Part shown: in pieces, positions 1 to 26,025 of the stretch
Position numbering within the stretch: the stretch's first letter is position 1
Layout of the letters: the number at the start of each line of letters is the position of its first letter
Virus record (IMG/VR): IMGVR_UViG_3300017651_000007
Coordinates: 1-26,025 of that record
DNA length: 26,025 nucleotides
Source: a virus
Taxonomy: Duplodnaviria > Caudoviricetes
Strand: one strand, 5' to 3'
The notes under the pieces: generated by a model
Database searches by the model: none
Seen by the model: only the letters and a program-made list of their open reading frames with translations
Told to the model about the DNA's origin: nothing
Program-made: the position numbers and the translations under genes

Positions 1-90
1 CTCGCGGTCAGCGACTACCTTGGTTGCAGGGAATCGGCCCTCTCTTCGCATGATGAAGAGAGGGACTTCATCCCGGACCAGCTTGTCCAT
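1..90 (-). CDS. 5' part of a MazG-like nucleoside-triphosphate pyrophosphohydrolase (runs off the window edge)
   Basis: Translated by hand: MDKLVRDEVPLFIMRREGRFP. KLVRDxxP is the typical N-terminus of house-cleaning all-alpha NTP-PPases. The ATG overlaps the upstream stop (TGATG). Confidence 0.6.
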   Translation of the reverse strand, partial: MDKLVRDEVPLFIMRREGRFPATKVVADRE

Positions 91-239
91 CAGTCGTCGC
101 CGGACTCGTAGGCGCCGATGTACTCGGCTAGGGTGCCGACGGTCTGAAGACCCTGGATGGATACACCGTTGGCCTGCTCCAGAGCGCGAGCGATCCGCTC
201 CAGCGCGTCGATCGCGCGCTCAACCTGATAGTCCGTCAT
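90..239 (-). CDS. Hypothetical 49-aa protein (MTDYQVERAIDALERIARALEQ...)
   Basis: Below the ORF-track cutoff. TGATG coupling at both ends fills the gap exactly. Confidence 0.7.
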   Translation of the reverse strand: MTDYQVERAIDALERIARALEQANGVSIQGLQTVGTLAEYIGAYESGDD

Positions 240-439
240 CAGTCGATCGGGTCGATGTCCTGCACGATGCGGTAGGACACGCGATGCTTGGTCACCTTGT
301 TGTCCTCGCCCAGGACGTGGTAGTCACCGGCCGGGATGGCGTCCAGCACTTCGCTCAGGTCGCCGTCCTGAGCGCGCACCACGTCGAAGCGCTTGATGGA
401 ACCGGACTTGTCCTGCTTGGCGGAAAGAACAAGAGCCAT
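239..439 (-). CDS. Hypothetical 66-aa protein
   Basis: AAGGAG ribosome-binding site upstream; tightly packed with neighbours. Confidence 0.75.
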   Translation of the reverse strand: MALVLSAKQDKSGSIKRFDVVRAQDGDLSEVLDAIPAGDYHVLGEDNKVTKHRVSYRIVQDIDPID

Positions 440-449
440 TTGACTCTCC

Positions 450-953
450 TTACTTGCTCGACTTGTGGACCAGAGTCATCCCTAGCCCCGACTGTGCTAC
501 GGCCTCGGCGTTCTCTTCACCGAAGGCCACCAGAGCCGATGCGGCCCCGGAGTTGCCCGGCGCCTTCGACCCGTCAGCCGGGAGGAAGGTCAGCCGTCCT
601 TCTATGAGGCACACGGCGCTGGCGTCGCATACGGTCTCGTGCCACCACTTCACGTCAGTGCGGGCGAAGACCAGAGCGATACCGTTCCCGTGCTCGCGGA
701 GCTTGTGCATCCAGCGCCCGGTTACTCTCCCGTAGGGAGGATTCATCCAGACGCGGCCCCACCACTCCTGCGCGAGTCCGTTGTCCTCCTCGCAGAACCA
801 GTTGTCGGCCGGGATCCACGGCAGTCCGCTCTTCGGCGAACAGGGGTCAAGGTCGAACCTGACTCCTAGTCGCTCGAAGACATGAGGGGGCGTGTACCAC
901 TCGTTGGTCGCCCCCTCATTCGGAGCATGGAGCTTCCTCCAATTCTTCGTCAC
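450..953 (-). CDS. Phage DNA N6-adenine methyltransferase (Dam-like family)
   Basis: Motifs EWYTP, FDLDPC, DNGLAQEW and catalytic NPPY. Start placed at the GTG (953) overlapping the upstream stop (GTGA), not the TTG at 980. Confidence 0.9.
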   Translation of the reverse strand: MTKNWRKLHAPNEGATNEWYTPPHVFERLGVRFDLDPCSPKSGLPWIPADNWFCEEDNGLAQEWWGRVWMNPPYGRVTGRWMHKLREHGNGIALVFARTDVKWWHETVCDASAVCLIEGRLTFLPADGSKAPGNSGAASALVAFGEENAEAVAQSGLGMTLVHKSSK

Positions 954-1129
954 GGTAGGGTGATGAACCCCGCGCTCCAATAGAGGGAGTAGTCACCGGT
1001 GTCGCGCTTGACGAACACGATGTTATACCCCTCCCTCCGGCGCTCCGCCTCGAACTCCCGGGAGGAGTTCAGGGCGCGGCCAGGGCGGTCCTTGTTGACG
1101 AAGGGCTTGTGGTGTGGCTCGAACTTCAT
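950..1129 (-). CDS. Hypothetical 59-aa protein (MKFEPHHKPFVNKDRP...)
   Basis: Translated by hand. TGATG and GTGA overlaps with both neighbours. Confidence 0.65.
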   Translation of the reverse strand: MKFEPHHKPFVNKDRPGRALNSSREFEAERRREGYNIVFVKRDTGDYSLYWSAGFITLP

Positions 1130-1338
1130 CAGGTACGCGTGAAGCTGATGATGTAGCCACGGGACACGGCGATCTCGTGGATGGTGTTCACGATCGCGTC
1201 CGCGTCCTTGTCGGGCATCGGGCGTCCAGATGGGTCATGGACGACGATGCAGACCGCCGGGGACTTGGGGACGTAACCGCCCTGTCGTCCATTGGTGCGA
1301 CCGCCACGACGGCGAGCCTTCTTGTTCTGTTCAGCCAT
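1129..1338 (-). CDS. Small protein with a basic N-terminus (69 aa)
   Basis: AAGGA RBS upstream; Arg/Lys-rich N-terminus; coupled to the next ORF. Confidence 0.7.
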   Translation of the reverse strand: MAEQNKKARRRGGRTNGRQGGYVPKSPAVCIVVHDPSGRPMPDKDADAIVNTIHEIAVSRGYIISFTRT

Positions 1339-1368
1339 GTGTGTCCTTGGCTAGAGGATGGATACGGA

Positions 1369-2664
1369 CTAGTAGCGCTGGTCGCGCCAGACGAGCTTGC
1401 CGTCGATGTAACGGGCTAGTTCGGGTACTACAGTGCCGTCAGGCCAGACGATGGCGGTGCCAAAGCCGTTCTGCCAGTTGGGGAACTTCGTGTAGCCGAG
1501 GCCACCACGGATCATCGCCATCGTGCCGATCTCCATGCCGGTGACGGTGAAAGGAGTGCCGTCGATGGAGTGGATAGTCTTGTGCGTGAGTGCCTGACGG
1601 TGGGTGTGCGCCATCGCGAGGGAGTGACGCACCTCGTCTAGGTGAGCGAGGATGGACGCGCCTGCGTCCTTCTTCACGCGCTCGCCGTGCATGGCGGCGA
1701 ACTTGTCACTGACGGCGTAGTGAGCGTGGGTGTAGTTACCCTGCGGCTCGATTAGCTCAATGCCGAGCGAGTCGAGATGCAGTAGGTCACGAATGTCCCA
1801 TACATCGCGGAAGGGATCCTGGCCGGGGATGTCGGCCGGTCGCACGCCCCATAGCTTCGACACGTACTGAAGCATCATCCTGCGGATGCGCTCGTCGTGG
1901 TTGCCGAGGAGCTTCTTCCAGCGGGTAGAAGTGGATGCCTGCACGTAATCGCGCAGCATGAGGTAGCCAGAGTTGATCGACTCCTGAGCCGTGACGTGCC
2001 ACTCCGGGTTGGCCGGGTGACGCGACTGCTCAGGTAGGTCGATCGTGTCGCCCATGAGAACGCCCTCATCCGGGACGTTGTACTCCAACCACTGGCAGAA
2101 CTTGTCGTGGAGGTCGGGGTCCTGATAGGGTGCCTGCTGGCAGCCGACGAAGACGACGAGCTTGGCCTTGCGGTCTAGCTGTACGTGGAGGCGCTGAAGG
2201 CGGAAGGAGGGACCATCCACCGCAGGCATGACGAAGGCGTACGGCTTCTTCCGGGCGCAAATGATCTTTAGCTGGCGCATCTTGACGATGCGGTTGTCAC
2301 CGTACGCCTTGTCGGAGGTCATGGCGTCCCACTCGTTGATGATGAGACCGCCGTCGATGACCTCCCACTCCTCGGGGTCAAGGCCACGCTCGCGAAGTAG
2401 TTCCTCGGGCGTATTGAGAACGTCGCCGGTCACGGGGCGACCGATGATTGTCGCCTTGTCACCCTCGATGCGGAGACTTGGCCTCTCGGCGTTGGGCCGC
2501 TGCGCATTCCATCGACGTAGTGCCCGACGAATGGAGCGATCCGAAGTCGTTACCCCCTCCGCATTGAGGTTGCGGATAACCTCGGCATAGGTCAGACCTT
2601 GAGTAACCCACTCAAGGATCTTCTCCTGATGCGCGTCTAGCGGGGATGTCTGGGAATGGTTCAC
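1369..2664 (-). CDS. N-terminal HTH plus calcineurin-like metallophosphoesterase
   Basis: HTH-like segment (GLTYAEVIRNL...SDRSIRR). Phosphoesterase motifs GDTID, GNHD, HG and HTHR. Confidence 0.8.
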   Translation of the reverse strand: MNHSQTSPLDAHQEKILEWVTQGLTYAEVIRNLNAEGVTTSDRSIRRALRRWNAQRPNAERPSLRIEGDKATIIGRPVTGDVLNTPEELLRERGLDPEEWEVIDGGLIINEWDAMTSDKAYGDNRIVKMRQLKIICARKKPYAFVMPAVDGPSFRLQRLHVQLDRKAKLVVFVGCQQAPYQDPDLHDKFCQWLEYNVPDEGVLMGDTIDLPEQSRHPANPEWHVTAQESINSGYLMLRDYVQASTSTRWKKLLGNHDERIRRMMLQYVSKLWGVRPADIPGQDPFRDVWDIRDLLHLDSLGIELIEPQGNYTHAHYAVSDKFAAMHGERVKKDAGASILAHLDEVRHSLAMAHTHRQALTHKTIHSIDGTPFTVTGMEIGTMAMIRGGLGYTKFPNWQNGFGTAIVWPDGTVVPELARYIDGKLVWRDQRY

Positions 2665-4886
2665 TAAGCCTCGTAGTCCGGTTCAATGATTGAGTACTTC
2701 TTCTTGACTGCGGGGCGAGGCAAACGCTCCACTGTCGAATCTTCCCTGGCCTCTCGTGTGCGATACACACCGGCCTCGTGATCCTCATCTTCGACAGTTG
2801 CGGGCATTTCCTCAGACTCAGCGAACGATGCCGTGTTCCCGCCGCCCACGCCGGGACGACGTTCCATGGAGACAGCGGGAGCTACGAGACCGCCTGCATT
2901 ACCTCCCTGAGGACCCGCGCCAGCCGGGGGAGGACCGCCGCCCGGGGCGCCCGCTCCGGAGCCAAATTCGCCCGGTCCTAGCTCGCCCGGGGGAGGCGGC
3001 ATCACGATCGATTCGCCTGGGGTGCCTCCAGGGCCGCCCTCCGGCCCGCCAGCACCCATCGGAGGCCCTGCCATAGGCATGCCGCCCGGAGCGCCCGGAG
3101 CGCCCATACCGCCGCCTGGGGGAGCCCCTAGGACGGTTTCGACCTCGGCCTTGAGGTCCGGCGGGATCGGCAGGCCCTTCTCCTTGAGCACCTTGTAGGT
3201 CTTCATCTTGGCTTCCTGCTGAGCCACCGTCTTCTTGACGAGTTCCTCGTTGTAGTCGTTGATCTCGTCTTCAATGTCGAAATCAACGCCGACCATGAGC
3301 GTGCGATCGGAGAGGGGTACGCCCATCGTGCGAAGCGTCTGGAGGAATTGACGTTCTGTAGCCTCGTCGCGGAGGTCAAGGGTCTGGAAGCGAAGCTCCG
3401 GGATGAGGAGCTTGTGACGCTCCTCGATGACCTTCGAGCCATCCTCCTGGGTAACGACGACCTCCTCCATGAGATCGACCTTGGTCTGGCCGCGCATCTC
3501 GAAGTCGTAGTGCTGCTGCGCCTCGGCGACGACGAGCGCCCTCTGGCGGAAGTGCTCCTTGAGGAAGCCCTGGTAGGTGCGAAGGATCTGGTTCAGGAAC
3601 TCGGCCTGGAGAGCAGAGGACGCGTACGGCTGCGAGTTCCCGCCTGCGGAAAGCAGGGAGGGGTTGACGCCGAAGATCTGCATGAGACGGGCCTCGATGC
3701 GATCGAAGTCGTCGCCGAGACGAGGCATCTGCTCGCGTCCGAAGACGTTCTCGATCTCCAGTCCGACGTGGTGCACCAGTAGACGGAAGTCGCTCGTGAG
3801 AGCGATATCCATGTCGTCGCGGAAGGCGTCTAGCTCTTCGGGACCTGGGATGTACGGCGGGTAGCCGTCACCTAGGTCAACGATGCCGAGCTTGGCGAGA
3901 ATGAGCGGGGAGTAGAGGCGCTCGGCGATAGCGTCTTGTGACGCGAGTAGCTTCTCCTCGTGGATGAGGGTACGGAGACCTCGAAGGAGGATCGGAGTGC
4001 CGTGATCGTCCCACGGCGAAGTCTTGTTGGCTACCTGCTTGAGGAGGACATCCGAGATCGGGATGTGGTCGCCACGGAGTAGGTAGGGGATCAACTCCGG
4101 GAAGTTGAGTTCTAGCTGACGGTACTCCTTGGCCGGGCTCTTCGTTTGAGCTAGCTTCTTGAGGTAGTTCGGCGGAACGATCTTCAACTGACGCGTGCCG
4201 AGAAGCGGGAAGTTCTCGATAACCACGTCCTCCGGGTTGATGAGTTCCTCGCGCTCCCATACGCCGAGGCTTTCATCGAAACTACCCATGGGGAATGCCT
4301 CGCCCACAGTCCAGTACTCTCGCCCGAGGTTCACGAAGAACTCGTCGTACTTCAACTGGTTCATGAATAGCTCTTCGTACCAGTCGGCTAGCTGCTGATC
4401 CTTGCAGTAGAACTCCATCCCCACGAGCGGGAAGCGCGTGAAGATGTCGATGAGAATCGGGACGAGGTGGTGCGTCGCGTAGTACAAGCGCAGCCACTTG
4501 TGGAGCTTGTGTCGGTGCGACTCGTCAGCGGTGTTCCACGGTAGACCCGTTACATCCCAATACTCGATCGGGTCGTAGAAGCGGGGGATGGCGGCGAAGA
4601 CATCCTTGCCTCCGCCGAATCCGGCCGTGCGGTTCAAAGAGGACGCACGGCGCTGCTGACGCATGGCGCGCATGAGACGAGTGTTCTGCTCGATCGCCTC
4701 TACGTTGTTTGCGCCTCCGGCGATGCCCTGCATGATCGTGCGCTGAAGATCACCTTCAGTGCGAGCCATGCGGTGCATGTCGTGGGCTGCTAGACGCGCC
4801 CTGGCGGTGTTGCGGGGCAATGCGACGCCCCGCCTACTTAGATTCGCTAGCTCTGCATCTAGCAGGCTCGTGTCAACTCGGCTCAT
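2664..4886 (-). CDS. Portal protein with a Gly/Pro-rich C-terminal extension
   Basis: Portal-like succession of motifs (IDIFTRFP, REYWTVGEAF, INPEDV, HGTPILLRGL, QDAIAERLYSPL, LMQIFGV) resembling portals of large actinophages; lies in the same module as the terminase. Confidence 0.75.
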   Translation of the reverse strand: MSRVDTSLLDAELANLSRRGVALPRNTARARLAAHDMHRMARTEGDLQRTIMQGIAGGANNVEAIEQNTRLMRAMRQQRRASSLNRTAGFGGGKDVFAAIPRFYDPIEYWDVTGLPWNTADESHRHKLHKWLRLYYATHHLVPILIDIFTRFPLVGMEFYCKDQQLADWYEELFMNQLKYDEFFVNLGREYWTVGEAFPMGSFDESLGVWEREELINPEDVVIENFPLLGTRQLKIVPPNYLKKLAQTKSPAKEYRQLELNFPELIPYLLRGDHIPISDVLLKQVANKTSPWDDHGTPILLRGLRTLIHEEKLLASQDAIAERLYSPLILAKLGIVDLGDGYPPYIPGPEELDAFRDDMDIALTSDFRLLVHHVGLEIENVFGREQMPRLGDDFDRIEARLMQIFGVNPSLLSAGGNSQPYASSALQAEFLNQILRTYQGFLKEHFRQRALVVAEAQQHYDFEMRGQTKVDLMEEVVVTQEDGSKVIEERHKLLIPELRFQTLDLRDEATERQFLQTLRTMGVPLSDRTLMVGVDFDIEDEINDYNEELVKKTVAQQEAKMKTYKVLKEKGLPIPPDLKAEVETVLGAPPGGGMGAPGAPGGMPMAGPPMGAGGPEGGPGGTPGESIVMPPPPGELGPGEFGSGAGAPGGGPPPAGAGPQGGNAGGLVAPAVSMERRPGVGGGNTASFAESEEMPATVEDEDHEAGVYRTREAREDSTVERLPRPAVKKKYSIIEPDYEA

Positions 4887-4934
4887 ACTCTACTCTTTAG
4901 GTACTCGACCACTCGCGGGAGCGAGTGATGATGG

Positions 4935-5675
4935 TTAGTCTCCGTAGAGAACGATCGCGTCGAAGATCTCTTCGCGGGAGAGGAATCGAGCGGACGAGGT
5001 GACAGGGTTTGCCTGACCCTCTGTTCCAGACCATGTGTCCGTGTGGATCGCCGGTTGATCGTCAACCTTCGTGATATCGGTGTTCGTGTCAAGTACTGCG
5101 CCCTGCGCGCGATCCTCGTTGCTCCAGTCCGGCGTATCCTTCAGGTCCTGGGTCTCGGACTTGTAGCGGCCGCCATCGGTGTCGATCGGCTTCAGGTTGC
5201 CCTCGTCGTTGAGCGCGTTCGGCTTCCAGGTCTTCTTATCGATCTCGGGAGAGGGCTTACCCTTGCCTCCCAGGTTGTCCTCTGCCGTGTGAACAGACGC
5301 GCCCTTGCCCACGGCGGACACGTCGTCGGAGAGGGCGCCTTCGCCGTTGCCCTCGTCGCCGCATTCGCACATCTTCTTCGGGCCGACCTTCCAGCAACGG
5401 CAGTCGTCGCAGAAGGCGCCGCCAGCGATGCGCTCGATGAAGGCGTTCTCTAGGAGAAGCGCGCCAGCCTCATGTTCGAGGCGGACTGCGGAGGCAAGGC
5501 GCCCTAGGTCATTCTGGATGAGAGCGACACGCTGCTCGAACTCATCCTTGTTAGCTGCCTGGCGCAAGAAGTCTTCGTAGCGCTCAGAAGCGCGCAGGTT
5601 GAAGAGCACGGAGGCAGTGCGAGCCGCCTTCCGCTCGTCATGCTGCTGTGCTGCGTCGTAGGAGAAGAGATCCAT
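4935..5675 (-). CDS. Putative virion or head-assembly protein
   Basis: Long ORF next to the portal; acidic low-complexity C-terminal half; CxxCxC-x8-CxC cluster. Confidence 0.55.
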   Translation of the reverse strand: MDLFSYDAAQQHDERKAARTASVLFNLRASERYEDFLRQAANKDEFEQRVALIQNDLGRLASAVRLEHEAGALLLENAFIERIAGGAFCDDCRCWKVGPKKMCECGDEGNGEGALSDDVSAVGKGASVHTAEDNLGGKGKPSPEIDKKTWKPNALNDEGNLKPIDTDGGRYKSETQDLKDTPDWSNEDRAQGAVLDTNTDITKVDDQPAIHTDTWSGTEGQANPVTSSARFLSREEIFDAIVLYGD

Positions 5676-5685
5676 TGGTTCAGCC

Positions 5686-6849
5686 TTAGGAGAAGAGGAT
5701 GTCGTCGGGTAGAGACGCGTAGCGGTCTTCCTGCGCCGACGCCTCCTTGTGGGTCGCGGTCTTGCGCTGGGCGAGGCTGGCCTTGCGCGCTTCCTCTACA
5801 TTGGTGAGGAACTGTCGCGCGATCTCCTCGGCGCGCTCAGGGGCGATGCCTGCGACCTTGGACCGAATGTGATTCAGCGCGACGTGGCGCGTCGAGCCCA
5901 TGTCGGCTACCGTGCCGTCCGAGAGGGACGCGACGAGGGTGTGCGGCTCCTCCTTGAGCACAGCGTCGAAGTCCGTGCCCTCGGCCTCGGCGATCATGTC
6001 ATTGACCACGCCGTCGAGCCAGGACGCCTCGCCACTGCCTAGGGACTCGCCAACAGGACCGGCGGTGTACTCCAGCGGCTTGTAGCCGTAGCCCTCGGCT
6101 TCCTGCGCGTCAAGGGCGTCGATAGCCTGTCGCAGGGTGGAGCGCTCGGCATCGGAGGCCACGATGATGCCGTTGAGCGTCTGTGCGTCTTCGTAGGAAG
6201 CGGTGCGAGATGCGAGCGCCGTGACGGCCTCCTGGCGGATGTCGCGGAGCTTCTCCATGCGGGCGAGCAGGGAGGCGCGATCGGGTCCAAACGGGGCTTC
6301 GAGCGCCGCCGTCAGCGACTCAGCCGCCGTCTTGGTGGAGGCAGTCTTCTCGATGGAGAACTTCGTATCCTCCGTTACGCGGAGATGAGCGATACGTCCG
6401 TTCTCTAGGCGCACGGCGATCTCCTCGCCCCATACGTCCCGAGTCTTGCTAAGGATCTTGCCCTTGAGGCCACCCGGAGTAATGACGTGCGTAGCATCCG
6501 TGGACGCCTGCATATTCCACGGCGAGTGACCCTGCTCCTGGGGGTCGCCGCCGGAATGCTGCGCCTGCGGATCACGCGGGCCGCCGTACTCGCTCGGATG
6601 CAGAATGTTGCTGTCTGTCCAGCTTTGGGCGCACTCAGGGTTGGAGCACACGTCTCCGAACGTGGTGGCGCCGCAGTCCGGGCAAACACCCTCTGAAGCG
6701 TGGCCGTAAGGGTCGCGTTCGCCAAAGCCCGGCTCACCGAACCCGACCTTCTGCTCTAGCTCGGCAAGGTTGTCCGCAGAGGCGATGACCTTGCCCTCAC
6801 GGATGGCGTACACCTTGTCGTTCTCGTAAATGAAGTGTAGCTCGCTCAT
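5686..6849 (-). CDS. Putative head-associated protein with a Zn-ribbon
   Basis: CPDC-x7-CSNPEC; helical C-terminal half; repeated KTA/RTA motifs; position in the head module. Confidence 0.55.
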   Translation of the reverse strand: MSELHFIYENDKVYAIREGKVIASADNLAELEQKVGFGEPGFGERDPYGHASEGVCPDCGATTFGDVCSNPECAQSWTDSNILHPSEYGGPRDPQAQHSGGDPQEQGHSPWNMQASTDATHVITPGGLKGKILSKTRDVWGEEIAVRLENGRIAHLRVTEDTKFSIEKTASTKTAAESLTAALEAPFGPDRASLLARMEKLRDIRQEAVTALASRTASYEDAQTLNGIIVASDAERSTLRQAIDALDAQEAEGYGYKPLEYTAGPVGESLGSGEASWLDGVVNDMIAEAEGTDFDAVLKEEPHTLVASLSDGTVADMGSTRHVALNHIRSKVAGIAPERAEEIARQFLTNVEEARKASLAQRKTATHKEASAQEDRYASLPDDILFS

Positions 6850-6888
6850 CTCTACTGCTTAGTCGTAGCCCCTATGACGTTTCTAGGG

Positions 6889-9800
6889 TTAGAGATCGAC
6901 TCGCCGAATCTCGAAATCCGAATGAGTCGTCAGAATGAACGTATACGGATCCACCTCTTCGACCTCGATCCGAGGCGAGGAGATCATGAGCGTGTGCGAA
7001 AGATTCTTTGGCACCGCGACAATGCGCTCACTATCCGCAGTCACCACGCCGCTGCGCAATCCGGATGCGACACGAGTCAAAGCGCGGACTAGGCTGAAGG
7101 TACTCACGGCGCCCGTGAATCGCGCGATTACCGGTTCAACCGATGCCCCGACCTTGGCGGAAGTACTGAGCACGACTAGGGTCACTCGACGCGAGGTGAA
7201 CGAGGCAGCCGCCACGACCGATGTCGCAAGCGTCACAGGCATTCGACGTGTCAATCGGGCCGCCGCCGACGCAGCGATAGACACTGCGGCTCCGACGCCG
7301 CGAACCACGCTAACACTAGTCTGTACGGCGCGCTCGATGCGCTTCAGGATTAGTCGATCATGTGACGGCGATCCGGCGACCGAGGCCCGGAGGGTTCGTA
7401 GACCACGACGAGCGAGCGTCGGTTCGACGCGCCCTACGGCGTTGGTGGACTTGTCTACGTCGCGGACTAGTAGCCCGGTCCCTTCTGCGGACAAGGAAGC
7501 CGTCTTTCTGGTATCGCGGACCGCCGCTGTCTGGCCTACGGCCGAGGCAGTCAGCAAGAGATTGACGAGCCCGCCGAGCTTCTGCGCGGCCGTACTGACG
7601 GCGCTAGCAGCCGTGGCCGTGATCGTTCGAGCCACTCCGCGTACGGTTTGCGTCGCCACCTGAGCGACAGTGGCGCGCATAGAGCGCACTCCCTTGACGA
7701 GCGCGCTAGATGCGGATACGGCGGTAGAGGCAAGGAGAAGTCGGACGCGTCGAGTTACAAGATCTGCGACGCCGAGAGCCTCGGCAACCACGGTCTTCGA
7801 GCTACTGCGAATCAATGCCGAGGCCCCGGACGCCTGTCGCGCAAATGCCTTGGTGACCCTCCTGCCTAGCGAGACGGTCGATGTCGCTGTAAGCGTGATA
7901 AGACGGCCGATGAACTTCAGCGTCTCGGCGCCTGCCGACCCTTCAACCGTGACCGAATCGGGCTCGCGCTCAACATGAACGACGCGCGAAGGCTCCGCCG
8001 CTCCGGTAGTCGTATATGTGACACCCGCGTGCCGTGGCACAGAGACAACGGATTGAGCATCCTCGGCAAGCAGCTTTGACACGAGACGCTGAATGGCGGC
8101 AGAGCCAGTGCCCGTATCAATAATGATCTTGCCCGACCTACGAGCGAGAGTAGAAGCGTTGACAACTGTTACCGTCAATTCTTGTGGGTATGTCGTTCCG
8201 CCGGGATCTTCCTCGCGCTCGTCGGCGCCCGCGAGCACGCACGCCACCCGAATGTCATGGTCTCCGGTAAACGCCATGTCCTGGATGGCCACCAGGATCC
8301 GGTCACTGTACTCCGTGATCGACATGGAGGAGTGCAGCGGGAAGTTGACGTTCAGCGGAACGTTCCCCTGCTCCCAATAGCCCAGCGACGAGTCGAACCA
8401 CCAGTAGTCCAACGACATGTTGAACGGGTCTTGCGTGACCAGGTAGACGTGACCAGTGGCCTTATCTACTCCCATCGCCATCGTCTCTGGATAGACGGGC
8501 GGCATGTCGTAGGTCACGCCCTCGTTCGACCTCCAGAACTTCGGCGCGTCGAACGTGTCGTTCCACGCGAAGTACGCGATACCGCTGTCCGGGTCCGTCG
8601 CGTAGCATACGTCCGGCAGGGACCCCTGGCCGGTGATGTCGGCCCGGTCCAGGTCAATCTCGATCTCGGTCTGCCAACCGCCCGACGGGAGCCACAGGCG
8701 TGCGAACGCCCACGACCTGGAACCGACATCGCCCTCCATGAAGTAGCGGTCGTTCCAATAGAACACCCACATCCCGCCACTGTCGTTCGCGCGCCCGACG
8801 CCCGTCCACCAGTGCGAGTTGTCGTCGCTCAGCTTGAACGGGAACCCGCTCGCGGTGGTCCACGTCGCGTTCGCCCCGCTGTTCTTGACCACCCAAGGCT
8901 TCGGGTGATCGGGCGGGCTGCCGTCGTTGAAGAACTCGAACGTGATCCACGGTACTCCGTCAGAGTCCGTGCTGATACTCATCTCCAGCAGCGACCCCTG
9001 GCCCGTAAAGGCATTCTGCGCCGCCGCGTCCCAACTGACGGTTCCGTCGCCAACGAGCGTGCCGCGCCGGTACTTCAGGTGGGTCGGGTTGTCGTCGCCG
9101 ACGAAGCCCCAGCAGACATGGAGCTTCTCGTGGTCCTGGTCCCAATGCATTGCCGTGTAGGCGATGGAGGTCGTCAAGGACAAACTCGCGTCCGTCGGCA
9201 TGTCGAACAACTTGTGCGGCGTCGTCCAGGTCTGCCCATTATCGGGACTCATCGTCAGCCAGGCGGCATCCTCGTCCTGGAACATCAGGTAGTCATGACC
9301 GCGCTTCTTGTCGCTGAACACGCGCCGCTGGAACTGCTGCGAGACGGCGCCAAAGTCACCGAAGGCGAAGTCACTGGTAGCCGCCACGACGCCCTCGAAG
9401 GCGTCTGGCGCGTCATCGTCGCCCGTCGGCGCGGCACGAATGACGCCGACGCAGAGCGCGACGGTCCGGTCTCCGGAGCCGCTTGCCGTGTAGGTGGCGC
9501 CGTACTGGTCCGGCTCAATCGGTTCGGCCTCAGCCCAACCCTCCCGGAAGCTGTTGTGCGTCGCGTCGTAGACCTCGGTTAGGTTGGTCCACGTAAACGA
9601 GCCGAGGGTGCTCGACCACGCGCCGCACACCGCCACCGCGTAATCGCCGGGCTCCGCATCGATCTCATTCGTCAGGACGCTCTGGGGGCTCGTGGCTCCG
9701 ACGGTGCCAGCCTGATCCCAATCACGGCAAGGGTTCACCTCAGTCTGATCCACGCCCTTCAAGAATCTGACGAGAAGCGTGCCACCTTCGTCCCAGGACG

Positions 9801-10104
9801 ATGACCCCTCCCAATTCCAGGATAGGGTCTGCGAGCCGGTCCCAGGAAGCTGGGTTCGCCCGTACATACCCGATAGGTCGCCGCCAGGGTTACTGATGAC
9901 GCCCGTGATGAACGTCAACTGCTGGCCGCCCAGGGTAATGACCGCGCCGTCTAGCTTGTTCGCGACACTGCCGGGACCACTGTTCTCGTAACCAGCGATG
10001 CCGACGACAATCGCATCGGCATCAGCAGGAACGGTGATCGAGGTCGAACCGCTATCAGCGACCGTATTGACCGTGAGAAGAGAGCCCGTCGTCGTGACTG
10101 GCAT
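6889..10104 (-). CDS. Large virion appendage protein (beta-rich N-domain, probable beta-propeller, repetitive stalk)
   Basis: 1071 aa. Asp-box SPDNGQTW; Trp/Asp-rich central domain; C-terminal ~400 aa of degenerate ~19-aa Ala/Ser/Thr/Val/Arg repeats. Confidence 0.65.
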   Translation of the reverse strand: MPVTTTGSLLTVNTVADSGSTSITVPADADAIVVGIAGYENSGPGSVANKLDGAVITLGGQQLTFITGVISNPGGDLSGMYGRTQLPGTGSQTLSWNWEGSSSWDEGGTLLVRFLKGVDQTEVNPCRDWDQAGTVGATSPQSVLTNEIDAEPGDYAVAVCGAWSSTLGSFTWTNLTEVYDATHNSFREGWAEAEPIEPDQYGATYTASGSGDRTVALCVGVIRAAPTGDDDAPDAFEGVVAATSDFAFGDFGAVSQQFQRRVFSDKKRGHDYLMFQDEDAAWLTMSPDNGQTWTTPHKLFDMPTDASLSLTTSIAYTAMHWDQDHEKLHVCWGFVGDDNPTHLKYRRGTLVGDGTVSWDAAAQNAFTGQGSLLEMSISTDSDGVPWITFEFFNDGSPPDHPKPWVVKNSGANATWTTASGFPFKLSDDNSHWWTGVGRANDSGGMWVFYWNDRYFMEGDVGSRSWAFARLWLPSGGWQTEIEIDLDRADITGQGSLPDVCYATDPDSGIAYFAWNDTFDAPKFWRSNEGVTYDMPPVYPETMAMGVDKATGHVYLVTQDPFNMSLDYWWFDSSLGYWEQGNVPLNVNFPLHSSMSITEYSDRILVAIQDMAFTGDHDIRVACVLAGADEREEDPGGTTYPQELTVTVVNASTLARRSGKIIIDTGTGSAAIQRLVSKLLAEDAQSVVSVPRHAGVTYTTTGAAEPSRVVHVEREPDSVTVEGSAGAETLKFIGRLITLTATSTVSLGRRVTKAFARQASGASALIRSSSKTVVAEALGVADLVTRRVRLLLASTAVSASSALVKGVRSMRATVAQVATQTVRGVARTITATAASAVSTAAQKLGGLVNLLLTASAVGQTAAVRDTRKTASLSAEGTGLLVRDVDKSTNAVGRVEPTLARRGLRTLRASVAGSPSHDRLILKRIERAVQTSVSVVRGVGAAVSIAASAAARLTRRMPVTLATSVVAAASFTSRRVTLVVLSTSAKVGASVEPVIARFTGAVSTFSLVRALTRVASGLRSGVVTADSERIVAVPKNLSHTLMISSPRIEVEEVDPYTFILTTHSDFEIRRVDL

Positions 10105-10126
10105 GAGCGGGCCTCAGTCAGAGCGA

Positions 10127-10513
10127 TTAGTCAGCGTTGTCGAACGCTACTTGGAAGGTGAACTGGATGCTGTCGCCGGAGACCAGGTTGATCGCAGAGA
10201 AGACCGCGCGCACGAACATGTTGCCGGAGGATGCAGCGTCGAATAGCGCCGCCTCAGTGATGGCGACGGTACCCTCAGCCGTGACCGTGCCGACTACCTG
10301 ATATGTGTCATTCGTTGCCGAAGTAGTGACGCGTGACGAAGAACCCTCGGTGCGTCCACCAGAAGTCGTCGGAGCCGCCTCGGTGACGAGAGCGGTCTGA
10401 GACTCTGCTTCAGCGGTTGTGCCCGTGCCCCAGCCGATGTGAATCGGTTCGTTTCCGGAGCCGATTAGGCGGTTGGTAATGATTGCCTTTCCGGCGTTAG
10501 TCAGCGTTGCCAT
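10127..10513 (-). CDS. Virion structural protein (tail-fibre N-terminal-like domain)
   Basis: Likely start MATLTNAGK. Motifs IGWGTG, TALVTE, ITEAALF and INLVSGDSIQFTF are typical of phage tail/baseplate proteins. Confidence 0.75.
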   Translation of the reverse strand: MATLTNAGKAIITNRLIGSGNEPIHIGWGTGTTAEAESQTALVTEAAPTTSGGRTEGSSSRVTTSATNDTYQVVGTVTAEGTVAITEAALFDAASSGNMFVRAVFSAINLVSGDSIQFTFQVAFDNAD

Positions 10514-10679
10514 GCGGTCTAAGAGTCTTTCGTAGTAGTCGTCGGAGTACCCACCGCTTGAGGGGGTTACGATGGAAATAGGAGACGACGCCAAGTTCCT
10601 CGCGTGTTCCGTCTGCACGGATCACTACGGCCTCGACCGTCACTTCCTTAGGCTTCAACTGTGCTGATGCAAGAGACAC
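10497..10679 (-). CDS. Small virion-associated protein (60 aa)
   Basis: GAGGA RBS before a GTG start; VEAVVIRADG motif; overlaps the next gene. Confidence 0.65.
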   Translation of the reverse strand: MSLASAQLKPKEVTVEAVVIRADGTREELGVVSYFHRNPLKRWVLRRLLRKTLRPHGNAD

Positions 10680-10717
10680 TTGACTTCCTCGTACAGTTAT
10701 CGTGGCGAACGCGCCGA

Positions 10718-11065
10718 TTACAATGTCTTGGCGATGAACCCGCCGTGCAACAACGCGTCGGTATCTCCGCCCGGAGAGGTGATCTTCAGGGTGTAGAGGG
10801 CGGTTGACCAGGGGAGTTCGGCCGTTGCCGTGACAGGGATCACTAGATCGATTGTGCCGCTGGCCCCGCCAAGAATGATTCCGTTATTCTCGGTCGTCAG
10901 CGATACGAGAGGGTCACCCGCTAGGGTCCGGATCGGGCACGTCGCCGTGTAGCCGGTCAGGTCGAACGGGGTAGTGGCATCCTCGTCGGCGTAATAGGTC
11001 AACCGCTTCTTGAAGGTCGTGCCCTTCCAGACGACGAAATTGAGCTTTGCGGGGTCCAGGGACAT
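10718..11065 (-). CDS. Virion beta-sandwich protein (BppU N-terminal-like)
   Basis: Pattern GTTF...PFDLTGYTA...GTIDL.IP...TA.L...YTL.IT, common in phage tail-associated proteins. Confidence 0.65.
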   Translation of the reverse strand: MSLDPAKLNFVVWKGTTFKKRLTYYADEDATTPFDLTGYTATCPIRTLAGDPLVSLTTENNGIILGGASGTIDLVIPVTATAELPWSTALYTLKITSPGGDTDALLHGGFIAKTL

Positions 11066-11094
11066 TCACCCTTTACCCCGCAGACCGCCGCGTC

Positions 11095-13152
11095 TTAGAA
11101 GCCTCTTCGGCGCCCGCGCGTCCTGAAGCCCGAACGAGCCGGATTTTGTCCCAGGAACCGGAGATGGCCGTAAGCGCTGCCCCCGGGGCTCTGCTCGCCC
11201 TGTCGGCCTCCCTGATAGCCGCCGAAGAGGGGGTGCTTGCCGCCTAGAGCCGCTCCGCCGTGCCCGAGCGGGTATCCGCCCGGAGCGCCCATGCCGATCG
11301 GCTGAGACCCGAGCGTGGCCATCATTTGATCCCGGATACGGTTGGCCAGGAAGGACTCGGTGACCGTCATCACGCAGTCCGCCATGTCCTTCGTCTGCAC
11401 GGGGCCGATCGTCTGCCGATCGACTCGCGGAGTGAGGCCGGTGCTGATCTGCTGAAGGTACTTCAACTCTAGGGCGCAGTACGCGTTGTCCGGCGTATCC
11501 GACGGGGCATGCACGAGGTCGCGATAGAGACACGTGCGGAAGATCTCCGCTCGGTTCCAGTTGGTGGCTGCCGTCGCGGGCTTCTTGTAGACCTTCACGC
11601 CTCCGACGCCGCGCATGCGTAGCTCCTTGGTGAGCCACTCGATAGGCGCGTCAGAGTTGTATTGGTCCATCGTGATCTCGGTGGGGCGGAAGAGATCGAT
11701 GTACCCATAAACTTCCCGTAGAACGGTCTCCCACTCGATGACGCCGGACTCGAAGTTCTGCGGCTGCCAGCGCTTCACGATGTCGAACACGACGTGCTCT
11801 TCCGGATTGCCGTCGCGATCCGGGAACTGCTCGACGTGCCCGAGCGCGAAGCCGAAGCCAGCCGTCGTGGAGGATGGGTCGAGGTGCGCCCGGTACTCGT
11901 ACATGAAGCCATTGGGCTGGTTGAAGTTCGAGGCGACCGCAGCGTGCGAGCCATCGGGCATCGGGCGACCCTCGAACATGCGATCCACGGCCTTCGGGTC
12001 CAGGTAGGCGTCAATGATCTCGGAGAACTGGCCACGGCGCTCGACCTTGTACGTGTCGGGGTCCTGCTTCTCCTCGTCGCGCGCGAGCTTGATACCGATG
12101 CGATCGTCCTCGGAGTAGAAGTAGGATCCGTCCTCGTTCTTGCGCTCGGGATCCCAATCGGGGGACTGCGTGATGCACTTACGGGGACCCTTGTAGAGAG
12201 GCTCTTCCCACCAGCCTTCGAAGAGCGCCCAGGAGGGGAACTGGAAGGCCACCATATACGGGTTGAGCGGGACGGCCGGGTTGTCCTTCTCTACCGCCAT
12301 ACCCGCCTCGAAGCGCTCGAAGAAGCGGCCTAGCTTCGTGTACGGCGAGGAGTTGCAGAAGATCATCGCGGCCTTGCCGAACTGCGCGAGCGACGGGATG
12401 GCCGCGTCGTACACCTTCTCGGCGGAAGCGTCAGTCTCCTCGCCGACCTCCATGAACGCCATCTCGTCAAAGGCGATGGCCATCGTGGTCGAACCACGAA
12501 TGGTGGACGCGTTAGCGGCTAGGGCATTACCCCTAAGCTTGGAGATGTCGCGCCCGATCTTGTGGGACTTCCTACGGTGAGCGGCCATCTTCCGAAGGTC
12601 CGCCTCGGTAGCGACAGAGAACTCCTTCTCGTACAGCTTAGTGAGGTTCTGTCCGAACGCATGACACTCCGCAACAGTGGTCGAGAGGTCGGAGTACTGG
12701 AACTTGCGGGCCTGATCGAGTGAGGCGGCTACGCAGGAGAAATAGATCTGCTTTTCGGGGTCGATACCGTAGGCGGCGTTCGGATCCTCTAGCTGAAGAG
12801 TGTCGTACATCTTCTTGGCCATCGCGAGGCCAGTAACGAAGCCCTTCGAGCAACGGCGACCGCCGACCAGTACGACCTCTCGGAAGTGTGGGAAGCCCTC
12901 GTCGCGTAGGCCGTCGATGCGCTTGCGGATGTGAGGAGAAAGATTGATCTCTCCTCCGCGACCGCCCTTGATCCAATAATTGAGTGCGTCTTCCTCTCGG
13001 TTGGTTAGCTCCTCTAGGAAGATGAGCTTGAGGAGAAGCTTCTGTCGCGGGTAGAGCTTCTTGCCACAGTAGTCGGTTGACTCTGCGAACTCCTCAATGC
13101 TCACCTTCTTCGGGGCAAGCGAGTTCTCTAGCTGTGAGAGGAAGTCCGCCAT
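11095..13152 (-). CDS. terL: Terminase large subunit
   Basis: LYPRQ adenine-binding motif, Walker A-like GGRRCSKG, Walker B IAFDE, coupling motif NSS, and nuclease acidic residues (HLDPS, MDQYN, KDMAD). Confidence 0.9.
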   Translation of the reverse strand: MADFLSQLENSLAPKKVSIEEFAESTDYCGKKLYPRQKLLLKLIFLEELTNREEDALNYWIKGGRGGEINLSPHIRKRIDGLRDEGFPHFREVVLVGGRRCSKGFVTGLAMAKKMYDTLQLEDPNAAYGIDPEKQIYFSCVAASLDQARKFQYSDLSTTVAECHAFGQNLTKLYEKEFSVATEADLRKMAAHRRKSHKIGRDISKLRGNALAANASTIRGSTTMAIAFDEMAFMEVGEETDASAEKVYDAAIPSLAQFGKAAMIFCNSSPYTKLGRFFERFEAGMAVEKDNPAVPLNPYMVAFQFPSWALFEGWWEEPLYKGPRKCITQSPDWDPERKNEDGSYFYSEDDRIGIKLARDEEKQDPDTYKVERRGQFSEIIDAYLDPKAVDRMFEGRPMPDGSHAAVASNFNQPNGFMYEYRAHLDPSSTTAGFGFALGHVEQFPDRDGNPEEHVVFDIVKRWQPQNFESGVIEWETVLREVYGYIDLFRPTEITMDQYNSDAPIEWLTKELRMRGVGGVKVYKKPATAATNWNRAEIFRTCLYRDLVHAPSDTPDNAYCALELKYLQQISTGLTPRVDRQTIGPVQTKDMADCVMTVTESFLANRIRDQMMATLGSQPIGMGAPGGYPLGHGGAALGGKHPLFGGYQGGRQGEQSPGGSAYGHLRFLGQNPARSGFRTRGRRRGF

Positions 13153-13428
13153 CTAGCAGAAGGAGGAGGCGTCGTGGAGATCGTCGTGGGCGAGATGCGG
13201 GAACTCGCGTTGAAGCTCCGCCTCTAGCTTCGCGCGTACCTCCGGGTCATTCAGGTCGTACACCTCGGTTAGCCCGGCTACGCCGGACATGGTGGAGATG
13301 ATGGTGCACCGGCAGTCAGGGCACCACAAGTGGTATCCGACACTCTCGCCCGGCTCTAGGTACGGAAGGTTCATCCTCGCCGCGTTAGCGAGGTCAGGGT
13401 TCCAGTCGCCGCCGCAGTTCGGGCACAT
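13153..13428 (-). CDS. Small Zn-finger protein (91 aa)
   Basis: CPNC...CPDC; abuts both neighbours exactly (TAG-ATG). Confidence 0.7.
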   Translation of the reverse strand: MCPNCGGDWNPDLANAARMNLPYLEPGESVGYHLWCPDCRCTIISTMSGVAGLTEVYDLNDPEVRAKLEAELQREFPHLAHDDLHDASSFC

Positions 13429-13860
13429 CTACTTCTTCTCCCGGCGCGCGTTCGGGCGCTCCTTCTGGCCTAGGTAGTCTTCGTTGCGCTCGACGGCTCG
13501 GCGGACTTCCCACTGCTTGCGCTCGTGATCGAAGCCATCGGTGTGGATCGGGTCGCCAGAGACCTTGCCGAGGATCTCTACGACGGGTGGCTCTCCGTAG
13601 AGGCAGGGAGAGGCGTCAACCGTCGCGACGATGCCCGCCTCCGCGAAGCGAGTGAGATACTCGTCCCGCATTGCCTCAAGGTTCTCTACCGTATTCGCGC
13701 GGAACGCCCACTTCTGCTGGAGGGCGACATGGATCTTGATTAGCTGCTCAACCTCCGTGTCCTGTAGCTCGGAGGCGAACTCGGCGAACTGCTTGCCGCT
13801 CTTGATCTTGTCGTCGGGTACGTGCATAACTCTTCCTGGTAGGTGACTGGACTTGCTCAT
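13429..13860 (-). CDS. Hypothetical 143-aa protein upstream of the terminase
   Basis: Natural amino-acid composition; first gene after a terminator; abuts the next ORF. Confidence 0.75.
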   Translation of the reverse strand: MSKSSHLPGRVMHVPDDKIKSGKQFAEFASELQDTEVEQLIKIHVALQQKWAFRANTVENLEAMRDEYLTRFAEAGIVATVDASPCLYGEPPVVEILGKVSGDPIHTDGFDHERKQWEVRRAVERNEDYLGQKERPNARREKK

Positions 13861-13881
13861 CAGTTACCTGGCCCGTAGAAC

Positions 13882-13913
13882 GACAAAAGCCCGCACGAAG
13901 GCGGGCTTCTGTC
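13882..13913 (-). terminator. Intrinsic terminator
   Basis: GACAGAAGCCCGC-CTTCGT-GCGGGCTTTTGTC: stem plus T-run, downstream of the 216-aa gene. Confidence 0.75.
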
Positions 13914-13945
13914 TGTTGTCGGGTAAGTGCGACCTTACACTAAGG

Positions 13946-14596
13946 TCACACCTTGGTCGCCGCTTCTACGTGAGCCTCCTGCGGGAGGCTGTAGATGACG
14001 GTCATGCGAGTGCGACCGGCAGTGCCAGTCGAGCCTACCTTGGTCACGATGCCGCTGATCGTGCGCTCGTCAGCGCTGTAGCGGCCGTTGATGTGACCCT
14101 CGTTCTCGTCGCCGTCGGCGCCGGGAACGAGGTAAGCGCCTTCCTTGCCGCCCGTGGCCGCGAGGGAAAGGCTCTGGCCCGCGAGGAGGTCAGTCGCCTT
14201 GAGATCGACGCCCGCGAAGAAGCCGTCGTCGTCATCATCGTCGCCGACCTTGAGCGTCGCGGAAGTCTGTGCGGTCCAGAGGGCCTCGTTCGTGACGATG
14301 ATATCCACGAGGGTCGCGCCCGCCGGTAGAACAACGGAGCCGGTGTAAACGCCAGCGCCCGTCGTCTCGGTGAACGTACGCTCCTCGGAGACGACTCCGG
14401 AGGGAAGTTCACCCCGGTCCGTCAGCGGACCTACGACGATGACGGCGCCGATCGCCTGGTGGTGCTGTAGCTCGCGACGAGTCTTGCCGTCAGAGATATC
14501 CACATAGTAGGTCGTGTTCACATCCTTGATGTGCTCGCCACCAATACGGACGTTCTGCGAACGCGAGATGGGTCGAATGGGGAGGTAAAGGGCCAT
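13946..14596 (-). CDS. Putative capsid decoration or virion beta-sandwich protein
   Basis: LPAGA.LVDI.V...SATLKVGD..DDDGF pattern. Purine-rich leader and its own terminator suggest high expression. Confidence 0.55.
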   Translation of the reverse strand: MALYLPIRPISRSQNVRIGGEHIKDVNTTYYVDISDGKTRRELQHHQAIGAVIVVGPLTDRGELPSGVVSEERTFTETTGAGVYTGSVVLPAGATLVDIIVTNEALWTAQTSATLKVGDDDDDDGFFAGVDLKATDLLAGQSLSLAATGGKEGAYLVPGADGDENEGHINGRYSADERTISGIVTKVGSTGTAGRTRMTVIYSLPQEAHVEAATKV

Positions 14597-14675
14597 TTGC
14601 TCTTTCTTGTTGTTTACTCACCGCGCCAGCCGCAGTGTTACGCGGTCAGCCGTTACCCGAACGAGACGAGACGTT

Positions 14676-15707
14676 TTACGGGTTGCGCACCCTCATCAGC
14701 GGAATGACGGTTACGAAGCTCGGACGGAAGTCAAACGAACTTGAGAGCGCTCCGTTCGTGCTCACGGTCGATGTGGGCGCGAGCGTGTTCGGCGCGGACG
14801 AAGAAGTGCCCGGGGACGCGCTGGTTGTGCTGACGGGTCCGGTGACCCCTCCGGTCGCTCCGCCGTGATTATGCGCGCCAGCCGCGCCCGTTGCACCGCC
14901 ATGATTGTGAGCGCCTCCGATGTTCATTGGGGCTGTCGCGCTCGTGCCGTCCTGGTTGAAGTTCGGAATGTAGAGCGCCTGCCGCTCGCCAGAGCCGATG
15001 CCGACGTTCCGGCTCGCCATATGCTGGTTCGCACCGAAGCTGTCAGTGTAATTGTGCCGGTGCCCCGGATCGCCAGCAATCGTGTGAGCGTGATCGCCGA
15101 CTAGGGCGATGGAGTGAGCGTGGTCGCTGACGGAGTGCGAGTGAGAGTTGACGGTATGGCTGTGAGGAACCGTGGGGTGCGTGTGCGGGGCAACCGTATG
15201 GGAGTGAGAGAGGTTCTTGAAGTTGTCTCCGCCATAGATGCCGGTTACCGAGCCGTCACTGCCGTAGACGTAGAACAGGAACTTATCCGTGTAGTCCGGC
15301 AGCGTGATAGAGCCAACGACCCCGGGGATGTCGTGGTCATTGACTACCTGGCCGTGCGGGATCTCGAAGAGCGTGCCCACGCCTGCCGGGATGGACTGGC
15401 TCGAATGGAGCCGTGTCCACGGGAAGACGACGCCGAGGGGGATGATCGCGGCTAGGAGATCGGCGGAGAGCTTGGAGACATCAACGGAACCGTCCTGGAG
15501 CTTGCCGCCTGGTAGCGCTCCGTTCGAGATGTGGTTTGCGCTGATGGCGTTATCCGCGATGCCTCCGCCCGGGACCTTGACGCCCTTGCCGGAAGTGTGG
15601 TCGTGCTCGGCGACCTTGAGCCAGTTGTTGACTAGCTGTGCGTGGGAGTAGGGGTCATCGCCCTCGTCCCACAACAATAGCTGCATACTGTTGAAATCAG
15701 TAGCCAT
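14676..15707 (-). CDS. Tail collar or short fibre-like protein
   Basis: IPLGVVFPW and LPDYTDKF collar-like motifs, many HxH repeats, C-terminal RP.F.TV..LMRV. Confidence 0.75.
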   Translation of the reverse strand: MATDFNSMQLLLWDEGDDPYSHAQLVNNWLKVAEHDHTSGKGVKVPGGGIADNAISANHISNGALPGGKLQDGSVDVSKLSADLLAAIIPLGVVFPWTRLHSSQSIPAGVGTLFEIPHGQVVNDHDIPGVVGSITLPDYTDKFLFYVYGSDGSVTGIYGGDNFKNLSHSHTVAPHTHPTVPHSHTVNSHSHSVSDHAHSIALVGDHAHTIAGDPGHRHNYTDSFGANQHMASRNVGIGSGERQALYIPNFNQDGTSATAPMNIGGAHNHGGATGAAGAHNHGGATGGVTGPVSTTSASPGTSSSAPNTLAPTSTVSTNGALSSSFDFRPSFVTVIPLMRVRNP

Positions 15708-16402
15708 CAGAATCCCATCGTCCAGGCCCAGAGCTTGCGGTTTCGCGCGGTCACGGAGCCTGACGAACTCTTCGTCCGGATGGACACCGAGTGTGTGCCT
15801 GCGGTCGCGCTGACCACTACGATCCCGAGCGGATTCACAGTCGAGTTACTCGGGACGGAGACCGTGAAGTGCAGACCGTTCGCTCCCGTGCCCTGACCAG
15901 CGGCGAGCCAGTCAGTCGTCTTGACGCCGCCATACGCGGCAGCGGTCGTGCCGTTGGTATTCAGGCCGTCGATCTCGGCGATCGAGGTGTCGCCGACGAA
16001 GAGACCTACCGTGGCGGCGTTGGCTACAGACTCCTTGATATCTGCCTGCGCAACAATCGCGATCAGTCCGTCGGTGGGGAGGACGAGGCCGGACACGATG
16101 TCCTGCGTCGCGAAGTAGCCGAAGGCCGTGTTCGTGCGAGACTCCTCGGTGTCGATGATCGACTTGCCCCGCCGGATCGCGGATGCCTGCGAGATGCCGA
16201 GGATGTCGGCGACAGACGAGGAGAGCTTGTCTTCGCCGACGGCGCCGTCGAGTAGCGAGGCGCCCGTGAGCGGCTTGCCCTTACCCGGAGAGTGATCGTG
16301 ATTGTCGATCCTCTGCATATTGAGGGCCATCTGCGCCGAGTTGTATCGGTCTTCAGGAGATGGCCACGCAACGAGACCCATATTCGCAAGAACTGAGGCC
16401 AT
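15707..16402 (-). CDS. Virion fibre-like protein
   Basis: N-terminal HDHSPGKGK motif shared with the next gene; GAGGGA RBS; TGATG coupling. Confidence 0.65.
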   Translation of the reverse strand: MASVLANMGLVAWPSPEDRYNSAQMALNMQRIDNHDHSPGKGKPLTGASLLDGAVGEDKLSSSVADILGISQASAIRRGKSIIDTEESRTNTAFGYFATQDIVSGLVLPTDGLIAIVAQADIKESVANAATVGLFVGDTSIAEIDGLNTNGTTAAAYGGVKTTDWLAAGQGTGANGLHFTVSVPSNSTVNPLGIVVVSATAGTHSVSIRTKSSSGSVTARNRKLWAWTMGF

Positions 16403-16466
16403 TAGTCCCTCTGTCGCTGTGACGTACTCATCAGCAGTTACAGAGGAGGTCGCGCCCGTGAGATAG

Positions 16467-16539
16467 TGGCTCTAGCAGGACTCGAACCTGCGACCTTTCC
16501 GTTATGAGCGGACTGCGCTACCAACTGCGCCATAGAGCC
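16467..16539 (-). tRNA. tRNA-Met or tRNA-Ile2 (CAT)
   Basis: Acceptor GGCTCTA/TAGAGCC; loop CT-CAT-AA; TTCGAGT T-loop. Confidence 0.9.
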
Positions 16540-16544
16540 AAGAG

Positions 16545-16615
16545 AGGGGATGACGGGGCTCGAACCCGCGCCAGAAGCTTGGAAGGCTTCTGTGCTACCG
16601 CTACACCACATCCCC
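16545..16615 (-). tRNA. tRNA-Gly(TCC)
   Basis: GGGGATG/CATCCCC; loop CT-TCC-AA; U73. Confidence 0.92.
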
Positions 16616-16620
16616 GTGGT

Positions 16621-16824
16621 TCAGGTGAAGATACGGACGATCTGTTCGTGAGTGGCGCCGTGCTCGAAGTAACGACGCACGTCATGGTGGCTCAAGCGGA
16701 AACCATCCGTACCGCGAGCCTCAATCAGCTTCTCGGCATCCGTCTCCGAGAATCCAAGCGAAAGAAATGCTTCCTTCCGCCAGGCGGCGATCCTATCGCC
16801 GTTGAGATCTGTCGTACCTGCCAT
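16621..16824 (-). CDS. Hypothetical helical 67-aa protein
   Basis: Fills the gap between two tRNAs exactly; natural composition. Confidence 0.65.
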   Translation of the reverse strand: MAGTTDLNGDRIAAWRKEAFLSLGFSETDAEKLIEARGTDGFRLSHHDVRRYFEHGATHEQIVRIFT

Positions 16825-16828
16825 GGTA

Positions 16829-16900
16829 AGCTCCCTGTCGGAATCGAACCGACTTCTCAGGATTACAAGTCCAGTGCATCGCCTGCAATGCTTAGGGAGC
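16829..16900 (-). tRNA. tRNA-Thr(TGT)
   Basis: GCTCCCT/AGGGAGC; loop CT-TGT-AA. Confidence 0.88.
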
Positions 16901-16904
16901 AGAT

Positions 16905-16932
16905 GCTCCCTCGCCTATTGGGGCGAGGGAGC
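16905..16932 (-). terminator. Strong hairpin after the endolysin (terminator or 3'-end stabiliser)
   Basis: GCTCCCTCGCC-6 nt-GGCGAGGGAGC, 11 bp; no T-run. Confidence 0.5.
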
Positions 16933-16938
16933 GAGGTC

Positions 16939-17619
16939 TTATCCCGGGTAATCGACCAGGGCGAACCCGTACACGTCAGAGAGCGGGCGCTTGCGGGCGT
17001 ATACGCCTCCGCCGTTGCTCTGCGAGCCGCTGTTGCCCGACGAGGTGTTACCCTCGATTGTGTGAACGTAGTTGCCCTCAACCTTGACGACCATTCCGAC
17101 GTGAACGCCGGAACCGAAGAGCACGACGAGATCACCGCGTAGCACCTTCTTCGGATCCGTGGTCCAGCCTCGATACGGAGCGAGCTTGCGCTTCGCGTCC
17201 TGCTCGATGTAGTACACGGAGGCAATGCGGTAATCGACGCCCTTGACGCCGACATGGAGCAGCATGTTGCCGCAGAAGACGCCGCACCATGCCTGGCCTA
17301 CTAGCCAGGAACCTAGGCGCTCCTGCCATACCGTGATCCGGCCGCCCTTGTTCGAGTTCGCCGGGGTCTCCTTGACCTTGCCGTCGAAGCTCAGGGCGTA
17401 CTCGACAGCGCGCTGGCGAACGGGCTTCTTCGACTTGGCGCGGATCTGCGCGTCGCGGCGATCGACAAGACCAGCCGCTTCCTTGTAGAGCCGGAACCAC
17501 TTCGAGCGGAGGGCGTGTCCCTCCGGCTTAGTCTTGACGTAGCCGCGCCACTTCTTGTAACGATAGGACTCCCTACGCTTCCATAGAGCGCGCGACGCCT
17601 TTAGTGCTGAGAGAGTCAT
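16939..17619 (-). CDS. CHAP-domain endolysin or peptidoglycan amidase
   Basis: AWCGVF (catalytic Cys), GDLVV, HVGMV (His) and TIEGNT; very basic N-terminal helix. Confidence 0.88.
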   Translation of the reverse strand: MTLSALKASRALWKRRESYRYKKWRGYVKTKPEGHALRSKWFRLYKEAAGLVDRRDAQIRAKSKKPVRQRAVEYALSFDGKVKETPANSNKGGRITVWQERLGSWLVGQAWCGVFCGNMLLHVGVKGVDYRIASVYYIEQDAKRKLAPYRGWTTDPKKVLRGDLVVLFGSGVHVGMVVKVEGNYVHTIEGNTSSGNSGSQSNGGGVYARKRPLSDVYGFALVDYPG

Positions 17620-17656
17620 GTCACTCGTTACTTGGGCGACATGACGAGAAAGAAGG

Positions 17657-17944
17657 CCACACCCAATAGCCGGGATTTCGTATTAGCCGACCATCCGTCT
17701 CTGTCTCATGTCCTGAGACATGGGACAGGCCACGCCTTTACGCGGTGGCTGCCCTCAACCTAGACGGAGACGACTACCGTCCGAACGAGGTTGCATCCCT
17801 TCCCTAACGGCCGAGGTACGAACGAGCCGTAGCGAAACGCTACGTCTCTCCCTCCATTGTTACCCGGGCTCGCCAGTGTCGTCGGCGCGGGATGTCCCGA
17901 ACTTCCTCAAGAGTCGCGCGACTCCTGCGGTCGGCTAGGTGTGA
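17657..17944 (-). ncRNA. rnpB: RNase P RNA, compact type-A-like
   Basis: CR-I GAGGAAGUUCGGGA, CR-IV AGACGGAUG and CR-V ACGAAAUCCCGGCUAU. P1, P2, P3, the P4 pseudoknot, P5, the P6 pseudoknot, P7, P15 and P16 all pair in canonical order. Confidence 0.9.
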
Positions 17945-18072
17945 ACATCCTTGATAGCTTCCTTCCAGCACGTCATGCAGAGAAGGGCCTCGAAGAGGGA
18001 TGAGAAGAACGCTGGCCGCTGGTCGCAGCCGTAGCAGGCCGGTAGGCCGTTGCAGTCACCCTTCAGGGTCAT
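17935..18072 (-). CDS. Small CxxC...CxxC protein (45 aa)
   Basis: GGAGG close to the ATG at 18072; CYGC...CMTC; 3' end overlaps RNase P helix P1. Confidence 0.45.
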   Translation of the reverse strand: MTLKGDCNGLPACYGCDQRPAFFSSLFEALLCMTCWKEAIKDVHT

Positions 18073-18092
18073 GATCCTCCATCCGTTGATGA

Positions 18093-18165
18093 AGCCCACG
18101 CGGGGAGTCGAGCCCCGGACCTCTCCCTTACGAGGGGAGCGCTCTTCCATCTGAGCTACGCGGGC
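18093..18165 (-). tRNA. tRNA-Thr(CGT)
   Basis: GCCCGCG/CGTGGGC; loop CT-CGT-AA; variant T-loop CTCGACT. Confidence 0.88.
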
Positions 18166-18168
18166 AAG

Positions 18169-18289
18169 AGAGGCGAGTCGTGCGGAACAACACGCCTCTG
18201 GACGGTCCCTACCAGTACTTCCTTCGGGTACCTAACTGACGCTTTACCTACTGTCTCGTACGCGACTCCGCATTCAGGGGCGTCAGCTA
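18169..18289 (-). ncRNA. Candidate structured spacer RNA with loop-loop pairing
   Basis: TAGCTGACGC/GCGTCAGTTA stem and AGAGGCG/CGCCTCT hairpin; GCGGA/TCCGC complementarity between the two loops. Confidence 0.5.
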
Positions 18290-18362
18290 AGCCGTCAGCG
18301 GGAGTTGAACCCGCGACCCCTTCCTTACCACGGAAGTGCTCTGGCCACTGAGCTATGACGGC
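18290..18362 (-). tRNA. tRNA-Thr(GGT)
   Basis: GCCGTCA/TGACGGC; loop GT-GGT-AA. Confidence 0.9.
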
Positions 18363-18481
18363 GAGAGGCGCCCGGTAATGAACGGACGCCTGGTGATGCA
18401 GGTGCAGGGCGCCCGGCGGAAAGCGGGCGCCAGATCCAACTAGTTGCGCCAACCCATGCTGCACCTCCTCTACTCGAAGTA

Positions 18482-18553
18482 AGGGGCATACGGGAATCGA
18501 ACCCGTGTTTGCGACATGGCAAGCCGCCGTAATATCCGCTATACGAATGCCCC
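18482..18553 (-). tRNA. tRNA-Gly(GCC)
   Basis: GGGGCAT/ATGCCCC; loop TT-GCC-AT; U73. Confidence 0.88.
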
Positions 18554-18695
18554 AAACGCCTCAAACCAAGGGCCGAGGCGAGTGTCTATCCAGGGAGTTC
18601 CCATCCATCCCACCCTGGCCTACCGGCGTCACCCGGCTCCCTAACCACCAGCTACTAGACGTAGTAGACGACTACGGATTTCACTGGAGTCTTTG

Positions 18696-18890
18696 TCACC
18701 GCAAGGCGAATCGTCCAACTGACGCGAGGTCGAGACAGACGATGCACTGCTCGGCCTCACTCGGAGGCGGTACGCGCTTCGAGATCTTTGCCCCACAGAG
18801 AGCGTGATCGTCAGAGCCGCGTATATGCTTGACTCGTGCCCGAGTCGGAGTTTGGGACTCCTGCGGAGCCTCTAGTAGGACGGTGCTCAT
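18696..18890 (-). CDS. Small Zn-binding protein, DUF3039-like
   Basis: H...ALCG...CxxC spacing and MSTxxLE start resemble actinobacterial DUF3039 proteins. Confidence 0.55.
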   Translation of the reverse strand: MSTVLLEAPQESQTPTRARVKHIRGSDDHALCGAKISKRVPPPSEAEQCIVCLDLASVGRFALR

Positions 18891-18892
18891 AG

Positions 18893-18966
18893 CGCCCCCG
18901 GAGGGATTCGAACCCCCGACCTTGCGGGCCGAAACCGCACGCTCTAATCCGCTGAGCTACAAGGGC
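18893..18966 (-). tRNA. tRNA-Arg(TCG)
   Basis: Stem TGCGG/CCGCA; loop TT-TCG-GC. Confidence 0.9.
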
Positions 18967-19029
18967 TGGTACGCGTCGGGAGCGACCCTGACGCCGTGCA
19001 TGCGCTACGTCCACGGCTCGACGCGTAAG

Positions 19030-19101
19030 TACCCCCGGCAGGATTCGAACCTGCGACCTCCGGTACCGCAAACCGGTGCTCTTCCGCTGAGCTACAAGGG
19101 C
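19030..19101 (-). tRNA. tRNA-Arg(GCG)
   Basis: Stem CCGGT/ACCGG; loop TT-GCG-GT. Confidence 0.88.
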
Positions 19102-19150
19102 ATACAGGTGAACGTCCGTCGCCGGGCGCCACCTGAGGTAAGGGGTCCTG

Positions 19151-19750
19151 CTACTGGTCGAAGCGTCCTTCTAGCCAGTCCTTCACGAGACGAGCCTCGT
19201 ATACCGAGTCATCGCCCTCGGCGAGCAAATCGATGATCGCCGGATGCTCACGACGAAGCTGCTCTAGAAGACGAGATGCGTTTGTCCGTTCCTCGCGCGT
19301 AAGGTACTTTACGATCGAGACGTTTGGCGAGTCTCTATTATGGAGGTCACGGTGACAGTTGATACACACCGGAATAGTGCACTGAGACCGGGCGCCGACC
19401 TTAACGTAGTTGGATAGTTCGCGCATCATCCAACGGTTGACATAGTGGTGCCGTGTGGAGTCACCGGGTCGGCCGCAGAGGCGACACTCGGGCTGAACTT
19501 GTCTCTGTGCTCTGTACACCTTCTGGCGTTCAGCGACCTCGGCCGGTGTGGCGCCTTGGTCTAGAGCGTCGCGCAGCGCCTCTACGATCTGGCCCTGCGT
19601 GATGTGAGCGTCCAGCAAGTCATCTAGCTCAACACCTGTTATGGTGGTGAGAAGCTCCAACTGCTCGTGAGTGGCGAGGCGTCCGTTCTTGCCGGTGTCG
19701 TACCACCACTGCTCTCCATCAGGGAGAGTGATCTGTCGTGCTCGTGACAT
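19151..19750 (-). CDS. HNH-like (His-Me finger) endonuclease domain protein
   Basis: CRLC...TRHH...PVCINCHRDLH. Start at MSRARQ with a GAGAGG RBS; the longer ORF start lies inside tRNA-Glu. Confidence 0.7.
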   Translation of the reverse strand: MSRARQITLPDGEQWWYDTGKNGRLATHEQLELLTTITGVELDDLLDAHITQGQIVEALRDALDQGATPAEVAERQKVYRAQRQVQPECRLCGRPGDSTRHHYVNRWMMRELSNYVKVGARSQCTIPVCINCHRDLHNRDSPNVSIVKYLTREERTNASRLLEQLRREHPAIIDLLAEGDDSVYEARLVKDWLEGRFDQ

Positions 19751-19767
19751 GTGACCTCTCTCAGTAG

Positions 19768-19840
19768 TAGCCGGTACGGGATTCGAACCCGTGTCACCGC
19801 CTTGAGAGGGCGGCATCCTAGGCCCCTAGAAGAACCGGCC
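19768..19840 (-). tRNA. tRNA-Glu(CTC)
   Basis: GGCCGGT/ACCGGCT; loop CT-CTC-AA. Confidence 0.9.
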
Positions 19841-19849
19841 AGGGGAAGG

Positions 19850-19922
19850 GGTGACCAGAGGGAATCGAACCCTCCTCGCCGGACTCACAACCCGGAGTAA
19901 TAGCCGCTATACGATGGCCACC
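19850..19922 (-). tRNA. tRNA-His(GTG)
   Basis: Encoded G-1 opposite C73; loop TT-GTG-AG. Confidence 0.88.
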
Positions 19923-19937
19923 ATGTGTACTGCGTAG

Positions 19938-20010
19938 CTGCGGGCCAAGGTTTCGAACCTCGCTCTCCGGGGCCAGAACCCGGCGTCCACACCAACAGGA
20001 CCAACCCGCA
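19938..20010 (-). tRNA. tRNA-Gln(CTG)
   Basis: U1-A72; loop TT-CTG-GC. Confidence 0.88.
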
Positions 20011-20099
20011 AGGGAAGGAAGGCCAGCTATTGTCCGCTTAGCGTCCAGCGTCGCAATGCGCTCGTCCCCCGTGCACAGGGTTAGGACGACCTTCCGAAG

Positions 20100-20170
20100 T
20101 TGCGGGACTCGGATTCGAACCGAGACCAACGGGGTCAAAGCCCGTTCACCTGCCTTTAGTGTATCCCGCA
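20100..20170 (-). tRNA. tRNA-Gln(TTG)
   Basis: TGCGGGA/TCCCGCA; loop CT-TTG-AC. Confidence 0.85.
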
Positions 20171-20176
20171 ATGTGA

Positions 20177-20198
20177 GACGGGCGCCGAAGCGCCCGTC
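20177..20198 (-). terminator. UUCG-capped hairpin after nadV
   Basis: GACGGGCGC-TTCG-GCGCCCGTC, 9 bp; no T-run. Confidence 0.55.
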
Positions 20199-20201
20199 GT
20201 A

Positions 20202-21587
20202 CTACAGCGCTGCGTTACGACGTACTGTGTCGAAGTCCACCTCGTTGAGGAGGACGCCGTTCTCGAACACCGTGACTAGCTCGTCAGGGAGACCGGTGTC
20301 TCCGCCGACGGTGCGATATCCGTTCTCATCCTTGACCAACGCCAGGCGCCCGCGCTTCGACGCCTTGGAGGTGTCAAGGGGCTTCTTGTAGACCTGGTGC
20401 CATGCCCCGTCGCGCTCCTGCGCGCTGCACTTGAAGGCGAAGCGCTGCATGTCGCGATTGACCTTCTGGTGCAGACCGCCGCCCATGCCGAAGACCATGT
20501 TCTCGGCGCTGAAGCCCTCGGCCGCCAGACGACCGAGGATGCGGACGATGCCGTGAGAGTCGATGCCGTCGCCCCAAAGCACGCGAACGTGCGGGTCGAG
20601 TACCTTGAAGCCCTTGGAGTTGACCGCGCCGCCGAACGACTCGTAGAGTCGTCGCACGATCCACAGGGTCAGGCCCTCGGGCGTCTCGTGGTTCGGCGTA
20701 GTGGAGTCCGGACGCACGACGAATACGCCGTCGCGATCGAGGACTTGCTTGCGGTACGTCGTGCAGATGGCATCCACGAAGCGGTAGATGTCGTAGCTGT
20801 CGGCGACGACGGAGAGGATCCCGGTCGGGTGCTCGCGGAAGAGCTTGTCCACGACCTTCCATTCGCCCTCCTCGCCGAGGGCCGTCATCACGGAGTGCTC
20901 GGTGGCGGGCACCGAGAAGGCGAGACTCGTGATGTCGGCGCCGTAGTGGTTCACGGCGAAGAGCATCCCGAGGAGGGTATCCGTGCCCACCGAGTTCACG
21001 AGGTGTGCCGCTCCGGCAATGGAGGCAGACTCGTCGCTCGTGGAGCCTCGGTAGCCGAAGTCGTGGAGCATGAAGGGTAGGCCGTCGCGGCTGTCGGCCG
21101 TCATGTCAAGGAAGGCCCCGATCGAGTCGATGGTATGACGGCTGAGCGTCGCCACCGTACTCGGGTACCACACGTGCGTCAGGAGCGACTCCACGGCGTT
21201 GGTTAGCCAGTAGCATTCCGGACAGGTGTTCTCGACGGTCATCAAGACGTTGCCGGTCGGGACGACCGTGCCCTCCTGGACCGCCTTGATGCGCAGCGGC
21301 AGACAGCCGCCGTGCACGTCGATGATGTGGTTCCAACCGGCCGCGTTGAAGAGGCTTTCGTCGCCGAAGTGGTACTTTGCGACCAGCGCGGCCTCGGTCA
21401 CGTCGGCGGGGGTCACGACGACGCCTTCGAGCTTGCGAAGGATGGGCTGTAGGCCGAAGAACACGGTGTAGGGGAACTCGGCCCCCGTACGGCTCTCGAA
21501 GTAGGAGTAGACGCCGGTCGTGTCGTCCGGGTACTGCTTCCAGTGGTTGAGCTTGTAGCTGTCCGTCGCGAGGATGAGATTGGTCAT
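20202..21587 (-). CDS. nadV: Nicotinamide phosphoribosyltransferase (NAMPT)
   Basis: Motifs TDSYK.NH..QYP, WYPSTVAT, LHDFGYRG, VPATEHSVMT, SVVADSYD, RPDS and GMGGGL. Confidence 0.96.
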   Translation of the reverse strand: MTNLILATDSYKLNHWKQYPDDTTGVYSYFESRTGAEFPYTVFFGLQPILRKLEGVVVTPADVTEAALVAKYHFGDESLFNAAGWNHIIDVHGGCLPLRIKAVQEGTVVPTGNVLMTVENTCPECYWLTNAVESLLTHVWYPSTVATLSRHTIDSIGAFLDMTADSRDGLPFMLHDFGYRGSTSDESASIAGAAHLVNSVGTDTLLGMLFAVNHYGADITSLAFSVPATEHSVMTALGEEGEWKVVDKLFREHPTGILSVVADSYDIYRFVDAICTTYRKQVLDRDGVFVVRPDSTTPNHETPEGLTLWIVRRLYESFGGAVNSKGFKVLDPHVRVLWGDGIDSHGIVRILGRLAAEGFSAENMVFGMGGGLHQKVNRDMQRFAFKCSAQERDGAWHQVYKKPLDTSKASKRGRLALVKDENGYRTVGGDTGLPDELVTVFENGVLLNEVDFDTVRRNAAL

Positions 21588-22489
21588 CCGAGGAGCCTCC
21601 CACGAAGATAGACGAATAGTTCCTGGTGGACAGGGACAAGGGAGTCTTCCGCCAGCGCGTGCCAGTCGAACCAGCGAAGCTCGGCTATGTCAGATCCCGG
21701 CGTGGGCTTGCCGCTCAGGTGCGTAGCCAGGAAGAGCATCGTCTTGATCTTGTCCACCTCGCCCCGATAGCGCCAGTCATCCACGAGCATGGACGTGACG
21801 TACTTCGGATCGGTGATCTCGATGCCCGCCTCCTCCATCACCTCTCGGCGGGCGTCGGCCTCGTAAGTCGGCGACGTGGGCTCGGCGAAGCCGCCGATGA
21901 AGCGGAACTTATCCTCGTAGGGCTTGCGGCCGAGCAGCAGCTTCGACCCGTCCTCGTTGAGGATGGCCACATCGACGGTTGCATAGTTCGTCGGGAAGCG
22001 GCTGTAGGCGGCCCAGACGACGCCAGCGCGGAACTCGGGCGACGCCTTGACGGAGCGGGCGGAGATAGCCTTGCGCGTCTCCGAGCCGGAGACGAAGACC
22101 TCCTGGACAAGCTCCCGTGTGGGAAGGTTGCCGTGATAGCGACGGATGAACGAGTCGCGGCTGCCGTAGAGGACGACCGACTGCGCGGGCGTCGTCACAT
22201 CAGCGATCATCTCGTCCAGCCGCTTACTCCAAGCCACGTCGCTGGGGTGATCCTTCACGTAGAGAACGTTCACGTCGGGGAAGCGCTCCAGGATCATCTG
22301 CTTGCGCGCTTCGAAGTCGAGCGGATTCTCTCGCGTGACCATGACAGGCGAGAGCCCCAGGAAGAGGATCACCTTGCTGTGTGCATCACAGACGGTCCGG
22401 ATCAGGTCAATATGAGCCTGATGTAGCTCAGGGACCTGGAACCGACCGACAATCACTCCTACGTCGTAGGAGTCGGTCTTTACCTGCAT
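21584..22489 (-). CDS. natV: Bifunctional NMN adenylyltransferase / Nudix ADP-ribose hydrolase
   Basis: GRFQ..LHQAH (HxxH), NPL.F..R, SGSETR, and the Nudix box GGF-x9-ARREVMEEAG; ATGA overlap with nadV. Confidence 0.93.
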   Translation of the reverse strand: MQVKTDSYDVGVIVGRFQVPELHQAHIDLIRTVCDAHSKVILFLGLSPVMVTRENPLDFEARKQMILERFPDVNVLYVKDHPSDVAWSKRLDEMIADVTTPAQSVVLYGSRDSFIRRYHGNLPTRELVQEVFVSGSETRKAISARSVKASPEFRAGVVWAAYSRFPTNYATVDVAILNEDGSKLLLGRKPYEDKFRFIGGFAEPTSPTYEADARREVMEEAGIEITDPKYVTSMLVDDWRYRGEVDKIKTMLFLATHLSGKPTPGSDIAELRWFDWHALAEDSLVPVHQELFVYLRGRLLG

Positions 22490-22537
22490 GTATCTCCTTG
22501 CGATCTATCGATAAACGATCATGGGGGATGGGGGATA

Positions 22538-22617
22538 TAGCGGAGGTAGGATTCGAACCGTTTGAGACGACCTCCTGGTTATGAGCCAGGCGAGCTACCA
22601 GACTGCTCTACTCCGCG
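22538..22617 (-). tRNA. Initiator-like tRNA-Met(CAT) with an insertion in the T-stem
   Basis: CGCGGAG start, unpaired C1:U72, loop CT-CAT-AA; about 6 extra nt in the T-stem 5' strand. Confidence 0.8.
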
Positions 22618-22624
22618 TCGAAAG

Positions 22625-22706
22625 TGCCCACACTCGGACTCGAACCGAGACGGCGTAAGCCAACCGGGTTTGAGCCGGTCCTGTCTGCCAATTCCAGCAT
22701 GTAGGC
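22625..22706 (-). tRNA. tRNA-Leu(CAA)
   Basis: Class II variable arm; loop CT-CAA-AC. Confidence 0.92.
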
Positions 22707-22714
22707 GAAGTGAA

Positions 22715-22927
22715 TGAGAGCGCGGCCCTGGCTAAGGGGCATTACGGCGGGCGTCCACCCGATACATCCCGTGGCCTGCGGGACAACGGGCAACTACTGT
22801 CCGCCTTTTCTACGGGTTCAACCTTGAGCCCTCTAGCGCGCCGCCGTCTATTGCTTGGCTTGCCAAAGCCGAGCATCACCGGGCCTAGCAGCCTAGAGTC
22901 GGCCGTCGAAACCACCTCGTGCTCTCA
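22715..22927 (-). ncRNA. Candidate 213-nt multi-domain structured RNA
   Basis: Closing stem TGAGAGC/GCTCTCA, several internal helices and a potential pseudoknot; no convincing ORF. Confidence 0.6.
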
Positions 22928-22929
22928 AG

Positions 22930-23001
22930 TGCCGCCAAGGGGGATCGAACCCCTACTTCCAGCTTGAAAGGCTAGCGTGCTAACCACTACACTATGACGG
23001 C
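22930..23001 (-). tRNA. tRNA-Glu(TTC)
   Basis: GCCGTCA/TGGCGGC; loop CT-TTC-AA. Confidence 0.9.
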
Positions 23002-23137
23002 AGGGCGGGCGTAACCTCGATTGTTGGTTACCTTACGTCCGTCCCAGCTTAGACGGAACCCTCGCGAGGCTCGGGTACCCACGGTAGAGACAAGAACTCC
23101 AACGCCTACGTTCCTCTACCGCCTTCTACCTCGCTAG

Positions 23138-23212
23138 TGGTGCCACGAGGATTTGAACCTCGGACCTCCTCCGTATCAGAGAGGCGCTCTAACCAGACTG
23201 AGCTATGACACC
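23138..23212 (-). tRNA. tRNA-Ile(GAT)
   Basis: GGTGTCA/TGGCACC; loop CT-GAT-AC. Confidence 0.88.
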
Positions 23213-23309
23213 CTGGCGCCGGTATGGTCCTAGGAACCTCAATGGGCTAGACCAGCGCAACAGCCCCTCAGCGCGCATCCGGCCGGAATGGGCGCCTCAA
23301 CTTAGGGAG

Positions 23310-23383
23310 TGGGGAGTAGCGGATTCGAACCGCTGACCTTCGGTGTTTCAAGCCGACGCTCTACCAGGCTGAGCTAACTCCCC
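23310..23383 (-). tRNA. tRNA-Phe(GAA)
   Basis: GGGGAGT/ACTCCCC; loop TT-GAA-AC; C31:A39 mismatch. Confidence 0.85.
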
Positions 23384-23471
23384 GGGATCAGGTCAAGGGG
23401 ACCCTCTTCGTGAGGTGATGGGACATTCCCGGACCGCCACGCGTGCTCGCGACCCAAATCATGACCTGAAG

Positions 23472-23543
23472 TGGAGGACCGGGGAATCGAACCCCGAATT
23501 CCGCCTTGCAAGGGCGGCGTGTTCCCGTTAGCACTAGTCCCCC
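23472..23543 (-). tRNA. tRNA-Ala(TGC)
   Basis: G3:U70; loop CT-TGC-AA. Confidence 0.92.
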
Positions 23544-23599
23544 GGGCCGGGGCCGCCCGACGGCGGCCCCTCATACTCCTTCCGCCGATGGCGGATGAG

Positions 23600-23956
23600 C
23601 TAGAACTGCACCTCCCGCTTAGGGAGGACCCTATTTCTGCCCTCCCGCCAGAGGCGGCGAGGCAGCCACTTCTTCTTGACCTTCCAGCAGTGAATGCAGG
23701 TACGCACGCGGTAGGTGTCCGTGAACGTTACTCCATTCCACTCGGAAGTCTCCGAGATAGTCTCGGTGTACCACTCGTGAACGCGGTTGATCGCGCAGCG
23801 CTCCTTCTGTACGCGCTTGCGCTTCGAGCGACGCTTCCCGTTAGAAGGAGCGTCGTCGTCAACGGGCGGAGCCTTCTCAGGCGTGGCAATGGGACAGCAG
23901 CCGCAGGGAGCCATCTTCCTCTTGTCCCGGCGACGCGACCGGCGCTTGTAATGCAA
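23600..23956 (-). CDS. Highly basic Cys/His-containing protein (118 aa)
   Basis: AGGAG RBS before a TTG start; C..H...CxxC; fills the inter-tRNA gap and is followed by hairpins. Confidence 0.6.
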   Translation of the reverse strand: MHYKRRSRRRDKRKMAPCGCCPIATPEKAPPVDDDAPSNGKRRSKRKRVQKERCAINRVHEWYTETISETSEWNGVTFTDTYRVRTCIHCWKVKKKWLPRRLWREGRNRVLPKREVQF

Positions 23957-24018
23957 AGCAAGTCTCCTGTGTCAGGTTACCTACATTGCATGGCGCTCCT
24001 TTCGTCTGTGACCGACAG

Positions 24019-24106
24019 CGGAGAGACAGGGATTCGAACCCTGGGAGCCCTCATCGAGCCCACACGCGTTCCAGGCGTGCCCGTTCAACCACTCCGGCAC
24101 CTCTCC
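24019..24106 (-). tRNA. tRNA-Ser(GGA)
   Basis: Long variable arm; loop CT-GGA-AC; G73. Confidence 0.92.
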
Positions 24107-24193
24107 GAGCTAGCGTGGCGACTACCTACCTCTTGGACTAGAGGCGCAGGAGTTTGAGGCTTCGCCGCCTGCTTGCGTCTTGACCACGCTAAG

Positions 24194-24277
24194 CGGAGGC
24201 AGAGGGAATCGAACCCCCGACGCCGTTAGGCGCAGCCGGGTTCAAACCGGTGTCCTCGTCCATGCCGGACTACCTCC
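24194..24277 (-). tRNA. tRNA-Ser(TGA)
   Basis: Variable arm; loop TT-TGA-AC; G73. Confidence 0.88.
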
Positions 24278-24280
24278 GTA

Positions 24281-24352
24281 AGGCCCGAGCCGGAATCGAA
24301 CCGGCGTAAACCGCTTTGCAGGCGGTTGGCTAAGCCATTCACCCATCGGGCC
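24281..24352 (-). tRNA. tRNA-Cys(GCA)
   Basis: GGCCCGA/TCGGGCC; loop CT-GCA-AA; U73. Confidence 0.92.
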
Positions 24353-24355
24353 GGG

Positions 24356-24614
24356 TGCGAGACGAGGGATTCCACCCTCAACCCCTGAGTAGCGCGCGGG
24401 CGCACTTTCGGTCTGAAATGTCCGCCGCTACTCCTGAGAACCGTCCTCAAGCCGCTAAGCCGCACACGCTGGCTCCAGGCCGCTAAGCCCTTCGCCCATC
24501 CCTCGGCGCCCAGGTTGCTAACCCTGCCTCGGGACTTCTGGCTGTGCCGGGGTCCAGGACACCCGTTGGACGTGCGTTAGAGGCTTGCGCTACCTCTTAT
24601 TCCGCCAGTCTCAT
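24356..24614 (-). ncRNA. Candidate 259-nt tRNA-mimic RNA with a giant variable-region insertion
   Basis: Acceptor-like ATGAGAC/GTCTCGC-A, Leu-type D-arm TG-GCG-GAAT...AA-CGC, T-arm-like GAGGG-TGGAAT-CCCTC, and many internal hairpins. Confidence 0.6.
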
Positions 24615-24639
24615 AGGGACGATGGCCGTCGTCCCCAAG

Positions 24640-24712
24640 CTCCCCCGGTAGGATTCGAACCTACGACCTGTCGGTTAACAGCCGACCGCTCTGCGCACTG
24701 AGCTACAGGGGA
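24640..24712 (-). tRNA. tRNA-Asn(GTT)
   Basis: TCCCCTG/CGGGGGA; loop CT-GTT-AA; G73. Confidence 0.92.
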
Positions 24713-24788
24713 ATATGTGACGGCCCGTATCGTCGGCCGTCGCGCTGTATCCAGACGCCCCAGGTATATAGCTCTGAGGAACCGCTAG

Positions 24789-24863
24789 TGCCGCCCCAGG
24801 GATTCGAACCCTGAACCTCCCGATTAAGAGTCGGGTACTCTAATCCAATTGAGTTAGAGCGGC
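24789..24863 (-). tRNA. tRNA-Lys(CTT)
   Basis: GCCGCTC/GGGCGGC; loop CT-CTT-AA. Confidence 0.92.
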
Positions 24864-24869
24864 AGGATA

Positions 24870-25003
24870 ATCGCCCTTAGCGGGAACGAGAATCGGGCGA
24901 TCGGGTGGTCGGAGTCTTCTCGTTGGACCTAATGGCGCCTCAAGTCGAGAGCCCGCGACATCCTTGTCGTGAGGAGCTACCTCACGGTGGAGGACCAGTC
25001 CAC
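24870..25003 (-). ncRNA. Candidate pseudoknotted spacer RNA
   Basis: Three tandem hairpins, then a GCGGG/CCCGC domain whose internal hairpin loop (ATCGCCC) matches the 3' tail (GGGCGAT). Confidence 0.5.
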
Positions 25004-25006
25004 TAG

Positions 25007-25103
25007 CGGAAGGAGTGGGATTCGAACCCACGGACCAGCGGTCATTTAGCCGCCGACCTCTCGGTTAGCAACCGAGCGCATTCAGCCTCTCTGCCATCCT
25101 TCC
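25007..25103 (-). tRNA. tRNA-Ser(GCT)
   Basis: 97 nt with an extra-long variable arm; loop TT-GCT-AA. Confidence 0.92.
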
Positions 25104-25105
25104 AG

Positions 25106-25177
25106 CGCCCCCGGGAGGAATCGAACCTCCATCTCCCGCTTAGGAGGCGGATGCTCTATCCATTGAGCTACGAGGGC
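25106..25177 (-). tRNA. tRNA-Arg(CCT)
   Basis: GCCCTCG/CGGGGGC; loop CT-CCT-AA. Confidence 0.92.
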
Positions 25178-25268
25178 AAGCGGGGACTTTCACCCCGAAT
25201 CGGTGGCGTTCACCCGTACGGCCGCCTCTTGGCGATCCTCCGGCTCCCCATCGGGAGCGATGTAGTAG

Positions 25269-25706
25269 TGGAGGTGGCGGGAATCGAACCCGCGTCTTCC
25301 GTGCGCCTATCCAGGCAGTTCTCTAGCAGCTTGCCTCGTAAGGCCGAGGGCGCCCACCCCTTGTTACGAAGGGTGATTCCGGGCCGTCTTTCCAGCCTGT
25401 CTTGCACAACTAAGGGGACGGACAAGCTCCGAAACGCCTGTCGTCTTTCCACCACCCGAGTTCTGCGTCGTTCCCAGGAGGCACTCGGGAGCGCCGGGTT
25501 CGACCACGTATTCTGTTGCCCCGTTACGTGAGACGGCGCGCAGGATTACTAAGCCAGCGCGAGGTCGCGAGAAGCCGCCTCAGCAAGAATTGCCTCGGCC
25601 TCCGCGACGGGATCATACGTGCCAGTTATTGGCTTTGCCAGGTCAGGTGTGGCGACCGCTGCACTGCTCGGGACCGCTTCTCACAGAATCGAAGCCGGAC
25701 ACCCCC
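25269..25706 (-). ncRNA. ssrA: tmRNA
   Basis: 5' GGGGGTGTCCGGCTTCGA; 3' GACGCGGGTTCGATTCCCGCCACCTCCA; G3:U70; resume context ATAACT-GGC; tag frame ends LALA-TAG-TAA. Confidence 0.93.
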
Positions 25707-25824
25707 ATGTGAGGCAGCTACATCCCCGGCGAGGGGACCGCTTACCTCGTTTGATAGGGCTAGACCACGCGCTTCCCACCCCGGTTGGTTACGGGCCAAA
25801 GCCTTGTCCGTCTGCCTATCAAAG

Positions 25825-25898
25825 TGCGCCTTGAGGGAGTCGAGCCCCCGACCTCTCGCATGTCACGCGAGCGCTCTAACCACCTGAGCTAAAGGCGC
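25825..25898 (-). tRNA. tRNA-Val(GAC)
   Basis: GCGCCTT/AAGGCGC; loop GT-GAC-AT; variant T-loop CTCGACT. Confidence 0.9.
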
Positions 25899-25907
25899 AA
25901 GATTTGA

Positions 25908-25990
25908 ACCGCCCGGACCTCGTTCGTCTAGTGGTCCGAATTGGCGAGTCGCTGCCACGACTCTTTACGCCTCTGGCAGGAGGCGGCGAT
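25908..25990 (-). ncRNA. Candidate kissing-loop RNA
   Basis: Two 6-bp hairpins with exactly complementary 6-nt loops (CTGCCA and TGGCAG), a third hairpin, and a closing stem. Confidence 0.6.
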
Positions 25991-25994
25991 GCAG

Positions 25995-26025
25995 TGGGCG
26001 TCGAGGGGCTCGAACCCCCGACCTC
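25995..26025 (-). tRNA. 3' part of a tRNA (identity outside the window)
   Basis: GAGGTC-GGGGG-TTCGAGC-CCCTC-GACGCCC-A. Confidence 0.85.

Follow-up and report, generated by a model that had tools for sequence, protein, structure and literature searches.

Organization of the tRNA array

The window (the whole stretch of 26,025 nt analysed here) comes from an uncultured Bxz1/E3-like phage, a large actinobacterial phage that probably infects a soil bacterium of the Solirubrobacterales. A prophage relative was found within a named Solirubrobacter genome. Comparison of positions 22500-26025 with GenBank phages returned tRNA matches only, and three single elements used as queries gave nothing meaningful.

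The array of tRNA genes and intervening spacers lies on the minus strand throughout and is described from its upstream end. There, only the 3' half of a tRNA gene is present (25991..26025), recognized in the sequence by its T arm and the 3' strand of its acceptor; since this gene is truncated by the contig end, the array extends further upstream. An orphan multi-hairpin spacer, for which no relative was found (25899..25990), precedes tRNA-Val(GAC) (25825..25898), which is followed by an orphan spacer with two end-registered stems (25707..25824), by the tmRNA (25266..25706; RF00023, 47.3 bits for a cut-off of 47), whose predicted tag is long and ends in ...SRDLALA, and by a four-helix RNA with a T-loop hairpin at its 3' end (25178..25265). 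Next come tRNA-Arg(CCT) (25106-25177), tRNA-Ser(GCT) (25007-25103), an orphan spacer (24864..25006), tRNA-Lys(CTT) (24789-24863), another orphan spacer (24713-24788), tRNA-Asn (24640-24712), a candidate enlarged manA-like RNA (24359..24637), tRNA-Cys (24281-24352), tRNA-Ser(TGA) (24194-24277), an orphan spacer with a 9-bp end-to-end closure (24107..24193) and tRNA-Ser(GGA) (24019..24106). Both tRNA-Ser(GCT) and the tmRNA were overlooked by ARAGORN and detected by Rfam.

An ORF of 118 codons with an uncertain start and no family (23600..23956) and a hairpin lying 5 nt before the next tRNA lead to tRNA-Ala(TGC) (23472..23543) and to an RNA closed end to end, the Ala>Phe RNA (23388..23469). The block 22538..23383 holds tRNA-Phe, Ile, Glu(TTC), Leu(CAA) and Met, with orphan spacers at 23213-23309, 23002-23137 and 22707-22929. 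A NadM-type cytidyltransferase/Nudix gene (21584-22489) and a NAMPT gene (20202-21587) follow, the latter with a 9-bp hairpin ending 6 nt before tRNA-Gln(TTG). This tRNA, tRNA-Gln(CTG), His and Glu(CTC) occupy 19768..20170, an orphan end-to-end spacer lying behind tRNA-Gln(TTG) (20010-20099). Downstream are an HNH-like gene of 199 aa (19151..19750), tRNA-Arg(GCG) and tRNA-Arg(TCG) (18893..19101) around an orphan end-to-end spacer (18967-19029), an ORF of 64 codons whose ATG is 2 nt past tRNA-Arg(TCG) (18696..18890), a hairpin pair with conserved loops (18589..18649), and tRNA-Gly(GCC), Thr(GGT) and Thr(CGT) (18093..18553) with orphan spacers at 18363-18481 (z -2.3) and 18166-18289 (z -2.0). 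A Cys-rich ORF of 45 codons (17935..18072) has its stop codon inside P1 of a phage RNase P RNA gene of 288 nt (17657..17944). The array ends with an endolysin-like gene with a weak CHAP match (16939..17619) and an 11-bp hairpin that ends 4 nt before tRNA-Thr(TGT) (16829..16900), a conserved gene of 67 codons whose ATG is 4 nt past that tRNA (16621..16824), and tRNA-Gly(TCC) and tRNA-Met (16467..16615).

Stems are registered with tRNA ends

The original prediction held that the exact registration of stems with tRNA ends was the real signal. All seven stems that it had placed on the 3' side of tRNAs were found at those positions, 0-4 nt past the discriminator: behind Thr(GGT) (18289), Arg(GCG) (19027), Gln(TTG) (20095), Glu(TTC) (22927), Ala (23469), Ser(TGA) (24191) and Val (25822-3). 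Likewise, the 13 stems listed on the 5' side all stop 3-6 nt ahead of the next gene.

Dinucleotide shuffles of the 16 window spacers (63-339 nt) served as the null. A stem starting at most 5 nt from the tRNA 3' end was present in 10 of 16 spacers versus 5.2 expected (P 0.012); 12 of 16, versus 5.9 expected, had a stem ending at most 6 nt from the 5' end of the gene that follows (P 0.002). With terminal bases fixed, the 12 spacers of up to 200 nt gave 8 starts versus 3.7 and 11 ends versus 4.8. For 161 spacers of related arrays, observed and shuffled counts were 85 versus 43 and 95 versus 48 for the two ends, and 60 versus 15 for both ends together. When one member per family was kept, both ends were registered in 10 spacers versus 2.5 (n=21). 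Orphan spacers, with 42 versus 10 (n=113), matched the level of the conserved ones, and arrays of unrelated phages displayed a weaker form of the trend (19 versus 12 and 10 versus 3.5, n=46). Registration therefore exceeds shuffles in the window and clade-wide in the related arrays.

Folding stability relative to shuffled spacers was modest overall, with a mean z of -1.25 and values below -2 in four of 16 spacers. A single end-to-end stem closes only five of the 16; the remainder have separate end hairpins.

Conserved structured RNAs in the spacers

Rfam searches at E up to 10 gave zero matches inside the window spacers. Five of the 16 nevertheless have relatives: the manA-like candidate, the four-helix RNA, two smaller folds and, as the coding member, the 67-codon gene. 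The description of the spacers as unrelated in sequence thus holds within the window and fails across phages.

The RNA at 24359..24637, comprising a 5' hairpin (24614-24637) and a core (24359-24612) with a 5-bp closing stem, is probably an enlarged manA-like RNA. Copies in the same Asn>Cys slot of G003, G004 and G005 reach, irrespective of the order of genomes, 40.2, 40.9 and 51.4 bits on RF01745 (cut-off 55.2). The window copy itself has no Rfam match; a model made from those three copies only placed its two best window hits within it, partial and collinear (E 0.34 and 0.96). The manA consensus helices and motifs were seen in order in L021. In four of four cases the manA-like RNA precedes tRNA-Cys without a protein gene downstream, unlike a 5' UTR position. 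Assignments of this RNA to a group I intron P4-P5 or to SRP RNA were dropped, in view of the manA match or for lack of support.

The four-helix RNA is related to an L054 spacer (nhmmer E 3.5e-9), with compensatory changes in six of 27 pairs, and its family, which also has members in L007 and L134, occupies four different tRNA slots. Run against 151 genomes from the probable host's class, its model gave two hits of 23-31 bits, both rejected as lying inside coding sequence; the L007 (25.6 bits) and L134 (17.6 bits) members therefore rest on position and motifs, not on score. Among five near-complete relatives the model found the L054 record only, and an exact-pattern scan for the core gave seven matches, with L054 alone as a member and no new one. 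For the Ala>Phe RNA, G001 keeps the slot and the inner stem-loop (nhmmer E 0.01-0.02; 5/13 pairs compensatory); six matches to its loop in an exact-pattern scan included only G001 within an array and no new member. A Y RNA identity for this spacer was dropped for want of support. The hairpin pair at 18589..18649 is related to the Arg(GCG)>Lys spacer of L183 (nhmmer E 0.0014).

Slot turnover and coding cargo

No relative was found for 11 of the 16 window spacers among 28 further arrays. In the closest relative, G001, ten slots are nearly empty (20 nt or less each). Of 253 clade spacers, 109 belong to multi-genome families, a tally that includes coding and promoter-like pieces. Comparison of the arrays shows the tRNA genes to be a conserved backbone, between which self-contained pieces of cargo, structured non-coding RNAs as well as small genes, have been gained, lost and replaced.

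The spacers had been called mostly non-coding; some in the window turned out to be coding. In related arrays, a gene starts 1-4 nt past a tRNA in 19 of 231 spacers (shuffled mean 2, maximum 8; graft control 1-8). A -10 box was present in one of these 19 flush genes and an SD-like word in three; start codons so placed point to near-leaderless mRNAs. PHROGs matches were obtained for seven of the 18 flush genes tested, and HNH genes lie flush behind tRNAs in L054 and L099. Cargo ends thus abut tRNA ends by stem registration and by flush genes alike. In the window, the 67-codon gene has relatives in G001, L134, L110 and L112; for the 64-codon ORF no homologue, ribosome-binding site or -10 box was found. 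The 199-aa HNH-like gene keeps its slot across the clade, with 40-82% identity in eight arrays (Atlas lead PF01844, 0.91).

A phage RNase P RNA and candidate processing enzymes

The suggestion that the RNase P might be the phage's own agrees with the presence of an RNase P RNA gene (17657-17944), in which P1-P5, P15 and the catalytic-domain motifs occur in order around a short specificity domain. Homologues were sought with two patterns. Of 16 matches to the first, eight were judged real, two of them already in the sample; of 105 matches to the second, the 18 with tRNAs or the upstream motif were kept and the others discarded. In the alignment, 91% of cells are paired and 23 of 31 pairs show compensatory changes, which 0 of 500 shuffles matched. 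The P4 pseudoknot with its bulged base has eight pairs, four of them compensatory, and 100% of its cells are paired in 17 of 17 sequences; P2, P3, P5 and P15 are 81-94% paired, also with compensatory changes, and P1 was read for the window and G005 only. The window RNA gives no hit to Rfam RF00010 (threshold 100 bits), and the homologues score 38.6-56.9 bits (E 1e-8 to 1e-18), under that cut-off. In P4, both strands have sequences unlike the Rfam consensus, and the full specificity domain is absent: about 90 nt separate the P5 strands in the window, and fewer in L047, L057, L064 and L151. Diverged CPR forms of RNase P RNA, as presented in extracts of PMC8172020, were used as a comparison. In G005 the gene occupies a slot between tRNA-Gly and tRNA-Thr, from whose ends P1 is separated by 0 and 3 nt; in the window it is not flush with a tRNA, overlaps the small ORF and is followed by a U-rich terminator-like site.

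CCA is encoded in none of the 25 window tRNAs scored, whereas all four near-complete relatives encode a CCA-adding enzyme domain. The Atlas gave no usable lead (0.78) for the N-terminal region of this fusion protein. An RNase Z-like gene (292.3 versus 292.95 bits) and RnpA are present in the likely host genus, and both are absent from the four phages examined. A consensus promoter scan of the region detected just one promoter-like site on the sense strand, no more than expected by chance. Promoter-like words lie inside the arrays of some relatives.

Discussion

We consider it rather probable that the tRNAs act as punctuation between interchangeable pieces of cargo, RNAs as well as mRNAs, and that the array is a cassette operon for RNA in this large actinobacterial phage. 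Since RNAs, a ribozyme gene and tiny genes are packed flush between tRNAs, excision of the tRNAs probably frees them separately. Transcription of the region would probably yield one long RNA or a few of them, and RNase P, whose phage RNA would need a protein subunit from the host, would cut at every tRNA 5' end, thereby setting the 3' end of the preceding cargo. An endonuclease, probably host RNase Z, would cut at or just past the discriminator and create the cargo 5' end, and the CCA-less tRNAs may be completed by the phage CCA-adding enzyme. Cargo would be selected to fold on itself, leaving 0-5 and 3-6 nt unpaired at its ends, so that both cut sites stay open, tRNA folding is preserved and the released piece is shielded. 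The predicted products are tRNAs, tmRNA, several ncRNAs (manA-like, four-helix) and near-leaderless mRNAs.

More tentatively, the array may be a largely self-supplied RNA-maturation operon, with a reduced RNase P ribozyme and a giant CCA-adding fusion enzyme that cut and finish a transcript on which tRNAs are universal processing signals. Leaderless genes and dozens of mutually unrelated ncRNA families could then fit any slot, and most spacers, even the orphans, would function as free RNAs, namely as protein decoys, mimics of the tRNA elbow or cage-forming manA.

In a rather unlikely alternative, the end stems serve only to keep inserted DNA from disturbing tRNA folding and to present RNase P and RNase Z with unpaired leaders and trailers; spacers would be degraded after their release, and the few conserved RNAs would be passengers. 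Real spacers pair with their tRNAs less than every shuffle in eight of 13 tRNA-spacer-tRNA trios and less than the shuffled mean in 10, although in three they are no better insulated than that mean. Extracts of PMC11143913 describe contacts of RNase P with the leader from -8 to -1. Because orphans lack relatives, slots can be near-empty and registration is equal in both classes, insulation accounts for the orphans equally well; we give the 11 about even odds of functioning as free RNAs. Of the proposal that the spacers are discrete ncRNAs, the analysis supports that several are conserved folded RNAs. Insulation leaves unexplained, however, the conserved loops, T-loops and compensatory changes, one RNA occurring in four slots, and the flush start codons.

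Another alternative is an arrangement of many small transcription units, in which every piece of cargo is driven from a promoter of its own and the hairpins, instead of resulting from tRNA excision, serve as terminators or leader structures. The terminator-like site behind the RNase P RNA would fit this, as would the extended -10-like words, which are common in three relatives of higher AT content (9-16 in each array), and the earlier description of manA as probably cis-regulatory (extracts of PMC2864571). We regard it as improbable: consensus extended -10 words number zero on the array strand of the window, the -10 box is missing in 18 of 19 flush genes, no protein gene follows the manA-like copies, and hairpins that stop 3-6 nt before tRNA starts leave no space for a promoter. 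Selfish insertions, whether relics of mobile elements targeting tRNA ends or self-cleaving, trailer-trimming RNAs like theta ribozymes, would suit the rapid gain and loss of spacers, the flush HNH genes and the insertions in the RNase P RNA copies of G004 and L110, but are very improbable, as short ribozyme core motifs match no non-coding spacer, Rfam gives no ribozyme hit in spacers and a home-made HDV-like descriptor, run without positive control, matched none of 27 tRNA/tmRNA ends.

If the punctuation reading is true, tRNA punctuation extends beyond organelles, and a bacterial virus, with tRNAs as its cut marks, mass-produces small RNAs and leaderless mRNAs; inter-tRNA slots of phages are then a plentiful reservoir of RNA families that annotation has missed, a reduced RNase P ribozyme is available beside its natural substrates, and manA-type RNAs can be free-standing products. 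The prophage relative in a named Solirubrobacter genome opens the idea to direct testing.

As far as the manA motif is described in extracts of PMC2864571 and 10.64898/2026.07.01.735769 (RF01745), the phage RNA, as read in L021, shares the motif's succession of a 5' hairpin, a closing stem, a conserved internal loop and a terminal hairpin, but the phage RNAs measure 240-290 nt versus about 190 nt and lie between tRNA-Asn and tRNA-Cys in an actinobacterial phage, not in a cyanophage or Photobacterium. In the extracts available, structured RNAs that lie directly behind tRNAs or are co-transcribed with them also include theta ribozymes (PMC10879173) and bacterial Y RNAs (PMC4201824). The window tRNA ends carry no HDV-like fold by the above descriptor; YrlA (RF02553) reached at best 19 bits versus 69, with hits overlapping tRNAs, and no Ro60 family member was found among the scanned window proteins. 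With bacterial type A RNase P RNA (RF00010) the phage RNA shares P1-P5, P15 with GGU in its loop, the bulged P4 pseudoknot and the catalytic-domain motifs; it differs in being viral, in its size (288 nt here, about 200 nt in some homologues), in its short specificity domain, in scoring below the Rfam cut-off and in that no phage RnpA was found.

Mitochondrial tRNAs stand between the other RNAs of a long transcript and lack an encoded CCA, and start codons are found a few bases beyond a tRNA end. The phage array, probably also on a long transcript, has tRNAs between other RNAs, CCA-less tRNAs and start codons near tRNA ends, but belongs to a bacterial virus, carries small, structured and exchangeable cargo and has an RNase P RNA inside it, its processing being inferred. 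In phage T4, RNAC and RNAD sit within the tRNA cluster. Extracts of PMC9697503 and PMC11143913 describe polycistronic, partly CCA-less T4 pre-tRNAs cut by RNase P, dependence on the host RNase P, and these two stable RNAs of unknown function. Both are phage arrays with CCA-less tRNAs accompanied by other RNAs; compared with T4 as described there, the present phage has numerous slots, RNA families that can be exchanged between them, genes flush with tRNAs and an RNase P RNA of its own.

A tRNA array common to related phages

The window, a 26-kb virus record of ~16% completeness, has terminase, portal and endolysin-like genes among others, and its terminase is 32–33% identical to those of Rhodococcus phage E3 and large mycobacteriophages. 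The minus strand carries, at 16467–26025, an array of 26 tRNA genes with a tmRNA gene and a partial tRNA at the contig end. Related arrays, retrieved by way of NAMPT, the terminase, an RNA motif and a conserved array gene, have a largely common tRNA order; the nearest relative is G001 (terminase 87%). The conserved array gene recurs at 82% in a prophage whose contig bears the title Candidatus Solirubrobacter pratensis, which makes a soil bacterium of the Solirubrobacterales the probable host.

Within the array, tRNA-Met(CAT) (22538–22617) has an enlarged variable region, and the tmRNA (25266–25706) an unusually long predicted tag of ~24 residues; tags are also long in G001 and in a further relative, G004. 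A NAD salvage pair, NAMPT and NadM-Nudix (20202–22489), interrupts the array; G001 lacks it at this position, and relatives carry it in other slots. An HNH-like gene (19151–19750) keeps the same slot clade-wide, at 38–82% identity, and is unlike a typical mobile endonuclease.

Spacer stems are registered with tRNA ends

The original prediction held that stems in the spacers begin or end within a few nucleotides of the adjoining tRNAs. All its stem coordinates were correct on re-checking, and the registration was confirmed against shuffled sequences in the window and in related arrays. Confident helices were scored in 16 window spacers of 63–339 nt: a helix started at most 5 nt from the tRNA 3′ end in 10 of them (5.2 expected) and ended at most 6 nt before the next tRNA 5′ end in 12 (5.9 expected). 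Gains in folding stability over shuffles were modest, with a mean z-score of −1.25 and values below −2 in 4 of 16.

Across the clade (161 spacers of 40–200 nt from 16 related arrays), 85 were registered with the preceding tRNA 3′ end against 43 expected, 95 with the next 5′ end against 48, and 60 at both ends against 15. For other phage arrays (46 spacers, 15 arrays) the figures were 14 against 9, 19 against 12 and 10 against 3.5; spacers adjoining doubtful tRNA or permuted-tmRNA calls were excluded from the array counts. Kinship does not drive the registration, since the excess is kept by 113 singleton spacers (both ends registered in 42, 10 expected) and by one member from each of 21 families (10, 2.5 expected). 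Registration is real, and by itself it cannot tell RNA genes from insulators.

Spacer content is modular

The proposal that spacers are discrete RNAs fared unevenly in the homologue search: 5 of the 16 window spacers have relatives, and the other 11 have none among 28 further arrays and six added later. The slot between tRNA-Asn and tRNA-Cys (Asn>Cys) matches manA in the relatives G003, G004 and G005, at 40–51 bits for a cut-off of 55.2. The window copy is longer and has no Rfam match; a model from these three relatives alone placed its two best whole-window matches there, collinear and weak (E 0.34 and 0.96), and the spacer is a probable manA-like RNA.

The tmRNA>Arg spacer is a four-helix RNA with a terminal T-loop hairpin and no Rfam match. 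It is matched in a different slot of another array, L054 (E 3.5e-9), and compensatory changes affect 6 of 27 pairs. L007 and L134 each hold one further member in a slot, with a 5′ motif and the T-loop in common; their scores (25.6 and 17.6 bits) are not above those of two false matches in coding DNA, so membership rests on position and motifs. The Ala>Phe RNA covaries and recurs in the same slot in G001, an L183 spacer in another slot is related to Arg(TCG)>Gly over the latter's 3′ part (E 0.0014), and Thr(TGT)>Gly is occupied by a small conserved gene.

Of the 16 slots, 10 contain at most 20 nt in G001, three hold unrelated sequence there and one is unscorable. Clade-wide, multi-genome families account for 109 of 253 spacers, and several of these families switch slots. 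Since slots can be near-empty or unrelated and families change slots, the cargo is, as far as these genomes indicate, both dispensable and exchangeable.

Other spacer RNAs were seen in relatives. In a part of the array outside the window, the tRNA-Arg(TCT)>tRNA-Tyr slot of six relatives (L030:389–533, L021:2628–2881, L054:1113–1292, L178:1893–2088, L180:3071–3293, L181:179–375) holds a strongly conserved, apparently pseudoknotted RNA of 150–200 nt, with no Rfam match in the two loci scanned. A conserved RNA of ~146 nt precedes the last tRNA-Met in L054 (11250–11396), L125, L178, L180, L183 and G004, and a different conserved RNA occupies tmRNA>Arg in L030 (1627–1770) and L134 (1334–1467). Spacers shaped like a tRNA but with an aberrant T arm (L178:8897–8982, L180:8944–9043, L181:10752–10834, L183:10916–11094) are possibly tRNA mimics or decayed tRNAs.

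A putative phage RNase P RNA

The suggestion that RNase P might be the phage's own gained from a gene in the array predicted to encode an RNA with the RNase P fold (17657–17944), between tRNA-Thr(CGT) and the endolysin gene, with the catalytic-domain motifs in order. The window copy has no Rfam match; same-position homologues match RF00010 at 38.6–56.9 bits (E 1e-8 to 1e-18; cut-off 100). Across 17 aligned sequences, 31 pairs in P2, P3, P4, P5 and P15 are 91% paired, with both-sided changes in 23 and P4 100% paired. This level was reached by none of 500 shuffles, the tested structure being drawn from the window copy, which biases it favourably against slid controls. The RNA has a short specificity domain. 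The window copy is not flush with a tRNA, overlaps a 45-codon ORF and ends at a U-rich terminator-like site. In G005 the RNA occupies the entire Gly>Thr slot; P1 there lies 0 and 3 nt from the flanking tRNAs, so that an RNA of known kind has the register of the spacers. No phage-encoded RNase P RNA was found in the papers searched, mainly open-access texts (including PMC11143913, PMC8172020, PMC7162821 and PMC11406994).

The RNase P RNA copies of L007 (12950–13441) and L110 are interrupted by long insertions in the specificity domain, that of L110 being HNH-gene-like. Homologues of ~200–220 nt occur in other, mostly AT-rich phages (L064, L116, L130, L151, L047); some of these short forms have C for the bulged U of P4.

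Genes starting flush with tRNAs

Among 231 clade spacers of at least 120 nt, 19 contain an ORF of at least 40 codons with its ATG 1–4 nt past the discriminator; the mean after shuffling is 2 (maximum 8 in 200 shuffles), and graft controls give 1–8. A −10 box was found in one of the 19, and three have an SD-like word, located within the tRNA stem; 7 of 18 tested matched PHROGs. Two lie in the window, one conserved and the other with no homologue found. Leaderless mRNAs are translated by Actinobacteria. A ribosome-binding site does not fit before a flush ATG, and translation would most simply follow from cleavage at the tRNA 3′ end, giving a near-leaderless mRNA.

Maturation enzymes and the insulation alternative

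CCA is encoded by none of the 25 scored window tRNAs, and C-U follows the discriminator in 18. Enzyme genes were surveyed in relatives' genomes, the window being so incomplete. All four near-complete relatives (three read out) encode a protein of 1110–1534 aa that ends in a tRNA nucleotidyltransferase domain; RNase Z and RnpA are encoded in none of the four, and both are present in the Solirubrobacter genome (RNase Z, 292.3 versus 292.95 bits). The CCA-adding enzyme is fused behind 670–1050 residues of almost no known family (L190:3067–6399, L191:3927–8531, L192:2211–5702), with weak YunG and zinc-finger matches in the N-terminal part.

The original interpretation, of one transcript cut at tRNA ends into protected pieces, is supported in part, by the end-registered folds, modular cargo, RNase P RNA fold and flush starts; gene order, the lack of encoded CCA and the relatives' enzyme genes are shown as well. 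The array would be read as long transcripts, RNase P and RNase Z would cut at the tRNA ends, and the excised pieces would survive. The main rival to this cargo reading is that spacers insulate the tRNAs: in 8 of 13 tRNA-spacer-tRNA trios no shuffle pairs with the flanking tRNAs as little as the real spacer. We regard insulation as a rather unlikely general explanation; probably each holds, for different spacers.

Comparison with known systems

The hidden RNase P RNA, the slot-changing four-helix RNA and the clade-wide statistics stand out as the strongest new findings. In mitochondria, tRNAs punctuate transcripts, and the array would be processed in a similar way. Theta ribozymes (PMC10879173) and Y RNAs (PMC4201824), as described in excerpts, are precedents for RNAs beside tRNAs, and neither identity fits the window spacers. 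According to excerpts of two reports, manA probably acts as a cis-regulatory element in marine phages and in Photobacterium (PMC2864571, PMC9964418); it forms cages according to a preprint whose main text, in the portion available, does not mention tRNA (10.64898/2026.07.01.735769). The present array extends the case of T4, with its tRNAs and RNAC/RNAD, as far as it is set out in the accessible parts of PMC9697503 and PMC11143913.

What the first reader, a model, noticed from the sequence alone, without database searches (positions are those of the whole stretch)
17657..17944. Phage-encoded compact RNase P ribozyme near the downstream end of the tRNA array
Seen (minus strand): P1 CACACCUA (17943-36) with UGGGUGUG (17665-58); P2 GCCGACC (17935-29) with GGUCGGC (17692-86); a P3 hairpin (17909-26); CR-I GAGGAAGUUCGGGA (17908-895) pairing with UCCCGGCU (17675-68) to form P4; P5 CAUCCC/GGGAUG; P6 pseudoknot GACGAC (17883-78) with GUCGUC (17774-69); P7 CUGGCG/CGUUAG; P15 CCUC/GAGG with an L15 GGU; P16 GGACGG/CCGUCU; CR-IV AGACGGAUG; CR-V ACGAAAUCCCGGCUAU. 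Established: this is the topology of the bacterial type-A RNase P catalytic domain, normally a host housekeeping RNA. Inference: the phage carries its own tRNA 5'-maturing ribozyme for 27+ tRNAs and its tmRNA, borrowing host RnpA or working without protein, since no rnpA is visible here. I cannot tell from the sequence whether such phage RNAs are already catalogued.
Basis: partly seen in the sequence, partly recalled or inferred. Interest (0 to 1): 0.95.

Follow-up and report, generated by a model that had tools for sequence, protein, structure and literature searches.

The report
Phage-encoded slimmed-down RNase P ribozyme
An uncultured phage carries, inside its own cluster of tRNA genes, a remodelled copy of RNase P RNA (the normally cellular ribozyme that trims the front end of new tRNAs) that keeps the catalytic half, has lost most of the tRNA-reading half, and belongs to a widespread virus family of such RNAs that standard annotation misses.

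Summary
Window 17943-17658 (minus strand) is a 286-nt RNase P RNA homologue in the tRNA/tmRNA array of a tailed phage. Rfam misses it even at E<=10. It is identified through relatives:
- 72 of 79 viral loci with the same 3' signature carry the matching 5' strand.
- 16 of 17 tested loci hit Rfam RNase P, 7 above the cut-off.
- A model built without the window scores it 74.7 bits.
- Against its nearest relative, 7 of 46 pairs change on both sides and none break.
The catalytic-domain residues are kept. CR-II/III and P8/P9/P13/P14 are gone. P4 has lost one A-U pair and gained one at its other end, a family signature almost absent from cellular genomes (3 of 80 loci, all second copies). No rnpA was found in 40 viral records. 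Most likely it matures phage tRNAs using host RnpA; activity is untested. Cultured phage DLP6 has an unannotated copy. This scan noted the same kind on other DNA before; I found no paper.

The parts
17658..17943 (-). RNase P RNA gene, 286 nt, ends defined by P1
   Evidence: held-out model R1 74.7 bits, E 2.8e-21, over 17936-17666; helices verified
17936..17943 (-). P1 5' strand (pairs with 17665-17658)
   Evidence: one both-side change against L001
17929..17935 (-). P2 5' strand (pairs with 17692-17686), followed by GC at 17928-17927 (E. coli G19 C20)
   Evidence: two both-side changes against L001; P2 100% paired in 18 relatives
17909..17926 (-). P3 hairpin, 7 bp
   Evidence: unrelated shorter hairpin at the same place in L001
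17895..17908 (-). CR-I / P4 5' strand; A67, G68 and bulged U69 equivalents at 17903, 17902, 17901; one A fewer than E. coli
   Evidence: mapped to E. coli M1 RNA fetched
17889..17894 (-). P5 5' strand (pairs with 17799-17794)
   Evidence: two both-side changes against L001; family 99.4% paired vs 48.1% shuffled, n=53
17878..17883 (-). P6 pseudoknot 5' strand (pairs with 17774-17769 in the P16 loop)
   Evidence: 6 WC pairs; family mean 5.7 bp vs 3.8 shuffled, n=52; absent in L001 and L012
17804..17876 (-). reduced specificity domain: P7-like stem 17876-17871/17809-17804, stalk 17854-17851/17816-17813, purine-rich 5' and T-loop-like 3' internal loop, capping hairpin 17844-17828; no CR-II/CR-III, P8/P9, P13/P14
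   Evidence: stalk and loop motifs recur in the family alignment; the T-loop reading is inference
17791..17793 (-). J5/15 CAA (E. coli C247 A248 A249)
17753..17790 (-). P15 (17790-17787/17756-17753), L15 with GGU at 17760-17758 (G292 G293 U294), P16 hairpin 17782-17762, then GC at 17752-17751 (G300 C301)
   Evidence: family P15 96.9% paired vs 58.9% shuffled, n=53
17729..17749 (-). P18 hairpin
   Evidence: one both-side change against L001
17701..17728 (-). extra hairpin after P18
   Evidence: outer 4 bp identical in L001, inner part replaced by a different self-complementary stretch
17693..17700 (-). CR-IV (J18/2)
   Evidence: A328, G329, A330, A334, U335 equivalents
17666..17681 (-). CR-V and P4 3' strand (17675-17668): one U fewer at the distal end, one extra pair at the proximal end
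   Evidence: extra pair Watson-Crick in 55 of 56 family sequences (A-U 38, G-C 17) vs 32 shuffled
17935..18072 (-). 45-aa Cys-rich ORF whose stop codon lies in the P1 5' strand; absent in L001
   Evidence: no Pfam family
16466..25898 (-). tRNA array: 26 tRNA genes, 23 upstream and 3 downstream of the RNA; none of 23 scored encodes CCA
25266..25706 (-). tmRNA
   Evidence: RF00023 47.3 bits
16939..17619 (-). endolysin-like gene directly downstream
   Evidence: PHROG endolysin families, weak CHAP
11095..13152 (-). terminase large subunit (phage marker)
   Evidence: phrog_2; about 32% to E3, Gordonia and cluster C phages
2664..4886 (-). portal protein (phage marker)
   Evidence: phrog_2833 E 1e-162

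Best explanation
A phage-encoded, catalytically competent RNase P RNA derived from bacterial type A. It is co-transcribed with the tRNA array and cut out of the precursor. It folds the P1/P4/P5, P2/P3 and P15/P16/P6 catalytic domain, binds the host's RnpA protein, and cuts 5' leaders from the phage's own pre-tRNAs and pre-tmRNA, supplementing or replacing host RNase P during infection. Because the tRNA-elbow-reading module is largely gone, recognition would rest on the acceptor stem, the L15 GGU / tRNA 3' end pairing, A248 and the protein-bound leader. SHOWN: homology, conserved structure under selection, retained active-site residues, viral location, link to tRNA arrays, absence of a recognisable viral rnpA. 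INFERRED: transcription, RnpA binding, cleavage, substrates, benefit to the phage.
For: Held-out model 74.7 bits, next best 8.7 in 70 kb; the same model also hits E. coli rnpB at 29.8 bits, E 7e-8. 16 of 17 chosen family loci hit Rfam RNase P at E<=0.01, from 255 to 28 bits, 7 above the gathering score; L010 189 bits. Window vs L001: 7 of 46 pairs changed on both sides, 0 on one side, 0 broken. Motif-anchored covariation in P5, P15 and the extra P4 pair and P6; 94% paired and 21 of 31 pairs with both-side changes, against 26-44% for slid controls. A67/G68/U69, A248, G292-U294, CR-IV and A351/A352 equivalents are present; their roles are given in PMC11143913. Isolated C-domains are active with and without the protein, with lower affinity (PMC4919922, PMC11143913). 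60 of 72 viral loci have a tRNA within 2 kb. No PF00825 in 40 of 40 records, 13 of them >=90% complete; control 10 of 14. 13 of 21 records carry a nucleotidyltransferase head domain of the CCA-adding type, including the nearest relative.
Against: No Rfam hit for the window RNA at E<=10 on 801 or 311 nt. CR-II and CR-III, called universal in PMC4919922, are missing, and P4 differs in register from E. coli. In E. coli, deleting S-domain residues 94-204 abolished cleavage of one pre-tRNA, and loss of P18 lowered the rate more than 3000-fold; P18's partner P8 is absent here (PMC11143913). The window's tRNA genes do not encode the CCA that L15 pairs with (0 of 23). The RNA is dispensable for related phages: absent from G044 (87% complete), E3 and Pinkcreek. 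12 of 72 viral loci have no tRNA within 2 kb. The one earlier viral RNase P-like RNA, from orthopoxviruses, was inactive in vitro (PMC3001073). The family was collected with patterns taken from the window's CR-I/IV/V, so those motifs match by construction.
Confidence: 0.66

Rival explanations
1. Same fold, different job: the RNA binds host RnpA and either sequesters it as a decoy or redirects it to non-tRNA substrates (phage polycistronic RNA, tmRNA, host hairpin RNAs), which need no elbow-reading domain.
For: The S-domain is repeatedly eroded, down to none in L095. An E. coli S-domain deletion still cuts pre-4.5S RNA with protein but not one pre-tRNA. A decoy role was proposed for the orthopoxvirus RNA. 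12 of 72 loci lack nearby tRNAs.
Against: 60 of 72 loci lie beside tRNA genes and many lie between them. A248 and the L15 GGU, which are substrate contacts, are kept. A phage that makes 26+ tRNAs gains little from disabling RNase P.
Confidence: 0.14
2. The RNA works without host RnpA: alone, or with a phage protein unrelated to RnpA that stands in for the protein and the lost S-domain.
For: No rnpA in 40 of 40 records or in DLP6. The window's RNA has long, G+C-rich P5, P6, P18 and an extra hairpin. The P4 shift is family-wide and could reflect a different partner.
Against: No protein family recurs near the RNA in more than 7 of 57 loci, and the top such cluster is tRNA read-through (only +/-2 kb examined). 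The P2/P3/CR-IV/CR-V surface that RnpA binds (recalled from the T. maritima structure, no call) is conserved. RNA-alone activity normally needs high Mg2+ (recalled).
Confidence: 0.12
3. A non-functional relic of a captured host rnpB that is decaying in the phage genome.
For: Fails Rfam; large losses; patchy distribution among relatives; some family members are interrupted by endonuclease ORFs.
Against: 7 both-side changes and no broken pair against L001; the same P4 signature and covarying helices across 57 clusters of very different phages; losses spare the catalytic domain.
Confidence: 0.05
4. Chance resemblance in a G+C-rich spacer, or an unrelated structured RNA.
For: No Rfam RNase P hit for this sequence; the MFE fold differs from the RNase P fold.
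Confidence: 0.02

Closest known systems
Bacterial type A RNase P RNA (E. coli M1 RNA / rnpB; Rfam RF00010)
   Same: P1-P5, P6 pseudoknot, P15/P16, P18, CR-I, CR-IV, CR-V, bulged U69, A248 and L15 GGU, mapped on the fetched E. coli gene; relatives with the same P4 signature score up to 255 bits.
   Different: On a phage; 286 vs 377 nt; no CR-II/CR-III, P8/P9, P13/P14, P17; P4 lacks the A66-U360 pair and has an extra pair next to P5; an extra hairpin after P18; no Rfam hit; no rnpA alongside.
Thermoproteaceae (type T, Pyrobaculum) RNase P RNA
   Same: Natural loss of most of the specificity domain (PMC12974513 passage).
   Different: Archaeal, cellular and dependent on archaeal proteins (recalled; the primary paper was not held). 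The phage RNA keeps bacterial P18 and grades into bacterial class A, so the reduction is convergent. No Rfam type T hit.
Orthopoxvirus RNase P-like RNA (camelpox)
   Same: A viral RNA proposed to resemble RNase P RNA (PMC3001073 passage).
   Different: Only some structural similarity, no pre-tRNA processing in vitro, eukaryotic virus, no tRNA-array context in the passage read. The phage RNAs have the full catalytic core and Rfam-level homologues.
Theta ribozymes of gut phages (PMC10879173)
   Same: Phage ribozymes tied to phage tRNA genes.
   Different: Small HDV-like self-cleaving RNAs proposed for 3'-trailer removal in cis; that paper treats 5' maturation as done by the usual RNase P.

Membership tests
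RNase P RNA superfamily (catalytic domain) | CR-I/CR-V forming P4 with bulged U and A67/G68 | tested here: met
   17903-17901 and 17675-17668; register shifted by one pair relative to E. coli
RNase P RNA superfamily (catalytic domain) | CR-IV followed by the P2 3' strand; P2 closes with the 5' strand before a conserved GC | tested here: met
RNase P RNA superfamily (catalytic domain) | P5, J5/15 CAA (A248), P15 | tested here: met
RNase P RNA superfamily (catalytic domain) | Mg2+-dependent cleavage of pre-tRNA 5' leaders at +1 | not testable with these tools
   needs in vitro assay
Bacterial type A RNase P RNA (RF00010) | Rfam gathering score of 100 bits | tested here: not met
   no hit at E<=10; 7 of 17 relatives pass
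Bacterial type A RNase P RNA (RF00010) | CR-II and CR-III interlocked T-loops, P8/P9, P13/P14 | tested here: not met
   73-nt reduced domain without the E. coli CR-II/III motifs
Bacterial type A RNase P RNA (RF00010) | P6 pseudoknot to the P16/P17 loop | tested here: met
   6 WC pairs; covaries in the family but absent in L001 and L012
Bacterial type A RNase P RNA (RF00010) | L15 GGU for the RCCA interaction | tested here: met
   17760-17758; the 5' side of L15 is non-canonical
Bacterial type A RNase P RNA (RF00010) | P18 docking on P8 | tested here: inconclusive
   P18 present and covarying, but its loop is not a cleanly closed GNRA and no P8 is evident
Bacterial type A RNase P RNA (RF00010) | Works with RnpA encoded in the same genome | tested here: not met
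   PF00825 in 0 of 40 and 0 of 4 records; the window is only 16% of its genome; use of the host protein is untested
Type T (Thermoproteaceae) RNase P RNA | Loss of most of the S-domain | tested here: met
Type T (Thermoproteaceae) RNase P RNA | Archaeal origin and Rfam match | tested here: not met
   no hit; relatives match RF00010 in 15 of 16 hits
Viral shifted-P4 RNase P RNAs (defined here, model R1) | Shortened CR-I with U-G after the bulge, extra proximal P4 pair, shortened distal end | tested here: met
   partly by construction of the search patterns
Viral shifted-P4 RNase P RNAs (defined here, model R1) | Significant score with a model not trained on it | tested here: met
   74.7 bits

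The most novel reading that the evidence does not exclude
Tailed phages of unrelated hosts share one old, virus-specific lineage of RNase P ribozymes, marked by a re-registered P4 active-site helix. The lineage has shed the tRNA-elbow ruler step by step, from full class A to about 150 nt, yet stays active in the cell. It lets the phage mature its tightly packed and, in this branch, CCA-less tRNAs independently of the host's RNase P RNA. It would be a natural series of minimal RNase P enzymes and, as far as my searches reach, the first working viral RNase P.
Probability: 0.45. Interest if true: 0.92.

Novelty: new variant of a known kind. Interest (0 to 1): 0.82.

Why it matters
RNase P RNA is one of the two universal ribozymes and is treated as a cellular gene; phage tRNAs are assumed to be trimmed by the host enzyme. 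A conserved viral family changes that picture and extends what large phages bring for translation (tRNAs, tmRNA, CCA-adding enzyme, now the 5' nuclease). The natural deletion series and the altered P4 make an old question directly testable: what is the smallest RNase P RNA that works in vivo, and what does the specificity domain add. A cultured phage (DLP6) carries an unannotated copy, so genetics is possible now. Short members fall below Rfam's cut-off or vanish altogether, so they are invisible to routine annotation.

Tried and rejected
Rfam on the window at gathering and at E<=10 on 801 and 311 nt: no RNase P hit. blastn of the window RNA against named phages: only a 32-nt chance match. L010 and L049 queries found no phage copy (one Salmonella rnpB in a genome contig). 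L001 against plasmids: nothing. A first narrow 3' pattern found 0 viral loci, and a short-spacing pattern only re-found 4 contigs. L016 and L028, L030, L062 are rejected as chance motif matches (no R1 hit, or 16-21 bits over the motif alone). Alignment A1 mis-registered P1/P2 and was not used. My first P2/P5 tallies chose the register by pairing and are circular; P5 was redone with motif-only anchors. The P2 counts still rest on rows trimmed at a P2 start chosen by pairing. One search had a regex slip and was redone. A neighbouring cofactor gene was sought and not found. Promoter and terminator scan was at chance level. RNA runs: no RNA holder listed, which is no evidence. The idea that L15 co-adapts to the C74-U75 tRNA ends was not supported: the L15 GGU is unchanged in loci whose tRNA genes read C74-A75 (L041, 16 of 20) or C74-G75 (L168, 7 of 15). 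The antisense 72-aa ORF 17720-17938 has no family match. No tree was built, so a single origin is inferred from the shared signature only.

Full report
1. OBSERVATION. The 301-nt strand folds more stably than 100 of 100 shuffles (z -3.65), although its MFE structure is not the RNase P fold. Rfam gives no RNase P match in the window at gathering, on 801 nt at E<=10 or on 311 nt at E<=10. The identification therefore had to come from relatives.

2. CONTEXT. The window is a 26-kb fragment of a virus record, 16% complete. It encodes a terminase, a portal protein, an endolysin-like protein, NAMPT and a NUDIX/cytidyltransferase. The closest named terminases are about 32% identical, from Rhodococcus phage E3, Gordonia phages and cluster C mycobacteriophages. 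An actinobacterial host is an inference from this and from an Rpf-type transglycosylase in the nearest relative. ARAGORN and Rfam each tRNAs, 26 in union, plus a tmRNA, all on the minus strand; 23 lie upstream of the RNA and 3 downstream.

3. NEAREST RELATIVE. L001 (terminase 87% identical; record G001, a 95% complete provirus) has the RNA at the same place in a largely collinear tRNA array (nhmmer E 3e-21), a few bases behind tRNA-Thr(CGU). Over 46 pairs in P1, P2, P4, P5, the S-stalk, P15, P18 and the extra hairpin, 7 differ on both sides, 0 on one side, and 0 are broken. One of the seven is in P4 itself. P3, P6, P7, P12 and P16 could not be aligned between the two and are not in this count. 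G001 encodes a CCA-adding-type nucleotidyltransferase domain (101 ORFs of 150 aa or more scanned) and no RnpA.

4. FAMILY. A CR-I...CR-V pattern gave 14 viral loci, 13 of which read as RNase P RNAs. A 3'-only pattern (CR-IV to CR-V with the window's P4 end) gave 79 viral loci. 72 of the 79 have the matching CR-I upstream, which was not in the pattern; 60 of the 72 have a tRNA within 2 kb and 39 have five or more. Four of the other seven still score 29-99 bits with my model; three are chance. 77 extracted sequences collapse to 57 clusters with CR-I-to-CR-V spans of 94 to 795 nt. I gave Rfam 17 loci, picked with a bias to long forms: 16 hit RNase P models at E<=0.01, from 255 bits (L088) to 28 bits (L027), 7 above gathering. 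Of 14 other sources scanned at gathering only L010 passed, at 189 bits. So full class-A RNAs and Rfam-invisible short ones share one signature.

5. HELD-OUT TEST. Model R1 was built from 18 members without the window and L001. It scores the window 74.7 bits (E 2.8e-21) and L001 80.2; the next best score in 70 kb is 8.7. It also finds E. coli rnpB (29.8 bits). Caveat: the training set was gathered with patterns taken from the window, so CR-I/IV/V agree by construction. The CAA, GGU and GC linkers, the S-stalk and the pairing in P2, P5 and P15 do not.

6. COVARIATION. With registers fixed by sequence motifs alone, P5 is 99.4% paired against 48.1% in shuffles (n=53 of 56; L082 dropped first, three lacked the anchor; the anchor list included the L15 variants of the window and L001). 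P15 is 96.9% against 58.9%, and the extra P4 pair is Watson-Crick in 55 of 56 against 32. P6 averages 5.7 bp within a sequence against 3.8 between sequences (n=52, five rows left out). On alignment A2, 94% of cells pair and 21 of 31 pairs change on both sides, against 26-44% for slid controls. Relatedness inflates shuffle tests, but several pairs show three or four pair types. DLP6 carries a further both-side change in P4.

7. ANATOMY AGAINST E. COLI (gene fetched; numbering). Kept: G19/C20, A67/G68/bulged U69, C247/A248/A249, G292/G293/U294, G300/C301, CR-IV, A347/C348, A351/A352, P6, P18. Changed: P4 lacks the A66-U360 pair and gains a pair next to P5; C70 is U (U-G pair); A349/G350 are swapped in the window only; the 5' side of L15 is atypical; there is an extra hairpin after P18. 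Lost: CR-II, CR-III, P8/P9, P13/P14, P17. What remains of the S-domain is a stem, a short stalk, an internal loop with a T-loop-like 3' strand (inference) and a variable hairpin that tolerates large inserts in relatives. The window has P6, whereas its nearest relatives L001 and L012 have GNRA-type hairpins at those places.

8. VIRAL RESTRICTION. The 3' pattern over 185,579 prokaryotic genomes gave 83 hits, close to my rough chance estimate of about 70; of 80 examined only 3 are family RNAs. All three lie among tRNA genes on MAG contigs whose genomes have a separate canonical rnpB. The exact pattern misses variants such as L001, so this is a lower bound on both sides. PF00825 (RnpA) is absent from 40 of 40 family-bearing viral records, 13 of them at least 90% complete, with the control ringing in 10 of 14 genomes. 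A divergent RnpA could be missed. The RNA is accessory: R1 finds none in G044 (terminase 58%, 87% complete), E3 or Pinkcreek. Stenotrophomonas phage DLP6 has a 126-bit copy in an unannotated gap before tRNA-Arg.

9. MECHANISM. Established (passages of PMC4919922 and PMC11143913): P4 with bulged U69 binds catalytic metal, A248 stacks at the cleavage site, L15 GGU pairs with the tRNA 3' end, and isolated C-domains cut pre-tRNA with and without protein at lower affinity. Shown here: those elements are kept under selection. Inferred: the RNA is released from the array transcript, takes host RnpA and matures phage tRNAs and tmRNA (0.66). None of 23 scored window tRNA genes encodes CCA and 17 read C74-U75 (p 6e-16 against local dinucleotide frequency); the same holds in L001 (0 of 31; 19). 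Either R73-C74-U75 pairs with the L15 GGU through a wobble, or 3' trimming and CCA addition come first. The unchanged L15 in loci with other tRNA ends favours the second. Rivals: decoy or non-tRNA substrates (0.14), protein-free or phage-protein-assisted (0.12), relic (0.05), chance (0.02).

10. LITERATURE. Ten full-text searches listed no paper on phage-encoded RNase P RNA; I judged most from listings and abstract starts. Term passages read: PMC11143913, PMC12974513, PMC4919922, PMC10879173, PMC3001073 (the inactive orthopoxvirus RNA), PMC7162821 (0 mentions in the main text), PMC6409571 (0 mentions), and two 2026 bioRxiv preprints (59, 60; RNase P only as a known family). The DLP6 paper PMC5349666 was seen as a listing only (0 occurrences). 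The Pyrobaculum paper was not held. I read no supplements, and most subscription papers are outside the library. Long members pass Rfam's cut-off, so they may already be listed in annotation tables that I could not see.

11. EARLIER SCAN NOTES. The scan holds 81 notes in at least 68 genomes with these words, two on a prophage sharing a few short words with this array, possibly L001's. They are unchecked AI notes, and two are marked 'part of it fell' without detail. My family analysis came before I saw them. One note prompted the search for a cultured carrier.

12. VERDICT. A real, conserved, virus-associated variant of RNase P RNA. It works like bacterial type A by anatomy but is not a formal RF00010 member.

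Noticed in passing
L006 3123-3202 (-); also L031, L034, L036, L046, L094: A tRNA (Rfam 42.8 bits) sits inside the RNase P RNA of L006, as the capping hairpin of the reduced S-domain; the other loci have tRNA- or tmRNA-like inserts at the same place. Processing of the insert could give a two-piece RNase P RNA.
   Followed up: no
L038 2060-2692 (-); L065 2141-2533 (-): Endonuclease ORFs inside the RNase P RNA: a 210-aa GIY-YIG protein and a 130-aa ORF with an HNH-like Cys/His pattern but no Pfam hit at cut-off. L065 still scores 118 bits on RF00010.
   Followed up: partly
L095 1993-2141 (-): About 150-nt member with no S-domain at all, between tRNA genes; RF00373 39.9 bits, R1 83.5 bits.
   Followed up: partly
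L012 about 3000-3250 (+); L056; L076; L001 4480-4620: P6 seems replaced by a GNRA hairpin after P5; L012 has an 11-nt-receptor-like motif in P16 (motif recalled, no call). Possible swap of a pseudoknot for a tetraloop-receptor contact.
   Followed up: no
window 16466-25898 (-); L001; L012: tRNA genes lack CCA and mostly read R73-C74-U75 (17 of 23); five with U73 or A73 read U74-A75.
   Followed up: partly
window 18072-17935 (-): 45-aa ORF with two Cys pairs and a good ribosome-binding site, inserted between tRNA-Thr(CGU) and the RNA; its stop codon overlaps P1.
   Followed up: partly
L185 10926-15530 (-) (record G001): CCA-adding-type nucleotidyltransferase domains at the C-terminus of a 1534-aa protein; open frames of 1165 and 1510 aa hold the same domain in G003 and G008.
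   Followed up: no
window 20202-22489 (-): NAMPT and cytidyltransferase-NUDIX genes (NAD salvage pair) inside the tRNA array.
   Followed up: no
window 25266-25706 (-): tmRNA of 441 nt, just at Rfam's cut-off and missed by ARAGORN; the L001 copy has an unusually long predicted tag.
   Followed up: no
L135, L168, L174: Family RNAs on tRNA-array contigs inside three MAGs that have their own canonical rnpB; probably phage or mobile-element contigs (not checked for viral genes).
   Followed up: partly
window 19151-19816 (-); L001 3420-4016; L072: A 221-aa protein with a C-terminal HNH-like Cys/His motif, shared by the window, L001 and L072 at a similar place upstream of the RNA; no family hit.
   Followed up: no

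Follow-up and report, generated by a model that had tools for sequence, protein, structure and literature searches.

RNAC and RNAD of phage T4 are the precedent for small RNAs of unknown role in a phage tRNA region (PMC3014915, in its accessible part). The bacterial raiA RNA, as far as the available sections of PMC12968392 describe it, has a closing stem composed of P1a, P1b and P1c with bulges GU and GGU, a P3a-P3b arm with an A-rich kink loop, and a linker after P5 that makes the pseudoknots PK1 and PK2 and thereby crosses P3 and P4. About 50 of its nucleotides are nearly invariant, and the alignment includes about 20 minimal variants (PMC10861870, accessible part). The RNA binds KhpA-KhpB at about 2 micromolar (PMC12968392, same sections); it is abundant and required for normal sporulation, its biochemistry being given as unknown in the accessible parts of PMC10861870 and PMC12968392. 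Here we compare a candidate RNA from a phage tRNA array with these systems. A literature search returned nothing on this element or on phage-borne raiA.

The Glu-Leu slot of a phage tRNA array

The window, i.e. the whole stretch of 26,025 nt analyzed here, is a 26-kb fragment (~16% complete) from the virus record of a large soil phage. It carries protein genes for terminase, portal, endolysin, NAMPT and a cytidyltransferase-Nudix protein, together with 25 tRNAs and one tmRNA matched by Rfam, all 26 on the minus strand. Similarly ordered tRNA arrays were found in 13 related viral loci. Of the relatives found, a provirus in Candidatus Solirubrobacter pratensis is nearest, with 79-82% identity in the in-array protein, and a search for further proviruses in 401 genomes gave this same one alone (1/401). 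The element and its surroundings are as follows.

22715-22927, minus strand: candidate end-closed RNA cassette, 213 nt, RNA position 1 being 22927
22921-22927, minus strand: closing helix P1a, 5′ strand, seven Watson-Crick pairs with 22715-22721
22715-22721, minus strand: closing helix P1a, 3′ strand, paired with 22921-22927
22930-23001, minus strand: tRNA-Glu(TTC), upstream neighbor
22625-22706, minus strand: tRNA-Leu(CAA), downstream neighbor
17655-17935 (approximate ends), minus strand: cut-down RNase P RNA, from alignment with locus L176

All sequence strings from which the first-pass annotation had built a multi-junction RNA can be found on the minus strand of 22715-22927, between tRNA-Glu and tRNA-Leu. 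Among them is its terminal helix, which comprises 7 bp, starts 2 nt past tRNA-Glu and ends 8 nt ahead of tRNA-Leu, and a helix of this length at the spacer ends was matched in 0.5% of 20,000 shuffles (p ~0.005). This closing helix is the sole single feature of the element that exceeds chance. Strong helices number 9 compared to a shuffle mean of 11 at ≤ −9 kcal/mol, and 22 compared to 25 at −5.85 kcal/mol.

The tRNA-Glu/tRNA-Leu pair is present in 8 of 13 related loci with spacers of 0, 3, 8, 80, 101, 102, 112 and 114 nt, none of which resembles the element. In the Solirubrobacter provirus the two tRNAs directly adjoin each other and the element is absent. Comparison within the window revealed no self-similarity of the element. 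Contigs of sequencing run X1, which may be the source sample, are identical to the window over 22559-22835 and 22848-23044. In two RNA runs, searched with a query that included the tRNAs, contigs were found on tRNA stretches only and none on the element; three runs with a small share of matches to this query likewise matched tRNAs alone.

For a broader view of such spacers, 256 distinct spacers of 60-400 nt from tRNA arrays of the phage group were surveyed. A closing helix of at least 7 bp is present in 26 of them, with 1.0 expected, and within the window 4 of 14 spacers are end-closed. The end-closed set contains the RNase P RNAs of loci L174 and L176; thus, closed spacers in these arrays are often real RNA genes.

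Several further elements of the arrays were recorded. The spacer between tRNA-Ala and tRNA-Phe (23384-23471, minus strand, 87 nt) is end-closed and has been retained by the Solirubrobacter provirus, whose array is compact (L013 7303-7399), and as a small RNA candidate it is better supported than the element. Two folded-looking spacers on the minus strand (24107-24192 and 18967-19028) are closed by helices of 8 and 9 pairs, and a third (24353-24639, minus strand) is also folded in appearance. Related arrays contain end-closed multi-branch spacers of 138-188 nt unlike the element (L169 3973-4160, L177 5520-5670, L168 4788-4925). The RNase P RNA of the window aligns with loci L166, L174, L176 and L177; it has no Rfam match itself, and L176 matches RF00010 with E 9e-20, below gathering. 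The tmRNA (25266-25706, minus strand, 441 nt) scores 47.3 bits, barely above the Rfam cut-off, and was missed by ARAGORN. tRNA-Met (22538-22617, minus strand) has additional bases ahead of the T arm, and contigs of runs X3, X7 and X9 are identical to it with different flanks. Between tRNA-Glu and tRNA-Arg, an in-array gene (19151-19816, minus strand) encodes a protein of ~199 aa with 68 homologues, some labelled McrA-like, with conserved Cys/His and no Pfam or PHROG family; this gene is a fixed marker of the phage group. The NAMPT and cytidyltransferase-Nudix gene pair (20202-22489, minus strand) is an insertion within the tRNA array and is lacking at the corresponding site of the closest relative.

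Homologue searches and competing folds

BLAST against phages gave 12 records, all of them chance matches, and no homologue of the element was found in plasmids (6 records), in sets of 5 and 18 related records or in 301 Thermoleophilia genomes, where the best match reached E 1e-4 over 33 nt. Pattern scans of viral sequences gave no match in one case, 12 and 17 matches none of which was alike, and a single, coding-like match. A metagenome scan matched at least 120 loci, and among the matches listed 119 read as canonical raiA and one as chance, so that less common variants may have been displaced; all 20 of the raiA loci examined pass Rfam. Single-sequence covariance models for both strands (33 and 10 loci) and for the minus strand (23, 5 and 5 records and 151 host-family genomes) detected no homologue, such models being weak and having the window as their sole positive control. 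A loose P1c pattern gave scattered matches only in 32 phage records. The homologue searches require exact words or fairly close likeness. The initial proposal of an orphan structured RNA is supported by context, namely the position flush between co-oriented tRNAs, the closed ends and the excess of end-closed spacers (26/256 compared to 1.0), but, as these searches gave no homologue, not by covariation.

Known identities were also considered. Neither ARAGORN nor Rfam calls a tmRNA or tRNA-like molecule at the element; judged by a T arm, an acceptor stem with G3.U70 and an NCCA end, the element has A-U as its third pair and lacks a T arm ahead of the 3′ strand. RNase P RNA, with its conserved regions I and V, was rejected, since there is no Rfam match and the element is unlike the window's own RNase P RNA. 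A resemblance to group I intron motifs was dropped after the Rfam scan.

HDV-like and theta ribozymes fold as a nested double pseudoknot with a P1.1 GG and a C-N-R-A motif. The ribozyme nature suggested by the first-pass annotation found no support: the element has no match to an Rfam ribozyme family at E ≤ 10 and no HDV-like or theta-like fit on either strand, the latter with a descriptor that had no positive control. A theta-like ribozyme (self-cleaving or processing) for trimming of the tRNA-Glu trailer would agree with the start of the element 2 nt after a tRNA, and theta ribozymes share the adjacency to phage tRNAs (PMC10879173, accessible part). Nevertheless, no HDV-like topology was found here and the phage has an RNase P RNA, and we consider this reading very improbable.

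An open reading frame is located inside the element.

22742-22915, minus strand: open frame of 57 codons, GTG to TAA, taken as chance

That this frame, which runs from GTG to TAA within the element, represents a peptide gene is even harder to believe: a search of 5.8 billion proteins (31-100 aa) yielded no candidate, and frames this long should be common at 63% G+C. The possibility raised at the outset that the region encodes a conserved peptide thus gains no support for proteins of that size.

Three folds compete for the element. Model A, on the minus strand, has two pseudoknots and a helix order like that of raiA; model B is the minimum-energy fold of the same strand; model C is formed by the plus strand. 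The parts of models A and B are the following.

22906-22915, minus strand: model A P1c 5′ strand (GUGGUU, invariant in raiA) that continues into a UUCGA 5-mer
22725-22733, minus strand: model A P1c 3′ strand, 3-nt bulge (GGG; GGU in raiA) and P1b
22889-22905, minus strand: model A P3-like hairpin, GCC/GGC with a 7-nt loop
22877-22884, minus strand: model A P4-like 5′ strand, eight pairs with 22757-22764, the first long-range pairing of the first-pass annotation
22852-22875, minus strand: P5-like hairpin, nine pairs and one C.A mismatch, common to every model
22841-22847, minus strand: model A PK2-like 5′ strand, seven pairs with 22744-22750, crossing P4
22831-22836, minus strand: model A PK1-like strand, paired with the P3 loop at 22893-22898; nested in model B
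22746-22805, minus strand: model B long irregular hairpin (RNA 123-182), pair probabilities near 0.9, excluding P4 and PK2

In RNA numbering model A consists of P1a (1-7/207-213), P1c (14-18/195-199), P3 (23-27/35-39), P4 (44-51/164-171), P5 (53-76), PK2 (81-87/178-184) and PK1 (30-35/92-97). The UUCGA 5-mer appears T-loop-like and occupies the place of the U-GAA-A loop of raiA. The nested part of model A amounts to −64 kcal/mol, to which the knots add −12.4 and −5.9 kcal/mol as bare duplexes, while model B reaches −88 kcal/mol without any pseudoknot. Model C (−97.8 kcal/mol) comprises four hairpins under a 10-pair stem and no pseudoknot. If the element is an RNA cassette, fold A with its raiA-like order and two pseudoknots is narrowly favored over fold B with hairpins alone.

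The inner helices described earlier fared unequally. The TGCT...AGCA hairpin (RNA 53-76) is present, but contains the C.A mismatch. The inner hairpin at 97-114 can form as well, at the cost of a C.A mismatch and a 4-nt loop. For the hairpin at 123-143 the strings are there, but three of its pairs are G.U, one position is an A.C mismatch, and the predicted ensemble does not choose this hairpin. Both long-range complementarities exist; individually, however, they are unremarkable, given a strong-helix count that is not above that of shuffles.

The direction of the tRNA array speaks for the minus-strand reading. The minimum-energy z is −0.18 for the minus and −3.79 for the plus strand, the latter being the most extreme z among 42 region-strand tests. 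Model C contains six G.U pairs, four of them internal, to which its advantage is due: without G.U pairs z becomes −0.8 for the minus and −1.6 for the plus strand. In four helices an A.C mismatch on the minus strand corresponds to a G.U pair on the plus strand. Sense-strand z values near zero are normal for knotted RNAs here, as they were also obtained for the tmRNA halves of the window (−0.5 and −0.2), and all 10 true raiA RNAs tested lie between +1.2 and −2.2.

These values bear on the question of whether the plus strand is the working molecule, be it as an inverted cassette or as a fold at the DNA level. Its z values of −3.79 and −3.92 (0/200 shuffles) and the four internal G.U pairs speak for it, as do a promoter-like match (9/12) at 22964-22993, a terminator-like match at 22787-22803 and single inverted tRNA calls in loci L173 and L176. 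However, every Rfam match of the window lies on the minus strand, z is no better than −1.6 once G.U pairs are disallowed, promoter and terminator counts are at chance level with the terminator-like match inside the element, and true raiA likewise folds better antisense in 3 of 10 cases. No direct repeat is visible by eye at the flanks, and the plus-strand covariance model found no homologue. We regard a working plus strand as improbable.

Wobble-type changes towards both strands, as expected from drift, would fit a decayed or neutral GC-rich relic in which the closing helix survives and there is no working RNA. This would also agree with a singleton that is absent from the closest relative and with helix counts at chance level. 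However, both tRNAs lie flush against a closing helix that is intact, the close relative with its compact array indicates that neutral spacers can be lost, and the element fits the raiA-order descriptor presented below. We therefore rate a relic as unlikely, though less so than a plus-strand molecule.

Comparison with raiA RNA

The first-pass annotation had noted that size and layout loosely recall raiA. Helix order and P1c ends do show this resemblance, but the tests for membership fail. The Rfam scan it had proposed gave nothing for RF03072 (gathering 101.3 bits) on the element at E ≤ 10, whereas 20 of 20 true raiA copies scored 135-200 bits. A raiA profile HMM did not match the element, and global raiA profile scores correspond to z 0 to 1. 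With filters off, our own covariance model built from 37 raiA sequences gave 249 matches in the window, none on the element, and in the reverse direction the element's model ranked no raiA above noise on 35 raiA loci. By these tests the element is not a member of the raiA family.

For closer comparison 66 distinct full-length raiA sequences were taken from the metagenome matches listed, of which all 20 examined pass Rfam. A hand map of the element keeps 39 of 69 raiA invariants, a value in the range that shuffles with free offsets reach (37-43); across six settings 28 to 482 of 2000 shuffles did so in the invariant-count test. The P3a blocks retain 0/4 and 1/4 invariants, and a P3b-like hairpin is present. 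The closing stem gives a mixed picture, with P1c and a geometry that fit raiA, no GU bulge, a 3′ bulge reading GGG and one A.G in P1b.

On a descriptor of the raiA helix order, which was tuned after seeing the element, fold A reaches −68.7, equalled by 3 of 1500 shuffles. The element ranks first among 29 end-closed spacers and its plus strand does not fit; as a control, all 20 true raiA tested fit, and in the control displayed the descriptor also chose some non-native raiA helices. GUGGUU and CCAGG lie at most 2 nt from their raiA positions, as do those of 0.1% and 0.9% of shuffles, the two values being partly dependent via pairing. A three-block pattern, constructed as the overlap of element and raiA, occurs in the element, in 41 of 66 raiA and in 5 of 401 host-class genomes, with a reversed control also giving 5. 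The block chain linking element and raiA was reached in 7-12 of 400 shuffles and in 10 of 862 phage windows. The descriptor, P1c-end and pattern tests were shaped after seeing the element, and their odds are therefore flattered. Overall, the likeness between the element and raiA is suggestive.

Descent of the element from raiA/ModT, as a rewired and abundant trans-acting RNA, would be a special case of the RNA cassette proposed below and is possible, if doubtful. Such a remodelling, likewise tentative, would have involved the loss of P3a, an extension of PK2 from 2-4 to 7 pairs, a move of PK1 onto a UAG linker and the gain of a tRNA-type T-loop. It finds support in the raiA helix order with its 3/1500 shuffles and 20/20 fitting controls, in the P1c ends within 2 nt of those of raiA, in the three-block pattern (41/66 raiA, rare in host-class genomes with 5/401) and in the block chain reached by few shuffles. 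Against it stand the negative results of RF03072, our own model, the profile and the reverse model, invariants near shuffle level (39/69), and the missing GU bulge, P3a, A-rich kink loop and PK1 sequence; moreover, the three-block pattern was derived from what the two RNAs have in common. Searches for raiA itself gave none in 151 host-family genomes (where no positive control was detected), in 32 related phage records or, with a single query, in cultured phages.

If true, a raiA descendant with the P1c arm and the order of the two-pseudoknot core retained and most invariant bases gone, delivered by tRNA processing into a host family that gave no raiA in 151 genomes, would reveal the parts of raiA that count and would connect its job with the tRNA machinery. 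It would furthermore offer a natural variant, of the same architecture but with different bases, for folding, probing and complementation of a raiA deletion in the non-pathogenic Clostridium acetobutylicum.

Proposed release by tRNA processing and relation to known RNAs

tRNA 3′ maturation and RNase P cutting are established steps of tRNA processing, and the proposed release of the element is based on them. The element would be transcribed on the minus strand inside the tRNA polycistron. Its 5′ end would be set free when the 3′ end of tRNA-Glu matures. At tRNA-Leu, RNase P, with the phage's own RNA (candidate at 17655-17935) or that of the host, would cut and so release the 3′ end of the element with an 8-nt tail. 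The closing helix would then protect both ends and give rise to a stable trans-acting RNA, an optional accessory of the phage translation kit. It may serve a host RNA-binding protein or nuclease as a scaffold or as a decoy, in either case without catalysis, a suggestion to which we give little weight.

The enrichment of end-closed spacers, which include RNase P RNAs, makes an RNA cassette released by tRNA processing the best reading, and it agrees with a closing helix that is flush with the tRNAs on either side and is reached by 0.5% of shuffles. Against it, the count of inner helices does not exceed that of shuffles, prediction assigns greater stability to the knot-free fold, and the plus strand has the better folding z (−3.8 vs −0.2). 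On balance, the element is likely to be a small non-coding RNA cassette private to this phage in the variable Glu-Leu slot of the tRNA operon, and it is probably an uncatalogued small RNA that is excised together with the tRNAs. The earlier observation is confirmed in part, and its interpretation is likewise supported in part. As the phage group has its own RNase P RNA and tmRNA, the cassette would be part of a fairly complete RNA-processing kit. Phage tRNA clusters contain many small RNAs of unknown job, to which one singleton without homologues adds little.

In comparison to raiA/ModT (RF03072), the element shares a length of ~210 nt, a three-part closing stem with a 3-nt bulge on the 3′ side, GUGGUU and CCAGG at the same places, a GCC-N7-GGC hairpin and, in model A, the order P1c-P3-P4-P5-PK2-PK1 (PMC12968392, in the sections available). 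It differs in that P3a, the A-rich kink and the GU bulge are absent, the PK1 sequence deviates, PK2 has seven pairs, and neither covariance models nor profiles match in either direction. Moreover, raiA is a single-copy bacterial gene, whereas the element is located in a phage tRNA operon. The GOLLD and ROOL RNAs, according to the accessible part of PMC12286853, are likewise phage RNAs with a structured fold and no known function that lie close to tRNA islands, but they are several times larger and form cages, and the element has no Rfam match to them. No relation to T4 RNAC and RNAD was seen by Rfam and phage BLAST, and these are demonstrated transcripts (PMC3014915, accessible part). Like RNAC and RNAD, the element would be a small RNA carried within a phage tRNA operon, in this case one with closed ends.

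Follow-up and report, generated by a model that had tools for sequence, protein, structure and literature searches.

We find that the minus-strand segment at 24353-24637 of the window (the whole 26,025-nt stretch of DNA analysed, a fragmentary virus record that is 16% complete) is, on comparative evidence, a genuine conserved folded RNA of 285 nt including its leader hairpin, and that its sequence and predicted fold make it a divergent, uncatalogued and enlarged "twin-UAGC" subfamily of the manA RNAs, not a new class. It is very probably homologous to manA, without formal membership of the Rfam family. The RNA is very likely free-standing and probably oligomerises, and the overall reading that we favour, with somewhat more confidence than doubt, is of a processed, free-standing manA-class RNA that would oligomerise through kissing loops in the manner of cage-forming manA. 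manA has been a riboswitch candidate since 2010 and has recently been reported to form RNA-only cages. The twin-UAGC subfamily, which broadens manA to soil actinophages, its cultured actinophage carriers, an RNA contig and a tRNA-core reading of manA are new here.

The window contains packaging genes, NAD-salvage genes, a tmRNA and a minus-strand tRNA array (25 tRNAs by ARAGORN and one more by Rfam), and its terminase is approximately 32% identical to those of Rhodococcus phage E3 and of large Mycobacterium and Gordonia phages, from which we infer an actinobacterial host. The manA-type RNA occupies the whole gap between tRNA-Asn(GUU) upstream (24639-24712, minus strand) and tRNA-Cys(GCA) downstream (24281-24352, minus strand), both placed by ARAGORN and Rfam scans, such that 5' maturation of tRNA-Cys would create its 3' end. 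No convincing promoter or terminator was seen near the element, and a 79-codon ORF overlapping it was rejected, as it runs into tRNA-Cys. The original prediction, made from the letters alone, was of a Leu-type tRNA mimic of a possible new class with a giant structured insert, which tRNA finders would miss. Its quoted motifs are all present in the order given, on the minus strand, the feature is genuine, and ARAGORN indeed makes no call there; however, the element is larger than proposed, a leader hairpin and a pair of twin hairpins having been overlooked. Elsewhere on the minus strand, the tmRNA (25266-25706) scores at the Rfam cut-off, was overlooked by ARAGORN and has a 151-nt soil RNA contig inside it; a tRNA-Ser(GCU) with a long arm (25007-25103) was likewise overlooked by ARAGORN; and the NAD-salvage pair, a nucleotidyltransferase-NUDIX fusion and a nicotinamide phosphoribosyltransferase, lies within the tRNA array (20202-22489).

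Relatives were not recovered by blastn of the window copy against phage records, or by searching viral contigs for the exact pattern of its T-arm. With the neighbouring NUDIX protein as query, 11 loci were obtained. In two of them (L001 and L003), tRNA-Asn and tRNA-Cys stand 240-270 nt apart with a related sequence in the gap; these two were located via a neighbouring gene and synteny, independently of any motif. Patterns of shared motifs enlarged the set to at least 17 distinct uncultured relatives once duplicates were merged; non-members (repeats or coding DNA lacking the 5' core) were removed by eye, with an HMM also used in the first two scans (rows removed per scan: 20 of 27; 114 of 121 among the matches listed; 1 of 12; 4 of 10; and 3 of 3 genome matches). 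A covariance model of the 17 relatives, with the window excluded, has its best match in 56.8 kb at 24354-24641 (31.5 bits, E 2.9e-8), where the calibration of E is rough and the test partly circular, given that most relatives were chosen by a motif common to the window. Through blastn with one relative, cultured carriers were found in the Microbacterium phages A3Wally, Zooman, Big4, Pumpernickel and Cece (111-136 bits) and in Curtobacterium phage Yappy (68 bits), giving at least 17 uncultured relatives and 6 in cultured phages, from soil and from actinobacterial phages. The Microbacterium foliorum phages A3Wally, Zooman and Big4 are thus cultured carriers in which the RNA can be tested; a hypothetical CDS is annotated across the RNA in Big4 and is absent from the other five cultured records. 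We did not count 43 Streptomyces phage records that contain only a single UAGC hairpin, two examined examples of which score 7-8 bits.

In Rfam, the window copy has no match to manA (RF01745) even at E 10, yet 6 of the 17 uncultured relatives match the model over positions 1-192 at 34.6-51.4 bits (5 of 11 in the first batch and 1 of 6 in the later one), as does the Yappy copy (41.6 bits, E 6e-11). Overall, the matches to Rfam manA run the full length of the model in 7 of 23 relatives (E 1e-5 to 1e-13), all of them under the gathering cut-off of 55.2 bits, which no relative reaches; none of the 5 Microbacterium copies gives a match at E 0.01. No other Rfam family covers the element in the relatives scanned, and RNase P, SRP, raiA, GOLLD, ROOL, group I intron, Y RNA and tmRNA were rejected, having no Rfam support over the element. 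Consequently, the scan against Rfam that had been suggested as a check leaves the window itself unmatched, but the matches among its relatives tell against the proposed new class.

The resemblance to manA extends well beyond these scores. When a relative is aligned to RF01745, the P1 hairpin, core, closure, P8 and P9 fall in register and the middle domain is skipped. Measured against 98 distinct usable copies of canonical manA (out of 120 loci, 18 of which were too short), both groups have the same order of helices from P1 to P9; a P1 with a GACG or UAGC-type loop (GACG in 69 of 98 canonical copies); the UG-RCN-GAA core, inserted hairpin and AA-NGY closure; a short closing helix stacked on the 3' hairpin (P2 and P9; 5 bp in 87 of 98); A15 with U48 (93 of 98, A15 being fixed by the search pattern); the P6 module; and L8-L9 complementarity, which within the subfamily is uneven from copy to copy. 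They differ in that the subfamily lacks the canonical GUGGU/ACCA hairpins (P5 and P7 loops) and possesses a nested covarying helix and twin GCU[UAGC]GGC hairpins instead, in length from acceptor to tail (209-260 nt versus approximately 170-190 nt), and in range, canonical manA being found in marine cyanophages and the subfamily in soil and actinobacterial phages. In the rows of the original manA alignment given in supplement 5 of PMC2864571, some likewise lack the P5 GUGGU and P7 ACCA loops, the RAY-stem-AARU-stem-GAG (P6) module is also present, and one row has UAGC as its P1 loop, GACG being usual there.

The fold was tested across 18 sequences (the window and 17 uncultured relatives; mean column identity approximately 52%) by comparing own with cross pairing over 10000 permutations that ignore relatedness. 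As the MAFFT alignment misregisters P3 and P4, and RNAalifold gives only 20 pairs, pair counts were taken from anchored parsing instead. Helices P2, P9, P4 and P8 each give 0/10000 permutations, with own scores of 12.8 against 8.7 for the acceptor-like helix and 13.6 against 9.5 for the T-stem-like helix, while in the 3-bp D-stem the pair 12-23 varies between AU (8), UG (5), GC (4) and CG (1). This bears out the expectation that homologues would conserve the acceptor, D and T pairings, and with it the view of a real non-coding RNA with a tRNA-like frame, invariant core residues and large inserts. The support is comparative, since the window copy alone folds no better than shuffled sequence (z -0.83; 43 of 200 shuffles equally good). 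Its unconstrained minimum-energy fold is nonetheless the homologue-supported one (-122.9 kcal/mol, versus -118.1 kcal/mol when the originally proposed helices are imposed). That fold retains the proposed D-loop hairpin and the GAGTAGCG/CGCTACTC and TCCC/GGGA helices, whereas two others are not supported: the local GTCCA/TGGAC hairpin has a mean pair probability of 0.01 and 35/10000 permutations (versus 0/10000 for CGTCC/GGACG), the CCCC/GGGG enclosure has 0.00 and 158/10000, and the two overlap by one base and would cost approximately 4.5-4.8 kcal/mol.

Reading along the minus strand, the RNA opens with the P1 leader hairpin (24614-24637), the first hairpin of the Rfam manA model, whose loop CGGCCA has a self-complementary core; a hairpin occupies this place in 18/18 sequences, with loops GACG (4), CGGCCA (3), UAGC(U) (2) and others (9). 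The acceptor-like P2 follows (5' strand 24608-24612), which covaries but is of 5 bp and one wobble, not the 7 bp first proposed (5 bp in 14 sequences, 4 bp in 3 and 6 bp in 1). P3 (24573-24607) forms a tRNA-like D core, identified from invariant columns and pair counts (U8 G9, a 3-bp D-stem, G13·A22, A14, A15 and A21), in which a predicted hairpin (24579-24597) replaces the D-loop. At the position of the anticodon stem, the 5' strand of P4 (24568-24572) pairs with 24442-24446 as the long-range helix CGTCC/GGACG, which relatives keep and which the minimum-energy fold of the window copy contains, though at a pair probability of only 0.24. P4 encloses the large insert, which would therefore lie at the anticodon position and not, as first thought, at that of the variable arm, where there appears to be a separate 62-nt arm. 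Within the insert are an extra hairpin of the window copy (24549-24565; minimum-energy fold, and by eye not seen in the 17 relatives); region a (24543-24547), which pairs with a linker at 24462-24466 (1/10000 permutations, the window segment being placed by hand); the P6 module (24498-24535), extended by a hairpin at 24511-24526 with a third UAGC loop; and the twin GCU[UAGC]GGC hairpins (24479-24488 and 24451-24460), which are closed by U-G in 15/17 and U-A in 2/17, and whose invariance is partly imposed, since they doubled as a search anchor. The long P8 arm (24380-24441) has L8 near 24410-24414 and U48 as its last base, and is followed by the T-arm-like P9 (24364-24379), with 5 bp directly before the closing helix in all 18 sequences (4/5 pairs in one copy) and in the window a 6-nt loop, L9, without TTCRA. 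The 3' strand of P2 and a 6-nt tail without CCA (24353-24363) end flush against tRNA-Cys. The window copy is the longest of the set (260 nt from acceptor to tail, versus 209-239 in relatives) as a consequence of its extra hairpin, P6 extension and long P8.

A potential basis for assembly lies in the loops. According to the text of preprint 10.64898/2026.07.01.735769, manA pentamers join via L5-L7' and L8-L9' kissing to give octamers, decamers and a 60-mer. Taking helix numbers from the Rfam structure, and with a mapping of loops onto that preprint that is our own, L8 would be the variable-arm loop and L9 the T-loop. These loops are more complementary within a sequence than between sequences (own 10.3 versus cross 7.8, 0/10000 permutations, two control pairings being null). 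The L189 group shows this strongly, five Microbacterium copies only weakly (scores 7-10), and it is marginal in the window copy, where the best L8-L9 helix borrows stem bases and approximately 3 bp come from loop bases alone (by eye). Region a may be the positional counterpart of the manA L5-L7 pairing; the helix there is nested and covarying (1/10000), and so can form within one molecule, covariation being unable to separate intra- from intermolecular pairing. Additionally, L192 has UAGC as its P1 loop in place of the usual GACG, and the text of PMC516450 implicates GACG loops in retroviral RNA dimers; by analogy, UAGC loops may kiss one another via their GC dinucleotide.

Taken together, we envisage the following. 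A conserved, covarying structure lies within a phage tRNA array, and what directly follows it is not a protein gene; it would be co-transcribed with the array and, if general tRNA maturation applies, released by RNase P cutting before tRNA-Cys and by trimming of the tRNA-Asn 3' end. The RNA itself would be a poor substrate for RNase P, CCA addition or synthetases, because its acceptor and T stack is of approximately 10 bp, not 12. Its vestigial D/variable core, judging from the invariant residues, would set the angles of the arms, and the T-loop would pair with the variable-arm loop (L8-L9), which we take to be the subunit-joining contact of the manA cryo-EM cages and which covariation partly bears out, with the UAGC and P1 loops as further candidate self-kissing sites. 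Given that L8-L9 covaries and that such candidate loops exist, oligomerisation into rings or closed shells is the most likely outcome. We would offer only as speculation that, in the course of infection, the particle accumulates together with the phage tRNAs and acts as an accessory, multivalent scaffold to which RNA or RNA-handling proteins bind or in which they are sheltered. Two other phage RNAs that are often near tRNA islands, GOLLD and ROOL, form RNA-only cages according to the text of 10.1101/2024.12.08.627333; both are two to three times longer than the manA-type RNA, and the Rfam models of GOLLD, ROOL and raiA match neither the window nor any of the relatives scanned.

Several alternative hypotheses may account for parts of this pattern. 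CsrB and 6S are protein-sponge RNAs, and a monomeric manA-type RNA could by analogy use its invariant UAGC hairpins to bind a host or phage protein. All relatives retain two copies of an identical 10-nt hairpin, a third UAGC loop appears at differing places (in P6 of the window copy and in P1 of L192), and invariance without covariation fits recognition by a protein. However, the replacement of GACG by UAGC at P1 fits RNA-RNA kissing, L8-L9 covaries, and the invariance of the hairpins is partly due to the search patterns, so that we consider a sponge unlikely.

The tRNA-like core bears on a second alternative, that of a mimic or decoy for anticodon nucleases, synthetases or EF-Tu. In the 17-sequence alignment, whose members were selected on another region, U8, G9, C11, G13 and A14 are invariant columns; in the full set, U8, A14 and A21 are present in 18/18, and G13·A22 and a purine at 26 in 17/18 each. 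The pair 15-48 is AU in 9, GC in 7 and UU in 2 of the 18, a pattern that needs no more than one or two changes along the tree, and A-U or G-C at this position fits the Levitt-pair rule. By a crude parse, the full D-core signature occurs in 5 of 261 phage tRNAs (2/9 Ser, 3/16 His and 0/31 Leu) and, position 21 being A in 18/18, the Leu-type label gives way to likeness with Ser-type (class II) and His tRNAs. With these the manA-type RNA shares U8, G9, C11-G24, G13·A22, A14, A21, a 5-bp T-stem, a long arm at the variable position and A15-U48 or G15-C48 (16/18); it differs from them in lacking an anticodon loop, the D-loop GG, TTCRA and CCA, and in its acceptor of 4-6 bp. For a decoy, then, speak the retained D core and 15-48 pair, the long arm, the T-stem stacked on the acceptor helix, a 7-nt T-loop in 7/18 and the location among tRNAs. 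Against it, there is no anticodon loop, as originally noted, the acceptor is of 4-6 bp, TTCRA and N-CCA each occur in 0/18, a hairpin in place of the D-loop would leave no elbow, and the T-loop sequence tracks L8 and not the tRNA consensus. An intron-containing tRNA, which the original prediction named as a match that would refute it, receives no call either (ARAGORN -i, 0/18 at default; with relaxed thresholds the isotypes called are inconsistent and fall on either strand). Given the short acceptor and the missing anticodon loop, TTCRA and CCA, it is unlikely that the RNA is aminoacylated or serves as an anticodon decoy, and we give the mimic as a whole quite a low probability; the version that survives best is uncharged binding of SerRS via the long variable-position arm. 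Of the functions first proposed, that of a scaffold is better supported than that of a decoy.

This core suggests a tRNA origin of the manA fold. tmRNA and bacterial Y RNA (YrlA) are also tRNA-like frames carrying other domains, and their tRNA-like domains keep the acceptor/T half or the D/T elbow, whereas the manA-type RNA appears to keep the D/variable core and lose the elbow; their family models have no match over the element, the tmRNA of the window being separate. We tentatively propose, as an idea that we think rather less likely to be right than wrong, that the manA class, including the 60-subunit cage, is a domesticated Ser/His-type tRNA in which the D/variable core acts as a hinge and the D-loop, anticodon arm, variable arm and T-loop are interchangeable kissing-loop modules, and that the RNA of the actinophage subfamily, with UAGC self-kissing loops and once freed by host tRNA-processing enzymes, forms particles inside infected cells. 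The word "tRNA" is absent from the main text of the manA cryo-EM preprint (10.64898/2026.07.01.735769), its figures and supplement aside, and no paper calling manA tRNA-like was found in the literature searched, which lay outside most subscription journals.

A third alternative follows the annotation of manA itself, that of a riboswitch or leader acting in cis: potential 5' UTRs are the setting that Weinberg et al. 2010 (PMC2864571) give for manA, 92 of the 98 canonical copies lack a downstream tRNA in their 400-nt flanks (6/98 have one), and two of our 18 sequences (L195 and L196) precede a ribosome-binding site and start codon. The window copy does not share this position, as it is followed by tRNA-Cys and the first ORF of at least 80 aa begins 402 nt further on, and all 6 copies in cultured phages lie between two tRNAs and end no more than 8 nt before one. 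Among the 18 sequences, 9 have an upstream tRNA at 22-33 nt with only P1 in between, 6 have a downstream tRNA at 4-8 nt, and 8 have no tRNA within 100 nt. The subfamily is mostly outside 5' UTRs, and some members of manA itself are flush against phage tRNAs, such as those of S-CREM1 (likewise outside a 5' UTR) and S-SSM7. A position beside phage tRNAs is already in print for manA in the text of PMC9964418, and related literature includes PMC12968392 and 10.1101/2020.02.04.933952. Being wedged between tRNAs argues against a cis role there, and we regard the riboswitch reading as improbable for this RNA.

In the soil metatranscriptome run X3, from a second study, a 243-nt contig matches 24386-24628 with 0 differences, which weakly places the manA-type RNA in an RNA library: it is one low-depth contig that shows presence and not ends, strand or level, and its 15 letters on the P1 side are too few to show that P1 is attached. 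Run X3 has no contig cover over the protein genes, missing cover in contigs proving nothing. A DNA contig from run X1, which may be the source sample, also covers the element with 0 differences.

It might also be supposed that an independent tRNA-derived family has converged on manA, given that the window lacks a direct Rfam match, that the middle domain differs, and that reciprocal scores are weak: a model of the 17 relatives ranks two cyanophage manA copies second and third (approximately 14 bits, E 0.002), barely above tRNA-Cys (11.0 bits) and tRNA-Ser (10.2 bits). Yet features that tRNAs lack are shared with manA, namely the P1 hairpin with GACG or UAGC, the D-loop hairpin, the 5-bp acceptor, the P6 module and a tail of A-C-C type, and full-length matches to RF01745 reach E 1e-12 or lower, making convergence a poor prospect. 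Least probable is a decayed tRNA or structured spacer merely aiding array processing, which the unremarkable fold energy and the RNA's absence from the closest phage would allow, but which copies outside arrays, the RNA contig and helices that covary at approximately 52% mean column identity speak against.

The phage closest by terminase (87% identity, 95% complete, with the same tRNA order) has 55 nt at the position of the RNA and no match to it elsewhere in its sequence; the manA-type RNA is therefore dispensable. This 55-nt spacer (L012, 2103-2157) has a similar tail end and a P8-like helix, and its reading as a deletion remnant was rejected as not significant (83 of 1000 shuffles equally good).

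Further stretches of the window's minus strand may merit attention. The ORF-poor segment at 17625-17990, upstream of the endolysin gene, has a z of -2.8 against shuffles and no Rfam match, and is possibly another structured RNA. The 219-nt spacer between tRNA-Glu and tRNA-Leu (22709-22927), predicted to fold with its ends paired (z -0.6) and unmatched in Rfam, is a candidate for a further tRNA-punctuated RNA. Two long unannotated spacers within the tRNA array (18168-18288 and 18556-18888) have no Rfam match at E 3, and part of the first presumably resembles an SRP RNA loop. Among other phages, Streptomyces phages Jay2Jay and Samisti12 (L341 and L342, approximately 380-645) possess a structured stretch of another kind directly before tRNA-Asn, partly under a hypothetical CDS; it comprises one UUAGCGGC hairpin together with a long-range helix whose pairing is compensated. 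In L186, on a contig shared with L035, the RNA is flanked on both sides by tRNA-like genes with irregular anticodon loops, and in the A3Wally record (L336) tRNA product names disagree with their anticodons (e.g. Val with gtc). Finally, six copies outside tRNA arrays (L189, L193, L195, L196, L199 and L204) have in common a conserved short ORF and hairpin, 30-330 nt upstream of the RNA.
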